Shown: positions 1-62,550, numbered from the stretch's first letter. The stretch: 62,550 bases of DNA from an uncultured virus (IMG/VR IMGVR_UViG_3300013093_000023) (IMGVR_UViG_3300013093_000023:62001-124550); one strand, 5' to 3'. Notes: generated from the sequence alone by a model not told the origin. A program made the numbers and translations.

Positions 1-1736
1 TATCCATTTTCTTTAACTACGTGTAAGGTGTTGTTTACCCGACCCGACAATTCATCCTTGTGCGACACTAACCAAACACTCTTGTTACTGTCCCTTGACA
101 TTTTCTTTAGTATAGATAGTGCGTTTTCTACACCCGAACTATCCATACCTGAGTCAACTAACTCATCAATGAATAACAGGTTAATAGGTTGATACAGGCT
201 TTCCCAAACATCGCGGAATGCCCAGCTTAATGATAAAATTAAACGATTGCGTTCTCCGCGGCTTAGGTTATCAAAATCTAAATCACGCCCTAACTCGGTG
301 ATTTCTACACTAAGGTCATTTAGGAATTTAACAGTATGCGGTAAACCAATACGATCTAAGTACTGCCCAAGGCGAGCATTTAGATAACTTAAATTTTGAT
401 CAATAATACGTTTACGAATAAACGAATCTTTATTAGTCAACAGTTTAAGTAGGAACTCTTGATGATCACGCAGATTAGTTAATTCGTTCATGACATCATA
501 GGTAATCTCTTCAATGCCCTGCTCGCTCATTTCGGCAATTTGTTCTGTGTAGGGATCTACTTCTGCTGACTTAGTTGCTAATTGTTGAATTAAATTATCA
601 ACTGTGGCCTGGTGATGAATAGCATCTGACTCTCGATCGTAGAATGTTTCTGGACGTGGGCCTAGTTTGCCCAACCCATCGTGAGCAGACTGTAATTCAG
701 CCAGTGTGGCAGCATGGGTTCTCTGATTTTCTTGTGCTGTTGATAAGTCTCTCTGCTTCTGTCCCAATACTTGTTGGTGCTTTTCGTCATGGAACTCTTG
801 ACCGCAGGTATGGCACGTATGATTTTCCAGCGAAACGAGTTCTGTAGATATCTTTGCAATAGTTTTCTCTTCCCGAACAAGATCCATTTTCGTCCGACTA
901 ATCGCCGACGATAATTCATTGATATCCTTTCGAGTTTGATCCCAGGTTTTAAACGCTTGGTGTGCCTGAATCTCGGCCTCGATGTCGATTTTCTGAAGCT
1001 CTTCAATTCCCGTCTGTAGTTTCTTAATCTCTTCTTCATGTTTCGTAGTCCACTGCGTTTGCCGACGTTTTAATGATTCTATTTGTTCTTCAATACGTTT
1101 GTTAGCATCGCCTACAGCTTTGATACGAAACTCTTCGGCTGTAATAGCTTCTTTAGTGGCTTTTGCTGTTTCTTTTAAACGATCAGCTTTTTCACTTAGT
1201 AGTGTAATACCCAACAGTTGTTCAATAATAGTACGTTGATCATTGGCTTTTAATGACAAGAACGGTTCTGTATAAGTGTTTAGAGCTACAATATGTTTGA
1301 ACATATCGTGACTCATACCCAGCATACGTTCTATTTCTTGCTGTGTTTCTCTTGAATCACCTTGGGCATCGTCTGTAATTTCTTTTTCTTGATCGCCTAC
1401 AAAGAACTTCATTACGTTAGGCTTACGCCCACGCTCAATTCTATATGTTTCGCCATCCTTTTCAAAATCAATAGTGACCATTAGGCCTTTGCTGTTGGTC
1501 TTATTAATTAAGTTATCTTTTTTAATGTTAGTCAAGGCATTGCCGTACATGGCAAAACTAAGAGCATTGATAATGGTTGTTTTACCTGTACCATTACGTG
1601 CGCCCGAGTCGTCTCCTCCTAGGTCCAAGTTTTCGCCCAAGACCAATGTTAGGTCTCGACGATCAAAATCTACAGCCTGAGTAATATTACCCACGCTCAT
1701 AAAGTTTTTAACTGTGAGTGTTTTTATTTTAAACAT
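1..1736 (-). CDS. gp46: SbcC/Rad50-like recombination endonuclease ATPase subunit (T4 gp46-like); 3' end runs off the window
   Basis: Not in the ORF track. Manual translation from ATG 1736 gives MFKIKTLTVKNFMSVGN, Walker A GARNGTGKT, coiled coil with zinc hook CHTC, signature LSRGE, Walker B FIDE and H-loop VSH. TAATG overlap with gp47. Confidence 0.93.
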   Translation of the reverse strand, partial: MFKIKTLTVKNFMSVGNITQAVDFDRRDLTLVLGENLDLGGDDSGARNGTGKTTIINALSFAMYGNALTNIKKDNLINKTNSKGLMVTIDFEKDGETYRIERGRKPNVMKFFVGDQEKEITDDAQGDSRETQQEIERMLGMSHDMFKHIVALNTYTEPFLSLKANDQRTIIEQLLGITLLSEKADRLKETAKATKEAITAEEFRIKAVGDANKRIEEQIESLKRRQTQWTTKHEEEIKKLQTGIEELQKIDIEAEIQAHQAFKTWDQTRKDINELSSAISRTKMDLVREEKTIAKISTELVSLENHTCHTCGQEFHDEKHQQVLGQKQRDLSTAQENQRTHAATLAELQSAHDGLGKLGPRPETFYDRESDAIHHQATVDNLIQQLATKSAEVDPYTEQIAEMSEQGIEEITYDVMNELTNLRDHQEFLLKLLTNKDSFIRKRIIDQNLSYLNARLGQYLDRIGLPHTVKFLNDLSVEITELGRDLDFDNLSRGERNRLILSLSWAFRDVWESLYQPINLLFIDELVDSGMDSSGVENALSILKKMSRDSNKSVWLVSHKDELSGRVNNTLHVVKENG

Positions 1737-2752
1737 TAGAGATTTTTATAAATGTCCAGTAATAGGTTTTTATTAAACTGCTCCGATTCGATACTGCTTA
1801 GTTGTCCATAGACAATTTGATCTACACTTTCGAACTCTATATTGCCTTGTATTTCGTAGTCGGTTAAGTCTGTGACTTTGGCAGGAATAAGTGTAAGCTC
1901 ACGTAAATTATACTGCGGAACAAAAGTTTCTTTAATAAAAGTGGCTTCTTCGTAGCTGATATCTACGTCCAAATTAACACGAACGTGCATATTGGGTTTA
2001 AGCATAACTTCTGTGTGCGTTAGTAGATCTTTTAAACCAAATACACGATACTTGGGTTGATCGGGCCAAGCAATATACACTGGATCTTGACCCCACTCTA
2101 ATATAGTAAGTCCACGTTCATCATCACCAGCATCGGCATAGTTGTGCGGAAAACAATTACCAATATATGTAATGTTACGCTGTGTTTGACGTTTGTGGAA
2201 ATGTCCAGTAAACACGTGCTCAAAGCCCTGCATATCATCACCGCGTAGTTCGCCGTGCTCGGGCATAGCAACCATGGCATTCATTAGGTATCCAGGCAAC
2301 TCAAAGTGCCCAAACATATACTTGCCTTTTAATTTTCTTAATCGTTTGAAGTCGTCGCCAACAAGCCACGGAGCAATAGTGACGTCGCCGATAGTAGTCC
2401 AATCGTTACAAATATGGATGTTAGTAAGGTGTTTGGCCCACTCCACACTTTGTACATCACGCTTATCGCGATAGTACAAATCATGGTTACCTGGAATAAA
2501 GTATGTTTGATCAAAGTTCGCATTTAAGTGCTCCAGTGCTTGTAGACTGTATTGTAAGGTAAGGATGTTGATGCTGGCACGATTGTTATGCCAATCACCC
2601 AAAAACAAACAGGTGTCGCATCCTTCCTCTTTGGCCTTGGCAGTTGCCCACTTTACAAAATTTAAACAGTCTTCATTGTGTAGCGTACTATTAGACTTTA
2701 ATCCAAAATGGATGTCAGTAAACATAGCCGCCTTCTTAAAAAGGTTCGTCAT
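1736..2752 (-). CDS. gp47: SbcD/Mre11-like metallophosphoesterase nuclease subunit (T4 gp47-like)
   Basis: Motifs DIHFG, GDWH, GNHD, GHFH; adjacent to the SbcC-like gene. Confidence 0.93.
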   Translation of the reverse strand: MTNLFKKAAMFTDIHFGLKSNSTLHNEDCLNFVKWATAKAKEEGCDTCLFLGDWHNNRASINILTLQYSLQALEHLNANFDQTYFIPGNHDLYYRDKRDVQSVEWAKHLTNIHICNDWTTIGDVTIAPWLVGDDFKRLRKLKGKYMFGHFELPGYLMNAMVAMPEHGELRGDDMQGFEHVFTGHFHKRQTQRNITYIGNCFPHNYADAGDDERGLTILEWGQDPVYIAWPDQPKYRVFGLKDLLTHTEVMLKPNMHVRVNLDVDISYEEATFIKETFVPQYNLRELTLIPAKVTDLTDYEIQGNIEFESVDQIVYGQLSSIESEQFNKNLLLDIYKNL

Positions 2753-2760
2753 AGTAGCTT

Positions 2761-2789
2761 ACTATAGAGAATTAAATGAGTAAAGTCAA
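2761..2789 (-). promoter_or_regulatory. Sigma70-type promoter for gp47/gp46
   Basis: Minus strand TTGACT (2789-2784), 17 bp spacer, TATAGT (2766-2761); only 8 nt before ATG 2752. Confidence 0.7.
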
Positions 2790-2797
2790 AGACTTAT

Positions 2798-3682
2798 TTA
2801 CTCATCATAATGTGATTCGGATGATGTTGGTCCGGCGCCCATACCCTGGCGTGTATAACTAGGTGTTAGGTTATTCATTTCTAAAATATCATCTCGTAAA
2901 TTCTGGTTACGCTTCTCAATATTAAGTACTCGAGTAAAACTATTAGTAATAGCGGCAGTATAATAAGCAAAAGGGTTTTGTGATTTTGATTCATCGAATT
3001 GTAGTCCAATTTGACTGAGCTGTAGCAAGGCCTGTGAGCGCATTTCGTCATTGTAGGTATATCCTCTCCAGTTACTGCGAGTGGCATACCGCTCACACAG
3101 CTTAATAAACATATGAGCCAGCTTAGGAGTCATTTTCCCGTGCTCACGATTAAATTTACCAGTTTTTAATCCACCCTGCCAGTGGCTACGTCCTACACAA
3201 ACTGGTGTGCCTGTTTCGTCAACTTTGTAGTGTTCAAATGGTGGGAAATTTACTTTAACATACTTAGTACTACCGGAAATATCAATCTCGGTATCGTCGT
3301 CGTATTCGGAATGTGGTACGCCATCTTCTTCCATTTGCTTGATAGCGGCCTTACGGCTTTTGGCATCATCGACTGGTATATGAGCCCAGGTCATTACACG
3401 GAATACTACATCGGTGTCCGGAACATCTTTGAGCTTAACTTCAAATTCATCTAATTTGCGTTTAACTCCTGTTTCGGCTAAATCTGCTTCGTGTGCCAGT
3501 TTAGTTAAACGGTCTGCTCTGTTTTGTCTAGCTTCTTTAATGTTCTTTTTATTAATTTTACTTACGTCTGGAAGAATCATATCATAATCACCGTATTCGG
3601 GTTTTTGATAGTAACAGTAAGTATTTTTGCTTTTGTGAATCTCTTTTAGAATGTCTTTGTTGTTAAGATAATTATGGCGCAC
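2798..3682 (-). CDS. Putative late-transcription RNA polymerase sigma factor (T4 gp55-like)
   Basis: N-terminal NYLNNKDILKEI and C-terminal NWRGYTYNDEM...FDESKSQNPFAYYT resemble gp55 family motifs; syntenic with gp47/gp46 as in T4-like phages. Confidence 0.75.
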   Translation of the reverse strand: MRHNYLNNKDILKEIHKSKNTYCYYQKPEYGDYDMILPDVSKINKKNIKEARQNRADRLTKLAHEADLAETGVKRKLDEFEVKLKDVPDTDVVFRVMTWAHIPVDDAKSRKAAIKQMEEDGVPHSEYDDDTEIDISGSTKYVKVNFPPFEHYKVDETGTPVCVGRSHWQGGLKTGKFNREHGKMTPKLAHMFIKLCERYATRSNWRGYTYNDEMRSQALLQLSQIGLQFDESKSQNPFAYYTAAITNSFTRVLNIEKRNQNLRDDILEMNNLTPSYTRQGMGAGPTSSESHYDE

Positions 3683-3709
3683 CTCTTAGTCCTTTATAAA
3701 AGTAAGCAC

Positions 3710-3738
3710 ATACTAACATATTTAATAGCCAAGGTCAA
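3710..3738 (-). promoter_or_regulatory. Sigma70-type promoter with extended -10 for the sigma factor gene
   Basis: Minus strand TTGACC (3738-3733), 17 bp spacer, TGnTAGTAT (-10 at 3715-3710). Confidence 0.65.
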
Positions 3739-3782
3739 CCTTTTCTAAATAAGTGTCTTTATCTGGGCCGTTTATTCTAGCC

Positions 3783-3790
3783 GATAAATA
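3783..3790 (+). promoter_or_regulatory. T4-like late promoter GATAAATA
   Basis: Resembles T4 late consensus TATAAATA; 5 nt before ATG 3796; motif recurs before other structural genes. Confidence 0.7.
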
Positions 3791-3795
3791 CTCAT

Positions 3796-4791
3796 ATGCC
3801 AATACTATCTAATCCTTCAGCAAGTAATATGTCGGGCTCTATTGCTAACGCTCTTACACAACCTTTTGGGTTTAGTCAGGCGGCCACACGAGACAATCTG
3901 TCAACTTTATACGGAAAAGCTACAGGTTCAAAATCTCCGTCGGTTAAAATTTCTTATCCAGATGCTGCCGAAGATTGGCGTGTTAGACTAACACTACCTA
4001 ACTATGCTAACTATTTTTACAACGATCCAAACAACACTCTACTAACCCCATTGAAACAGTCGGGCGAGATATTTGGCGCAGGCGGCGGTGCTGACAATGC
4101 TGGTACCGCAGTAGTAGGTAGTTTATTGCCCGGAGGCCTTGGCGGGCAAACCACAGCACAACAACGAATTGGGGTAGTATTTCCTTATACTCCGACACTT
4201 AGCGTTACACATACTGCCAATTACGAATCACAAAAATTAACACATACAAACTATGCTAGTTATTTTTATAATAACAGTGAAGTTAGTGCTATTACTATTG
4301 CTGGCGAATTTACTGTACAAAATTTAACTGAAGGCCAGTATTTACTAGCAACAATTTATTTTTTAAGAGCGGCAACAAAAATGTTTTTTGGAGCAGATCA
4401 AAATCCAGCCGCCGGTAATCCTCCGCCAATACTGTATCTCAATGGGTATGGCCAGTACTACTTGCCCAACGTTCCTGTAGTAGTAACTAGTTTTAGTCAT
4501 ACTATGCCTAGCGACGTTGACTATATGGATGTATCAGAACCAGGGTTTACCTATTACCCAGCTATACAGAATCCAAGAAAAACCAGCACACGCTTGCCAA
4601 CATCAAGCACAGTAACAGTAACAGTACAGCCAGTATACAGTCGTGTATCACAAAGCCAAAGCTTCAGTCTACAAGACTTTGCCAATGGCGCACTAATTAA
4701 TCAGGTTGGTCTAGGCAGACCTGCTAGCGCATTTGGAGCTACGCGAGGTACCCAGGTTGTTACAACCCCACCAGTTGGAGGTTTCTTATAA
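3796..4791 (+). CDS. Putative baseplate/tail-tube initiator protein (gp48/gp54-like)
   Basis: VFPYTPT, GNPPPILYLNGYG and VPVVVTSFSHTMP motifs typical of contractile-tail tube initiators; first gene of the baseplate cluster. Confidence 0.6.
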   Translation: MPILSNPSASNMSGSIANALTQPFGFSQAATRDNLSTLYGKATGSKSPSVKISYPDAAEDWRVRLTLPNYANYFYNDPNNTLLTPLKQSGEIFGAGGGADNAGTAVVGSLLPGGLGGQTTAQQRIGVVFPYTPTLSVTHTANYESQKLTHTNYASYFYNNSEVSAITIAGEFTVQNLTEGQYLLATIYFLRAATKMFFGADQNPAAGNPPPILYLNGYGQYYLPNVPVVVTSFSHTMPSDVDYMDVSEPGFTYYPAIQNPRKTSTRLPTSSTVTVTVQPVYSRVSQSQSFSLQDFANGALINQVGLGRPASAFGATRGTQVVTTPPVGGFL

Positions 4792-5093
4792 TGTCAGTAA
4801 CATATAACTCTACTAGTCCCTACGCAGGAACACAACTATGGGGACAATTTTTAGATACCTGGTCTGGCAAATACATTCAACCTGACATAGCTGATAAAGT
4901 GTATCAAATTGATCCTCCCTACAATTATAGACCGGATCTATTAGCACACGACCTTTATGCCGACTCGGCATTTTGGTGGGTATTTGCTGTACGCAATCCC
5001 GATGTTCTTAAAGATCCTACTTTTGATTTTGTAGCACCAAAAATTATAATTCTACCTCCAAAATCCGCAATACTTACATCAATCGGACATTAA
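4791..5093 (+). CDS. Baseplate wedge subunit, gp53/LysM-like
   Basis: YNYRPDLLAHDLY...WWVFAVRNPD motif; TAATG coupling. Confidence 0.75.
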   Translation: MSVTYNSTSPYAGTQLWGQFLDTWSGKYIQPDIADKVYQIDPPYNYRPDLLAHDLYADSAFWWVFAVRNPDVLKDPTFDFVAPKIIILPPKSAILTSIGH

Positions 5094-5096
5094 GCC

Positions 5097-7325
5097 GTGG
5101 CTGACCCAACAAAAACAACACCAATTGATAATCCGTTACATCAGTTTCCAACCTGGACTTATTCTTTTAGTCTTTGGTGGCTTGACGTAGCAGATTACAA
5201 TAACCTAGTAAATGCTCGTAGTCCTGGCGCTGGCGCAACAGCACTTTTGCCTAACAGTTATGTTTTAGCCGAGGACGGCGGAGTTTACGCCAATAAAAGA
5301 CTGCCTAGTACCGCTGGGCTTAACTACTACATCACAGAAGTTGAAATGGAAAATACCATTGGTCTTAATGCCACTAGCAAAAGCGGAAATATAACACATG
5401 GTAAAATGATAATTGTTGAACCATATGGTATTAGCCTAGTTGACACTCTCCTTAGTGCTAGTTTTGATCCAGCAACAGGAACATTTAAAAACTATCAAGA
5501 TCGACCATATATGCTACAGGTTGACTTTACTGGGTTTGATGAAAAAGGAAATCCAATTCCGGTATCGACTAGTAAGTTATACAGAAAAAGATTTCCTATA
5601 CGATTACTTCAAATGAAAATTGAATTAACCGATAAAGGAACGCAATATACTATATCGTTTTCCGCATCGGGCCACGAAGCATACGACCAAGGTGCAATAG
5701 CAACTCCTAAAATTTTTACCGTGCAGGCGTCAACAGTTAAAGAATTTTTTGATGACCTAACTAAACAATGGAACGCGGCGTTAATTTATTTGGTTGAAGT
5801 AAAAAAAACGCAAACGTATGCTAGCCGATTAAAATTTGCCTTTCCTTTTTCAGATCCTAAAGATGATATAGCCAGCAGTAAATTAATAACTTCCAACAAC
5901 ACTCCGCTGTCAGAAATTAATTCTACTAAAACAACATTAGATGTTAATTCTAAGAAATTTACTATACCAGCTGGCACAAACCTCGTAGACATCTTATTTA
6001 AAGTATTAGCACAAAGCCAATGGATGCAGGATCAACTTGGCCTGCTTGGTAAAGATCCAAGCAAAACTGATCAGTCACAACTGCTTAATACATTTAAAAT
6101 TCAAACGTTGTTAGAATACAAAGGATTTAAATCAACAGCAGAAATATTAAGCACTGATCCCAATGCTGGAACAGTTGATGCTTTTGATCCGGTGTTAGGT
6201 AACCGAGCTAAAGATATTACTTTTATTATTAAAAAATTTACAAGTTTTAATACTAACCATCCAAGAACCACGCAACTCAAAGACAGCTACGACTATACTG
6301 TTAAAAATTATCAATATATCTATACTGGCCAAAATAAAGACATTGTTGAACTTAAAATGAATTTTGACAGTACATTTTTTGTTCCTGTGCTGTCATTTAC
6401 CAACCAGTTTGCTAGTCAACTGCCAACAGGGGTTACACTAAAAGATATATTAGCAACTAATAGTCCTGACATATTATTAACACAAGGATTTGTTAGTCAA
6501 CTTTTCCCACAGCTCGGTACAATCGGTAATGATACACCAATGAAATATTTGCCACAGGTTAATAGACCAACGCTAACACAAGGTTTTACTAACATTGCCA
6601 ACCCGGCAGCGCAGGTAGGATTAGATGTGATGTCGAGTTTGTATACTCGTCTTAACGGGGATATGTTGTACGTTGAAATGCGAATTGTCGGCGACCCTAC
6701 CTTGTTAAAACAAGACGATTGGTTATATGTTTCTCCAAATAGTGGCGCAGAAACAGATGCTAGTTTAAGCCAGGCCGATTTTTGTAACAAATATGGATTT
6801 ATTAGAATGGACGATGGAGATGTAGTTTGTCGGTTAACTATCAACAGTCCTCTTGACAACGATATTGATATTAGTAACCAAGGTAACATTTATCCACCCC
6901 CGGGCACTAGACCCAGCACATTTGATGGTCAGTATAGAATACTAACAGTTAAAAGTAATTTTGCCAATGGTAAATTTGAACAAGTTATTAGAATGACTCG
7001 TTATAGTAATAGTAAGTTAATGGATGCTTTTAGAAAATATCAAAAATCTTTAGTTGATTCGGCAAGAGATCCAGTTAACACAAATAACAACAATACTATT
7101 AAAACTGGTGGTACTAATATTAGTTCTACTACTAATACTCCCACGGTAGTTCCAAATCAGCCGACAATAGCAATAGTAAATAACGCAACAAATGCCAGCA
7201 CAAGTAATCTATTGGGTACGCAACAACTAACCCCTCAATTGTCGTTGGTGCCTACGTCACTACAATTAACTACTGGTCCGTCGGCTGCAGGCACTGACGG
7301 AGTAGGTGTCAACGCACGAACATAG
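5097..7325 (+). CDS. Putative baseplate hub protein (gp27-like)
   Basis: Lies between gp53-like and gp5-like genes; IVGDP and GQYRILTVKSNFANGKFEQ hub-like C-terminal motifs. Confidence 0.55.
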   Translation: MADPTKTTPIDNPLHQFPTWTYSFSLWWLDVADYNNLVNARSPGAGATALLPNSYVLAEDGGVYANKRLPSTAGLNYYITEVEMENTIGLNATSKSGNITHGKMIIVEPYGISLVDTLLSASFDPATGTFKNYQDRPYMLQVDFTGFDEKGNPIPVSTSKLYRKRFPIRLLQMKIELTDKGTQYTISFSASGHEAYDQGAIATPKIFTVQASTVKEFFDDLTKQWNAALIYLVEVKKTQTYASRLKFAFPFSDPKDDIASSKLITSNNTPLSEINSTKTTLDVNSKKFTIPAGTNLVDILFKVLAQSQWMQDQLGLLGKDPSKTDQSQLLNTFKIQTLLEYKGFKSTAEILSTDPNAGTVDAFDPVLGNRAKDITFIIKKFTSFNTNHPRTTQLKDSYDYTVKNYQYIYTGQNKDIVELKMNFDSTFFVPVLSFTNQFASQLPTGVTLKDILATNSPDILLTQGFVSQLFPQLGTIGNDTPMKYLPQVNRPTLTQGFTNIANPAAQVGLDVMSSLYTRLNGDMLYVEMRIVGDPTLLKQDDWLYVSPNSGAETDASLSQADFCNKYGFIRMDDGDVVCRLTINSPLDNDIDISNQGNIYPPPGTRPSTFDGQYRILTVKSNFANGKFEQVIRMTRYSNSKLMDAFRKYQKSLVDSARDPVNTNNNNTIKTGGTNISSTTNTPTVVPNQPTIAIVNNATNASTSNLLGTQQLTPQLSLVPTSLQLTTGPSAAGTDGVGVNART

Positions 7326-7338
7326 AGAATAATCAATT

Positions 7339-8871
7339 ATGACGGATAGAACAAATAATCTCAAACCAACATTTGGTACTGGTCCTAATGCTATATCAAA
7401 CGATAAAAAATCAGGATTTGTACGTGATGCTGGGCCGTATGTAGGCACAGTGGTTAGCCACATTAAAGGCAGCCGTATGGGCGGCCTAAAAGTCTATATT
7501 CCAGACTGGGGTGCTCAAGACGAAATGCCTGACGATGGTGTTCCAGTTAGTTACGCAAGTCCGTTTTATGGAACAACCTACGGAACAGATACACAATCAA
7601 CTCCTGACAGTCCAGTAACAGCCGGACAAAGCTACGGTATGTGGTTTGTGCCGCCAGACATTGGGAATAAAGTATTGGTCACGTTTGCCGCTGGCGATAT
7701 TAATCGTGGTTATTGGTTTGCCTGTGTCTATGACAGCGGTAGCCATCATATGGTTCCGGGTATCGCACGTAACATTGGCGGACAAAATAATACTCTAGCA
7801 CCAAGCGATCAACTGGGATCAATGTTGACAGGAGATACACTTACTCCGGTAATTGAGTATTCGTCAAAAGATACTAACGCACAAACTGCCGATGGCCTAG
7901 TTACAACAAAACGATTCCCACACGAATATCAAACAGGAAAACTAATAGCACAAGGACTAGAAAGAGATCCTGTTCGCGGCGCAATTAGTTCTAGTAGCCT
8001 TCGCGAATCTCCAAGTAATGTATATGGTATTAGTACACCGGGAGCCAAAGGCACGCCTGGAGATCAAATCCCTAACAATCCTGACTTAGTAATATTCCGT
8101 AAAGGCGGTCATCAGTTTGTCATGGACGATGGCGACAAGGACGGCAACGATCAGCTAATACGTTTGCGTACCAGTGCCGGGCATCAAATACTAATGAATG
8201 ACAGCGTTGAGTTTAGCAATGATCAAGGCACATTTAAAACTGGCGTACTTTATATTGGTAGTGCCAGTGGTAATCAATGGTTAGAATTTAGTCCAGATGG
8301 ATCAATCAATATCTATGGCGCCGCTGGCTTTAACTTACGTAGCAGTGGCCCAATTAATATGCACAGCGATAGTGCTGTAAACATACAAGGTGCCGCTGTA
8401 AACATCACAGCAAAAAGCAGTGGCGCACCTGGCACACAAGGTGGAGCATTGTCGGGACTATCCAATAATGTTACTATTCAAAGTGCTGGTAGTCTACAAA
8501 TTAAAGCCGTTACAACAGCATCTATTAGAAGTACAGTTATGATGAATATTGGCTCTGGTGTAATGAACGTAGGTGCCAATGGTATTTTAAATTTAAGTTC
8601 ATTAATAAGTACTAGAATTAACGGCGCTACTATACTATTAAATAGCCCGTATTTGCCAATTCCGGTGCCGCCAGCACTTGACATAGTTACTAGTCCGCAC
8701 CAAGACGTAGTCAACGATGGTAGTAAAGGATGGGCCATCAACGAAGGTGTATTACAAAGTGTATGTACACTGGTGCCAACACACGAACCTTGGACCAAAG
8801 ATGATTATAAAACTCGTCCAGACCCAAGTAAAGTGGCCATTGCAGCCGCAATAGCAGGGGCAATATTATAA
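7339..8871 (+). CDS. Baseplate central spike, gp5/VgrG-like
   Basis: OB-fold SYGMWFVPPDIGNKVLVTF, GHQFVMDD/GHQILMND beta repeats, C-terminal VPTHEPW. Confidence 0.8.
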   Translation: MTDRTNNLKPTFGTGPNAISNDKKSGFVRDAGPYVGTVVSHIKGSRMGGLKVYIPDWGAQDEMPDDGVPVSYASPFYGTTYGTDTQSTPDSPVTAGQSYGMWFVPPDIGNKVLVTFAAGDINRGYWFACVYDSGSHHMVPGIARNIGGQNNTLAPSDQLGSMLTGDTLTPVIEYSSKDTNAQTADGLVTTKRFPHEYQTGKLIAQGLERDPVRGAISSSSLRESPSNVYGISTPGAKGTPGDQIPNNPDLVIFRKGGHQFVMDDGDKDGNDQLIRLRTSAGHQILMNDSVEFSNDQGTFKTGVLYIGSASGNQWLEFSPDGSINIYGAAGFNLRSSGPINMHSDSAVNIQGAAVNITAKSSGAPGTQGGALSGLSNNVTIQSAGSLQIKAVTTASIRSTVMMNIGSGVMNVGANGILNLSSLISTRINGATILLNSPYLPIPVPPALDIVTSPHQDVVNDGSKGWAINEGVLQSVCTLVPTHEPWTKDDYKTRPDPSKVAIAAAIAGAIL

Positions 8872-9530
8872 TGACTGACATTGGTATTCAAGCGGCAGCC
8901 GGTGGTGTTGTACCTACCCCACTACCACAAACCTGGCTGGGCAAAAATACAATGCCAATAGCACAACCGTTGGATACAGCTATAACTCAATTAACGCCCG
9001 GGCAGGCACGAGCATTAGTAGCACAAATTGGATATGATGCTAGTGCCTGGGATTATACAAAAATTGGCACAAATAATGAAGTTGGACGTTATCAAATAGC
9101 ACCACAAGTATTAGAAGACTACGGACTACTAGCCAGTGGTAGCAACAAACAATACGGCAATGCCTGTGTAAATTATCGCCATTGCTGGAGTCCTAAATAT
9201 ATTAACACTGGCACAGCAACAACATATTTTTACAATATCAACAGTCTTGGCGAGTTTTTAAATAACTCTACAGCACAAGATCATTTGATCTATCAAATTT
9301 TAAACACAACCTATTTAAATGCTAAAAAGATCAACGTGATAACTGACACAGACTCTGCCGATATCGTTGGTGGTATGCTATATGTAACACTGGGATTGGG
9401 AATAGGCACACAGAGCAATAGTCAGGCTGGTACCGGAACAGGAGCCTGGGCCTGGAGATATTTTAATGTAGGGGCAGGCGCCGACAGCTATAATACTGGC
9501 CGCTATGCTGTAACAGTTTTAACACAATAA
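8871..9530 (+). CDS. Baseplate-associated lysozyme-like-fold protein, possibly catalytically degenerate
   Basis: VGRYQI...LEDYG...FLNNSTAQD pattern resembles lysozyme-like muramidases; coupled to the spike gene by TAATG. Confidence 0.45.
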   Translation: MTDIGIQAAAGGVVPTPLPQTWLGKNTMPIAQPLDTAITQLTPGQARALVAQIGYDASAWDYTKIGTNNEVGRYQIAPQVLEDYGLLASGSNKQYGNACVNYRHCWSPKYINTGTATTYFYNINSLGEFLNNSTAQDHLIYQILNTTYLNAKKINVITDTDSADIVGGMLYVTLGLGIGTQSNSQAGTGTGAWAWRYFNVGAGADSYNTGRYAVTVLTQ

Positions 9531-9533
9531 ATA
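9527..9533 (+). promoter_or_regulatory. Late promoter ATAAATA
   Basis: 4 nt before ATG 9538. Confidence 0.6.
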
Positions 9534-9537
9534 CAAT

Positions 9538-9927
9538 ATGCCTATTACATATCGCGGATTTAGTACACTCCAAAATCAAAAAAAGTACAGTTTAACTGAC
9601 TTTGAGTTGGCACGACAAGACTTATTAAATTATTTCCAAACTCGCAAAGGCGAACGCCTAATGCAGCCAACATTTGGTACTATTATTTGGAATATGTTGT
9701 TTGAGCCACTTACCGACGATACTCAGGCTACTATAACCGAAGATATTACACGTATTGTCAGCTATGATCCTAGACTACAGGTAGGCCAGGTTTCGGTTAC
9801 ACAACAAGACAAAGGCTATATGATACAACTTTCGTTGACTTTTGTGCCTACTAGCCAAACAGCGGTATTAAATTTGACTTTTGACAAGTCAGCACAACAA
9901 CTACTCAGTAATTTCTCCACACAATAA
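9538..9927 (+). CDS. gp25: Baseplate wedge subunit gp25-like
   Basis: TRKGERLMQPTFGTIIW..LFEP...YDPR gp25/GPW family signature. Confidence 0.88.
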   Translation: MPITYRGFSTLQNQKKYSLTDFELARQDLLNYFQTRKGERLMQPTFGTIIWNMLFEPLTDDTQATITEDITRIVSYDPRLQVGQVSVTQQDKGYMIQLSLTFVPTSQTAVLNLTFDKSAQQLLSNFSTQ

Positions 9928-9947
9928 ACATACCATATAATTTTACC

Positions 9948-9963
9948 TGATAAATACTGAATA
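9948..9963 (+). promoter_or_regulatory. Late promoter TGATAAATACTGAATA
   Basis: Upstream of ATG 9977; identical 16-mer at 24928-24943. Confidence 0.7.
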
Positions 9964-9976
9964 TAGGTAAAATATT

Positions 9977-12900
9977 ATGTCCCAAACTACACGTCAAACC
10001 AATCTACTAGTAGAACAAGATTGGACTAAGGTTTATCAAGCATTTACTAATGCTGACTTTGTCAGCTACGACTTTGAAACTCTGCGTAATAGCATGATAA
10101 ATTATATCAAGACCTATTACCCAGAAACATTTAACGACTTCTTAGAAAGCTCAGAGTTTCTAGCATTGATTGACGTACTTTGCTTTTTGGGACAAAGCCT
10201 AAGTTTCCGCACAGATTTAAATGCTCGCGAAAACTTTATTGATACAGCACAGCGCCGTGACAGTATCCTTAAACTAGCACGTATGCTGGCCTATAATCCA
10301 CAGCGCAGTACCAGTGCCAGTGGCTTATTAAAAATTGACAGTATTGCTACTACTGAAACAGTCTACGACAGCAACGGCAATAACCTGGCAAACAACACCG
10401 TACATTGGAATGACCTAACCAACGACAATTGGTTAGAACAGTTCAACACAATTCTAAATGCTACACTAAACACAAATCAGGCAATTGGTAAACCTGGCAA
10501 CAGCCAACTTATCAATGGTATACAAACTGACGAATACTCAGTTAGTCTAAACAGCGCCAATCTTCCTACTGCTAGTTTTTCTGCCGCGATCAACGGAACA
10601 CCAATGGGATTTGAAGCAGTAAGCGCAACAACAGTAGGCGAAAGTTATATCTACGAAGCAGACCCAACTACAATTGGTAAGTTTAACATACTGTATCGCA
10701 ACGACAACAACGGTAATGGTAGTAACAATACTGGATTCTTTTTATATTTCAAACAAGGTAGCCTACAGGCCACTAACTTCAATGTACAAAACAGTATTCC
10801 AAATAACTATGTAACTGTTCCAACCAGTAACATCAACAATACAGACTTTTGGTTATACCAACTTGGGGTTAACGGAAATCCGCAGACAAAATGGTCAGCA
10901 GTCCCAACAATCACAGGTGTTAATGTAATTTACAATCAATTGACTAATAAAAATTTATATCAGGTCAACACATTAAACAATGACCAAGTTAATTTAATAT
11001 TTGGTGATGGATCATTTGCTAGTATTCCACAAGGTGGTTTCCGTTTTTACTATCGTACTAGTAACGCACTGAGCTATAGTATTACTCCTGATGATTTAAG
11101 TAGTGTAATTGTTGCTATTCCTTATGTGGGACGAAATAACAATGTTGAAACATTGACATTTGTTGCTAGTTTAAAATACACAGTAACCAATGCCGCGTCC
11201 AGCCAAACATTGGCTAGTATTAAAACAAGTGCACCACAACAATACTACACACAAAATCGTATGATCACCGGTGAAGATTACAATATCTTCCCGCTGACTA
11301 ACTATAACAGTATTCAAAAGATTAAAGCGGTTAATCGTACAAGCTCGGGTGTAAGTCTTTACCTTGATGCTATTGATCCAACTGGTAGCTATTCAACTAC
11401 AAATATTTTTGGTGATGACGGACAATTAATTGTCGCTGGCGGCGGCGCCAGCGACTACAGTACCTACACATTTGATTTCTTGTCAGCAACAGATATCTAC
11501 GCAACAATATACAATGATATTGTTCCGCTAATGACCAGCACAGAAATGCGTAACTACTATTATCAAAATTACTCACGATACGCCGCACCGGCTAACCTTG
11601 TGTTTGCTCAATCTACTACTAGTACTACATCAACTAGTTCTGGGTTCCTACAGGTCAGCGGACTAACACAACAAATTGGCGCCGGCATTAACACAAATCT
11701 ACAGTATGTCACAGTAGGAAGTTTGATTAAATTTACTGCCCCAGCTGGACATTATTTTAATGAGCAACACCAAATTGTCAGTGGTACTCCACAAACTCCT
11801 GAAGACAGTTATACATTCTGGGCCGCAGTTACCGCAACAGTGGGCAATAACAATAGCGTTCTCCCAAGTCAGGTTACATTTGGTACAGTAGTGCCAACTG
11901 GTGCTGTAGTAACAACAATTATTCCAACTTATAAAAATGATCTAAGCAACGCACTTATTTCTACGTTGGCCGCACAGTCTAAAGCTAAAGTTAATTTTGG
12001 TCTACGCTACAATCAAACCACACAGACCTGGGAAAACATAGCCACAGCCGACATTGGTGCTAGTACAGATTGGATGTTGCGTTTCAGCTATCGCCAAGGC
12101 CTGTACTATGTTGACTACAGAAAACTAACTTATAGTTTCTTATCAGCTGGTGCTACAAAATTCTATTATGATCCAAACAGTACTGTTTACAGTAGTGCCA
12201 CTGGAACAAATATTAACGACATTATTAAAATATTAAAAATTAACAATCAGCCTGGCAGTAGTTCTCCGTTGGGATCAGACTCTACCTGGGTAATCTATAA
12301 TAATGTAACACAAGAAGATGGGTATGTTGATACAGCACAGGTTTTAGTAAAATGCCCCGAAAGCCAAATGGAACAGGTGCCAGACAATCCTGACCTATTT
12401 ACTACAATATACGATTCGTCAGCACCAAACCGCAGTTTGTATTTCCAATACAAACACAATACACCAAGTCGCAATCGTATTGACCCAACACCGGTTAACT
12501 TAATTGATTTATATATTTTAACTGCTGACTACACTACAAGTTACATCAATTGGTTACGTGATTTAACTGGTAAAGTATCTAAACCCACAGCACCAACTAG
12601 TGCTAGCCTTGAATTAAGCTACAGTGGGCTAGACAATTATAAAACCGTTAGCGACAGCTTAATATACAATGCCGCACAATTTAAACCATTGTTTGGTGCC
12701 AAGGCCAATCCTGCGTTCCAGGCACGCTTCCAGGTAGTGGTAAATCCAAGCGTACAGATTACTGATAACGAAGTTAAGAGCCAGGTTATTGCCGCAATTA
12801 ATCAATATTTTGATGTGGCTAATTGGGACTTTGGCGATACTTTTTATTTTAGCGAACTGGCTGGATACTTACACGCAACACTGGCCCCAAACATTGCCAG

Positions 12901-13072
12901 CGTATTAATTGTTCCTACAGATGCTACATTAGTATTTGGTAATTATTTCCAAATTGACGCAGAGCCTTGGGAGATCATTACCAGCGCCGCAACAGTAAAT
13001 GACATTGAAGTAGTATCCGCAGTAACAGCGGCAACACTAAATCTTGGTAATCCTCTAATAGGAATTCGTTAA
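9977..13072 (+). CDS. gp6: Baseplate wedge subunit gp6-like
   Basis: DFETLR, NARENFIDTAQRRDSILKLARMLAYNP, FGDG and QNRMITGEDY motifs. Confidence 0.85.
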   Translation: MSQTTRQTNLLVEQDWTKVYQAFTNADFVSYDFETLRNSMINYIKTYYPETFNDFLESSEFLALIDVLCFLGQSLSFRTDLNARENFIDTAQRRDSILKLARMLAYNPQRSTSASGLLKIDSIATTETVYDSNGNNLANNTVHWNDLTNDNWLEQFNTILNATLNTNQAIGKPGNSQLINGIQTDEYSVSLNSANLPTASFSAAINGTPMGFEAVSATTVGESYIYEADPTTIGKFNILYRNDNNGNGSNNTGFFLYFKQGSLQATNFNVQNSIPNNYVTVPTSNINNTDFWLYQLGVNGNPQTKWSAVPTITGVNVIYNQLTNKNLYQVNTLNNDQVNLIFGDGSFASIPQGGFRFYYRTSNALSYSITPDDLSSVIVAIPYVGRNNNVETLTFVASLKYTVTNAASSQTLASIKTSAPQQYYTQNRMITGEDYNIFPLTNYNSIQKIKAVNRTSSGVSLYLDAIDPTGSYSTTNIFGDDGQLIVAGGGASDYSTYTFDFLSATDIYATIYNDIVPLMTSTEMRNYYYQNYSRYAAPANLVFAQSTTSTTSTSSGFLQVSGLTQQIGAGINTNLQYVTVGSLIKFTAPAGHYFNEQHQIVSGTPQTPEDSYTFWAAVTATVGNNNSVLPSQVTFGTVVPTGAVVTTIIPTYKNDLSNALISTLAAQSKAKVNFGLRYNQTTQTWENIATADIGASTDWMLRFSYRQGLYYVDYRKLTYSFLSAGATKFYYDPNSTVYSSATGTNINDIIKILKINNQPGSSSPLGSDSTWVIYNNVTQEDGYVDTAQVLVKCPESQMEQVPDNPDLFTTIYDSSAPNRSLYFQYKHNTPSRNRIDPTPVNLIDLYILTADYTTSYINWLRDLTGKVSKPTAPTSASLELSYSGLDNYKTVSDSLIYNAAQFKPLFGAKANPAFQARFQVVVNPSVQITDNEVKSQVIAAINQYFDVANWDFGDTFYFSELAGYLHATLAPNIASVLIVPTDATLVFGNYFQIDAEPWEIITSAATVNDIEVVSAVTAATLNLGNPLIGIR

Positions 13073-16000
13073 TGGCACAAATTAGTTCACTTAATTTTTT
13101 ACCTGAAGTATTCAGAAGTTCTGCCAACCAACGTTTCCTTGGCGCAACAGTTGATCAATTAATAGCAGACCCAGTAAAACGTCCTATCAGTGGCTACATT
13201 GGGCGCAAGTTTGCTCCTACATATAAACTAGGCGATAACTATGTTCCTGAATTGTCAGGCGGACGACAAGATTACCAACTTGAGCCCAGTGTTGTCATCA
13301 AGGACTCTGATAAAAATATTGTTTTTAATGCTGGCTATATTGATTTACTACGCTCAGTACAAACAAATAATGGATCAGTTACCGATCATCAAAAGTTGTT
13401 TGGATCAGAATATTACAACTACGACGGACATTTTGACTACGATAAGTTTATTAATTACAGCGATTACTATTGGATGCCCAATGGTCCAGACTCTGTTAAT
13501 GTAACAGCAGGCACAACACCATACGAAGCAACCTACATAGTAACACGCAATACTGATGTTGGTGGATATACATTTAGTACACTTGGCGGTCATCCTAATA
13601 CACAAATTACTCTGGCTCGCGGCGGCACTTATAAATTTATAGTTGACCAACCAGGCAATCCATTTTGGATTCAAAGTGAGCCTGGCATTACAGGAACAGA
13701 TCCTAATGTTCCAACATTGACTACTCGAGATGTTTTTGGAGTTAAAAACAACGGCACAGACAAAGGAACAATTACATTTAGTGTTCCGCAGACTACAGCA
13801 CAAGACTTTTACACTCTAATGCCAGTGGCCGGTCAGGTTGATACTGCTTTTGCCTACAGCTATACAAAAATACAAAACAGACTACTCAGTGACTTCTTAG
13901 TAGAGTTCCCAGACGGACTCGATGGAGTTAGCAATCTACTACAAAATAAAACTTTTATTTTTGTTGGCAATCTAATTGATGACAATGATTGGACTACTCC
14001 CGATCTACCAGCAGAATTTACCAACAGCCAGATTACACTAACATCAGGTGGCGTTGTGCCACAAGCAACACGTACTGGTATTTGGCAATTAATATTAGTG
14101 CCAACCTTGGCCGGCGACTTTGTAATACAACTTGAACCATACGGTCCAGTGCTACCAAGACAAAAGGTCTTTGTCAAAGGCGGCAAAACTTATGCGAGTA
14201 CTGCGTTTTGGTTAGAAAACACCTATCAGTACAAGGTTATTCCTCCTATCACATCTGTAAAAGAGTATCTCTACTATCAAGATGCTAACACTGGTGATTT
14301 CACCGGCGAAATCAAAATAGTCGACAACTCTACAGTACCAATTGATGTTGACAATGATATCGTTGGACAAATTGGCTATACCAGTCCTAACGGTGTTATT
14401 TTTACCAATGGCCTACTAATACAATTTGACAGTCTTGTAACTCCAAGCACCTATGCTCTTAAACAATATTATGTAGAAGGTGTAGGACAAAGTATTACTC
14501 TAGTTCCTGTTGCCGGACTAACAGTTCCACCGGGCCTAAGTAGTTTAGTTTCTAGCACAGGCGATTATATTACTATCAATCGTGCTAGCCAAGATGGTAA
14601 CAGTTGGTCAGCTACTAATCGTTGGTTCCACAAAGATGTTTTAGCCGCCGCCGCTGGTTACAATAATCAGGCAACTATCAACTATGGTCCAGTAATACAG
14701 GCCCGTAGACCTATCATTGAGTTTGAGCCCGACATTCAGTTATGGCAATTTGGCCGTCAGGCAAAAACCAAAGTTGATTTGTTTATTACAGCATCAACTG
14801 ACGCCTTTGCTGAAATTGAAGGACAAATTACATATACTTTAGATGGAGTTACATTAACTCCAGGACTACGTATTATTTTCTCCAATGACTACGACATTAA
14901 CGTAACAAACAATATCTATACGGTTAGCATTGAAAGTATTAATAGTCGCAACTTTATACGACTGGTACTAACTGCGGACGATCCTGTACTTGACGGGGAA
15001 ACTATATTTGTTAACTCTGGTGCCAACGCAAATAAAATTTTTAGTTACGTTGGCGCGACAGCAAGTTGGTTAGAATGCCAGGCAAAAACAACCTTTAATC
15101 AGGCACCACTATTTGATTTAGTTGATGCTGACGGATATAGCTTTGGTGACACTACAATGTATCCTGCTAGCACGTTTGCTGGAACAAAATTCTTTGGCTA
15201 CGCTACTGCCACAGGAACCAATGACAGCATATTAGGCTTTCCCTTAAAGTATCAAAACTTTAACAACATTGGCGATATTGTATTCCAAAATTACTATGAC
15301 ACAGACTCATTTACCTATACCGGTGGCGCCAAAGACTGTAACAGCGGATATATTAAAAAGAATTCTGGTTTATTGTCAAGCGAAAAATTCAATAACTGGA
15401 TTGTTGGTGTTGAACCAACACATCAGTATCAGGTGTTTACACGTTTCTTTGACGGACACGTAGTAACCATCAACAATGTTGAATATGCGTTTTTACAACT
15501 TGATATATTACCCGCCGACCAAGCAACTATTCCTTATGTAAAAGTTTACCTAAATAACAAACTGTTGACAGCTACAACAGATTATCAAATAACCAAATAT
15601 GGTGTGTATGATGTGTTGTTGTTTACTAGTATTCCTGCAGTCCACGATAAAATAGACATTAAAATCTATAGTAATAATGCCAGCACAATCGCATATTATG
15701 AAGTTCCCGATAACCTAAATTACAATCCATTAAACGAAAATTTTGATACAGTAACTCTAGGTCAAATTAGAAATCACTATACTAAATTAATAGAAAACAC
15801 AGCGGCAACAGTAACAGGAAACCGACCACTGCATGATAGTTACATTAAAGCACAAGGTGGTACATTATTACAACAAAGCAGTCCAGTAGTATATGCTACT
15901 GCGTTCTTAAATGACCCTAGTGTTAATTTTATCAACGCAGTTGATTTGGCAAGAAAAGAATACACTAAATTTAAAAATAAATTTTTAAGTTTATGCGGTA

Positions 16001-19000
16001 CATTAACTACCATTGATTATAAAGATCCAGTGTCTGGTGTAGACACAATTTTAGCCAATATCAATAGTATTAAAAATAACAGCTATCCTTGGTATTATAG
16101 TGATATGGTACCACAAGGCGAGAACTATACTACAATTACCTACACCGTATTAAACTCTCGTCAGACCAAATATGAAATCAGTACAATTTTTAACAATACT
16201 GAATTAAGTAATCGTGCGATACTAGTTTATTTAACTAGAGCTGGAGTAACCACTCAATTAACAGTTGGGGTAGACTATGAGTTTAGTTTAAATAGTCCAG
16301 CTATTACATTTTTAACTGCACTACAAAACAACGATACAATTACCTTACGTGACTACTCAACTACCGACGGTAACTATATTCCTGAAACACCAACTAAGTT
16401 GGGATTATTTCCAAAGTACGTACCGGAAATTTATACCGACATCACATATCAAACTGCACAGTCGGTTATTCGCGGCCACGATGGCTCGATTACCCCGGCG
16501 TTTGGTGACTTCAGGGACCAGTATCTACTAGAACTTGAACGTCGTATCTATAATAATATCAAAGCCGACAACAATAATAATATCATTGACTTCTATGATA
16601 TTATACCTGGTCGTTTTCGTAAAACTGAATATACTATAGAAAGTATAACAAAATTATTAAGCCAGAATTTCTTGAGTTGGGTCGGCAATAACAATTTAGA
16701 TTATACAAGTAACAGTTGGTATCAACAAGACAATCCTTGGACCTGGAACTACGCAATAGGATTCTCTGATGTAGTCGATGGATCGCCACTGCAGGGTAGC
16801 TGGAGAGCAATATACGAATATTGGTTTGATACAGATACTCCTGATTTGACACCTTGGGAAATGTTAGGGCTTTCTTCAAAACCAACCTGGTGGGAAGAAC
16901 ATTATGGTCCTGCGCCGTATACCAATGGCAATACCACATTGTGGGAAGACCTGGCAGCCGGTTATGTATGGAACGGCGGCAACGGCAATGATTACACAGA
17001 CCTACGTTTTGCTCGTCCGGGTCTAACAAAATTTATACCAGTGGACCGCAATGGTAATTTATTGCCACCAACAGATATTCCATTGTCTACACAGTACAAT
17101 ACTCGAGACGCCGCCGGCGACTATGCGGTAGGACAACAAGGACCAGTTGAAACGGCCTGGCGCCGTAGCAGTGACTTCCCGTATGCTCTACAGGTAGCAC
17201 TGGCTCTAAGCAAACCAGCTGAATACTTTGGCACACAACTTGATATTAGCCGGTTCTATGTAAATCCAGTGACTGGGCATATAAGCAACGTTAATAATCA
17301 AAAAATTAATCCTAGTTTACTAGCAGTTAATGGCGACACAACATCTGGCACCGTATTGCGTACTAGCGGATATATCAATTGGATAGCCGACAGTATTAAG
17401 AACTTGGGTATTGATCCAGTAACTAAACTCAACGACTATTTTAGTAACTTATCGGTTCAATTGGCCTATAGAACAGCTGGATTTACTGATCAAAAATTAA
17501 TTAGTGTAACAGCAGAACAAACAAGTCCCGGTAGCACAAATGCGTCAGTATTGATACCAGATGAAAACTATCAGGTCTACTTAAACAAATCTAATACTAC
17601 AACCACTGTAAATTATAGTGCGGTGTTGGTTGAAAAAACCAGTACTGGATACATGGTAAAAGGATATGATACCACTACACCGTTTTTTACTATTACACCA
17701 AGTATTGCTAATAATAATAAAACTACAATTTCTGTAAATGACAGCACTCTTAATTTTTACAAAGATGCTCAGGCAACATCAATTAATATTCCTTACGGAA
17801 CTGTATTTTCAACTAGCCAACAGGTAGTAGATTTTTTAATCAGCTACGAAAGATATTTACGTAGTGCTGGATTTGTATTTGACCAATACGATCAAGATTT
17901 ACAATTACAAAGAGATTTTAAACTAAGCGCACAAGAATTTGCCTATTGGATACAGCAAGGTTTCCCAACTGGATCAATTATTGTATTGAATCCAGTTGTT
18001 GATACTATCACTTTAAATTCTACGTATTCTGTAGTAGATGAAATTACAAATCTACCAGGCGGTAGCCGTTTACTTGATCAAAATTTTGTACCTATTAAGA
18101 GCAACAGATTTAACATTGTTAGAGCTTCTAAAACTCCAACATTAAATCAAACAGTGGTTTCGACTGTTGATGGAAGTAATATTGCCTATGGTAAATTTAA
18201 TCTAGTACAACTCGAACACGTATTAATATTTGACAACGTAGATGACTTTGGTGATATTATATATGTTCCTAAGTTAGGTAACCGTCAATATCGTTTGGGT
18301 ATTAAAGGATCCATTACTGGTAACTGGAACGGCGGACTAACTGCGCCGGGTTATGTTTATAGTAATCCAGTGATATCAAATTGGAGTGAAGGTGTTGACT
18401 ATAAACTAGGAGACATTGTTAAATTTAACAATAATTATTTCCTGGCCGCGGTAGATATTCCAGCCAGTCAGTTATTCGGCGCAGGCAATTGGACACAAAT
18501 TAAATCAAGCAATATTCAGACTGGACTGTTGCCAAGTTTTGGTACTAATGCCAAAGTGTTTGAACAGATTTATGATATTGATAATCCGCCACAAGATGAG
18601 ATGTTACAAAAGTTCAGTGCTGGATTACTAGGATTCCGCGAGCGTTCATATTTGACAGACCTGGGTGTAAACATCTCTAATCAAACCAAGTTCTATCAAG
18701 GCTACATCCGACAAAAAGGTACTAAGAATAGTATTGACGCCTTGACTCGTGCTAGTTTTAACAACGTAACCGGTAACATCAGTATCTATGAAGAATGGGC
18801 ATTCCGTTCTGGTACTTATGGCGACATTGACAATAATAAATTTACCGAAGTAGTTTTAGATCAAAGTGTATTCACTACTAACCCAGTTAGCTTATTATTA
18901 ACCGACAACTATGATCCTACTAATATAGTTGTTAATTTAGCAGTTACAGGAAATACTGTAACATCAAATGTCTATAACTCAAGTAACATTCAAAGTACAA

Positions 19001-22000
19001 GTACCAGCATATACTCTAACAGAGAACTTAATTCTGTTTATATAAACGATATGCCTTACGCAGGATACGTAAACGTCAACGACATTGACGGCACTATCTT
19101 TGATGTAATTAATTATGGTCAGGTGTTTAATCTAGTAGCAGGCAATAAAATTTGGGTAGCCAAGGATGTTAATAAAGCCTGGAACGTATATCGTGTCAGC
19201 GAAACAAACTTATTAGCAACACAGTTGACATATTCTCTAGACAACTATGCAAGACTTACTTTCAACAATCCGCACTCATTTAGTGTTGGTGAGTTTGTTA
19301 TAGTTAAAAACTTTAATCCGCACTGGGATGGTATATACCAGGTTACTGCTATACCAAATCAGTTAAGCATTACTATACAGATACAAGATAAAACCAAGTT
19401 GGGATATCTAATTAGCGTAAGCCCTGCCTATGGTTCTGGACAGGTCTACACACTAACATCTTACGTAATTGACAGTATTAAAGATGTTGAAAGTGTACGT
19501 CCAATCAATGACTTTATAGCCAACGAGCACGTATGGGTTAATAATGCTACCGACATTGGATGGGGTGTTTATACATTTAACCGTCCTTGGGCGGCAAACA
19601 GCGTACAAAGATTAACAGCTAACTCTGCGTCAAGTAATGCCTTACTTGGATCAACAGTTGCGGCTAGTCCAGACCTAAACAAAATTTATGTTGGCGCTCC
19701 TGGATCAAACTCTGTACAAATATTTGCTAACTCTGCTGGCAGTTATACTGCTGTTGGAACAATAGCCAACACTGATTCAAAATTTGGTACCAGTATTGCC
19801 ACAGCCGGTAATTTGATAGCAGTTGGTGCCCCTGGTGCTAGCACAGTACATATCTACTCAACCAGCAACGGAATCAGTAGCGTACAAACACTACACTCAC
19901 CAAACGCAAATGTTGCCTTTGGTAGCCAGGTCGCCTTTAATAGCCTAGGTAATGTATTATATGTGTCAGATCCTACTACACGATCAGTACACGCATTTGC
20001 AGGCAACCTACAGACTAACCATTGGTCTTGGCGAGCAAAAGTAACAGCCAATGTGGCTAGTATCGCAACAACTGCCTGTGGCGATCGATTATTTGTTGGC
20101 GCACCTACTGACAATAATGGATACGTACAAAATGGTAATGTCTATATCTACTCATTCAATGGAACAGCATTTGGAGTCGCACAAACAATTACTAGCCAAT
20201 ACAAAAATTCTAATGCTGGATTTGGTACTAGCCTTGCTGTAGATGCTACCGGCGGTAATTTATTTGTTGGTGTACCTTACAGTACTATCAGCAAAAGTGC
20301 CGACGGCTTAGTCGAACGTTGGGTATACACTGGTGGACAATACGTGTTTAATTCAAACATTGTTCATCCTAATGAAGCCATTGGCTCGCTTGGCACTAGT
20401 ATGAGTGTCAGCAGTGATGGGCAGGTATTAGCAGTTGGTAGTTCAGGTAGTACTGGCGAAGAAGATACTACGTTTGACAACAACACTACAGTCATTGACG
20501 CACAGAGCACTAAGTTTATTGATTTCATACTCAACAGCGGCACCGTTTATACATTTGAGCCAGTATTTGATTATGGTACTCCAAACGATTTAGGCAAGTA
20601 CACTTATATACAAGAACTAAGCAGTCAACTACACGCCGGAGACCAATTTGGCACAGGTGTGTTTGCTTCCCGTACTTTGGTAGTTGCTGGCGCACCCGGT
20701 ACAACAGTATCTTCTTTGGCCAATGCTGGAGAAGTACACGTGTACGCAAATCCAGATTCCAGCATTGGCTGGACACTAACACGTTGTCAAGAACTTAAAG
20801 TTGATATTAATAGTATTAATCGTACGTTTATCTACAATAAAAAAGACAATAATATTTTAACTACTATTGACTATGTTGATCCGTTAAAAGGCAAAGTACT
20901 AAATGCTGTAGCCGCTGACATCGACTATCAACGTGTAGAAGATCCGGCTATCTACAATGCCGGACAAGGAACTAGCACAGATTACCACTGGGGACCGGAT
21001 CAGGTTGGAAAAATTTGGTGGAACCTTGATGCTGTACGATACATAGACTACGAGCAAGATACTCTAGACTACAGACTAAATCATTGGGGTGAACGTTTTC
21101 CAGGCAGTGAAATTTTAGTCTACGAGTGGGTAGAAAGTTCAATGTTGCCAAGTCAATATGCTATGTCCAGTACCGACGGCACACCTTTGTATCCAGACGA
21201 TAGCTATTACTCTACATATGGTTATGTTGATCAGGCCGGTAATGTTAAAATAAAATATTACTTCTGGGTATTAAACAAATCAACAATTAACACAGCCGCT
21301 GGAAAACAAAATAGCGTTTACAGTATTGCGGCCGCTATTGAAAATCCATTTAGCCAAGGTGTTGCGTATTCTACTGTACTACGCAACGACGCAGTAGCAT
21401 TGTACAATGTTACCAATCGATTGGTTGGAACAAACAGCGTACTGCATCTATCAAGCCGTGCCGTTGACGCAGGATTGATACACAGCGAATACGCACTAGT
21501 ACAAGAAGGCAATCCAAGTAGCGTATTACCTCGCACAATCCAGAACAAAATTACAGATAGTCTAGCTGGTATTGATTCAGCTGGCAACGTAGTTCCTGAT
21601 CCAAACTTAACTGCGGCACAGGCATATGGTATTAATATACGCCCACGCCAAAGTGTATTTGTTAACAGAACTACAGCACTGGCAAATTATATTGATATTG
21701 TCAACACCAAATTGGCAGTATATCAGGTTACACGTCGTAAAGTTCTAACCACATTAAACAGTAGCGAGGCCGCACCTAATTCTAGTTCGGGGCAATATGT
21801 TGTTAGTGTAGCTGACAATACAGAATTAACTTATGTTGATACCACACAATTATCAACAGGCGACAGTGCATTAGTTGTAAGCGATACTACACAAAATAGT
21901 AAATGGGCAATCTATACCTGGACTGGCACAACCTGGGTTCTAGGCCGCACACAGAAATATAAAACAAATGCAGTAGACAGTAACGGCCTAGGAATTTACT

Positions 22001-24930
22001 GGCACTACATAAACTGGTATGCTACTGGCTACGATTCGACTGTGGCTCCAAATATAACAGTTGCTACCACGCTTGATCTAGGTAAAATTACACTGACACC
22101 AAACACCTATGTCAAGGTAAATGATGCTGGCGATGGACTATTTGAAATCTACTACGTTGACAGCAGTTTGAATAAAACTCTTGTTGGTATAGAAAACGGA
22201 ACTATTCAGATTAGTACAGGTTCTATTCCTGGTCCTGAATTGCGTCAAATTCTAATTGCGTTAAAAGACGAAATATTCATCGATGATTTATCAGCAGACG
22301 GAAATCAAATTTTCTTCTCAATGATCAAATATGCGTTGACAGAACAAAAAAATCTTGATTGGGTATTTAAAACCAGTTTCTTAAGTGCTACACAGTACTT
22401 ACGTAAACTTGAACAATTCCCTAGCTATATTGCGGACAATCAAACTTATTATCAGCAATACATCAACGAAGTTAAGCCTTACCGAACAATTTTACGTGAG
22501 TTTGTTGTTGACTATCTAGGCAACGATCAATACTCAGGCGATGTCACAGACTTTGACTTGCCAGCATATTGGGACGCCTCGCTTGGTGTGTATCGCAGTC
22601 CAAGTGGTGAACAATCATATGACGATGGATTACTCAGCAACAATGGCCAATACCAATCTTGGGCCAACAATCACAGCTATAGCCTAGTTGGAATTACAGT
22701 TGATAACCCAGGACAAAATTATATTTTCCCACCACAGATTGTTCTAAGATATTCCGATGATCCAAAATCTCCAGTAATCCCAAATGCCAATGCCTATGCT
22801 GTATTAAATGGTGTAGGTGGTGTCGGAGAAATTATTGTAACAACTCCTGGTACTGGTTTAACTACTACTCCAAATATCACAATCAATGGGTCAGGAACTG
22901 GCGCAGTTGCTAGCCCAATCTTACGCAACGTCTATACTGGATTTACAGCTAATTCATATAACCTAGTTCGTAGCATTGGAACAACTATAAAGTTTGATCG
23001 TACCACGTATACAAATGCCAACACTTTTGTATTCTGGGATCAGGTCAGTGCTAACAATGTTATTTTGGCTAATACTATTGTTGTAAACGGTGAAGATTTA
23101 TACAAATTAACTGTAACCGATTGGCAGGCCAATACAGCGGCCAACGTTGGTACATTAATTTACTATAATGGCAACACCTATACTGTAACTGGTAATGTCG
23201 AGGGTCCTGTATTTTCAAGTATCCAGGCCAATGCTAATTTGTCAGTGGCAGGACAACGTGCTTATAGTGTAACCAGCAGTCTTGCTTTACCAATTGTAAA
23301 CTTAATACCACTTAAGGCTGGAGATTTTAACAACGCCAATGACCGTATTATTGCGTTCAATGGAAATATTGATCTAACTACAACAACAGATGGTATGAGC
23401 TATCCAGGGGTTATAGTCGATGGCAATACCTATGTTGGCACAGAGTACGATGCTGTTGTACAAAGTGCGTTTACAGATAGTGTAGGAGTAAATCCTGGCG
23501 ATATTAACATTGACGGCGGTGCTTACATTAGTACATTCAGCACACACGCACCTCAAGAATTAGTTCCAGGTCGTATGTATGATAGTTTAAATCTAACAGT
23601 ATACGACAAAGATGCATTATCATATCGTATTTTTAACAATATGAATCAATCAGTTAACTATTACAGAATTGCTTCAAACAATTCTGTGACATTAACTAGA
23701 TCTTTGGCACTAACAGATACAGCTATACAGGTCAATGATGCTACCAAATTGCCTTTGCCTGACAGACAATTAAATATTCCAGGCGTGATATTTGTTAACG
23801 GAGAAAAAATTGTTTACTGGAGAAACTACGCATTAGAAACTCCATTTACCTGGCAGGCTAATTTAAATATTTCAGTGGGTGAATTGGTTAGCCACAACAG
23901 CAACACTTACGTGACTACTGGTAATATCTACGACATTTATGGAAACTGGGCTAACATTCAAGCAAATACTAGCCGTGTTACTAATTTTAATACTATTACA
24001 CAATTACGTCGTGCAGTAGACGGCACAAGTCCACAGACTGTTCATGCTGCCGGTAGTCTTGCTATTGATGCCAGTGTTGATCAGGCAATCCCGGGTATAT
24101 TTGAAATACAAACAAAACTAACATCAAATACCAGCTACAAAGTAACAGATTCAAGTGCTATTACGTTTGCTTTAAAATTAACAGCGCCAATTAGTGCCAA
24201 CGTTGGAGATATTTTAACACAAAAAGTTACTATTGATCCTTGGACTGACGCAGACTACGAATCAAATAGATATGTTTACTATAACGGCAGTACTTATTTG
24301 ACTACTGGTAACATTCTGATCCCAACAGTACCTTGGACGCCAAATACTGTATTTGCCAACGCAACATTTATCAGTAATGGTAATGTTACCTATCTAACAA
24401 CTGGTAATGTCTATGCCAGCAACTTTGCCAACATTATTGCTAACGTAGCAACAGGGCACAGTAAGTTTGAAAAGATTTTAACATCAGGTAATGTATCATT
24501 TGCTTTTGCTGGAAACACAATTACCAGTGTAACTATGCGAGCAATGGATACAATCAGTAATTCAACCATAATACCAATTGTAATTACAAATGGTAGTATC
24601 ACTAACTTACCAGAAATTTTTGATGGTACTGGATTTGACGTTGAAGCTTTTGATAACACACCCGGTGCGTTGTACATTCAGGGCCCAAATCAACCAATAC
24701 CTATAAATGCCTACAGTTTTGTACGTAGTGCTTCAATATTGGGAGAAGTTGACATCACTGGTTATGCCGCAGTTAAAGCAAATTCGACAATTACCAGCAC
24801 ACGTACCTGGTACACCCCAGGCCCAGTTACAGCAACAAATGGAAGAGGTTTAATTAATAGCGCAACACCACAGGCCAACTTCTTAAAAGCCAGCAGAGGA
24901 TTTACTCCAGTACCAGGAACAACCCCATGA
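13072..24930 (+). CDS. Giant 3952-aa virion structural protein (baseplate wedge gp7-like scaffold with beta-propeller and carbohydrate-binding-like inserts)
   Basis: Follows gp6; KGTKNSI and YINEVKPYRT wedge-like motifs; FG-GAP-like repeats (FGTSIA...VGAPG) at ~19600-20760. Confidence 0.7.
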   Translation: MAQISSLNFLPEVFRSSANQRFLGATVDQLIADPVKRPISGYIGRKFAPTYKLGDNYVPELSGGRQDYQLEPSVVIKDSDKNIVFNAGYIDLLRSVQTNNGSVTDHQKLFGSEYYNYDGHFDYDKFINYSDYYWMPNGPDSVNVTAGTTPYEATYIVTRNTDVGGYTFSTLGGHPNTQITLARGGTYKFIVDQPGNPFWIQSEPGITGTDPNVPTLTTRDVFGVKNNGTDKGTITFSVPQTTAQDFYTLMPVAGQVDTAFAYSYTKIQNRLLSDFLVEFPDGLDGVSNLLQNKTFIFVGNLIDDNDWTTPDLPAEFTNSQITLTSGGVVPQATRTGIWQLILVPTLAGDFVIQLEPYGPVLPRQKVFVKGGKTYASTAFWLENTYQYKVIPPITSVKEYLYYQDANTGDFTGEIKIVDNSTVPIDVDNDIVGQIGYTSPNGVIFTNGLLIQFDSLVTPSTYALKQYYVEGVGQSITLVPVAGLTVPPGLSSLVSSTGDYITINRASQDGNSWSATNRWFHKDVLAAAAGYNNQATINYGPVIQARRPIIEFEPDIQLWQFGRQAKTKVDLFITASTDAFAEIEGQITYTLDGVTLTPGLRIIFSNDYDINVTNNIYTVSIESINSRNFIRLVLTADDPVLDGETIFVNSGANANKIFSYVGATASWLECQAKTTFNQAPLFDLVDADGYSFGDTTMYPASTFAGTKFFGYATATGTNDSILGFPLKYQNFNNIGDIVFQNYYDTDSFTYTGGAKDCNSGYIKKNSGLLSSEKFNNWIVGVEPTHQYQVFTRFFDGHVVTINNVEYAFLQLDILPADQATIPYVKVYLNNKLLTATTDYQITKYGVYDVLLFTSIPAVHDKIDIKIYSNNASTIAYYEVPDNLNYNPLNENFDTVTLGQIRNHYTKLIENTAATVTGNRPLHDSYIKAQGGTLLQQSSPVVYATAFLNDPSVNFINAVDLARKEYTKFKNKFLSLCGTLTTIDYKDPVSGVDTILANINSIKNNSYPWYYSDMVPQGENYTTITYTVLNSRQTKYEISTIFNNTELSNRAILVYLTRAGVTTQLTVGVDYEFSLNSPAITFLTALQNNDTITLRDYSTTDGNYIPETPTKLGLFPKYVPEIYTDITYQTAQSVIRGHDGSITPAFGDFRDQYLLELERRIYNNIKADNNNNIIDFYDIIPGRFRKTEYTIESITKLLSQNFLSWVGNNNLDYTSNSWYQQDNPWTWNYAIGFSDVVDGSPLQGSWRAIYEYWFDTDTPDLTPWEMLGLSSKPTWWEEHYGPAPYTNGNTTLWEDLAAGYVWNGGNGNDYTDLRFARPGLTKFIPVDRNGNLLPPTDIPLSTQYNTRDAAGDYAVGQQGPVETAWRRSSDFPYALQVALALSKPAEYFGTQLDISRFYVNPVTGHISNVNNQKINPSLLAVNGDTTSGTVLRTSGYINWIADSIKNLGIDPVTKLNDYFSNLSVQLAYRTAGFTDQKLISVTAEQTSPGSTNASVLIPDENYQVYLNKSNTTTTVNYSAVLVEKTSTGYMVKGYDTTTPFFTITPSIANNNKTTISVNDSTLNFYKDAQATSINIPYGTVFSTSQQVVDFLISYERYLRSAGFVFDQYDQDLQLQRDFKLSAQEFAYWIQQGFPTGSIIVLNPVVDTITLNSTYSVVDEITNLPGGSRLLDQNFVPIKSNRFNIVRASKTPTLNQTVVSTVDGSNIAYGKFNLVQLEHVLIFDNVDDFGDIIYVPKLGNRQYRLGIKGSITGNWNGGLTAPGYVYSNPVISNWSEGVDYKLGDIVKFNNNYFLAAVDIPASQLFGAGNWTQIKSSNIQTGLLPSFGTNAKVFEQIYDIDNPPQDEMLQKFSAGLLGFRERSYLTDLGVNISNQTKFYQGYIRQKGTKNSIDALTRASFNNVTGNISIYEEWAFRSGTYGDIDNNKFTEVVLDQSVFTTNPVSLLLTDNYDPTNIVVNLAVTGNTVTSNVYNSSNIQSTSTSIYSNRELNSVYINDMPYAGYVNVNDIDGTIFDVINYGQVFNLVAGNKIWVAKDVNKAWNVYRVSETNLLATQLTYSLDNYARLTFNNPHSFSVGEFVIVKNFNPHWDGIYQVTAIPNQLSITIQIQDKTKLGYLISVSPAYGSGQVYTLTSYVIDSIKDVESVRPINDFIANEHVWVNNATDIGWGVYTFNRPWAANSVQRLTANSASSNALLGSTVAASPDLNKIYVGAPGSNSVQIFANSAGSYTAVGTIANTDSKFGTSIATAGNLIAVGAPGASTVHIYSTSNGISSVQTLHSPNANVAFGSQVAFNSLGNVLYVSDPTTRSVHAFAGNLQTNHWSWRAKVTANVASIATTACGDRLFVGAPTDNNGYVQNGNVYIYSFNGTAFGVAQTITSQYKNSNAGFGTSLAVDATGGNLFVGVPYSTISKSADGLVERWVYTGGQYVFNSNIVHPNEAIGSLGTSMSVSSDGQVLAVGSSGSTGEEDTTFDNNTTVIDAQSTKFIDFILNSGTVYTFEPVFDYGTPNDLGKYTYIQELSSQLHAGDQFGTGVFASRTLVVAGAPGTTVSSLANAGEVHVYANPDSSIGWTLTRCQELKVDINSINRTFIYNKKDNNILTTIDYVDPLKGKVLNAVAADIDYQRVEDPAIYNAGQGTSTDYHWGPDQVGKIWWNLDAVRYIDYEQDTLDYRLNHWGERFPGSEILVYEWVESSMLPSQYAMSSTDGTPLYPDDSYYSTYGYVDQAGNVKIKYYFWVLNKSTINTAAGKQNSVYSIAAAIENPFSQGVAYSTVLRNDAVALYNVTNRLVGTNSVLHLSSRAVDAGLIHSEYALVQEGNPSSVLPRTIQNKITDSLAGIDSAGNVVPDPNLTAAQAYGINIRPRQSVFVNRTTALANYIDIVNTKLAVYQVTRRKVLTTLNSSEAAPNSSSGQYVVSVADNTELTYVDTTQLSTGDSALVVSDTTQNSKWAIYTWTGTTWVLGRTQKYKTNAVDSNGLGIYWHYINWYATGYDSTVAPNITVATTLDLGKITLTPNTYVKVNDAGDGLFEIYYVDSSLNKTLVGIENGTIQISTGSIPGPELRQILIALKDEIFIDDLSADGNQIFFSMIKYALTEQKNLDWVFKTSFLSATQYLRKLEQFPSYIADNQTYYQQYINEVKPYRTILREFVVDYLGNDQYSGDVTDFDLPAYWDASLGVYRSPSGEQSYDDGLLSNNGQYQSWANNHSYSLVGITVDNPGQNYIFPPQIVLRYSDDPKSPVIPNANAYAVLNGVGGVGEIIVTTPGTGLTTTPNITINGSGTGAVASPILRNVYTGFTANSYNLVRSIGTTIKFDRTTYTNANTFVFWDQVSANNVILANTIVVNGEDLYKLTVTDWQANTAANVGTLIYYNGNTYTVTGNVEGPVFSSIQANANLSVAGQRAYSVTSSLALPIVNLIPLKAGDFNNANDRIIAFNGNIDLTTTTDGMSYPGVIVDGNTYVGTEYDAVVQSAFTDSVGVNPGDINIDGGAYISTFSTHAPQELVPGRMYDSLNLTVYDKDALSYRIFNNMNQSVNYYRIASNNSVTLTRSLALTDTAIQVNDATKLPLPDRQLNIPGVIFVNGEKIVYWRNYALETPFTWQANLNISVGELVSHNSNTYVTTGNIYDIYGNWANIQANTSRVTNFNTITQLRRAVDGTSPQTVHAAGSLAIDASVDQAIPGIFEIQTKLTSNTSYKVTDSSAITFALKLTAPISANVGDILTQKVTIDPWTDADYESNRYVYYNGSTYLTTGNILIPTVPWTPNTVFANATFISNGNVTYLTTGNVYASNFANIIANVATGHSKFEKILTSGNVSFAFAGNTITSVTMRAMDTISNSTIIPIVITNGSITNLPEIFDGTGFDVEAFDNTPGALYIQGPNQPIPINAYSFVRSASILGEVDITGYAAVKANSTITSTRTWYTPGPVTATNGRGLINSATPQANFLKASRGFTPVPGTTP

Positions 24931-24943
24931 TAAATACTGAATA
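24928..24943 (+). promoter_or_regulatory. Late promoter TGATAAATACTGAATA
   Basis: Identical to 9948-9963; overlaps the stop codon of the giant gene. Confidence 0.7.
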
Positions 24944-24980
24944 CAATAATAATCAACATCAAGATTTAAAGGAAGAAACA

Positions 24981-25625
24981 GTGGAAAATACACAAAAGAA
25001 GCCAGATGAGCAGTCAGGAATATATGCTCGTGGGCACATTAAGATTTTTGATCCAGAAACCAATGAAGTTTTTGTAGATAAATCAAACGCTATTCACTAT
25101 GAAAATCTTAGTGTTGCGTTGGCCAGCAGTATTGCCAATAAAGGGCAGAATTTTATCTATGAAATGAACTTTGGTAACGGCGGCACTAGTGTAGATACCA
25201 CTGGTATTATTACCTATTTGCCCACCAATACCATTGGACAAAATAGTAACTTATACAATCCAACCTATAGTAAGATTGTTGATGATACTGCGGTTAATAA
25301 TCTTAACCCTTTAAACAATAAAATGACTGTAACACATATTCCCGGTACAGTTTACACAGATATTTTAGTTAGTTGCTTGTTGGACTACGGTGAGCCAAGT
25401 GGCCAAAGTTTGTTTGATAACAGCCAAAGTCTAAACAGCGAGTATGTATTTGATGAACTAGGCCTACGCGGTCGTAGTACTGATGATACAAGCGGACTAA
25501 CATCAACTGGTTTGCTATTAACACACGTAATTTTTCACCCTGTACAAAAAGCACTAAACCGCTTAATTCAAATCGATTACACCGTGCGTATTCAAACCTT
25601 AACAAATTTAAGTTCAAACGGATAA
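24981..25625 (+). CDS. Virion structural protein (baseplate/fibre connector)
   Basis: GHIKIFD...NAIHYEN...FDELGL...THVIFHPVQK..NR motifs. GTG 24981 with AAGGAAG upstream is preferred over ATG 24927, which overlaps the promoter. Confidence 0.65.
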   Translation: MENTQKKPDEQSGIYARGHIKIFDPETNEVFVDKSNAIHYENLSVALASSIANKGQNFIYEMNFGNGGTSVDTTGIITYLPTNTIGQNSNLYNPTYSKIVDDTAVNNLNPLNNKMTVTHIPGTVYTDILVSCLLDYGEPSGQSLFDNSQSLNSEYVFDELGLRGRSTDDTSGLTSTGLLLTHVIFHPVQKALNRLIQIDYTVRIQTLTNLSSNG

Positions 25626-25631
25626 TAGAAT

Positions 25632-27704
25632 ATGGCCTATAACTTAACCAGAACAGACGGAACCGTATTAATTAACCTAGGCGATGGATACATTGATTCC
25701 AGTACCGGCGTTAATCTTATTGGCCGCAATACCCCATCTTACGGCGACGCACAAAATCAAAACTTTGTTCGTCTATTAGAAAACTTTGCCGACACGCTAC
25801 CGCCTAGTCAGACAGTAGCGGCATTAAACACACAAACAGGTACAGTTTGGTATGATACTACCAATCAGGTACTGCGTGTATATGATGGCTCCAATTGGAA
25901 TTATTCAACAGGACGCATTATTGCTAGTTCTGCTCCACTAGCATCCGGCAACATCACACTACACGCCGGTGATCAATGGTACGACAACGTCAACAACCAA
26001 CTTAATACCTGGGACGGTACTCAGTGGCAGTTGATTGGCCCGCAGGCTAGCTCTACCTATGGCAAGAGCGGTAGTTTTGTAGAAACAATATTAGATCCAG
26101 CTGGTATATACCATGTCGTAGTAAATGCCTACAGTAGTGGCAATTTAATTAGTGTTACAAATTACGATTCTACTTTTACTCCATTAACTCCTATTGCTGG
26201 TTTTACAACTATCAAGCCAGGAATTAATCTTAACACAAACAATAATAGTTTATATAATGGTACTGCTACCAACAGTACTTTATTGGCCAACATCACTCCT
26301 GCACAATTTGCTCGCAGAGATCAATATAATGCGTTTGCGTCAGACATTAGTGTTGCAGGAAACATTACATTTGGTTACGCTAACATACGCTTTACTAGTA
26401 ACAATAATATTGCTGTACACAACAACGCTTACCAAGGCAATGTTAATTTTTATGTAAATTCAGGCCTGGGCAATATCAATACTTTACACATTGATGGTGT
26501 AACTGGTTTAGCAACTGTTTATGGTGATCCTGTAACATCAAAAGGTATTGCTACTAAAAATTATGTTGACAGTATTCAATCTGGTATCAATGCCAATGTT
26601 ACAACATTAACTGGACAGGTTAATAATACATTATCAGATTTTTCAACTAGCATTGGCTCAGAGCTACAGGTTATTATTGCTCAAGCAACAGCTAACCTTA
26701 CAACCGCACAGGCATTGATTAATTCAAATGTTTCTACATTAAGTTCTTCAACTGATTCTAGATTTAATTTTGCCAATATTGAATTTGGCATTGTACAGAC
26801 TGAAATCAATTCTATAGATAATTATTTGTCATATTTGGCAACTACTGATAGCCCTGCGTTTACTGGCATACCAACAGCACCAAACGTACAGACTATGAAC
26901 AATTATATTTCTAGTCTACAAGGCAGTGAATACGTAATTACTCTAGAAAGTCCATCGGGTGTATTCAACGAAGGCGATTACCTAACACAGATATTAGTTG
27001 CCCAAACCTGGCAACCAAATACAAACTATTCACTAAACAGTTTGATTGAAAATACAGCTACAGGTAATAGTTATATTGTCTACGGTAATGTCTACGCTAA
27101 TTCATTTAGTTACATTGACCCCAACAATATTCAATATTTGTACACAGGCCGAACACATACCACAGCTAATTTTGCTGTTCAAGATGCGGTAAATGGTGCT
27201 ACCCAAGTTAATGTATCTGTAGTAAGTGGATCATTAAACGTAGCACAGCCAAGTATAATGGCTGTTAACGGCATTAATTTAAACAACGCGATTACTGGCA
27301 TACAATTATACAGTACAGGTTTACAATATCCTGGACTTGGTGATAATAGTGCTAACATCGCTACTACGGCTTATGTTGATGCTACAGCAAATTTAGTCTA
27401 TGGCGATTATGTTAATCGTGTAACTACATTAACAAACTATTTGAATACACAAATAGCACAGTTAAATGCTCTCAAAGCAAACATTGACAGTCCAACACTA
27501 ACAGGCAACGCGGCAGCTCCTACGCTGTCAAGTTTAACCTGGCAGTCAAATGTTGGAACACCACTAAGTGGAGATAGTACAACACGCATAGCAACTACAG
27601 CCTATGTTGCTCAAAGTATCCAGGGTCAGAAATTCAACTATACAGTAAGTAGCCAGCCACCAAGCGGTGGTAATGATGGCGACTTCTGGTTCCAAGTAAG
27701 CTAA
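25632..27704 (+). CDS. Tail fibre protein
   Basis: Shared N-terminal LIG.N...YG..QNQNFVRLLENFA module, SPAFTGIPTAP and IATTAYV fibre motifs, C-terminal GDFWFQ. Confidence 0.75.
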   Translation: MAYNLTRTDGTVLINLGDGYIDSSTGVNLIGRNTPSYGDAQNQNFVRLLENFADTLPPSQTVAALNTQTGTVWYDTTNQVLRVYDGSNWNYSTGRIIASSAPLASGNITLHAGDQWYDNVNNQLNTWDGTQWQLIGPQASSTYGKSGSFVETILDPAGIYHVVVNAYSSGNLISVTNYDSTFTPLTPIAGFTTIKPGINLNTNNNSLYNGTATNSTLLANITPAQFARRDQYNAFASDISVAGNITFGYANIRFTSNNNIAVHNNAYQGNVNFYVNSGLGNINTLHIDGVTGLATVYGDPVTSKGIATKNYVDSIQSGINANVTTLTGQVNNTLSDFSTSIGSELQVIIAQATANLTTAQALINSNVSTLSSSTDSRFNFANIEFGIVQTEINSIDNYLSYLATTDSPAFTGIPTAPNVQTMNNYISSLQGSEYVITLESPSGVFNEGDYLTQILVAQTWQPNTNYSLNSLIENTATGNSYIVYGNVYANSFSYIDPNNIQYLYTGRTHTTANFAVQDAVNGATQVNVSVVSGSLNVAQPSIMAVNGINLNNAITGIQLYSTGLQYPGLGDNSANIATTAYVDATANLVYGDYVNRVTTLTNYLNTQIAQLNALKANIDSPTLTGNAAAPTLSSLTWQSNVGTPLSGDSTTRIATTAYVAQSIQGQKFNYTVSSQPPSGGNDGDFWFQVS

Positions 27705-27707
27705 GTC

Positions 27708-28733
27708 ATGTACGGACGTGGAATATTTGTTAAAAAGAACGGACTTTGGGTCGAAACTACTCCGAGGGTAGCCGACCACAATAATCCACTGGCCAGTAAT
27801 ACTGGTAATACTGTTGTTGTTAGCGTTACAATTATTGGCGGCAGTGGTGGATCTGGTGGCGGCAATGGATACCCTGGTTATAACGGGCGTCAGGTCACTG
27901 GCAATCTTACACTAGGCTATAGCGATCAAATTACTGTAGCTATTGGCGCAGGTGGCGGAGCAGGTTCAGGAGGCGCCGGAGCTGGAGGTGGCAGTGGTGG
28001 CGCAAACAATCTAGGATTCAATGGAGCCAATGGTGGATCGGCTGGATCCGGTGGTGGTAACTCTGGAGGCGGTGGTGGTGGAGCAACCGTACTATTGCTA
28101 AACAAACAATTAAAAATCGTTGCCGGAGGCGGCGGAGGTGGAGGTGGCGGCGGAGCCAGCTCTGATGGTCGAGCAAATCAAGGCTATACTAGCGACGGAC
28201 ACCAATATGGATTACCCGGACAAGACAAAACATCTGGTGGTAATCAATATGTTGGGGGTGGCGGTGGTGGCAAGATCATCTGTACCAAACTATATCAGTT
28301 GGGATTATTGCCTGAAGACATTTATGCGGCAGACCAAGCATTTGGTGCTCGCTTAGTTGAACGTTACCCAGATGTATATAATGGCTATAGAGCTTGGGCA
28401 GAAATAGTAGTCGATTGGATGTCGGGTGATGGCCCACAAATGATGTTCTGGATACGTGACACAGAGCAACGTCGGCAGGCACAAATTAACTGGTCCACTC
28501 GGTGGGCACAGGCAATAGCAACTCCTTGGGCCAATTGGATGGCTAATCGCAACAGCCGTACTGGATTTGCCTTAATGGTAGTTGGTACTCCAATTAGTTA
28601 CGGGGTAGGTGTATGGCGTCGAGTATTTGGTGCCAGCAAAAAGCCAGCTGGATTTGTTAAAGGGCTAGCCTTAATTGGTGTATTTACGCTACTACGAACT
28701 GTAGTAACCATTGGAAAATTGTTAGGAAAATAA
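27708..28733 (+). CDS. Glycine-rich tail protein fragment 1 fused to KIICT Cys domain with hydrophobic C-terminus
   Basis: Gly-rich residues 1-188, then GGGGGG-KIICTKLY domain ending GLALIGVFTLLRTVVTIGKLLGK. Confidence 0.7.
   Translation: MYGRGIFVKKNGLWVETTPRVADHNNPLASNTGNTVVVSVTIIGGSGGSGGGNGYPGYNGRQVTGNLTLGYSDQITVAIGAGGGAGSGGAGAGGGSGGANNLGFNGANGGSAGSGGGNSGGGGGGATVLLLNKQLKIVAGGGGGGGGGGASSDGRANQGYTSDGHQYGLPGQDKTSGGNQYVGGGGGGKIICTKLYQLGLLPEDIYAADQAFGARLVERYPDVYNGYRAWAEIVVDWMSGDGPQMMFWIRDTEQRRQAQINWSTRWAQAIATPWANWMANRNSRTGFALMVVGTPISYGVGVWRRVFGASKKPAGFVKGLALIGVFTLLRTVVTIGKLLGK
28272..28733 (+). repeat. KIICT domain copy 1 (dispersed repeat, paired with 30671-31123)
   Basis: About three-quarters amino-acid identity to copy 2 by manual alignment; shared DNA blocks such as tggtccactcg, tgggccaattggatggc, ggatttgttaaagggctagc. 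Confidence 0.9.
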
Positions 28734-28734
28734 A

Positions 28735-28953
28735 ATGTATACAATAGATAGTTTAAGTGAACAGGTTATCAATAGTTTAAGTGATGCTGAACGCGATCAA
28801 CTGTACAACATACTGGTAAACAATACTGGATTAATGTTAAAGTTAATGCCAAATTTACCTTTGTTACTACATATCAGCGGTCAAGATAGAAATATTGCTC
28901 ATCCAGTTATTGCTAATTTTGAAGCATGGAAAACAAACCAATCACAGGCCTAA
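28735..28953 (+). CDS. Hypothetical 72-aa protein
   Basis: Starts 1 nt after the upstream stop and overlaps the next gene. Confidence 0.6.
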   Translation: MYTIDSLSEQVINSLSDAERDQLYNILVNNTGLMLKLMPNLPLLLHISGQDRNIAHPVIANFEAWKTNQSQA

Positions 28954-29360
28954 CAGTACGCCGAGTCATTGGGCCAGAGCTAACAGCGTTATGGCCTAAA
29001 GTAGAGGAATACATTGGTCGAGCTCAACCTTGGGGGTATGGTGATCATACTATTGAGCAGATTAAATTAGAATTGATAGTAACAGATAGATGGATACTGC
29101 TAATAGCAGAAGATGAAAATAAGGAAATACACGGAGCCGCAACATTTACTTTTATTGAATATCCCAACGATAAGGTAGCATTTATGACTTATATAGGTGG
29201 GCACTTAGTTAGCAACCCTGCTACAAATGCTCAATTAGAACGTATATTAAAATCATATGGTGCTACTAAAATACAAGGGTTTGTTAGAAAAAGTATGGCG
29301 CGATATGCCAGAATGTTTGGATACCGTGAACGAGGAATTGTTGTAGAAACTAAATTATGA
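28926..29360 (+). CDS. GNAT-fold acyltransferase-like protein
   Basis: IHGAATF, VAFMTYIGG, GATKIQG, MFGYRE pattern and size fit a GNAT fold; ATGA-coupled to the next gene. Confidence 0.6.
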   Translation: MENKPITGLTVRRVIGPELTALWPKVEEYIGRAQPWGYGDHTIEQIKLELIVTDRWILLIAEDENKEIHGAATFTFIEYPNDKVAFMTYIGGHLVSNPATNAQLERILKSYGATKIQGFVRKSMARYARMFGYRERGIVVETKL

Positions 29361-31123
29361 GCCAATACTATAGCCGACGCCAATTATATTCTCTAGGTGA
29401 ACCCCTAGGAGATAGTGCTACCCAGACTAAAGTGGGAGGCGGCCGTATCTACGGAGGTGGTGGTGGCGGGGGAGGTGGTGGACACAACACAGGACCCCAG
29501 GGCGGGGGAGGTGGTGGTGGAGGTGGAGGCTACGGCGGTGGTGTTGGCGGAAACCAATACGGCGAAAACGATGGTGCTTATAGCGGAAGTAATGGCGGAA
29601 GTCTAGTACCGTCTGGATGTGTTGAAACAGATTCAGGCTTGGGTGCCAGTGCTGATGGTAAAGTAATAATAAGTTATGTTAGCCCATCACGTTTATTCAG
29701 TGGCGGGGATATATCTTTTGATGGATATACCTGGACACATACTTATACTACAGATACACCAGCATCAGAATCTATATTTACAACCAAAGGCGCCCCAAGC
29801 GGGTTTGGTCCTTTTGTTGAAGTAGCACAAGGGTGGACAAAGATCAACGGAGAATGGAAACAATTCTTTCCGAGCACTGGTAAAATTACATTTAACCCAG
29901 ATGGTACACTAGATTTAACAACATCTCAAGGAGTCCTGTCTGGGGTTTTACCTGCCGATGCGGCAAAGTTAGCACAAGGTGTAAACAACACCAACGCCGG
30001 ACAGCTAGATTACGCAAGTAGTGTTCGTGCGTCCAACCAATTATTTTATCTAAGCCAGGTTACACCTTATCCTATTACTGCCAACAATGTTATAGCACCA
30101 AACGCATTCAGCTCCGGCGCAGTAGTAGTAATTGATAAAAATGGAAATCCAGTAGACATAGCTGATTCTAGCGATCCAATTGGTACATTCTTAAATTACG
30201 TGTTTGACCCAACACTAGACGGCGGCAATGAAGCACAACAAAATAGTTTTATAAGTTGTATACAGGCTGCCGAGTATGTACAGGCTGTTAATAACAGTTT
30301 GTCTGGCACTACTAATACCTATACATTTACAGTTCCACCTGGAATTTTCCAGGTTACCATAGATGCCGTTGCTGGCGGAGGTGGCGGCGGAGGTGGAGAA
30401 GAAGTAGGTGTAGGTGATGCTGGAGGCGGTGGTGGTGGAGCTGGCTACGTACAAGGACAAACTATGACAGTAAGTCCTGGCGAGCAACTGACTATTACTA
30501 TTGGTCAAGGCGGCGGTGGAGCACCAGTAGTCGGAAGAACAACCGGAGCACCTGGCGGAGCACCTGGCTCAAGCACAGCAATTACAGGTTTAGACGGACA
30601 TATTGTGGTTACAGGTGGACGTGGAGGCGGCGGTGGAGCCAGCGCAGATACCGGTGGGGGTGGTGGCGGCAAGATCATCTGTACTAAGCTCTATGAACTT
30701 GGACTACTACCCAAAGATATTTACGAAGCCGACCAAGCGTTTGGCGCTCGTTTAGTTGAAAGTTACCCAGACATTTATAACGGATATCGTGCCTGGGCTG
30801 AAATTGTAGTTGATTGGATGAACGGGCAAGGTCCTAAGATGATGCCTTGGATGTCAGATGATGAATTTAGCACAGCGGCACAACAGTGGTCCACTCGATG
30901 GGCACAGGCAATAGCAACACCGTGGGCCAATTGGATGGCACACAAAAACGATCGTACAGGATTAGCACTGATGATTGTAGGTACACCAATCAGTTATGCT
31001 GTAGGAGTATGGCGTCGGATATTTGGGCCAGCACGTAAACCAGCAGGATTTGTTAAAGGGCTAGCTCTTATTGCGGTATTTGTATTATTAAGAGCTATTG
31101 TACTAATAGGAAAGGGCAAATAA
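29357..31123 (+). CDS. Glycine-rich tail protein fragment 2 with 32-aa leader and C-terminal KIICT domain
   Basis: MSQYYSRRQLYSLGEPLGDS leader, Gly10, GKVIISY, TFTVPPG Gly-rich domain start, then GGGGGG-KIICT. Confidence 0.7.
   Translation: MSQYYSRRQLYSLGEPLGDSATQTKVGGGRIYGGGGGGGGGGHNTGPQGGGGGGGGGGYGGGVGGNQYGENDGAYSGSNGGSLVPSGCVETDSGLGASADGKVIISYVSPSRLFSGGDISFDGYTWTHTYTTDTPASESIFTTKGAPSGFGPFVEVAQGWTKINGEWKQFFPSTGKITFNPDGTLDLTTSQGVLSGVLPADAAKLAQGVNNTNAGQLDYASSVRASNQLFYLSQVTPYPITANNVIAPNAFSSGAVVVIDKNGNPVDIADSSDPIGTFLNYVFDPTLDGGNEAQQNSFISCIQAAEYVQAVNNSLSGTTNTYTFTVPPGIFQVTIDAVAGGGGGGGGEEVGVGDAGGGGGGAGYVQGQTMTVSPGEQLTITIGQGGGGAPVVGRTTGAPGGAPGSSTAITGLDGHIVVTGGRGGGGGASADTGGGGGGKIICTKLYELGLLPKDIYEADQAFGARLVESYPDIYNGYRAWAEIVVDWMNGQGPKMMPWMSDDEFSTAAQQWSTRWAQAIATPWANWMAHKNDRTGLALMIVGTPISYAVGVWRRIFGPARKPAGFVKGLALIAVFVLLRAIVLIGKGK
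30671..31123 (+). repeat. KIICT domain copy 2
   Basis: Paralogous to 28272-28733. Confidence 0.9.
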
Positions 31124-31124
31124 T

Positions 31125-31436
31125 ATGGCAGGCGGTGGAGCAGGTGGAACCCCAAACGGCAGCCCAGGTGCTGACGGGCAAGGCGGTAGCGGAGATAGCA
31201 GTTCAGGATCCGGCGGTGCAGGTGGCAGTACACCTTTTGGCACAGGTGGCGCTGGCGGCGTCCCTGGGGATAGCACCGGCAAAGACGGCCAAGGCTATGG
31301 AGCCGGCGGCGGTGGAGCAGGATTTACAGATAGAACCGGTCCACTTAACTGGGGCGGAGGCGCAGGTGCGCCGGGGCTAGTAAGAATTTATTGGGGGCCA
31401 CAACAAGACCCAAATTACACTACAGTACCAAAGTAA
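31125..31436 (+). CDS. Glycine-rich tail protein fragment 3
   Basis: MAGGGAGG...GYGAGGGGAG...GGAGAPGLVRIYW is the typical C-terminal half of phage Gly-rich domains. Confidence 0.7.
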   Translation: MAGGGAGGTPNGSPGADGQGGSGDSSSGSGGAGGSTPFGTGGAGGVPGDSTGKDGQGYGAGGGGAGFTDRTGPLNWGGGAGAPGLVRIYWGPQQDPNYTTVPK

Positions 31437-31443
31437 TAATTTT

Positions 31444-31451
31444 GATAAGTA
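31444..31451 (+). promoter_or_regulatory. Late promoter variant GATAAGTA
   Basis: One mismatch to GATAAATA; intergenic, upstream of ATG 31471. Confidence 0.5.
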
Positions 31452-31470
31452 CAGTATAACGGAATAAAAT

Positions 31471-33429
31471 ATGCCATACACAATTAATCATTATAACGGC
31501 AACGTATTAATACAAACAATTAACGACGGGTTTGCAGACAATTCAACCTCGCTGACTTTCCCTGGCCCAAATTATGTAGGCTATGGGCAGTATCTTAACC
31601 AAAACTTAGTATATCTACTAGAGAATTTTGCGGGAAACACAGCACCCGGCGGTCAAAATGTACCTGGACAACTTTGGTTTAACACACAACAACAAACATT
31701 AAACGTATTTACAAGTGCTGGATATGTTCCAGTATCTGGTGTTATTGTAAGTAATCTACAACCAGCTGGTACTAAACCCGGCGATACTTGGTTTAATACT
31801 GGTACAAGTCAGTTTTATTTGTTTGATGGAACTGATTGGAATTTAATTGGGCCAGCATACACTAGAGCACAAGGTATCAGCGGTGCAGTACCTGTTCCGG
31901 TAGTTGATACGCTAGGTACTGTACATAATATTCTTCAACTACAGTATGGTAATGTAGTTATTGCTACAGTCAGCGGAGATCCAACGTTTGCTCCTGCTTC
32001 AGGATTATCTGGTTTTACCTTAGTAAAACCTGGTATTACATTTAACAGTTCAATGACTGCTTCGATTAATACCAACATTGTTGGTACCCTAACCGGTAAC
32101 GTAGTTGCTCAGTCTATATCTGGCACATTAACTGGACCAGTGTTTGGTAACTTAACTGGTGACGTAGTTGGTAACTTAACTGGTAACGTTGTAGCAACTA
32201 CACTAGTTGGGTCATTGACTGGTAACGTACAAAGTAGTCGTGGGCAAATAACAAACTTTAGTACAGCTAACGCTGTGATTGCTGGCGGATATATTACAGT
32301 ATCAAATGTAACAACCCTAACATTAACAGCTACAAATCTCAGTACAGCCAATGCTGTAATCACAGGAGGCACAGCAACAGGCCTTGCTAACATTTCAGCT
32401 ACAACTGGTTCTTTTTCTACCATTAACGTAACAACAGAAATTGTTGCTAATTTACGTACAGGCAACGCACAAATTACTGGTGGTAACTCATCTGTAACAA
32501 ATGCAACATCGGTAAATGAAACCGCTACAAACTTTAGTACTGGTAATGCTCTTATCACCGGCGGTAACGTTAATGGCCTTACTAATTTAAGTGCGGCAAC
32601 CGCATCCTTCCAAAATTTAACTACAACTTCTATTAGTATCAGCAGTGGTAGTATCGCTGGTTTAACTAACTTAGGTTCTGGTAATGCTACTATTACAAAC
32701 TTTAGCACTGGCAACGCACAGGTCACCGGCGGTACGCTAGCAAATGTATCAATAACTACTCCTGTTGTTACTCGAGCAAACTTAGTAAATGCTATTGCAA
32801 ATACTCCAGCAACTAATGATCGTACTGCCAACGTAGCTACTACCGCTTTTGTTCATAATGTTATGCCAACTGGTATGATTATTATGTGGGGCGGTTTAGT
32901 TTCTAATATTCCAAGTGGCTGGCATTTATGTGATGGCACTGGTGGTACACCAGATTTACAAGATAGATTTATTGTAGGCGCTGGAAACAATTATAATGTT
33001 GGCGACTCAGCTGGTCAAAACACCACTACACTAACTACTGCTATGTTACCAAGCCATAACCACTTTGTAACATTAACTGGCAATACAAATACTGCTGGTA
33101 GTCACTCACACGGAGTGGCAATAACTGACAATGGACACGCACACGTTATGCCGGGTGACGATCAGCTAGCATTTGCTGCCGGCCGTGCTAACTGGAGTGG
33201 ATCATCAGTTGACAGTTTTGGATACGATGCTACCAGTGTAGCCAGTGGCGGTGGAAGATTATGGAATACAACAACTGCTAGCACTGGTATTGGCGTCAGC
33301 ATTAATACTGCCAATGACCACTTACATTCGTTAACTATTTCTGGAAATACTGCGTCAACTGGTGCTGGTACAGCATTTGATAATCGCCCACCTTACTACG
33401 CACTTTGCTTTTTACAGAAAGTCTATTAA
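31471..33429 (+). CDS. Tail fibre protein with phage tail-collar domain
   Basis: Shared fibre N-terminus; GNLTG and NFSTGNA.ITGG repeats; collar motif MPTGMIIMWGG...GWHLCDG..GTPDLQDRFIVGAG; HxH tip motifs; NRPPYYALCF. Confidence 0.85.
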   Translation: MPYTINHYNGNVLIQTINDGFADNSTSLTFPGPNYVGYGQYLNQNLVYLLENFAGNTAPGGQNVPGQLWFNTQQQTLNVFTSAGYVPVSGVIVSNLQPAGTKPGDTWFNTGTSQFYLFDGTDWNLIGPAYTRAQGISGAVPVPVVDTLGTVHNILQLQYGNVVIATVSGDPTFAPASGLSGFTLVKPGITFNSSMTASINTNIVGTLTGNVVAQSISGTLTGPVFGNLTGDVVGNLTGNVVATTLVGSLTGNVQSSRGQITNFSTANAVIAGGYITVSNVTTLTLTATNLSTANAVITGGTATGLANISATTGSFSTINVTTEIVANLRTGNAQITGGNSSVTNATSVNETATNFSTGNALITGGNVNGLTNLSAATASFQNLTTTSISISSGSIAGLTNLGSGNATITNFSTGNAQVTGGTLANVSITTPVVTRANLVNAIANTPATNDRTANVATTAFVHNVMPTGMIIMWGGLVSNIPSGWHLCDGTGGTPDLQDRFIVGAGNNYNVGDSAGQNTTTLTTAMLPSHNHFVTLTGNTNTAGSHSHGVAITDNGHAHVMPGDDQLAFAAGRANWSGSSVDSFGYDATSVASGGGRLWNTTTASTGIGVSINTANDHLHSLTISGNTASTGAGTAFDNRPPYYALCFLQKVY

Positions 33430-34001
33430 TGATTATAGAGTTGGACAATTTTGTTAGTCCAGATATTGTAAATTATTTAAGCGGCAAATTACGTGAATCT
33501 AAAAGCATTTACGGTGAAGCAAACGAGTATCATAGACAGGGTGTTACTGTAACAATTAGTAAAATCCCAGAGTTAGCTGAAGTTAACAACCAACTCAGCA
33601 AAATTTTTGGTAAAATTAAGCAAACTGTACGCGAGTATTACAGACCCAGTTACAGCGGTAACAGCGACACAGGATACGAATATCACTTGTACGAACCCGG
33701 CGATGTATGCGAACTACACAGTGATAGCGAAATAGTAGCAGGTGTGAATGAATTACGCTATGCCAGCGTGGTTCTTCATTTAAGCACAATTAACAATGGT
33801 GGGGAATTGGTTTTTCCAGCACAAAACCAAACGGTAACAACACGTGCTGGAAAAGTAGTAATTTTCCCTCCATATGGTATGTTCAGCCATTATACAACCC
33901 CTAGCACAGAAGCCAGGGAAGTAATAGTATCGTGGCTAACATACGATGGTGTAGGCATTGTTAAAAAAGGCATAAATATAACAAGCAATCAAGGACTATA
34001 A
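33429..34001 (+). CDS. 2OG-Fe(II) oxygenase (prolyl-4-hydroxylase-like)
   Basis: HSD...H iron triad, GGELVF, GKVVIFP and distal Arg; ATG 33429 in TAATG overlap. Confidence 0.8.
   Translation: MIIELDNFVSPDIVNYLSGKLRESKSIYGEANEYHRQGVTVTISKIPELAEVNNQLSKIFGKIKQTVREYYRPSYSGNSDTGYEYHLYEPGDVCELHSDSEIVAGVNELRYASVVLHLSTINNGGELVFPAQNQTVTTRAGKVVIFPPYGMFSHYTTPSTEAREVIVSWLTYDGVGIVKKGINITSNQGL
33971..33978 (+). promoter_or_regulatory. Late promoter CATAAATA
   Basis: Upstream of AAGGA RBS and ATG 34002. Confidence 0.6.
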
Positions 34002-35849
34002 ATGTCATACACAATTAACCTAACCTCTGGTACATCATTAATCCCAGGCGGTCTTAGCGATGGTACAGTAGATACCACCCATTCCAGCCTAGTTTTAATT
34101 GGTAAAAATTACGCTGGTTATGGCCAGTTTTTAAACGATAACTTTGTAAAATTATTAGAGAACTTTGCGTTTAGCCAAAGTCCAAGTAATCCTTTAGCAG
34201 GACAATTATGGTGGGACACTACAAATAATGTATTAAAAGTATACACTGGCTCAAGTTGGAAAATTTCAACAGGTGCTACAAGTGCTCCTGCTAGTGCACC
34301 CCCATCTGATTTAACTAAAGGCGGCGGCGACTTATGGTTTGATAACACAAACGGACAGTTAAAAGTATATGACGGTAGCAAGTTTGTTACAATCGGACCA
34401 GCCGCAACTACAGCAACAGGCGACTCTGGTGTAGTTCCTAGTTTATTAACTGACACAGCAGGTCAGGTTCACACAATTATTCAATTTAGAATTAAAGGTT
34501 TAGTTTACGCTATTTTTGCGTATGAAAACTTTAGTACAGTTACTCCTGGATTTACCACTATTGTTGCCGGTATGAACTGGAACAGTACAAACGTTCCGGC
34601 TATGGGTCTAAGCAATCAAAGTGTTGCTCCTCTTGCTGGTAACCTAGTATTACGTGACAACAACGGTGGTATACAAGCAGGCGCTATTGCTGGTAGTTCA
34701 GCAACTATTACTGGTCCTATTTCAGCAACTGGTGGTATCACTGGTTCGTTAACTGGTAACGTTAGTGCTACGTTGGCCACAGTTGGCACACTAAATGCCA
34801 CAACAATTACAGCCGCAGGTGGTATTACAACCAGCACTGGATTTAACGGAACACTATTAACTTCCGCACAACAAAATATTACACAACTTGGTAACATTTA
34901 CAATTTAAGCACAAACGGTACAACCAATTTGTATGGAAGAGCCTACTACAATGGCGCAGAAATTGCAACCACTGGTGCTAACGCAAGTATCACGTTTGGT
35001 TACCTAGACAGCACAGTAATTGGTTTTAACACACCAAGTTCAGCAACATTTACAACAGTAACAGTTGGAGCAACTGGTGTCAGTCCTGGTATTATTCCGG
35101 CATCAAACGCAGTTATTAACCTAGGTTCTAGTACAGCGTTCTGGAACGGTATGTATGCCAATGCCGCTATCGTTAACCAGGTAATTACATCTGGTAATAT
35201 TACCGCTGGCGCTAATTTAAGTGTAGTATCAAACGTTGCGGCCGGCAATCTAGTATCAAGATCGATTACTACATCTCCTACTGTTAATGCCGCAAACGTA
35301 AACGTTACATCAAATCTATTCTTAAACAACACAGCTACACTAACAGTATTCAATACTGTGGTAACTGGTAACGTTACACCAAGTGCTAACTTAGCAAGTA
35401 ACCTAGGTAGTGTGTCAAATTGGTTCAACAACATTTACGGTACTGCTATTCACGCACAATACGCCGACTTGGCAGAACGCTTCCATGCAGACGCAGAGTA
35501 TGCTCCAGGTACCGTTGTAGAAATGGGCGGACTATACGAAATTACTCAAGTGGTTGAGGAATTAAGTGATAAAGTTTTTGGTGTCATAAGTACTAATGCA
35601 GCCTATTTGATGAATTCTGGGGCTGGCGACAATTTAACTCACCCACCTGTAGCAATGAGCGGACGTGTTCCAGTTAGAGTAATTGGGTTTGTTGCCAAAG
35701 GCGATCGTTTGGTCAGTGCCGGGCAAGGTCGTGCAAGAGCAGGAAAAACATCAGAAATTACAGCATTCAATGTCATTGGACGCAGTTTGGTTGACAAGCA
35801 TAGCGAAGAAGAATGTACAATTGAAGCTATTGTAAAGATAAATTCATAG
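34002..35849 (+). CDS. Tail fibre/spike with C-terminal autocleaving chaperone (Peptidase_G2/IMC-like) domain
   Basis: Shared fibre N-terminus; C-terminal YADLAE...GVIST..AYLMN...GRVPVRV...KGDRLV. Confidence 0.78.
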   Translation: MSYTINLTSGTSLIPGGLSDGTVDTTHSSLVLIGKNYAGYGQFLNDNFVKLLENFAFSQSPSNPLAGQLWWDTTNNVLKVYTGSSWKISTGATSAPASAPPSDLTKGGGDLWFDNTNGQLKVYDGSKFVTIGPAATTATGDSGVVPSLLTDTAGQVHTIIQFRIKGLVYAIFAYENFSTVTPGFTTIVAGMNWNSTNVPAMGLSNQSVAPLAGNLVLRDNNGGIQAGAIAGSSATITGPISATGGITGSLTGNVSATLATVGTLNATTITAAGGITTSTGFNGTLLTSAQQNITQLGNIYNLSTNGTTNLYGRAYYNGAEIATTGANASITFGYLDSTVIGFNTPSSATFTTVTVGATGVSPGIIPASNAVINLGSSTAFWNGMYANAAIVNQVITSGNITAGANLSVVSNVAAGNLVSRSITTSPTVNAANVNVTSNLFLNNTATLTVFNTVVTGNVTPSANLASNLGSVSNWFNNIYGTAIHAQYADLAERFHADAEYAPGTVVEMGGLYEITQVVEELSDKVFGVISTNAAYLMNSGAGDNLTHPPVAMSGRVPVRVIGFVAKGDRLVSAGQGRARAGKTSEITAFNVIGRSLVDKHSEEECTIEAIVKINS

Positions 35850-35861
35850 GAAATAAGAAAT

Positions 35862-36881
35862 ATGGCGTACCAACAATTAGGCCTAATTCAGGCAAGCGAC
35901 TATAACACACTAGTCGACGTTCAGAATAGCACGGCAGCAAATACTCTTAATGCTATCTGGGCTGGCGGACAGTATGATAACGGTTACGGTCAAACTTTAA
36001 TTCCTACAGTTAGTCAAACCGGTACTGTTACTGCTACACAATGGGCACAATTGATTAATACATTAAATTCAGTTTACACACACCAAGGCGGTAGTGGATC
36101 TGGTATTAGTGCTGTTACATCTGGTCAGACTATTAACTATCTAAGCACATTACAAAGCAGTTTGACTACTGCCTGGAACAATCGTTTGTTGTTTAATAGT
36201 ACCCAAGGTACAACAACTACAGGTAGCACCTACAGCCCAAACTATGTACACGGCAATGCTCCAACTCAATATTCAGACTCATTTACTCGTACTATAACAT
36301 TTGCTTCTGCTGATCAGGCTCGTTATTTCTTTAATGCCGGCGGCCAGATTAACTTTGTTATCACCTCAGTATCAAACGGTGACGGTACAAGCCGTTCAGG
36401 CGACTTAGTAACTCTAATTGGTACAAACTTTGGTAGCTTTACAACATTTCGAGCACATACCAATGCAGGACGTCAAGGTAGCGGTGGCACAGTTAATACC
36501 AATACTACCAACGTTGGCTATTACGAAATGACTACTAGTCCACAAACACTATCACAAATTACTAGTACCAACAGCACATACTCTGGAGACTATTGTACTC
36601 TACAGGTATCCAGCAATGGTACACAGGGTCTAAACCAAGACCGCGGAAGCGTACTGTACTTTACCTTTACCTATGTATCTGCTACACGTGCCGACGGTGA
36701 CTACACAACCAGTAACCCACAAGGTTCACAAGGTTCACAAAAAGAAACCGGTGGTGTAAACTACAGCAACTATTGGTACTTTAACGATAGTACTAACATC
36801 ACTATCAATCATCGCGTTGATATTGTTTATCCAGAAACTACAAACCTAAGTAATACTTGGGGTACTGTAACAATCTCTTAA
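35862..36881 (+). CDS. Virion structural protein
   Basis: IQASDYN, GYGQT, ARYFFNAGGQI motifs; Thr/Ser-rich; last gene of the tail module. Confidence 0.6.
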   Translation: MAYQQLGLIQASDYNTLVDVQNSTAANTLNAIWAGGQYDNGYGQTLIPTVSQTGTVTATQWAQLINTLNSVYTHQGGSGSGISAVTSGQTINYLSTLQSSLTTAWNNRLLFNSTQGTTTTGSTYSPNYVHGNAPTQYSDSFTRTITFASADQARYFFNAGGQINFVITSVSNGDGTSRSGDLVTLIGTNFGSFTTFRAHTNAGRQGSGGTVNTNTTNVGYYEMTTSPQTLSQITSTNSTYSGDYCTLQVSSNGTQGLNQDRGSVLYFTFTYVSATRADGDYTTSNPQGSQGSQKETGGVNYSNYWYFNDSTNITINHRVDIVYPETTNLSNTWGTVTIS

Positions 36882-36891
36882 TCCAAAGTAG

Positions 36892-36934
36892 TTGACATTC
36901 CAGGTGTAGACTAGTATACTAGCTGTCTACACCT
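36892..36934 (+). promoter_or_regulatory. Near-consensus sigma70 promoter embedded in a nested inverted repeat
   Basis: TTGACA 36892-36897, 17 bp, TATACT 36915-36920; arms AGGTGTAGAC 36902-36911 and GTCTACACCT 36925-36934; inner palindrome CTAGTATACTAG. Confidence 0.8.
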
Positions 36935-36944
36935 ATATTCTATT

Positions 36945-37265
36945 ATGAGCGAAATCGAACAACTCACTGCCGAAATACGTCGGGCAACTGATTACCAAAT
37001 TAACAAACGCATCTTGCGTGAAAAAATCCAAACAGATTTGCATTTTGCTTATAATGGTGGCCTGTTTAAAGTTACTCCAGAGTTATTAATGTTCAGTTCA
37101 AGTTGGCCAAAACACGAGCCACTTTATCTAGAAGACACATACCAAAACCCTATACATATTATAGATCCAGAATTCTTTGCAACACAATGTAAAGAACATT
37201 ATCAACAAGTAATGAATCGTTGGCATCAAGAACATGGCGAACTCAAACGTCTCCGCAAAATCTAA
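36945..37265 (+). CDS. Hypothetical protein
   Basis: First ORF after the promoter; overlaps the next gene. Confidence 0.7.
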   Translation: MSEIEQLTAEIRRATDYQINKRILREKIQTDLHFAYNGGLFKVTPELLMFSSSWPKHEPLYLEDTYQNPIHIIDPEFFATQCKEHYQQVMNRWHQEHGELKRLRKI

Positions 37266-38052
37266 AGGCATCATTATATTTGCCTTCAATACGCAGGTAG
37301 ACTACGTGTCTATAGCTGACCTAACAAGTCGTTTGGCTGCACACAATCTCCAATTACCAATTACCTTAGTAACAGATGATACTACTACGCCCACGTTTGC
37401 CTATGATCAAATAATTCGTATCAATCCTGAACGTGCGACTTTTAGAATCAACGATGGTAAAGAAATAGCCTGGCGCAATCGGGGAAGATACAATGCCTAT
37501 GAACTAAGTCCATACGACACAACTATATTGCTTGATGTTGACTATCTAATGTTAGACAATAGTCTATTAAAAATAGCAGACACAGTTCAAGACTATAGAT
37601 TAATGCATCACAACACCACAGACATTGGGCCGGCCTATGAAGAAATGGGCGAAACTAGTTTACCATTTGTATGGGCTACAGTAGTTGTATTTAAAAAAAC
37701 TGAACGCAGTCAAATGTTGTTTAATCTAGTAGGAAAGATACAACGTAATTATCACTACTATAGAGAATTATATAATATACGTGAAGGCAATTATCGCAAT
37801 GACTACGCATTTGCTATTGCTAACAATATTCTCAGTGGATACAACTTAAATGAATCACAGAGTATTCCGTGGCCTATGTACACAGCAGATCAAAAGATAG
37901 AACGTATTGTAACGACTGCTACTCAGGTTAGAATCTATTACGATAAATCAGCTACAGTAGTACCACGTATGAATATACACGTAATCGACAAAGAGTATTT
38001 ACAAAGTGATAACTTTCGACAGGTAGTGGAGGCAATAGTTGAGCCAACATAA
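37234..38052 (+). CDS. GT-A fold glycosyltransferase-like protein (GT8-like)
   Basis: YELSPYDTTILLDVDYL with DXD; WATVVVFKK. Confidence 0.65.
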   Translation: MANSNVSAKSKGIIIFAFNTQVDYVSIADLTSRLAAHNLQLPITLVTDDTTTPTFAYDQIIRINPERATFRINDGKEIAWRNRGRYNAYELSPYDTTILLDVDYLMLDNSLLKIADTVQDYRLMHHNTTDIGPAYEEMGETSLPFVWATVVVFKKTERSQMLFNLVGKIQRNYHYYRELYNIREGNYRNDYAFAIANNILSGYNLNESQSIPWPMYTADQKIERIVTTATQVRIYYDKSATVVPRMNIHVIDKEYLQSDNFRQVVEAIVEPT

Positions 38053-38890
38053 AGAACAACAGGGTTTTGTTACTTTCGCACAAAACACAGACACAGTAGA
38101 TTATTTGGAGCTGGCATATCTGCAGGCTCTTAATGTTAAAGCAACACAAAAGAATAACCAATACGCAGTAATTGTTGACACAGCAACTGAGGAGAAAATT
38201 AATGATAGCCATCGTCGTGTTTTTGATTATATTATTCGTGTTCCCTATGACAATAATAATGCTTCCTCTAATTGGAAGCTGGGCAATGAATATCAGGTTT
38301 TTAATCTCACACCGTTTAAAGAAACTATTAAATTAGAAAGTGACTTACTGTTTACTCGCAGTATTGACCATTGGTGGACAGCCTTTAGATTAAAAGATTT
38401 ATGTTTAAGCACACACGCTAGAAACTATAGAGATTTAATATCCGGTGTAAGAAAATATCGGCGTGTGTTTGACGACAATGAATTGCCAGACGTATATAAC
38501 GGACTGATGTATTTTAGATACAGTCGTGATGGCGCTAACTTTTTTAAAGTAGCCGAAGTATTACACCGTAACTGGCATCATATAAAAAATGAAATCTTAG
38601 TAAACTGTAGAGAAGATAATCCCAGCACTGATGTACTGTATGCGCTGGCCGCAATGATAGTGGGAGTTGAAACCTGTACAATGCCCGGGATGGATTTTAT
38701 TAATTTTGTACATATGAAATCAGAATTCAATGGGTGGTTAGATGCTCGTAGTTGGGTGGATACAGTTTTATATGAACAAGAAGGTGATGTTATTCGCATA
38801 AACAATTTAAATCAGTTAAGCCCAGTACACTACTATGATAAAAATTTTGCTACTAAAGAATTAATCGAGTACTATGAATCAAGAATTTGA
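38039..38890 (+). CDS. GT-A fold glycosyltransferase-like protein (paralog of the previous gene)
   Basis: LTPFKETIKLESDLLF (EXD), YNGLMYF, FVHMK. Confidence 0.6.
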   Translation: MSQHKEQQGFVTFAQNTDTVDYLELAYLQALNVKATQKNNQYAVIVDTATEEKINDSHRRVFDYIIRVPYDNNNASSNWKLGNEYQVFNLTPFKETIKLESDLLFTRSIDHWWTAFRLKDLCLSTHARNYRDLISGVRKYRRVFDDNELPDVYNGLMYFRYSRDGANFFKVAEVLHRNWHHIKNEILVNCREDNPSTDVLYALAAMIVGVETCTMPGMDFINFVHMKSEFNGWLDARSWVDTVLYEQEGDVIRINNLNQLSPVHYYDKNFATKELIEYYESRI

Positions 38891-39224
38891 ACTTGAAATC
38901 GAACGGTTATTGGAACCAATTCGGCCACCTGCGATTGAATATAGGCTTTACTATAATGAGGATGGCAACATTACGGCCTGTACAATGATAGAAGATCCTG
39001 CTATAATTGGATCTTATATTGTGGTTGATAAAGAAACGTACGATAATTATTTTCGATATACTGTAGTAGATGGAAAATTAAAAAAGTTTGAATCTGACGC
39101 ACAGTACCGAGTAAAATTACGCAAGTCTACACAAGGACTAGCAGTTGTAAAAAATCATGCCGGCATTATACTAGAGTCTGGCGATGAATACCAAGATATA
39201 GAATATTATGAACGAATTAATTGA
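38874..39224 (+). CDS. Hypothetical protein
   Basis: Overlaps both neighbours in the operon. Confidence 0.65.
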   Translation: MNQEFELEIERLLEPIRPPAIEYRLYYNEDGNITACTMIEDPAIIGSYIVVDKETYDNYFRYTVVDGKLKKFESDAQYRVKLRKSTQGLAVVKNHAGIILESGDEYQDIEYYERIN

Positions 39225-40101
39225 CGTAGCAGATTTAGATTGTATATACTTAACATACGATGAACCTAAAAAAGAAGAACACTGGATACAGATCCAAAAC
39301 ATGGTGCCCTGGGCCAAACGAGTCGATGGAGTTAAAGGTAGTGATGCCGCTCACAAAGCGGCTGCCGATGCTAGTGATACAGACCGGTTTGTGCTTATTG
39401 ATGGCGATAACATTCCAGATAGTAATTTTTTCAACCTGCAATTGGTTCTTGACAATACCAATCGCGATTGCGTATTTCGCTGGCGGGCTCGCAACGCTAT
39501 TAACGGACTGATGTATGGCAACGGCGGACTTAGCTGTTGGACTAGAGATTTTATCTACAGTATGCGTACACACGAAAACTCAGATGGTACGGCAGAAAAT
39601 GATGTAGAGTTTTGTTTTTATCCTAACTACTGGGCAATGGCTGATTGCTATAGTGTAACATATCCTAATGCTACTCCATTTCAGGCCTGGCGTGCCGGGT
39701 TCCGTGAAGGTGTTAAGATGTGTTTAGATCGCGGCAGTCTTCCTAATATGACAGAATTTGAATCGCGTGTAAACAATCGTAACTATGATAATCTTTGTAT
39801 ATGGCAAAGTGTAGGCGCAGATGCCGACAACGGCTTTTGGGCAATATATGGAGCACGTCTTGGTACGTTTATGACTATGATAGAAGGTTGGAACTATCGA
39901 GACGTACAAGATTTTGATGTGCTGGCTAGACTATGGGAAAGTTTTAGTAAAGATGGCGCAGATGAATGCCGTAGCGTTGGTGATATACTACGTAAGCGTT
40001 TAAGTTTATCTATAGTAGATATGGATCCAGAAGAAAGCAGATTCTTCAAACATCATTATAAATCAACATTTAAAAATCAAGGGCCGATGGTTCGTGAGTA
40101 A
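39208..40101 (+). CDS. Glycosyltransferase-like protein (GT-A, DXD)
   Basis: YDEP, GVKGSDAAHKAAA, FVLIDGDN, NGLMYGNGG, AWRAGFREGVKM. Confidence 0.6.
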   Translation: MNELIDVADLDCIYLTYDEPKKEEHWIQIQNMVPWAKRVDGVKGSDAAHKAAADASDTDRFVLIDGDNIPDSNFFNLQLVLDNTNRDCVFRWRARNAINGLMYGNGGLSCWTRDFIYSMRTHENSDGTAENDVEFCFYPNYWAMADCYSVTYPNATPFQAWRAGFREGVKMCLDRGSLPNMTEFESRVNNRNYDNLCIWQSVGADADNGFWAIYGARLGTFMTMIEGWNYRDVQDFDVLARLWESFSKDGADECRSVGDILRKRLSLSIVDMDPEESRFFKHHYKSTFKNQGPMVRE

Positions 40102-41479
40102 ATCAGACTTTATGTCTGCCGCAGAGCAGATGCAAGAAAAACTAGGAACTGCTTTATGTTTGGCTAAGTGGAAACAGGTTAGCCTACATTTAGCCACAGG
40201 GTTAAATAATAGCTGTTACCATCCACCATTGCATCCAATTGACGCCAGTGTATTAAAAGACAATCCTGGCGCACTACACAACACCGAGCATAAGAAACAG
40301 CAACGTGTTATTATGCTTAAGAATGAACGTCCCGGCGAATGTAGTTATTGCTGGACACAAGAGGATTTAGGAAACCTAAGTGACAGACACTACAGATCGG
40401 GAGAGCCATGGGCGGCCGAAGACTATGATAAAATTAGAACAAGTACCGGAAATGAAACGGATGTTATTCCGTCGTACGTCGAGGTTAACTTCAACCATGC
40501 GTGTAATCTGCGATGTAGTTATTGTAGCCCTCAGTTTAGTAGTAAGTGGATGGAGGAAGTGGATCGATGGGGCGGATACCCAACCAGTACGATACATAAT
40601 GATCCCCGCCATTTTGTTGGCAATCGGCGCCCTATACCTGCTTCCCAAGATAATCCTTATGTCGATGCATTTTGGGAATGGTGGCCAACCCTTTATCCAC
40701 AACTAAAACATTTCCGTATGACTGGTGGTGAGCCACTAATGGACAAGAATACCTATAGAGTATTTGACTATGTACTAGCACTACCTAATCCAGAATTACA
40801 TTTGAATGTTACCAGTAACTTTAGTGTAGAAGATAACTTAATGAACAAGTATCTTGACTATGTAAAACAATTATGTTCTACACAAATTGAACATTTTATG
40901 CAGTATGTTAGTGTAGACTCTGGCGACATACGACACGCTGAGTATATACGGCACGGACTCAATATGAATCGACTACACGAGAATGTCAATAGATTCTTAA
41001 CAGAAATTCCGCACCGTAATAGTCTTACATTTATTATTACTATGAATAATCTAAGTGTACTCGGACTACAACGACAATTAAATTGGATTCTTGAATTACG
41101 TAAAAAGTACAGCACTACATATCAACGTGTTTGGTTTGATACTCCGCTACTACGCACACCGACCTGGCAAAGTCTACAAATATTGCCACCTGTGTATGCG
41201 GGTGTATTAGAACGTGTAGCTGACTGGATGGAACTTAATTTAGAAACACCAGACGATCCATTCCACGGATTCAAAGACTACGAAGTACAACGTATGCGTC
41301 GTGATATAGATTGGATGCGAGAAGGTTGTAATTTAGATCCAAAATATGTTAAACTACAACGAGCTGACTTTTATCGTTTCTTTAATGCTCACGATACTCG
41401 TCGACAAACTGATTTTTTAGCAACCTTTCCTGAAATGAAAGAATTTTGGGATGAATGTAGATACCATGCCCAGAACTAA
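40094..41479 (+). CDS. Radical SAM protein with N-terminal Twitch/SPASM-like domain (1)
   Basis: CNLRCSYC, GGEP; N-terminal C..SCYH..CSYC. Confidence 0.9.
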   Translation: MSKSDFMSAAEQMQEKLGTALCLAKWKQVSLHLATGLNNSCYHPPLHPIDASVLKDNPGALHNTEHKKQQRVIMLKNERPGECSYCWTQEDLGNLSDRHYRSGEPWAAEDYDKIRTSTGNETDVIPSYVEVNFNHACNLRCSYCSPQFSSKWMEEVDRWGGYPTSTIHNDPRHFVGNRRPIPASQDNPYVDAFWEWWPTLYPQLKHFRMTGGEPLMDKNTYRVFDYVLALPNPELHLNVTSNFSVEDNLMNKYLDYVKQLCSTQIEHFMQYVSVDSGDIRHAEYIRHGLNMNRLHENVNRFLTEIPHRNSLTFIITMNNLSVLGLQRQLNWILELRKKYSTTYQRVWFDTPLLRTPTWQSLQILPPVYAGVLERVADWMELNLETPDDPFHGFKDYEVQRMRRDIDWMREGCNLDPKYVKLQRADFYRFFNAHDTRRQTDFLATFPEMKEFWDECRYHAQN

Positions 41480-42815
41480 TAACGAGACAGATTTAGAATA
41501 CAAACGCCGTGTAATTGACATTAAGTCAGAGTCGTTCTGCGGCGCAAAATGGTATAACGCTACTATATGGTTAGGATCGGGACAAACTACTAGTTGTCAT
41601 CACCCACTACCACATCAGGTCAGTGTTGAGGACGTAATAAATAATCCTAAAGCACTACATAATACGCCAAAGAAAAAAGCCGAACGCAAACAAATGCAAC
41701 AAGGCGAACGCCCAGGCGGTTGCGAGTACTGCTGGAAAATAGAGGACATAGGCCGTGATAACATCAGCGACAGAGTATATAAAACAGTTATCTATTCAGA
41801 CGAAGACCTGGATAGCGCATACCAATTGGATTCAAATGCAGACGTTGATTTACAAACTTTGGAAATCGCATTCGATCGTACCTGTAATTTTGCTTGTTCC
41901 TACTGTAACCCTGCTTTCAGCTCAACTTGGGTTAATGATTTGGATCGCAACGGCCCTTATGTGGAATTGGTTAGTGATGGCAGAAATCATTTTACTCACA
42001 ATCATTCTAGCAGTCAGCTTTACAAGTTTAATCAACAGAATCCTTATGTTGATGCCTTCTTTAAATGGTGGGAATCAGACCTCCACAGAACACTAAAAGA
42101 ACTCAGACTAACCGGCGGTGAGCCTCTTATGAGTGGTGATACCTGGCGATTACTAGACTGGTTTAAAAACAACAATACAGACATAAAGTTTGCTATGAAC
42201 AGCAATCTTGGCGCCAAGGACGATCTAATTGATCGACTAATAGATGCTACACACAGCATCAAGCATTTTCATTTGTATACCAGTAATGAATCAATAAGCC
42301 AACAAAGCGAATACATACGTGATGGGTTAGTCTGGGACGATTGGGCTAACAACGTAGAAAAAGTACTAACCAATGGCAAGTTAGAAGGCTTCCATATGAT
42401 GTGTACTATTAATGCCTTGTGTCTAGATACGCTAGACAGCTTCTTAGACTGCTGTTTAAATTGGAAACGTGAATACGGACGAGACTTCCCAACCTTTAGT
42501 TTGAATATCCTGCGCTTCCCTAGTTTTCAGAGCCCATTGGTTCTACCTGATAATTTGCGTACACACTATAAAATTAGACTACAAGATTGGTTAGATGCTA
42601 ATCGCGATGATCCGATGTTACATCAATTTGAAATCAATCAACTACAAAGATTAATTGACTATCTTGATGTAGTTAAAACTCCGCATATGGGCGCCGCAGA
42701 ACAATCAGTACTACAACAAGACTTTAAAAAGTTTTATACACAATACGACCAACGCAGAGGTAAAAACTTTACAGAAGCATTTCCGGCATTGGCCAATTGG
42801 TACACAACACTATGA
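41466..42815 (+). CDS. Radical SAM protein with N-terminal Twitch/SPASM-like domain (2)
   Basis: CNFACSYC, GGEP; N-terminal C..SCHH..CEYC; start may be 41451 or 41466. Confidence 0.9.
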   Translation: MPRTNNETDLEYKRRVIDIKSESFCGAKWYNATIWLGSGQTTSCHHPLPHQVSVEDVINNPKALHNTPKKKAERKQMQQGERPGGCEYCWKIEDIGRDNISDRVYKTVIYSDEDLDSAYQLDSNADVDLQTLEIAFDRTCNFACSYCNPAFSSTWVNDLDRNGPYVELVSDGRNHFTHNHSSSQLYKFNQQNPYVDAFFKWWESDLHRTLKELRLTGGEPLMSGDTWRLLDWFKNNNTDIKFAMNSNLGAKDDLIDRLIDATHSIKHFHLYTSNESISQQSEYIRDGLVWDDWANNVEKVLTNGKLEGFHMMCTINALCLDTLDSFLDCCLNWKREYGRDFPTFSLNILRFPSFQSPLVLPDNLRTHYKIRLQDWLDANRDDPMLHQFEINQLQRLIDYLDVVKTPHMGAAEQSVLQQDFKKFYTQYDQRRGKNFTEAFPALANWYTTL

Positions 42816-44128
42816 GCAAAGACTTTTATAACAAAGGTTATGACTATATGGCTCGTAAGCCATATTTCATTGAACGTGAAGATTTAACTCCACGCCAATG
42901 GCAGTTGTTGACCGAAAGCGATCGTTTTTGTATGTTGCCGTGGGTACATTTACACGCCTTTCCGGATGGTCGTGCTTATCCTTGTTGTTTAAGTGACTAT
43001 TGGCATCCAGTAGGAGACCTACGTAAAAATACCATGGAAGAAGTATGGAATCAAGATCCATACAAAACAATGCGTAAGAATATGCTTACTGAACGTGAGT
43101 GTAAAGAGTGTACAAAATGCTATGAGCAGGAAGCCAATGGTTTCTTTAGTATGCGTAACGACGCCAATCGTAATTACGGACATCACATAGCCGAAGCAGA
43201 AAGAACAGAAGAAGATGGAACAAACCCCGAATTTAAAATACGTTATTGGGACGTCAGGTTTAGCAACTTATGTAATTTTAGTTGCCGTAGCTGTGGTCCT
43301 ATTTTTAGTTCAAATTGGTATAACGATCACGTAAAGTTATATAATCGTAAACCCGATGTATTGGGCCGCGATATGCTACGTGTAGAGTATGCCGCAGGTG
43401 ATGAAGATGATATGATACGTCAAATGATGCCACACGTTCCGCATCTGGAGCAGGTATACTTTGCCGGTGGCGAGCCACTAATCATGAAAGAGCATTACTT
43501 CCTGCTAGAAAAGTTAGAAGAACTTGATAAAACAGACGTGCGTATTCAATACAATACTAACTTCAGTGAACTACGCTATAAAGACAAACACGTATTTGAC
43601 TACTGGCGCAAATTTAAAAATGTCAGTGTGGGTGCTAGTTTAGATGCCAGTGGAGCTAGAGCGGAGCTGATGCGTAAAGGAACTGACTGGGCACAGGCTG
43701 TAGATAATCGTCAACGCATGATTCAAGAAGTCCCGCACGTAGACTTTTACATTAGCGCCACGGTTAGCGCAATGAATATCTTACACGTATTAGACTTCCA
43801 TAGAGAGTGGACAGAATTAGGATTAATTAGAGCACAGGACTTTAATGTAAACATTTGCCAAAGTCCTGAATGGTATCGCGTTGATATATTTCCAGAAGAG
43901 TTTAAGAAAAATGTTATTGTTCCAGCATATGAACAACATATTGCTTGGTTAGAGCCACAAGACAAACTACGTCGTGCTACAAATGGATTTAAGTCAGCGT
44001 TAAACTTTATACAGGCCAACGACCAACATCAACATTGGCCACGTTTTGTAGAAGAGTGTGCTAAATTAGATCGTATACGTGGAGAAGACTTTTGGGCAAC
44101 GTTCCCGGAGTTTGACAGCCTAAAATGA
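42812..44128 (+). CDS. Radical SAM protein with N-terminal Twitch/SPASM-like domain (3)
   Basis: CNFSCRSC, GGEP; CMLPW..G.AYPCC..CTKC; ATGA overlap at 42812. Confidence 0.9.
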   Translation: MSKDFYNKGYDYMARKPYFIEREDLTPRQWQLLTESDRFCMLPWVHLHAFPDGRAYPCCLSDYWHPVGDLRKNTMEEVWNQDPYKTMRKNMLTERECKECTKCYEQEANGFFSMRNDANRNYGHHIAEAERTEEDGTNPEFKIRYWDVRFSNLCNFSCRSCGPIFSSNWYNDHVKLYNRKPDVLGRDMLRVEYAAGDEDDMIRQMMPHVPHLEQVYFAGGEPLIMKEHYFLLEKLEELDKTDVRIQYNTNFSELRYKDKHVFDYWRKFKNVSVGASLDASGARAELMRKGTDWAQAVDNRQRMIQEVPHVDFYISATVSAMNILHVLDFHREWTELGLIRAQDFNVNICQSPEWYRVDIFPEEFKKNVIVPAYEQHIAWLEPQDKLRRATNGFKSALNFIQANDQHQHWPRFVEECAKLDRIRGEDFWATFPEFDSLK

Positions 44129-45126
44129 TAGACTACCAAGATATACGTTCGGTACATTTTGAGATTAGTACTAGATGTAATAGTACCTGTCCTGATTGTC
44201 CGCGTAACTTTCGCGGTGCCAATGTAATAGACACTTACCCCGTAGTAGATATGAGTCTTAAAGATGCGAAGCGAGTATTTTCTCCTGCGTTCTTAGAACA
44301 GTTAGATCATATTACTATAAATGGTAACTACGGAGATTTTGTTACCGCACGTGATGGGCTTGCTATTGTTGAATACTTTAGATCTAGTAATCCCGGGCTA
44401 CGCATAGAAATCAGCACCAATGGTAGTGCTCAGCCTAACTTATGGGAACCACTGGCACGTACCGGTGCTCGTGTGTATTTTAGATTAGATGGACTAAAGG
44501 ATACACATCATTTATATCGCCAAGGTACTGACTTTGATTTTATATTAAAAAATGCCGGTAAGTTTATTGCCGCTGGTGGCGAAGCAGTTTGGTCAATGAT
44601 TGTGTTTGATCATAATCGTCATCAGGTTGCCGAAGCACGACAAATGAGTAAAGATCTGGGATTTTGTGAATTTGATGAAGTATATGCTGGGCGTGACATT
44701 ATGCCGGTGTTTACCAATGATGGTCGATTGAGTCACGTGATTGGAGACTATCGTGGTAGCACAGATTTTAAACAATTATTTGAAACTTACAATTATTATA
44801 AAATAGATCCTAATGTTGCTGTACGAGCCGAAACTACTAGTCGCCCAATTGATTGTTATTCAAAACGCAGTCAAGAAGTCTATGTATGCGCCAATGGAGA
44901 AGTATATCCTTGTTGTTGGTTAGGTAACTATCCGACACACAGTTGTAGTCGTCCTAGCAACGCACAACTACAACCTTTAATTAAAAACAATAATGCCATC
45001 GAATACGGATTAGTACAGGCTATTGAATGGTTTAACGAAATAGAAAAAACCTGGGCAATCGATACTGTACCAAACGGAAAAATATATGAGTGTAATCAAA
45101 CCTGTGGAATTAAAACAGCTACCTAA
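44125..45126 (+). CDS. Radical SAM protein with C-terminal Twitch/SPASM domain (4)
   Basis: CNSTCPDC, STNG; C-terminal C..NGEVYPCC..CNQTC. Confidence 0.9.
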   Translation: MIDYQDIRSVHFEISTRCNSTCPDCPRNFRGANVIDTYPVVDMSLKDAKRVFSPAFLEQLDHITINGNYGDFVTARDGLAIVEYFRSSNPGLRIEISTNGSAQPNLWEPLARTGARVYFRLDGLKDTHHLYRQGTDFDFILKNAGKFIAAGGEAVWSMIVFDHNRHQVAEARQMSKDLGFCEFDEVYAGRDIMPVFTNDGRLSHVIGDYRGSTDFKQLFETYNYYKIDPNVAVRAETTSRPIDCYSKRSQEVYVCANGEVYPCCWLGNYPTHSCSRPSNAQLQPLIKNNNAIEYGLVQAIEWFNEIEKTWAIDTVPNGKIYECNQTCGIKTAT

Positions 45127-46333
45127 AACAATTTGTATGCTACCTTGGATGAGTATTGAAACTAGTCCAATGGGCACAGTACGTCCGTGCTGTATGGCGC
45201 ACGACGAAATAACCGATGCCAATGGCAAGAAATATGATCTAAATGAAACCACGATTGAAGAAGCGTACCACAGTGAATATATGCAAGATTTGCGTCGTCA
45301 ATTTAGGGCCGGGGTTAAGCCAAGCACCTGTAGCCGTTGTTGGGAAGAAGAAGCAGCCGGTCGCGATAGTAAGCGAATTCACAGTCAGGTTCGACTTAAA
45401 GAATTGTATAAACAGGTAGACTGGGCAAATGATGACCCTGATCAACTATGGTTTGTTGATCTGAAGTTGGGTAACATTTGTAATCTTAAATGTCGTATAT
45501 GTGGATCGTGGTCTAGTAGTAAGTGGGCTGAAGAAGAAATGAATTACTTAGAGCCAGGGCGTAATAAAAAAGAACATATTGCCTACACCTGGTTAAAGCA
45601 AGGTGCCTGGCCGCGCAAGACAACAACCTTTTGGGATAATATGCGTGATATAATTCCCAACATACGCTACTTTGAATTCACTGGTGGCGAGCCTTGGATG
45701 ATTGAAGAACATAAAGACTTATTAAAGTTTGCTTGCCAAACGGGCCATGCAAAACACATAGACATTCATTACAATACCAATGCTACTCAATGGGACACAA
45801 ACTTGTTTGATCTATGGGCAGAGTTTGGTCGTGTTGATGTTGCTTTTAGTATTGACAACGTAGGCGATCGCTTTGAGTATGAACGTTATGGTGCTAAGTG
45901 GGATCGTGCTAACGAAATCGTTGATGTAGTTAATAATATGACCAATCACCCTAGCCACGGTAACATTACTACACAGCTATGTTTTACGATTAATATACAA
46001 AATGTCTATTACTTAGATGAATTACTAGCCTGGGCTGATACAAAAAACTTTGGTAGCATTTACTTTAATATGCTACATAGTCCAGATCATATGAGCATAC
46101 AGCGTATGACTCCTCGAGCACAGGAACTTGTACTTGATAAATTAAAAACAACATTTTGGTCTAGCCACGTTTACCAAGAAGAAATTGATAGTGTTATTAA
46201 TTTTATCACTGCCGGTCCGGGTAGTGATGGGTCTGAGTTTTTACGTAAAATGAAACAAACAGATCAATACCGCCAACAAGATTTTCGTGACACACATCGT
46301 GAAATAGCTATTGCTATGGGCTATGAAGATTAA
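45086..46333 (+). CDS. Radical SAM protein with N-terminal Twitch/SPASM-like domain (5)
   Basis: CNLKCRIC, GGEP; CMLPW..PCC..CSRC. Confidence 0.9.
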   Translation: MSVIKPVELKQLPKTICMLPWMSIETSPMGTVRPCCMAHDEITDANGKKYDLNETTIEEAYHSEYMQDLRRQFRAGVKPSTCSRCWEEEAAGRDSKRIHSQVRLKELYKQVDWANDDPDQLWFVDLKLGNICNLKCRICGSWSSSKWAEEEMNYLEPGRNKKEHIAYTWLKQGAWPRKTTTFWDNMRDIIPNIRYFEFTGGEPWMIEEHKDLLKFACQTGHAKHIDIHYNTNATQWDTNLFDLWAEFGRVDVAFSIDNVGDRFEYERYGAKWDRANEIVDVVNNMTNHPSHGNITTQLCFTINIQNVYYLDELLAWADTKNFGSIYFNMLHSPDHMSIQRMTPRAQELVLDKLKTTFWSSHVYQEEIDSVINFITAGPGSDGSEFLRKMKQTDQYRQQDFRDTHREIAIAMGYED

Positions 46334-47273
46334 ACTCATACACCTAGACAACGACTTTGGTCGCGTCATCTATCCAGCGTTTCGCGAATGCTTTGATCCC
46401 CATTTTGAACTAGAACAGTATTCTGCTGAGCGTGACTATGATAAAGCCAGCACGGTGTTTGTATTAAATACTGCCCAGGATATGTATCTTAATAGTTTAG
46501 TAAGTGCCGGGTATAAAGTTTTAGTAGAAAATTTACAAGAGAACAGTATACCTTACGTAAATAGTTCTCCGTTGGTACGATATATGATCTGTGTTAATGA
46601 TCGTAGATTGCCCGAATCCTATATTACAGTTCCGTGGTTCTTTTGGTATAGAGAAAGTCGTTTATTTAATTACCAACATCTTGTACGAGAATCAAAATTT
46701 GATCGTAAATTTTTGTTGATGATGAATTACCAAAGATCCTTTAGAGATTACATACACGAAGCGTTCCAGGGCATTGCAGATCAAGGCCTGTATAGTTATG
46801 TCGACAGAGGAATCAGACTAGAAGGCGACATTGAACGCAGTACAAAACATTGGGATAGGTACATTAATCCCGATTGGTATAATCGCACACAGTTTAGCAT
46901 AGTAGTAGAAACAGCCGTTAGCCGCGGTCGTTTAGAAGTTTTTGTAACAGAAAAAACAATGAAGCCATTGGCACTACGGCACCCGTTTATAACTATTGCT
47001 TGCCCAACTACACTACATTTTATACGCGAAGGTGGATTTGAAACTTTTGGTAATTTATTTGATGAGCACTACGATCTGGTGTCTGATGATGAACGCAGAA
47101 TAGAACTAGTTTGGCGACAGGTTGTTGCTTACGATCATCAAGACTACTCTCATTTAACCAAAGAAAAGGTTGAATATAACTATCAAAGATTTTATAATAG
47201 AGCATTAGTCGATAAACGATTTACACAGGATATAGTATACCCAATATTAGAATTTGCCAATGAAAAAGCCTGA
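46323..47273 (+). CDS. Putative glycosyltransferase (GT10/GT-B-like C-terminus)
   Basis: FSIVVET...VTEKTMKP...PFI resembles the alpha-1,3-fucosyltransferase motif region; paralog of 53246-54400. Confidence 0.45.
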   Translation: MKIKLIHLDNDFGRVIYPAFRECFDPHFELEQYSAERDYDKASTVFVLNTAQDMYLNSLVSAGYKVLVENLQENSIPYVNSSPLVRYMICVNDRRLPESYITVPWFFWYRESRLFNYQHLVRESKFDRKFLLMMNYQRSFRDYIHEAFQGIADQGLYSYVDRGIRLEGDIERSTKHWDRYINPDWYNRTQFSIVVETAVSRGRLEVFVTEKTMKPLALRHPFITIACPTTLHFIREGGFETFGNLFDEHYDLVSDDERRIELVWRQVVAYDHQDYSHLTKEKVEYNYQRFYNRALVDKRFTQDIVYPILEFANEKA

Positions 47274-48552
47274 AACACTTTGCCTTGCGCCTTGGGTACA
47301 CACGTATCTAAGTCCTCAAACTGAAAGACGTATGTGTTGTGCGTCACGTGAACCTGCGCAGAATTTTCAACAGTACATAGATACATCTTCTGGTACTGGT
47401 CGTTACATACCTATCGCCTTGGATGAACATTGGAACTCAGATCATATGAAATCTGTACGTCGCCGTATGATGTCCGGAGAGACATTACCCGAGTGCGAAG
47501 TATGTAACGACCGGCTACTAAACACAGACGTTTACCGTAGTTATTTTGATAGACTATTTGGACATAAGTACTTAGACGCAATGGCGAGTACAGACAGTAC
47601 AGGCTATACCACAATGAAGCCTGTAAGTTGGGATTATAGATTTAGTAATCTCTGCAACTTCAAATGTAGGATGTGTGGAGATATGTTGTCCAGTGCTTGG
47701 GAAACTGAGCAACGGCAAAACAATATGATCGACTGGAAGGATCCAAATACACATTGGATGAAACCTGAAGTCAAAGAGCAAATTACGAAGTTTCAAGACA
47801 CCCAGGTGGAGCAAGAGTTTGCTACTGCTGTTGAGGAGCACCGCGTTGAAGAGGTGTATTGGGTGGGGGGTGAGCCGCTGATGTACGAACAGCATTGGAA
47901 GTATATGCGGCGCATCATAGAACTTGGAGATGGAAAAAATGTTTACGCTAGGTATAACACAAATCTTAGTCGTGTCAATTATCGCGGTATCAATCTGTAT
48001 AGGGATATTTTATCTGGGCTACGAGACTGGCAAATCTGCGCAAGCATCGATGGCACGGGCAGAATTGGAGAGTATATTCGATCAGGTCTTGATTTTAATC
48101 ACTGGCTTGAGAACTTCCGTGAAGGAATTACGTACAGCCGTAACCGGCGCCAAGTCCGTATGGACTTCACTCTTACTACACCAGGACTCTTTGAAGTACA
48201 AGCGATACAATCGCTCGCCAAAGAACTCGGCGTAGACATATTAGCCAAAGTAATTTTTAGTTTTAGCCCGGACATAGTAATGTCCCCCTTGGCACTACCC
48301 AAAGACGTATTACATCCTTGGATAGACGAATTATTAACTACATCAAGTGGGTCCATGAAGGACATACTTATCCAGCTAAAAACTAGACCCACATTTGCTG
48401 AACAATGGCCTGATACATATCGGCAAATGGCTCTAAAGGGCAAACTAAGAACTTTAGAGATTGAAAAAATTCGAAATGACAAGTATACTATGCGTGACAT
48501 CTTGGCAGAACGTCCAGACGCACTAGCTTGGTGGGATTCAATTGGCAATTAA
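47260..48552 (+). CDS. Radical SAM protein with N-terminal Twitch/SPASM-like domain (6)
   Basis: CNFKCRMC, GGEP; CLAPW..MCC..CEVC. Confidence 0.9.
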   Translation: MKKPETLCLAPWVHTYLSPQTERRMCCASREPAQNFQQYIDTSSGTGRYIPIALDEHWNSDHMKSVRRRMMSGETLPECEVCNDRLLNTDVYRSYFDRLFGHKYLDAMASTDSTGYTTMKPVSWDYRFSNLCNFKCRMCGDMLSSAWETEQRQNNMIDWKDPNTHWMKPEVKEQITKFQDTQVEQEFATAVEEHRVEEVYWVGGEPLMYEQHWKYMRRIIELGDGKNVYARYNTNLSRVNYRGINLYRDILSGLRDWQICASIDGTGRIGEYIRSGLDFNHWLENFREGITYSRNRRQVRMDFTLTTPGLFEVQAIQSLAKELGVDILAKVIFSFSPDIVMSPLALPKDVLHPWIDELLTTSSGSMKDILIQLKTRPTFAEQWPDTYRQMALKGKLRTLEIEKIRNDKYTMRDILAERPDALAWWDSIGN

Positions 48553-49621
48553 AGTAATATTACGTAACCCTTTACTTAGAAATGATTTTGTTGATTACAC
48601 AATCATTTCTAACGACACTCTGCTGGCACAAGATTGGCAACAGGCCTTAAAAGGCATATTACAGTCGGGTAACCTATTAGAGAAAAACTTTTGTTTTATG
48701 GGTTTTCCCAAGACAGCACGTACTATAGAATATCTATGTGCCCAATTAAATCAAAATATCAGTGTCATTAATCGATTTTTTGACAACGAATATTTTATAT
48801 GGGAAATATTTACTCCCGACAATGTAGTGGGCTTTGACTACGCTGAAAATGGCATTAACCACGACATGATGAATCGGCTACATAATCACTTTGAGAGACT
48901 ACAAGGTACTGTCGGTGGACTAAGTGTTTATTATCGAAACGCCGATTATGAAACAAAGTATGCTATACGTCAACTAAACAATTTATGTCATGAGCTAGAA
49001 ACACTTATCTTAAGTAGACGTAAACTAGCAACAGATCCTTATTGGGTACGTCCTAGCCAGATTACTACATTCCTACAAGCACAACGCTACGACTTAAAGC
49101 CCGAGCATAGACAAGGCTTTGTTGCCAATGGATATGATCGTGTGTTTGGCGGAGTATATATGCACTGGACACAGATAGGCAAGACACTATTTGAAGTTTA
49201 TCGTGATGAGAATGCACCTGAGCTTACAGCAACAGTATGCGAAGCAATTACAGAATTACAATACTACTCGGGCGAGTTTGACATAGAATGGGGTAACAAT
49301 GTTACCTTAGGTGGTGGACATTTCTGGCACGACAAAGAGCAAGCGGCGTTTAAGGAATGGTTAATAGACAACAACCGAGACCCTGCTGACCCTAATTTAA
49401 GTTTAGGGTATTTGCCATTAGGACAAGTAGATCTACTAGCCAGCTTTGGTACTACAAATTACAAACAAATTTGGGACGTACTAGCCAGTCACTTAGACGT
49501 ACACAGTATTGAAATAGACGGAGTACGCAGGACATATGACTATTGTTGGACTGATCCTGATTACAAACAAATGCAGATAGATATGATGAAGCCAGGATAT
49601 GATTACAGTAGCCGGGGGTGA
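48542..49621 (+). CDS. Hypothetical protein
   Basis: 359-aa ORF with TTG start, overlapping both neighbours; no motif recognised. Confidence 0.7.
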   Translation: MAIKVILRNPLLRNDFVDYTIISNDTLLAQDWQQALKGILQSGNLLEKNFCFMGFPKTARTIEYLCAQLNQNISVINRFFDNEYFIWEIFTPDNVVGFDYAENGINHDMMNRLHNHFERLQGTVGGLSVYYRNADYETKYAIRQLNNLCHELETLILSRRKLATDPYWVRPSQITTFLQAQRYDLKPEHRQGFVANGYDRVFGGVYMHWTQIGKTLFEVYRDENAPELTATVCEAITELQYYSGEFDIEWGNNVTLGGGHFWHDKEQAAFKEWLIDNNRDPADPNLSLGYLPLGQVDLLASFGTTNYKQIWDVLASHLDVHSIEIDGVRRTYDYCWTDPDYKQMQIDMMKPGYDYSSRG

Positions 49622-50153
49622 TAGTTTTGTATTTGGTAGCGAACTAGCAGACTGCCCAGATGGCCGTCCCGGTAGTCATAGCCGAAATACTTTTACAGCA
49701 TTACTAGGTGGTAATAAGTATTTTTGTGCCGCTTACCCAGGATACTCAAATCATGATATTGTTGTTAGACTAAAAACTACACTAGAAAAAGTTCCAGGGC
49801 AACCATTTATTATTGTGTGTTGGACCTGGCCTAGTAGAGATACCGTTTATACCAGCCCTAGAGTTATTAGAGAATTTCAACACTATTGTGAATATCATAA
49901 TTTTCCTTATATGTTTACCTGTGCTGATAATTGTCTAATTCCATTATTGGATAGCATTAATGATAATTGGTTTTTATTTCCGGCTGGTACACTAGCACAC
50001 GAAACAACAAGTCCGAGAGGATTTTACCAGTGGGCTGTTGAGAATAAGTATACAGTAGGTCCAGACAATCACCCCTTAGAACAAGCACACATAGACGCCG
50101 CAAATTTAATGCAGGAGAAATTCAATGAATTGGTTAAAAAACATATACAATAG
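49599..50153 (+). CDS. SGNH/GDSL hydrolase-like protein
   Basis: GDSFVFG block I, GYSN, C-terminal DNHP. Confidence 0.6.
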   Translation: MITVAGGDSFVFGSELADCPDGRPGSHSRNTFTALLGGNKYFCAAYPGYSNHDIVVRLKTTLEKVPGQPFIIVCWTWPSRDTVYTSPRVIREFQHYCEYHNFPYMFTCADNCLIPLLDSINDNWFLFPAGTLAHETTSPRGFYQWAVENKYTVGPDNHPLEQAHIDAANLMQEKFNELVKKHIQ

Positions 50154-50226
50154 AATTAAGCTAGAAATCAAATATCGTAAAAAATTAAAAGAGCTACGTA
50201 AACGCGACCCATTTATCTATAAATGA
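50125..50226 (+). CDS. 33-aa basic peptide MNWLKNIYNRIKLEIKYRKKLKELRKRDPFIYK
   Basis: Not in the ORF track; AGGAG RBS at 50113-50117; ATGA coupling to 50223; fills the only gap in the operon. Confidence 0.75.
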   Translation: MNWLKNIYNRIKLEIKYRKKLKELRKRDPFIYK

Positions 50227-50867
50227 AAGTACTAACAGTAGGTTGTAGCTTTACCGCCGGAGAGGAATTACCAGATCCTGCTACACAGGCCTGGCCTGCT
50301 TTGTTGGCTGTCACTAACAATTGGTCCGTTACTAATTTGGGCAAAGGCGGAGGTAGTAACGACCGTAATATTCGAATTGTTTTTGAAGAGGTTAATCGGT
50401 ACGATTTAATTGTAGTAGCCTGGACACAACCTGACAGGTTTGAAGTTCCTTACGATAATGACCTATTAGACATTAATGTTAATACAGCACGTAAAAGAAA
50501 TATTAAATGGGTAGACGAGTATTACAGTTTACACTACGATAGACTTTATAGTTATAAAAAATGGTTTAGACAAATCATTATGCTACAAAGTTACCTTAAA
50601 CAATTAGAAAAACCTTACATATTTTGTAGTACGTTTGGTATGTGGAGTGACCTAAGACAAGAGCTGTATGATGAATACTCAGCTAAACTAGTTGACTTAA
50701 TTATGCAGGTAGATCCACGATATTATGTAGAGTGGCCTAGGTGGGGAATGATAGACTGGCAAGGTGATTGCCCTAAAGGTCCCGGAGGACATCCATTGGA
50801 ATTAGGACACAAAAGAATAGCAGAAAAGATCAATGAACATATTAGGAATCTCGGCTGGCTTTCATGA
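50223..50867 (+). CDS. SGNH/GDSL hydrolase-like protein
   Basis: GCSFTAG, NLGKGGGSN, GGHPLELGH. Confidence 0.6.
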   Translation: MKVLTVGCSFTAGEELPDPATQAWPALLAVTNNWSVTNLGKGGGSNDRNIRIVFEEVNRYDLIVVAWTQPDRFEVPYDNDLLDINVNTARKRNIKWVDEYYSLHYDRLYSYKKWFRQIIMLQSYLKQLEKPYIFCSTFGMWSDLRQELYDEYSAKLVDLIMQVDPRYYVEWPRWGMIDWQGDCPKGPGGHPLELGHKRIAEKINEHIRNLGWLS

Positions 50868-52308
50868 TGCCGCCGCCGCAGTAATCAACAACGGTGAGAT
50901 AGTATATGCTGGACACGCAGAGCGTTACAGCAAGATTAAGAATGACCCCAATTTACACGAAGATATGCTTTGGGAGTTTAGTCGCGGTAGACATATTGAT
51001 CATATTGCTTATTATGAAACTCCTTGGAAGAAACAGTTACGTCAACTGTATAGTGGGCAAGGCATTGAGTGGAATAAACTAACAACTCGTCAGGTACTCA
51101 AGCAACAGCTGGGCGGCTTTTTTGATAATGTTCCTGTTACAACACACAATCATCATCTAAGTCACGCGGCAGCTGGATTTCAAACTAGCCCATTTGATCG
51201 GGCCACAGTAGTAGTTATTGATGCTATTGGGGAGTGGGACACGATTAGTATATGGGGTGCTCACTATGTCAATGGGCAGGCCAAGTATCACAGACTATGG
51301 CGTCAACGATATCCACATAGCATAGGTTTGTTCTATACAGCAATGACACAAGAAATTGGTCTAAAGCCAATGGAAGATGAGTATATTACTATGGGTATGG
51401 CTGCCTACGGAAGTAAACACGCCAGTGTACTAATGAAAATGCAGTTGATTGATGACGAGTGGAACTGTACATTTAAAGAAAACCTACACGCTGGCCTTAA
51501 CTGGGATTATGCCCAACATTACGATATTATGGATATTGCCAGTTCTGCTCAGGCTTTTTGTGAAAATTTGATATATAATGTTATGCGCCGCGCAAAAGAC
51601 TTTGGGTGGAGCCGTAATTTGGTTTACATGGGAGGGGTAGCCCTAAACTGCCTCGCTAATAGAAATCTCGGTGATTACTTTGAAAAAATATGGATTATGC
51701 CTAACCCCGGTGATGCTGGTAGTAGCCTTGGCGCGGCCGCTTTGGTATACGGAGGCCGAATACAGTTTGACAATGCATATCTCGGATACTGTATTCCCGG
51801 TCCATATCCAGTTAACGCCGCGCTCGATGGACTCATACGAGACAAGATCGTGGGGGTGGCCTCCGGAAGAGCAGAATTTGGACCAAGAGCCCTCGGAAAC
51901 AGAAGTTTACTCGCCGACCCGCGTGGACCGGATATAAAAGATCGCGTAAATGCAATCAAACGTCGTCAAGAATTTAGACCGTTTGCGCCAGTTATTTTGG
52001 AAGAGCACGTTAACGATTATTTCAATTTGCCTCGTGGGTTTATCGACAGCAGTTATATGCAAGTGGTGGGGCATTGTCGTTATCCTGATTTATTTCCTGC
52101 TATTGTTCACCATGATGGTACTAGCCGTATACAAACAGTACCAGCTAATAGTTCAGGAATTAGAGAACTCTTAGAAAAATGGTACGTAGTAACAGGCTGT
52201 CCTATGTTACTAAACACAAGTCTCAACATTAAAGGCGAACCCATGGTCAATGACCGTGAGGATGCAGATCGCTTTGAAAAACTCTATAACGTAAAGGTAT
52301 ATTCATGA
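50833..52308 (+). CDS. Carbamoyltransferase (NodU/CmcH/TobZ family)
   Basis: HDAAAA, HHLSHAA, GGVALNC, EFGPRALGNRSLLADP, RPFAP, LLNTSLN. Confidence 0.93.
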   Translation: MNILGISAGFHDAAAAVINNGEIVYAGHAERYSKIKNDPNLHEDMLWEFSRGRHIDHIAYYETPWKKQLRQLYSGQGIEWNKLTTRQVLKQQLGGFFDNVPVTTHNHHLSHAAAGFQTSPFDRATVVVIDAIGEWDTISIWGAHYVNGQAKYHRLWRQRYPHSIGLFYTAMTQEIGLKPMEDEYITMGMAAYGSKHASVLMKMQLIDDEWNCTFKENLHAGLNWDYAQHYDIMDIASSAQAFCENLIYNVMRRAKDFGWSRNLVYMGGVALNCLANRNLGDYFEKIWIMPNPGDAGSSLGAAALVYGGRIQFDNAYLGYCIPGPYPVNAALDGLIRDKIVGVASGRAEFGPRALGNRSLLADPRGPDIKDRVNAIKRRQEFRPFAPVILEEHVNDYFNLPRGFIDSSYMQVVGHCRYPDLFPAIVHHDGTSRIQTVPANSSGIRELLEKWYVVTGCPMLLNTSLNIKGEPMVNDREDADRFEKLYNVKVYS

Positions 52309-53096
52309 CACAACGTATTTTAATTATGGGCCTTCCTGGCTCTGGCAAAACAACACTAGCAACAGAACTAAAAAAGCTATTAGAAGAATGTGGCAAAACC
52401 GTAACATGGTTTAATGCTGATGAAGTACGCAAACAATTTGATGATTGGGATTTTAGCGAAGCAGGTCGTATTCGTCAAAGTAAGCGTATGTACGATTTGT
52501 CTGCTACTTGTAATACCGACTATGCATTATGCGACTTTGTTGCACCTTTAGTTGAAATGCGTAATAATTTCAAAGCAGACTGGACAGTCTGGATGGACAC
52601 TATCCGGGAAGGTCGATATGCTGACACAAACCGAATGTTTGTTGAGCCAGAAATTTATGATTTCCGTATTAATGAACAGAATGCCACTAAGTGGGCAGAC
52701 TTTGTTGCCGACCATATTGTTGATAATCGTAGACGTCCTGTGTTTGATTGGCGTAAAGAAACTGTACAGATGTTAGGTCGTTGGCAACCTTGGCACGATG
52801 GACATCGTTGGTTGTTTGAACGCCTGTTGGCACGTACAGGACAAGTTATTATACAGATACGCGATGTACAGGGTTGGCAAGGTAGCAATCCTTTTGAAGT
52901 CGAAAAGGTCAAGAGCTTTATCAAGCGTGACCTAGATCCACTATATCAAGGACAATACGAAATACAGGTAGTACCTAACATTGTACATATTGGATGGGGT
53001 CGCGGTGTAGGATATACACACGCAGAAGAAGTACCAGATGAGGAAACAGGTTCTATTAGTGCCACTAACATTCGCAAGGAACTTGGCTTAAAATGA
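52305..53096 (+). CDS. APS-kinase-like P-loop kinase fused to cytidylyltransferase-like domain
   Basis: GLPGSGKTT, NADEVR; GRWQPWHDGH (HIGH-like) and ISATNIR. Confidence 0.78.
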   Translation: MTQRILIMGLPGSGKTTLATELKKLLEECGKTVTWFNADEVRKQFDDWDFSEAGRIRQSKRMYDLSATCNTDYALCDFVAPLVEMRNNFKADWTVWMDTIREGRYADTNRMFVEPEIYDFRINEQNATKWADFVADHIVDNRRRPVFDWRKETVQMLGRWQPWHDGHRWLFERLLARTGQVIIQIRDVQGWQGSNPFEVEKVKSFIKRDLDPLYQGQYEIQVVPNIVHIGWGRGVGYTHAEEVPDEETGSISATNIRKELGLK

Positions 53097-53269
53097 GAAC
53101 GTTGTGGAAAACGTTGACCTGGCGCTTAGTTGGGTCAACTAGCACGTTCTTAATTAGTTACTTAATCACAGGTGCTATCGTAGTATCTGGTAGTATAGCC
53201 ATATTACAAATGATCGTAAATACTATATTGTACTACATACACGAACTAGCATGGAATCGCCTGCCCTAG
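53093..53269 (+). CDS. DUF2061-like small membrane protein (58 aa)
   Basis: Not in the ORF track; MRTLWKTLTWRLVGSTSTFLISYLITG...ILYYIHELAWNRLP; ATGA overlap with the kinase gene. Confidence 0.75.
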   Translation: MRTLWKTLTWRLVGSTSTFLISYLITGAIVVSGSIAILQMIVNTILYYIHELAWNRLP

Positions 53270-54400
53270 TCGTACATTAGGACGATAGGGAGGTTTAAAT
53301 TGATACAAATTCGACATTTCTTTAAGACGCTCAGTGAGCACCCGCCATTCATCTCTTACAAGGCTGCCGTCTGCGAAGCGTTGATAATTATGTTCCAAGA
53401 TTGGCCTCATACTCATTAACATCTCTTTTTGTTGAACAGCCGTTAAGTTAGAAATATCTTTTAGTATTTTAGTAACAGCCTGTAGACGTAGTATAGGATC
53501 TTCTATAGCGTCGTAACTTTCATCCCAGTAATCGCCAAAGGTTTTGAATCCATAACTGCGTAAGTATTCTAAGTTATGAGCACAACCTAACAACAAGAAT
53601 GGCATACGTAGTACAATAGGTTTAAATATCTTTTCAGTTAGGTGTGTTTTAGTTTCAAAGTAACAGGTTTCTGTTACAAGAAATACAAAACTTTCCATTA
53701 GCTCTGGCATTGGACTTAATAACATACTTTGATTTGGTATGTGTTGATCAGCAAAGTCTATACGTAATTCTGGTAAGGTGTTTATATTAGCAATAGCTTC
53801 GTTGACTAAAGCTGTATCTAAATTACTAGACAACAGGTTATCAGCAAAGTTTCCACCATCTGGGCAGTCTTTACTGTAGCTAACGTAGCCACATTCTAAT
53901 AAATTGTTTTTGTATAACTCGTTTATCAATAAACTACGATATACTCGTTTGTTGCTGGTCAAACGATTAAATGTAATGTAAGATTTTTTAAGTTGACGTT
54001 GCTCTGGTAGCACTAGTCCTGGCAAGTATTCGTGCCCGCGAAACCAATCGGCTGCCGCAAAGATATGAAAGAAATAATCAACAGATGCCATTGGATATTT
54101 TTCTAATAGTTGATCTTTATCTGTACCGGACTGTTCAGTTGATACTAGTACATAAGGTGCACAACTACGATTGAGTATTTCGTTGAATACCGGTTGGTTG
54201 TATCCAAAGTCTAAGGGCTCTTGATCGTAAAATATAAACAATGGACCTCTGCGTTCAGGATAGTTGTCAGTGGCTAAAATGAATTCTAGATTTTCTGGTT
54301 GAGTTGACCCAAAAGGGTGTAGGTAAACTACCCTAGGATCTGTTATAATAGTCCGTAAGTACTGATATATATTTTCGTAATGATTGGCAATATTATACAT
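53246..54400 (-). CDS. Putative glycosyltransferase (GT10/GT-B-like), inverted orientation
   Basis: LVTET...LTEKIFKPIVLRMPF...GFKTFGDYWDESYD; paralog of 46323-47273. Confidence 0.5.
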   Translation of the reverse strand: MYNIANHYENIYQYLRTIITDPRVVYLHPFGSTQPENLEFILATDNYPERRGPLFIFYDQEPLDFGYNQPVFNEILNRSCAPYVLVSTEQSGTDKDQLLEKYPMASVDYFFHIFAAADWFRGHEYLPGLVLPEQRQLKKSYITFNRLTSNKRVYRSLLINELYKNNLLECGYVSYSKDCPDGGNFADNLLSSNLDTALVNEAIANINTLPELRIDFADQHIPNQSMLLSPMPELMESFVFLVTETCYFETKTHLTEKIFKPIVLRMPFLLLGCAHNLEYLRSYGFKTFGDYWDESYDAIEDPILRLQAVTKILKDISNLTAVQQKEMLMSMRPILEHNYQRFADGSLVRDEWRVLTERLKEMSNLYQFKPPYRPNVRLGQAIPC

Positions 54401-56057
54401 GGTTGATGTTTTTTACTTTGGCCCAAAACCAAATTTATTTGAATTTGAACTTCCTGCTGAAAGTCTAGCGGATGCCGCACGTCAATCACGTACTAGTCGC
54501 TACTGGTATATTTATGGGGGCAATGACTACACAGACTTCGACTTTGACTATGTACCACCACCTTGGGAAAGTCAATACACACACGTATGGGCCAGTCAAC
54601 ATCAGCGCAATGGTGAAGTATATCTAGCACCTAAGAACAATCCTGCGGCAGACTTTCATTATCTTGATGAATTTGTTATACGTAAGAACACAGCCGACAT
54701 ACACTTTATCGATCACGGTAATGGTAGCATAGCACGTCACCAATTTGATTGGATTCGAGCACACTGGGACGGAGCAACCAAAACACGCTTTGTGGACAAC
54801 TACTTGGATACCTTTAAACGTATTATAAATGTAGCCAAGACTGAATACGTATGGATCATTAACTCTGTTTGTAATTACACACAGTTTGATTTTACCTGGC
54901 ATCCAGATGAATTTCAACGTGAAATGATTCATTGCTTTCCAAGTGGCACACAAGAACGCGGTGACACATTCTATATACACGTAGAATCATTCCGCAAACA
55001 AATGATTGAACTAGAATTGTTAGATTGGTTTAACGTGATCCATTATTGCGATGACCAGATGGTAGAACGTTTTGATAATCCTAGACACTTTTACGAGTCT
55101 GATAATTTAGTAGAAGAAATACGCAACTATAAATTTGAAACTCCATACGTATTCTTTACCAACCAAAAAGACATTAACCTTGCTCCTACTCCGTGCCTGT
55201 GGACTGAAAAAGACCGTGTTATAGAACGTTGTAGTCGCAGTGGAGCTACGGCATTGATACCACGCGATATAAAGAGGCACCTTACGACACAGATCTACGA
55301 CTATCCTTACATTGAAACGTCTAGTTATCAGGTAAATGAATACCACAAGGAGAAGATGTTTCCTGGACTAGATATAGTTTATATCAGTAACGGTGAACCT
55401 GACGAAGAACGTTGGTATGAGCATTTATGTTATCAAAGTAATACCAAAGCAAAATGGGTACGTGGCATAAATGGGCGCACAGCCGCTTATCAAGAAGCCG
55501 CACGTCAGAGTTATACTCACTGGTTCTTTGCTGTATTTGCCAAACTAGAAGTACTGGGTAACCAATTCCCTTGGTTTGACTGGCAACCAGATTATTTTCA
55601 AGAACCCAAACACTATATCTTTAATAGCCGTAATCCTGTAAATGGATTGGAGTATGGACATCAAGGTATTATTGCTTATAATAAAAAACTAGTGTTAGAA
55701 AACAATACGCCTGGTATTGATTTTACTCTGACACAGCCACACGAGTCAGTGCCTATACTAAGTGGCATAGCACACTTCAATCAAACGCCTTGGATGACCT
55801 GGCGTACTGCTTTCCGCGAAGTAGTTAAGCTAAAACACTTTATGGATGTTAATCCTACACTAGAAACCAGTCATAGATTAGCAACTTGGTGCGAAGTTGC
55901 TGAAGGTGAGTACGCAGAATATTGTTTGGCCGGAGCCCGTGATGCTGTACTGTACTACAATCAGGTTGGGGGAGATTACGATAAACTCAAACTGAGCTTT
56001 GAGTGGGCGTGGCTTAAACAGCAATTTGATGATAAATATTACAATGAAATCCAGTGA
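54399..56057 (+). CDS. Multi-repeat glycosyltransferase-like protein
   Basis: C-terminal domain paralogous to 39208-40101 (NPVNGLEYG, WRTAFREVVKL); internal FDFDYVP/FDFTWHP repeats. Confidence 0.6.
   Translation: MVDVFYFGPKPNLFEFELPAESLADAARQSRTSRYWYIYGGNDYTDFDFDYVPPPWESQYTHVWASQHQRNGEVYLAPKNNPAADFHYLDEFVIRKNTADIHFIDHGNGSIARHQFDWIRAHWDGATKTRFVDNYLDTFKRIINVAKTEYVWIINSVCNYTQFDFTWHPDEFQREMIHCFPSGTQERGDTFYIHVESFRKQMIELELLDWFNVIHYCDDQMVERFDNPRHFYESDNLVEEIRNYKFETPYVFFTNQKDINLAPTPCLWTEKDRVIERCSRSGATALIPRDIKRHLTTQIYDYPYIETSSYQVNEYHKEKMFPGLDIVYISNGEPDEERWYEHLCYQSNTKAKWVRGINGRTAAYQEAARQSYTHWFFAVFAKLEVLGNQFPWFDWQPDYFQEPKHYIFNSRNPVNGLEYGHQGIIAYNKKLVLENNTPGIDFTLTQPHESVPILSGIAHFNQTPWMTWRTAFREVVKLKHFMDVNPTLETSHRLATWCEVAEGEYAEYCLAGARDAVLYYNQVGGDYDKLKLSFEWAWLKQQFDDKYYNEIQ
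56031..56038 (+). promoter_or_regulatory. Late promoter GATAAATA
   Basis: 5 nt before ATG 56044, same spacing as 3783. Confidence 0.6.
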
Positions 56058-56238
56058 ATTTATTAGATCTAATCGTGTAGCAGATTTAACTCCTGCTCAC
56101 TGGGCCGCGGATGCGGTAGGCGATATTGGTAAAGCTGGTGCTCGCGGAATAGCGGCAGGCGCTCGCGGTGTAGCTGGTGTAGCCGGAGATGTTGTAAAAG
56201 GATTAAGAAATCTACCTGCCGGCGGCAATTTTTATTAA
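56044..56238 (+). CDS. Small late Gly/Ala-rich protein (64 aa), possible internal head protein
   Basis: MKSSEFI N-terminus directly behind a late promoter. Confidence 0.55.
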   Translation: MKSSEFIRSNRVADLTPAHWAADAVGDIGKAGARGIAAGARGVAGVAGDVVKGLRNLPAGGNFY

Positions 56239-57365
56239 CGCAGGTAATCAATAATAGCTTCTGCTACCTGCTCTACTTCGCTGTCTAACAATTCTGGATA
56301 TATAGGCAAACTCAAACACTCTCTGCTAAATGCTGTTGATTCTCTAAACAGTTCTTTAGCATAGTCAATATAGTCGTAGCCCACTGGTAATTCAAATAAA
56401 GGTTTATCGTAGTGAAACTTTGTTTCAATGCCAGCCATTGCTAAACGTGCTTTAAGTCCGTGCCGCTCACCTAAACGAATAACAAACTTTGACCAAGCAC
56501 TATCAACTAACGGTCCGGGACCAACAATATCTACATACCCATCTAGTTGTTCTATATAGTAGTCAGCAATAGCAGTTCTACGCCGTTGCCACTCATCAAA
56601 ATAATTTAATTTAACCATCATTGCGGCACAGTCAGCTTCTGACATTTTACTATTAGTACCAAATCCTTGGTGTCCTAACAGTTTACCATTGTCACGTAGA
56701 TCCATTAGATCTTCGTAGATGCTATAACTGTCAGTTAAGATCATACCACCTGAACCGTAGTTGTTTAGATTTTTAGTAGGATCAAAACTTAATACACTAA
56801 CATCGCCTAGGCTACCCGAAGGGTGTCCGTTAAATTTAGCACCAAAACTTTGTGCGGCATCTTCGATAACAAATATATTATCATTGAAAAAATCTGTTTG
56901 TACACGCATACGATCGTAGTCAACGCAATGGCCAAATAGATTAGCATACATAATACAACCAACCCCGGCTCCAGCTAGAGCCATATCCATACTTTCTAAA
57001 TCAATCAAGGCATTGTGATCTGTGTCGCAGAATACCGGAATATGTTCGGCATATAGTACCGAATTGATTGTGGCGGCAAAACTCAATGTGGGAATTAAGA
57101 TTTTTGATGTTGCTGGTACACAGGCCTGCTGAGCAAATATTAGACCTTGAGTACAGCTATTAACAGCTACGGCAAATTTTCTATTACAACGATCGGCTAT
57201 TGCCTGTTCAAAGGCCCGGGTATGGGTTCCGTCTAAGACCTGACCTGTAAGGTATACTTCGTCTATGGCATCCATGATTTCATCACGGAGCTCTTTGTAT
57301 TGACGATCTACACCGAAGAAGGGGATTTTAGTTTCTTTTGCCAATATGGACTCTCTTGGAACCAA
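56235..57365 (-). CDS. DegT/DnrJ/EryC1/StrS PLP-dependent sugar aminotransferase
   Basis: VNSCTQGL, IEDAAQSFG, SFDPTKNL..YGSGG, LSLPIYP; true start possibly TTG 57344. Confidence 0.92.
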   Translation of the reverse strand: MVPRESILAKETKIPFFGVDRQYKELRDEIMDAIDEVYLTGQVLDGTHTRAFEQAIADRCNRKFAVAVNSCTQGLIFAQQACVPATSKILIPTLSFAATINSVLYAEHIPVFCDTDHNALIDLESMDMALAGAGVGCIMYANLFGHCVDYDRMRVQTDFFNDNIFVIEDAAQSFGAKFNGHPSGSLGDVSVLSFDPTKNLNNYGSGGMILTDSYSIYEDLMDLRDNGKLLGHQGFGTNSKMSEADCAAMMVKLNYFDEWQRRRTAIADYYIEQLDGYVDIVGPGPLVDSAWSKFVIRLGERHGLKARLAMAGIETKFHYDKPLFELPVGYDYIDYAKELFRESTAFSRECLSLPIYPELLDSEVEQVAEAIIDYLR

Positions 57366-58294
57366 CGATAATAACGCTCAAAGCCTTCAGCTACATCAAC
57401 CTCGGGATCAAAGTCAAACGCTTTACGTGCGCGATCAATTGACAATGCTCCACGTGAAGGGAAATCTGCGTCTTTGTTTCTAACTTCTACTGTACCTTGT
57501 CCGGCAATTTTAATAGCAAGACTGGCAGCCTGTAGTAAACTCATACTATGGCTCTTGGTAATGTTATATGTACCATTAACAGCCCGATCACTTAAGGTAG
57601 CCTGTACAATACCACGTGCGGCATCTTCTACATAGGTAAAGTCTAGTGTTTCATTGGCGCCATTTACCTTGAGAGTTTCTCCGCGCATAGCTGAGAGCAT
57701 AAACTTAGAGACGACTCGGTCTTCAACGTCGTATTCACCATATACAGCACTGGGACGGATAATAACGTGATCAAAACAACCACGGCGAGTATAGTCTTTA
57801 ACAAGGTTTTCTCCCATCAATTTCATAATACCGTATTGCCCCTGTGGGACACATATAGCATCTTCGCTAACATCGTTTTCAAAATCACCGTAGACCATTG
57901 AACTTGAAATATAAACAAACTTAGGAATATGATGACGTTTGGTTAGTTCTAATAAGTGTACTAGTCCAGTACCCATAACTTCAGCACCCCATACAGGATT
58001 GGCACTTACTACTTTTTGTCTCGGGAAACTTGCTAGATGTATAACAGCATCTACGCCAAAAGCAAAGTTAGTAAAAAAATTTTTTACTCGATCGTGCTCT
58101 CTTAGATCAATGTGGTGTGTGCTTGCTCGAATACGATCTCTACGAGCACGTGATAGATACAGTAACTCGTCTGCTGGAACAAATCCGTAATCGGTTACGC
58201 TGTCTAATATAAAACATTCGTGTCCTAGTTCTTCTAACTGACGTACTACGTTGTGACCAATAAAGCCGGCCCCGCCTGTGACTAGAAACTTCAT
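57308..58294 (-). CDS. NAD-dependent nucleotide-sugar epimerase/dehydratase (extended SDR)
   Basis: VTGGAGFIG, SSSMVYG, YGIMK, DFTYVED. Confidence 0.92.
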   Translation of the reverse strand: MKFLVTGGAGFIGHNVVRQLEELGHECFILDSVTDYGFVPADELLYLSRARRDRIRASTHHIDLREHDRVKNFFTNFAFGVDAVIHLASFPRQKVVSANPVWGAEVMGTGLVHLLELTKRHHIPKFVYISSSMVYGDFENDVSEDAICVPQGQYGIMKLMGENLVKDYTRRGCFDHVIIRPSAVYGEYDVEDRVVSKFMLSAMRGETLKVNGANETLDFTYVEDAARGIVQATLSDRAVNGTYNITKSHSMSLLQAASLAIKIAGQGTVEVRNKDADFPSRGALSIDRARKAFDFDPEVDVAEGFERYYRWFQESPYWQKKLKSPSSV

Positions 58295-59202
58295 ACTGCC
58301 ATTTCTGCTTGAATTGCTCCGTGGCTTGTGTAACCCTCTAAACTAATATCCGCCATGGTAAACTTAGTAATGTCTCGAACATCAGGATTTAAACGTAATT
58401 GTGGACCAGGTAATGGTTCACGTTGTAGTTGTTCTTTTACTTGTTCTACGTGATTTAGGTATATGTGTGCGTCACCAAGAACATGAACAAACTCCCCAAC
58501 CGCCAAATCGCACACTTGAGCTATAAGATGTGTTAACAAACTATAACTAGCGATATTAAAGGGTACACCTAAAAACATATCACAACTGCGTTGATACATT
58601 TGACAACTTAGTCGGCCGTCTTTACTAACATAAAATTGAGCAAGAATGTGGCACGGTGGCAGGGCCATGGCAGATAACTCACCAGGATTCCACGCGGATA
58701 GTATGTGTCGTCGTCCGTACGGATCATTCTTAATACCGTTGATCAGACCGTGTATTTGATCAACAGCACCTTCCTCAACACTAGTAGTTGATGTAAACCA
58801 ACTGCCAGTATCACTCTTAAAACTTTCACCAGAGTGTTTAATATAAGTTTTCCACTTACGCCATTGTACACCATATACGCGGCCTAGGTCTCCCTCAAAT
58901 TTAGCCTTAGGCTTCCAATATGGAGCCTGGGCATTTGGTGTCCAAATAGTTACGGTACCATCACTGGTACCGTGTGTGATTTCAGCCAAACGACGTTCAT
59001 CACCTGAGCCTTCCAGCATCCATAGTAGTTCACCTACACAGGCACGCCAGGCTAATTTTTTTGTAGTTACAGCTGGAAATGCGTCGGCTAGATTGTAGCG
59101 TTGTTGCATACCAAATAGGCCAATAGTGCCTACACCGGTACGGTCATCGCGTACTTCGCCTTGCTCAAGTACTTGCTTTAATGCGTTTAAATATTGAATC
59201 AT
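58291..59202 (-). CDS. thyA: Thymidylate synthase
   Basis: DRTGVGT, LPPCH, YQRSCDMFLGVPFNIASY, GDAHIY. Confidence 0.97.
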   Translation of the reverse strand: MIQYLNALKQVLEQGEVRDDRTGVGTIGLFGMQQRYNLADAFPAVTTKKLAWRACVGELLWMLEGSGDERRLAEITHGTSDGTVTIWTPNAQAPYWKPKAKFEGDLGRVYGVQWRKWKTYIKHSGESFKSDTGSWFTSTTSVEEGAVDQIHGLINGIKNDPYGRRHILSAWNPGELSAMALPPCHILAQFYVSKDGRLSCQMYQRSCDMFLGVPFNIASYSLLTHLIAQVCDLAVGEFVHVLGDAHIYLNHVEQVKEQLQREPLPGPQLRLNPDVRDITKFTMADISLEGYTSHGAIQAEMAV

Positions 59203-59671
59203 AGACCGTAAATGTTGATTGATGATCTAGACTTACTGATGCTCTCACAGGAGTAAATCCAGTTAAAAATTCTTTTAAATATACTCTAGTATCTACTTTA
59301 TACGAACCTTTGATGTGTGTCAAATAAATCCTATCCAATAATGGACGAGCCGCTTCTAATAGTTTAACACCACCGATTACAAATATGGTTTTATCTGGAT
59401 GGTCCGCTTCGACCTTTAATAGTCCTTGTTCTAAGTCACCGCTAATAGGCATAGCATAAGTTACTGGTCTATGAGTAGTAACGTATACTGTACGGTTGGG
59501 TAATGGCTTAGGCATTTTAGGATCATCCCAGGTCCGGCGTCCACATACTACAACGTGGCCGGTAGTGATCTTTTGGAAGTTAGCTAAATCTTCAGCATTG
59601 TGGGGCCAAGGCAATGAGCCATTAAGCCCCATACCGCCGTTGAAGTCAACGGCAAATATGGCATTAATCAT
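59165..59671 (-). CDS. folA: Dihydrofolate reductase
   Basis: GSLPWP, GRRTW, PLPNR, FVIGG; adjacent to thyA. Confidence 0.92.
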   Translation of the reverse strand: MINAIFAVDFNGGMGLNGSLPWPHNAEDLANFQKITTGHVVVCGRRTWDDPKMPKPLPNRTVYVTTHRPVTYAMPISGDLEQGLLKVEADHPDKTIFVIGGVKLLEAARPLLDRIYLTHIKGSYKVDTRVYLKEFLTGFTPVRASVSLDHQSTFTVYDSIFKRIKAST

Positions 59672-60027
59672 AAGTCTTTAAGTAGATTGTCTGTGAATGG
59701 TTGTACAACTTTAGCTACGCTGTCTACACTAATATGAAAATCAACATCAGTTATTACATCATCTAATGCTTTGAGTTTTTCATTAATTAGTTTTTCTACA
59801 TATCCAGGATCGGCACCTTCGTCGATCATTTCTTTGATATTGACATCGACACTGGTTCCGTCTTTGAGATTAACAGTAATATAAAGTAGTACGCCAATAG
59901 GAACTTGCTCTTTGTGTACTTCCTTGAGCAACTTTTCCCATTGGTCTTTACGGTTTAAATTAAGCCGCTTGCTTTTTACGAGTCGCGGTTTTTTTGGCGG
60001 GTTTTGTTGTGGCATCTTTATTGGCAA
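59668..60027 (-). CDS. Hypothetical protein
   Basis: Coupled to DHFR; start may be ATG 60015. Confidence 0.65.
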   Translation of the reverse strand: MPIKMPQQNPPKKPRLVKSKRLNLNRKDQWEKLLKEVHKEQVPIGVLLYITVNLKDGTSVDVNIKEMIDEGADPGYVEKLINEKLKALDDVITDVDFHISVDSVAKVVQPFTDNLLKDL

Positions 60028-60661
60028 ATTGGTTAGCTTCTTGTTCTAATCTTTTAGCTTCAGCTAAAAGTTGTTCGGCCTGTTTCTTCATTTGTGTAGC
60101 CTGGCTTAATCTTTGCTCAGCTATATCGCTGTCACTCAACACACCTTTTAAGTATGCGGCTGCAGAATCGGTAGCATCAACATCAATATTTGTGCGACTA
60201 ACACTTGTATTGTTTGGTGGCATACCAACTTCACGACCTTCAGGAATACGTTTCTTCTTGCCTGTAAAACCAACGTCTCTGTCAATGTCGGCTAGACGTT
60301 TAATAGCGGCTTCGCCTTGTTCCATTTCGTCTAGGATACTGTTTAATTCATCTAAACGCACACTTGATTTCATAGTCGGTGTAACTAAGACCTGGCTAGT
60401 AGGAACCTTCTTAATCATACCTTCTTTGTGTAATACTTCTAACGCATTACGACCATCAGCCATAACAGTACGGAATAATACATCACTGAACTCCGTAGCA
60501 TTTTGGCCAATTGGGCTTTCCAAGGCCTTCATAACTTCGTCATGAATCATGCGTGGAAGTGTGTCGCTATAGACTACCAAAGCCATATGATCTTCATTTG
60601 GAACTTTGCGCCATAGTACGACGATTTTTTTGTTGTTGTGTTTACCGACGTGTTTAATCAT
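59960..60661 (-). CDS. Hypothetical protein with C-terminal coiled coil
   Basis: AAGGA RBS upstream; MIKHVGKH start; basic tail. Confidence 0.75.
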   Translation of the reverse strand: MIKHVGKHNNKKIVVLWRKVPNEDHMALVVYSDTLPRMIHDEVMKALESPIGQNATEFSDVLFRTVMADGRNALEVLHKEGMIKKVPTSQVLVTPTMKSSVRLDELNSILDEMEQGEAAIKRLADIDRDVGFTGKKKRIPEGREVGMPPNNTSVSRTNIDVDATDSAAAYLKGVLSDSDIAEQRLSQATQMKKQAEQLLAEAKRLEQEANQFANKDATTKPAKKTATRKKQAA

Positions 60662-60675
60662 TTTGATTTTCCTTA

Positions 60676-60945
60676 TTATGCCGCTGGCAATTCCATACCG
60701 CTATCTGCGGCAGGTTGTTCAGCTGGCTGTTCACCGGCAGGTTGTTCAGCTGGTGGGGTTAAGGCACCACTGGCCTGTAGGAAAGCAACTAAGCGTTCGT
60801 ACAGTCCACCTACTTGTGTGAATTCTTCTGGTTTGAAAGCACCGCGTGTACTACAAATTTGTATTAGCTGTGCTGTTAATAGCAGGTCTGCTATTTTAAG
60901 TTGAACCGGCTCTTGTGCTGGTTGTTGTTCTACTGTATCTGACAT
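60676..60945 (-). CDS. Hypothetical protein with PAEQ repeats
   Basis: GGAG RBS; RGAFKPEE core. Confidence 0.75.
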   Translation of the reverse strand: MSDTVEQQPAQEPVQLKIADLLLTAQLIQICSTRGAFKPEEFTQVGGLYERLVAFLQASGALTPPAEQPAGEQPAEQPAADSGMELPAA

Positions 60946-60946
60946 A

Positions 60947-60993
60947 GTATCTCCGTAATAAACTATGCATATATTTAAGGTCTACGGAGGTAC
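60947..60993 (-). promoter_or_regulatory. RBS-sequestering hairpin with late promoter-like TTAAATA in the loop
   Basis: Minus strand GTACCTCCGTA...TACGGAGATAC arms (one mismatch); TTAAATA at 60978-60972. Confidence 0.6.
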
Positions 60994-61005
60994 CGGAAAA
61001 ATTTT

Positions 61006-61296
61006 TTAGAAGTCGAAATGGTTCTTATTAATTTGGTCCAAAATTAAAGCAAACATACTAGCTTCGCCGGGTATTTCAAAGGCCGCACACTTGATCAATT
61101 GTACGTTATTTTCATCGTCTTTATAGTAGCGATCGCCATACCAAAATCGTCCTTCTAGGTTGGCCCAGATCCAATCTGAGATTGTCTTTTCATTGGCTTT
61201 AATATCAAAGTCCACCTGTGTAAAATGAGGTGGACAATGTTCAAGATAACGTAATCCAAAAACAGCCAATGGATTAGCTTCGCCGTATTTAAGCAC
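61006..61296 (-). CDS. Hypothetical protein
   Basis: ORF in the minus-strand gene run. Confidence 0.7.
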   Translation of the reverse strand: MLKYGEANPLAVFGLRYLEHCPPHFTQVDFDIKANEKTISDWIWANLEGRFWYGDRYYKDDENNVQLIKCAAFEIPGEASMFALILDQINKNHFDF

Positions 61297-61600
61297 TGGC
61301 TTTGGCCTTACGTTTAGCTACAATAGACTTAGCAGTTTCTTCTGTAATACTGCCTTCAACAATAGTGTATTTGGTGTCTTTCTGATTGATTTCAGGCAAT
61401 ACCAGGCGGTCTTTTAACAGTTCTTCAGCGTCGCTGACAAAGACCTTAGTTACATCATATTGCTTGGTATACTGTGCGATTTCTACACTACGACTAAGAT
61501 CATCCAAACAATTTTCTAGTTTAAGAATACGTAGTTGTAGCTCTAGTGCGAGCTCACGTGCGACTTTGGGTTTTAGTTTGGTTGGGTCTTGAAATTTCAT
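61289..61600 (-). CDS. Hypothetical protein
   Basis: TAATG-coupled ORF. Confidence 0.7.
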   Translation of the reverse strand: MKFQDPTKLKPKVARELALELQLRILKLENCLDDLSRSVEIAQYTKQYDVTKVFVSDAEELLKDRLVLPEINQKDTKYTIVEGSITEETAKSIVAKRKAKASA

Positions 61601-61833
61601 TATTTGATTCCTAAAGTTGAGGGATTGTGATCTAATCTGTTACCATGCTCATCTGAGTAAAAGGTAGCATCCTTATCTGTTATTGTAACACATAAGTCAT
61701 TATGAAGCAAGTCATAATCGGTGAACTCAAAGGTGTCTGTATATACCCTGAATCGATATTGACCATCGGCACACCAAATTAGTATACCCTCAACTCCATC
61801 TGCTGATAGTTTCATTTTTTCAAAGTCTCCCAC
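61600..61833 (-). CDS. Hypothetical protein
   Basis: Probable start ATG 61815 (ATGA overlap). Confidence 0.65.
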   Translation of the reverse strand: MGDFEKMKLSADGVEGILIWCADGQYRFRVYTDTFEFTDYDLLHNDLCVTITDKDATFYSDEHGNRLDHNPSTLGIK

Positions 61834-62045
61834 ACAAGAGTTGGATCGTTTTTAGGTACAGCGGCCACACATTCAATATAACCTTTTTCTAATGCCTGTT
61901 GAATAGCAGTGGCTAAATTTCTTGGACAACCGGGCGTAATCAAAATGCCCGCACGGTTAGCTATAGTGAAGTCACCTTGTAGTTGAAAACTTGGATCACC
62001 TTTACGCAAAGTGACCCAAGGCGTTTCGCTTACAGAGAATATCAT
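61812..62045 (-). CDS. Hypothetical protein
   Basis: ATGA-coupled, GGAG RBS. Confidence 0.65.
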   Translation of the reverse strand: MIFSVSETPWVTLRKGDPSFQLQGDFTIANRAGILITPGCPRNLATAIQQALEKGYIECVAAVPKNDPTLVWETLKK

Positions 62046-62191
62046 TCTTCAACTCCAAAATGTTGTTTAAACAGGTCGAGCCGGATACTGTTATCTTTAT
62101 ACACACGAGATACTTCGACACCGTTCTCTACTACAGTGGTCATATTATCCCAGATGATGGTAGCACGATAGTTTAACTCTGGCTCGTTCAT
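62042..62191 (-). CDS. Hypothetical 49-aa protein ending HFGVEE
   Basis: Not in the ORF track; MNEPELNYRATIIWDNMTTVVENGVEVSRVYKDNSIRLDLFKQHFGVEE; ATGA overlaps at both ends. Confidence 0.7.
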   Translation of the reverse strand: MNEPELNYRATIIWDNMTTVVENGVEVSRVYKDNSIRLDLFKQHFGVEE

Positions 62192-62445
62192 TCCTCAACT
62201 CCGAAAACTGAAATTTTCTTAACCATATCACCTAACCGTAGTTCCACAGATAAACGACGCTCGTTTCCGTTAAACATTCCGTCGCTAACTACAGCCGTAT
62301 TAGCAATTTCATTAAACAATAACTCGGCGAACTTCTCTAATTGTTCTTCTGGAGTATAGTTGTCTATCATTTCTCTGCCACTATCATCCCAAAGTGTAAA
62401 TCCTATATCAGCATCAAGGGCAAGTTGTCGAATCCGCTTGTTCAT
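62188..62445 (-). CDS. Hypothetical protein, MNKRI...EKFAEL...FGVEE type
   Basis: AAGGA RBS; C-terminus shared with the next gene. Confidence 0.7.
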   Translation of the reverse strand: MNKRIRQLALDADIGFTLWDDSGREMIDNYTPEEQLEKFAELLFNEIANTAVVSDGMFNGNERRLSVELRLGDMVKKISVFGVEE

Positions 62446-62446
62446 A

Positions 62447-62550
62447 TCAATATCCTTCGTATTGTTCCAGTGTTCTTATTAGATCAGGTAATGCTCGCTT
62501 GTCTATGGTCAGGTAATATGGACCAATATCATCGTAGGCGTGTAATTGGA
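62447..62550 (-). CDS. 3' end of a hypothetical gene (5' truncated by the window)
   Basis: Open frame ...QLHAYDDIGPYYLTIDKRALPDLIRTLEQYEGY* ending 1 nt before ATG 62445. Confidence 0.5.
   Translation of the reverse strand, partial: QLHAYDDIGPYYLTIDKRALPDLIRTLEQYEGY

Follow-up and report, generated by a model that had tools for sequence, protein, structure and literature searches.

In phage Aeh1, the nrdA gene is split by mobE into NrdA-a and NrdA-b, and insertion-derived tails assemble the two pieces (Crona et al. 2011, PMC3045599). In the 'fractured genes' described mainly in phages, split inteins flank a free-standing homing endonuclease (Dassa et al. 2009, PMC2677866). The TG/GRD domain, TNF-like and glycine-rich, is known from the fibre protein gp24 of cyanophage Pam3 (7YPX; PMC9608196), and adhesin modules are exchanged at or near conserved, repetitive DNA encoding Gly-rich motifs (2011, PMC3157838). 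Here we describe a tail-fibre locus that shares features with all of these systems.

The window is a stretch of 62,550 nt from an uncultured virus (IMGVR_UViG_3300013093_000023:62001-124550), a freshwater T4-like phage, and all positions are numbered over the whole window. The locus (27708-31436) comprises ORF A (27708-28733, 341 aa), ORF B (29357-31123, 588 aa) and ORF C (31125-31436, 103 aa), which, like every feature named below, lie on the plus strand. Residues 1–188 of A (27708..28271) consist of an N-terminal fibre-type segment and piece 1 of a first TG domain, closing with a Gly run (28254-28271), and are fused in frame to the first copy of an all-helical domain, KIICT (28272..28733, 153 aa plus stop), with its invariant Cys at residue 192. 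A 72-aa companion ORF (28735..28953) starts one base past the stop of this copy and is followed by a 144-aa ORF (28926..29360), the stop of which overlaps the start codon of B (ATGA). B opens with a 32-aa leader (MSQYYSRRQLYSLGEPLG...GGGRIY; 29357..29452), a motif common at the N-termini of phage virion proteins, and then a Gly run. Residues 33–109 (29453..29683) form piece 2 of the first TG domain, with Gly runs followed by ...GAYSGSNGGSLVPSG...DGKVIISY; residues 110–318 (29684..30310) form the middle region of the fibre protein, to which no family was assigned; and residues 319–438 (30311..30670) form piece 1 of a second TG domain, again with a Gly run at the end. The second KIICT copy (30671..31123, 150 aa plus stop, invariant Cys442) has no companion ORF after it, and C, starting one base past its stop, is over its whole length (31125..31436) piece 2 of the second TG domain. 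Two further ORFs lie between A and B and none between B and C. The two KIICT copies are identical at 116 of 149 positions (78%, E 4e-89) and both end in GK-TAA-N-ATG; the three ORFs and the two copies lie where the initial annotation placed them. The locus is flanked by a 690-aa fibre-type gene upstream (25632..27704), with the N-terminal fibre motif in common and a syntenic gene in L051, and by a 652-aa tail fibre gene downstream (31471..33429; phrog_8469 'tail fiber', E 1.8e-25), which is syntenic in L008, L015, L051, and L052.

Arithmetic on the ORF coordinates showed that cutting out 28272-29452 and 30671-31127 joins codon boundaries, A's 188 codons running on into B codon 33 and B's 438 codons into C codon 2, so the excision is in frame, as had been proposed. 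Contigs X5, X6, and X8, from sequencing runs of studies distinct from the possible source, span 28272, 28733, 29357-29452, 30671, and 31123 with 0 differences, and L052, from a different sample, has an identical KIICT-stop-N-ATG-MAGGG junction. Misassembly was ruled out by this bridging of every junction in independent metagenome contigs. A search of 26500-32500 against Rfam returned no family at E ≤ 1. A self-splicing intron was rejected on the lack of a ribozyme match at that threshold and on the insert being coding and under selection, in line with the earlier view that the inserts leave no obvious room for a ribozyme.

The earlier claim that the Gly-rich domains are truly split, with contiguous homologues elsewhere, was borne out. 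The A|B break is real because P0004 (593 aa), colinear with A 4-145, B 54-193, and B 322-586, is continuous across it (A 4-145 corresponds to P0004 5-164, and B 54-193 to P0004 188-330). Homologues uninterrupted at A|B also include L043, P0155, P0157, P0164, and P0036; in alignments with the uninterrupted domain, the A piece corresponds to positions 1-173 (L043) and the second piece, in B, to positions 125-232. The Pfam search gave no match for A or the beginning of B, and these align to homologues that match Pfam Gly_rich_2 (PF21722), P0036 among them. The B|C break is real because profiles continue across it. The phrog_863 profile takes up B 198-438 at positions 292-518 and C 3-90 at 518-603, and Gly_rich_2 matches B 319-438 at positions 3-111 of 226 (26.9 bits vs. 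a cut-off of 24.3), with only a weak match to C (E 4; positions 136-225 of 226). Besides the profiles, only the more distant P0048 and P0119 provide complete domains for B|C.

The fold comparison used the AF2 model of an uninterrupted homologue, L043:4234-4938 (pLDDT 74, pTM 0.75, eight strands), in place of the window's own pieces. The model matched the Pam3 fibre (7ypx, Z 13.6), the Bxb1 tail tip (9d93, 13.1), and the ALK GRD (11.4-12.3), the next match scoring 4.5; Foldseek gave 19 matches at E ≤ 1e-3, all to Bxb1, ALK, or LTK, followed by Pam3 7ypx at E 5e-3. In this homologue model, the window's A|B break falls inside the sole long low-confidence loop (142-192), and neither piece is a whole domain because the strands are divided, six in piece 1 (A) and two in piece 2. 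Stop codons and new starts fall within both TG domains, neither of which is encoded as a single continuous chain. Judged by sequence and predicted structure, the split domains are TG (TNF-like/glycine-rich) fibre-tip domains of the Pam3 gp24/ALK type, sharing fold and family with Pam3 gp24, the Bxb1 tail tip (9D93), ALK/LTK, and PF21722. The known TG examples are single chains, whereas each domain here is divided between two polypeptides, and a foreign domain is attached at the break.

KIICT is a widespread, previously undescribed all-helical domain, almost always forming the C-terminus of phage fibre-like proteins. It spans about 150 aa and makes up 393 clusters at 50% identity; of 100 full-length matches, 98 have it at the C-terminus. 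The domains joined to it on the N-terminal side include Gly_rich_2, DUF4815, Ig-like, and PA14 domains. KIICT shows higher conservation than these diverse partners, and most KIICT proteins are not split. The AF2 model has six helices, no strand, and one compact unit (pLDDT 86.9, pTM 0.80). The invariant Cys (135 of 135 residues at its column) is the fourth residue of the domain, at the first helix, and its presence at the start of KIICT would not be accounted for by docking alone. An alignment of 33 sequences contained no invariant His, and the invariant columns provided no His, Ser, or Lys dyad, K7 and K12 being nearly invariant only. At least 4 Gly in 6 residues precede KIICT in 83 of 127 representatives. 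The domain matched no Pfam family, Peptidase_S74 included, and no solved structure in a fold search; no Peptidase_S74 chain was among the rows of that search, where absence does not exclude the family. Pfam Hint families did not match A or B at E ≤ 0.01, and the same library gave weak, sub-threshold Hint, Vint, and Hom_end_hint matches on P0001 (E about 3e-4); together with the six-helix model, these results uphold the view of KIICT as a non-Hint domain. Three cluster representatives have a Hint domain, with VHN at its end, immediately N-terminal to KIICT. KIICT occurs in a single copy in each of five further phage records, of which three are at least 90% complete, a pattern more in keeping with a dedicated function than with an element that spreads freely.

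An HMM of the companion ORF family matched the ORF immediately 3ʹ of KIICT in 37 of 48 loci and the window's 72-aa ORF at E 1.8e-29, the latter having no match in Pfam, PHROG, or NCBIfam. The 144-aa ORF had no family in Pfam, PHROGs, or NCBIfam (best only DUF4225, E 0.08), and at its position other loci have unrelated ORFs. Searches of the inserts against Pfam, PHROGs, and NCBIfam found no endonuclease or other mobility gene of a known family. Other phage virion proteins share the 32-aa leader of B, a generic N-terminal motif. Of 176 candidate stretches in viral contigs, 153 encode it; the proteins that begin with it are about 350 to 1035 aa long, and 5 of 13 such proteins tested matched phrog_4287 'DNA ejection protein'. 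P0088 consists of the leader, a Gly run, and KIICT, and nothing else.

The positions of the breaks differed among loci. L004, L007, L016, and L017 are broken near domain position 73-85, and the window, P0160, and P0013 at position 165-173. All relatives found share one site for the B|C break (Pfam coordinates place it there in the window, L008, and L015, and sequence does so in L051 and L052), and a single ancient event, retained because it serves a function, could therefore account for it. The KIICT phylogeny is incongruent with the insertion sites: the tree requires at least two origins each for two of the site classes, the two copies of L008 are sisters (100/97), and the KIICT of L051/L043 at the B|C site belongs to a distant clade. 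The GGN runs give rise to many near-repeats of 14-35 nt across the locus, that is, to microhomology. The initial annotation had offered, as its alternative, a cassette inserting in GGN-codon runs, and this fits best because the Gly-run sites differ, P0004 represents an empty site, and the KIICT tree is at odds with the distribution of sites.

Purifying selection acts on all pieces. At dS of 1 to 2, dN/dS was 0.08 between the KIICT copies, 0.11 for C vs. L052 and 0.17 vs. L051, and 0.22 for the B piece (319-438) vs. L051, and the split layout is kept with intact frames in diverged phages.

The explanation that we favour, and hold to be somewhat more probable than otherwise, is that A, B, and C form a stable, selected 'genes-in-pieces' adhesin of the tail-fibre tip, which arose by recombination into Gly-codon runs and the pieces of which reassemble non-covalently. 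The three polypeptides would belong to one adhesin, each of whose two TG receptor-binding domains is divided between two genes. The incoming DNA would have supplied a gene end (Gly run, KIICT, stop, and usually the small companion gene) and a new gene start, and would have recombined into a Gly-codon run within a long loop of the TG domain. The new start appears to be the common phage N-terminal motif plus a Gly run for B, and only ATG-GCA ahead of the Gly run for C. The recombination itself we infer, and the lack of a detected mobility gene in the inserts speaks against it.

As in Aeh1 nrdA, inserted DNA cuts a phage gene in two, leaving a C-terminal tail on piece 1 and an N-terminal tail on piece 2, and homologues with an empty site exist (P0004 and others for A|B); function is restored there without RNA or protein splicing, and we propose the same for A, B, and C. 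In contrast to the Aeh1 case (PMC3045599), no endonuclease gene was found in the window inserts, the C-terminal 'tail' is a conserved domain of large size and wide distribution that has a companion gene of its own, and the interruptions, two within a single locus, fall in a structural adhesin domain. The Gly-rich motif DNA at the window breaks is of the same repetitive kind as in the adhesin-exchange system. The exchanges in that system (PMC3157838) swap specificity loops within one gene, whereas the exchange in the window brought a stop codon, extra genes, and a new start. The stop-N-ATG junctions and ATGA overlaps suggest that the genes are translated as a coupled operon.

Peptidase_S74-type C-terminal intramolecular chaperone domains occur on tailspikes and fibres. 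KIICT resembles them in that, as a conserved module, it forms the C-terminus of varied fibre proteins and has at its start an invariant residue of the nucleophile type, and differs in that this residue is Cys, not Ser, and that no sequence or fold likeness was found. KIICT might accordingly be a putative self-cleaving assembly domain, chaperone-like within its own chain, that aids folding or oligomerisation and cuts at or near the invariant Cys, leaving the TG pieces without the 150-aa appendage. We regard this as unlikely, if worth keeping in view. The C-terminal placement (98/100), the conservation exceeding that of the varied N-terminal partners, the flexible Gly linker ahead of the domain, and the position of the Cys at the first helix agree with it, as do the three representatives in which a Hint ending in VHN would detach KIICT too, and phage fibres are known to use chaperone caps and intramolecular chaperone domains (PMC10579305; PMC9608196). 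However, no catalytic partner is evident, there being no invariant His, Ser, or Lys dyad and only the nearly invariant K7/K12, and no match to Peptidase_S74, to any other Pfam family, or to a solved fold was found. An extended version holds that KIICT is a new Cys-dependent self-processing domain of phage fibre proteins, which aids assembly, forms a thioester at the invariant Cys, and releases itself, which in split genes might hand a Gly-terminated piece to the next, and which travels as a two-gene cassette entering Gly-codon runs; this seems to us rather improbable.

The last KIICT helix is hydrophobic, with a Kyte-Doolittle 19-residue mean of 1.8 in copy 1 and 2.6 in copy 2, and is a candidate membrane helix. 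It is nevertheless improbable that KIICT is a membrane anchor, of which the last one or two helices would tether fibre pieces in the host inner membrane during assembly, or that the proteins function at the membrane and do not belong to the virion, as AF2 gives the whole domain as a compact six-helix unit (pTM 0.80), K, E, and R are present in the family consensus of these helices, and the N-terminal partners are fibre or adhesin domains.

The initial annotation had interpreted the locus as a candidate protein-ligation system, in which a thioester on the KIICT Cys at the Gly-run boundary would transfer each upstream piece to the next and make A, B, and C one covalent protein. The invariant Cys, the Gly runs ahead of KIICT (83/127), and downstream pieces that are Gly-rich close to their N-termini would suit this scheme, as would a layout reminiscent of the fractured genes with split inteins (PMC2677866): piece 1 has a C-terminal extension starting near a Cys, followed by intervening ORF(s) and a piece 2 with a short N-terminal leader. 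Relative to fractured genes, however, KIICT is all-helical without a Hint match, its Cys is the fourth residue and not the first, the B leader lacks a terminal HN with Cys, Ser, or Thr after it, and insert 2 has neither leader nor intervening ORF. A split intein was rejected on the absence of a Hint family on A and B, the six-helix model, the Cys not being the first residue, and the lack of an IntC ending in HN. As in sortase A and Hint proteins, the invariant Cys adjoins a Gly-rich boundary, but the domain is all-helical, with no LPXTG-type motif and no invariant His, and the 'oligo-Gly restart' named in the initial annotation gives the next piece, as encoded, no free N-terminal oligoglycine. 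C and seven relatives begin with MAG, MAA, MPG, or MAT (C itself with MAGGG), B carries its generic 32-aa phage leader, which ends in GGGRIY and is followed by Gly, and the second halves of the L004 type begin with MAITDYY or MPGSDY. A sortase-type transpeptidase was likewise rejected (all-helical model, no invariant His in 33 sequences, acceptors without a free oligo-Gly start). For most KIICT proteins, moreover, there is no downstream second half. Ligation is very improbable in our judgement. The earlier interpretation holds as to the split, the non-Hint domain, and the cassette alternative, and a dedicated ligation system finds no support because KIICT is a general C-terminal domain of hundreds of mostly unsplit phage proteins, without a sortase-like fold or invariant His, and because the next pieces start with no free oligo-Gly, or with a generic leader. 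That the inserts are removed before or during translation (intron or ribosomal bypass), or that a selfish insertion left the split genes behind as decaying remnants, is scarcely credible in spite of the repetitive GGN runs at both insert ends, given no Rfam family at E ≤ 1 in the searched region, strong purifying selection on the KIICT coding sequence (dN/dS 0.08) and also on C and the B piece, and the intact split frames in diverged phages.

Returning to the genes-in-pieces adhesin, we consider that its pieces probably snap together without chemical ligation, for which the purifying selection on them is indirect support. Non-covalent complementation would rebuild each beta-sandwich and polyglycine lattice, and the rebuilt domains would fasten A to B and B to C, while KIICT and the companion protein may serve in the assembly or docking of fibre proteins and not in ligation.

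The record holding the window is a T4-like myovirus of 124,550 bases with a CheckV completeness of 34%, and the window carries genes for a gp55-type late sigma factor, the baseplate hub and wedge, a 3,952-aa structural protein and several fibres. In the ORF listing, the fibre ORFs A (27708-28733), B (29357-31123) and C (31125-31436) follow in this order, with a 72-aa ORF (28735-28953) and a 144-aa ORF (28926-29360) lying between A and B, and the junctions within this cluster are stop-N-ATG or ATGA overlaps. A and B each end in a copy of KIICT, an all-helical C-terminal domain of about 150 aa. These coordinates and the two KIICT copies, which share 78% protein identity (E 4e-89), agree with the initial annotation. 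Contigs from studies other than the possible source spanned all junctions with 0 differences, and the KIICT-stop-N-ATG-MAGGG junction was also found in L052, a contig of another sample, which excludes misassembly: the split layout is no assembly artefact. The window sequence was present in lake and freshwater metagenome runs of 12 studies, with no RNA runs listed among them. Megablast of 27000-32000 gave no match among GenBank phages, and no Rfam family was found at the locus.

Several features of the surrounding region were recorded. The 3,952-aa protein is encoded by a single ORF (13072-24930; phrog_10938, virion structural protein) that immediately precedes the fibre cluster. The gene for a 2OG-Fe(II) oxygenase (33405-34001) begins within the final codons of the 652-aa tail fibre gene, as it does in L052. 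Directly 3ʹ of the fibre genes, about a dozen closely packed + strand ORFs occupy 37234-50150, seven of them with weak to moderate radical-SAM PHROG matches. Next come carbamoyltransferase, kinase, aminotransferase and epimerase genes, and the whole set may be a modification pathway. The T4 late-promoter consensus octamer TATAAATA had 0 copies on either strand of the whole window (8.6 +/- 3.1 in shuffles), despite the gp55-like late sigma gene at 2801-3682.

Two domains are divided among A, B and C. For the second, residues 319-438 of B matched the first half of the Pfam family Gly_rich_2 (PF21722; positions 3-111 of 226), C matched positions 136-225 weakly (E 4), and a single PHROG profile continued from B (profile 292-518) into C (518-603). 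The first, formed by A and the start of B, was aligned with six uninterrupted homologues and belongs to that family too, as a more distant member. A structure model was made of one of these six, L043:4234-4938 (pLDDT 74, pTM 0.75, eight strands). Its best match was the fibre of cyanophage Pam3 (7ypx; Z 13.6, rmsd 2.3, 151 aligned), ahead of the tail tip of Bxb1 (9d93; Z 13.1) and the glycine-rich domains of ALK (Z 11.4-12.3); the next chain scored 4.5, and Foldseek concurred. On these fold matches, the Gly-rich tail protein carries TG domains, that is, TNF-like sandwiches whose strands are linked by long polyglycine loops. PDB sequence searches with two relatives, P0048 and P0004, gave nothing meaningful, and literature searches for PF21722 and Gly_rich_2 gave no paper.

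The break between A and B (A|B) falls within the sole long low-confidence loop of the homologue model (142-192), with six strands before it and two after, so that neither piece is a complete domain. Together with the successive profile parts matched by B and C, this bears out the proposal that the Gly-rich domains are split. Pairwise alignment of B-type with A-type TG domains was unreliable beyond the fourth strand; from strand order we infer that the two breaks in the window occupy equivalent loops of their respective domains, the direct alignment being ambiguous. With C as the query, a word-based homologue search returned just 3 proteins, Gly words swamping the search, and the related-locus search gave 4 loci, all split. 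Purifying selection was found on C and the B piece (dN/dS 0.11-0.22), and, as described below, on KIICT, so every piece is under selection.

Whether an uninterrupted relative of the joined protein exists had a different answer at each break. At A|B an empty site was found: the 593-aa protein P0004 aligns colinearly with A 4-145, B 54-193 and B 322-586 and runs uninterrupted over the break, yet KIICT terminates it at the B|C site. At B|C no close relative continuous over the break was found, continuity there being limited to distant complete domains (P0048, P0119) and profiles. Alternative sites are also used. In L004, L007, L016 and L017 the same type of TG domain is broken elsewhere, near position 73-85; piece 1 has a Gly run and KIICT at its end, followed by the companion ORF (the small gene after KIICT), and the remainder of the domain is a 148-150-aa gene unbroken through the window's break point. 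P0160 and P0013 are broken at the window's site and have different N-terminal architectures. The layout at B|C is conserved: the break in L008 and L015 shares the window's profile position, and that in L051 and L052 is at the same place by sequence. Between KIICT and piece 2 there, the window and L052 have nothing, L008 has a 69-aa companion ORF, and L015 and L051 have unrelated ORFs of 140 aa and 103 aa, respectively. In the syntenic relative L008 (6711-7773), the C-like piece 2 runs on into a second KIICT, after which comes a second companion ORF. By eye, the continuous TG domains of P0155, P0157, P0164 and P0036 have apparent large in-frame insertions in loops where other phages have KIICT breaks (in P0155, about 135 aa between '...VAVGGSGGPG' and 'YSGARGG'), which suggests that TG-domain loops tolerate insertions.

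KIICT behaves as a module. A full HMMER scan gave 393 cluster representatives at E<=1e-3 (clusters at 50% identity), all with the source name 'hypothetical protein', and Pfam, PHROGs and NCBIfam hold no model for the domain. Among the best 150 matches, 98 of the 100 reaching the domain end had 30 or fewer residues after it. Of 127 representatives, 83 had a Gly run (4 or more Gly within 6 residues) before the domain, 8 had Cys/Asn-rich repeats there and 3 the VHN end of a Hint domain. Its N-terminal partners range from 100 to >1,600 residues and include Gly_rich_2, DUF4815, Ig-like and PA14 domains, and the sole cultured carrier found was Synechococcus phage SynMITS9220M01, in which gene 028 lies amid fibre genes. 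The HMM of the 72-aa ORF matched the ORF directly 3ʹ of KIICT in 37/48 loci, a count that takes in near-duplicate contigs and the window's own contig. The window's two KIICT copies differ at most synonymous sites (pS 0.70, dN/dS 0.08), which indicates that they are old, translated and under strong purifying selection.

The AF2 model of KIICT (33 sequences) was a confident six-helix domain (pLDDT 86.9, pTM 0.80). No convincing solved relative was found: a PDB profile search gave nothing meaningful, Foldseek against the PDB gave no hit at E<=1e-3, BFVD held uncharacterised homologues only and the ESM Atlas viral hypothetical clusters only. The Cys-dependent NEL E3-ligase domains of SlrP, SspH1 and IpaH topped the fold search (Z 5.8, 5.4 and 4.0) and were dropped, lying below the stated noise level for helical models. 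The Cys of the KIIC motif (Cys192 in A, Cys442 in B) was kept in 135/135 alignment rows having a residue there, a further 21 rows being N-terminally cut; D27, G31, G44, Y45, W48 and A49 were also invariant or nearly so, and the alignment had no invariant His. In a large KIICT subgroup (L018-L044, e.g. L018:2695-3591), KIICT comes after a Cys/Asn-rich N-terminal part, about 135 aa long, with an ...NCNCS end, and at L021:5707-7360 two adjacent paralogues terminate in (CN)n repeats and lack KIICT. In P0001 (residues 362-506) and L025:2269-3795, a Hint/intein-like domain (CFDPNS...FIVHN) separates the first part of a Gly-rich domain from KIICT, an order (N-domain, Hint, helical C-domain) reminiscent of Hedgehog-type proteins. 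Canonical splicing is not expected, since the next residue is Lys rather than Cys, Ser or Thr.

A KIICT tree was built from 60 domains after exclusion of twelve loci that were near-identical and three proteins lacking the motif. It did not match the three site classes, and its starred branches required two or more origins for the window-type site and likewise for the B|C site. The KIICT copies of L008 were sisters (100/97), the window's two copies formed a small group with P0152, P0154 and P0001 (86/88), and the copies of L051 and L043 at the B|C site lay far away, in a clade shared with DUF4815 proteins. The tree would be explained by either cassette exchange or within-genome homogenisation of copies, both of which would entail DNA transfer between sites. 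Judged from its sequence, insert 1 (28272-29452, between the A and B pieces) resembles the end of one gene, a pair of small genes and the start of another gene, with both joins to the host domain inside Gly runs, and GGN near-repeats of 14-35 nt are abundant across the locus. For T-even gp38, exchanges have been documented at or close to those adhesin motifs that are most conserved (PMC3157838). 'Joints' in metagenome contigs were considered as excised forms and rejected; their sides were 20-25 letters in Gly runs and were taken as cross-matches from other organisms. The idea of a selfish cassette inserted in GGN-codon runs divides: a cassette in Gly runs is a better reading than ligation, whereas a freely spreading element is argued against by the single KIICT copy in each of five other records (three at least 90% complete) and by the absence of a detected nuclease gene at the locus.

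The leader, the first 32 aa of B, was 81% identical to that of P0153, compared with 61% for the whole proteins. Its motif, M..YSRR(E/Q)LYALGEPLG..T..K.GG.IYGGGG, has no annotation and may be a targeting or processing signal; it was encoded by 153/176 candidate stretches in viral contigs. It stands at the N-terminus of proteins some 350 to 1,035 aa long, and many small phage contigs (L056-L134, e.g. L079:3995-6418) encode large proteins that begin with it. A 'DNA ejection protein' PHROG was matched by 5 of 13 leader-motif proteins tested, and P0088 consists of leader, Gly run and KIICT and nothing else. A general leader-KIICT docking pair was dropped, as in 79 other loci KIICT and the companion ORF were not within 4 kb of the leader motif.

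We propose that the A, B and C genes undergo coupled translation, and that non-covalent complementation of the sandwich and polyglycine lattice would tie A to B and B to C, with KIICT and the companion protein perhaps serving in assembly or docking. Docking alone does not explain the invariant Cys at the first helix, right after a flexible Gly linker. This placement would suit self-cleavage by KIICT, which we regard as a serious rival, albeit an improbable one. The hydrophobic last helix would fit a membrane role for KIICT, for which we see still poorer odds. Ligation of the pieces by KIICT, as the initial annotation had suggested, is possible in principle but unsupported by these results and very improbable: the majority of KIICT proteins lack a partner to which they could be joined, the domain folds like neither Hint nor sortase, and Gly is not the first residue of the acceptor pieces.

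The closest precedent for a fragmented gene whose product would reassemble non-covalently is NrdA of phage Aeh1, also a case of gene fragmentation by inserted DNA; the gene was cut by mobE and its product is put together again via tails arising from the insertion (PMC3045599), whereas for A, B and C reassembly is proposed. The layout also resembles that of 'fractured genes' with split inteins (PMC2677866), but A and B have no Hint match and neither B nor C begins like the C-terminal part of an intein.

The observation is real, conserved and interesting. Gene fragmentation with reassembly is of a known kind; new here are the TG adhesin domain as the target, the double split, and a large module of KIICT and companion absent from Pfam, PHROGs and NCBIfam. 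In phage fibres, TG domains form the tips that bind receptors; in animals, they are the part of ALK/LTK that binds the ligand. Should two chains translated separately be able to form the TG fold, it would be a possible natural non-covalent connector, useful in fibre engineering. KIICT and its companion form a large unannotated family at the end of many phage fibre-like proteins, with docking, chaperoning and self-cleavage as candidate functions, and repetitive Gly codons may allow phages to insert gene ends and gene starts in the middle of a domain.
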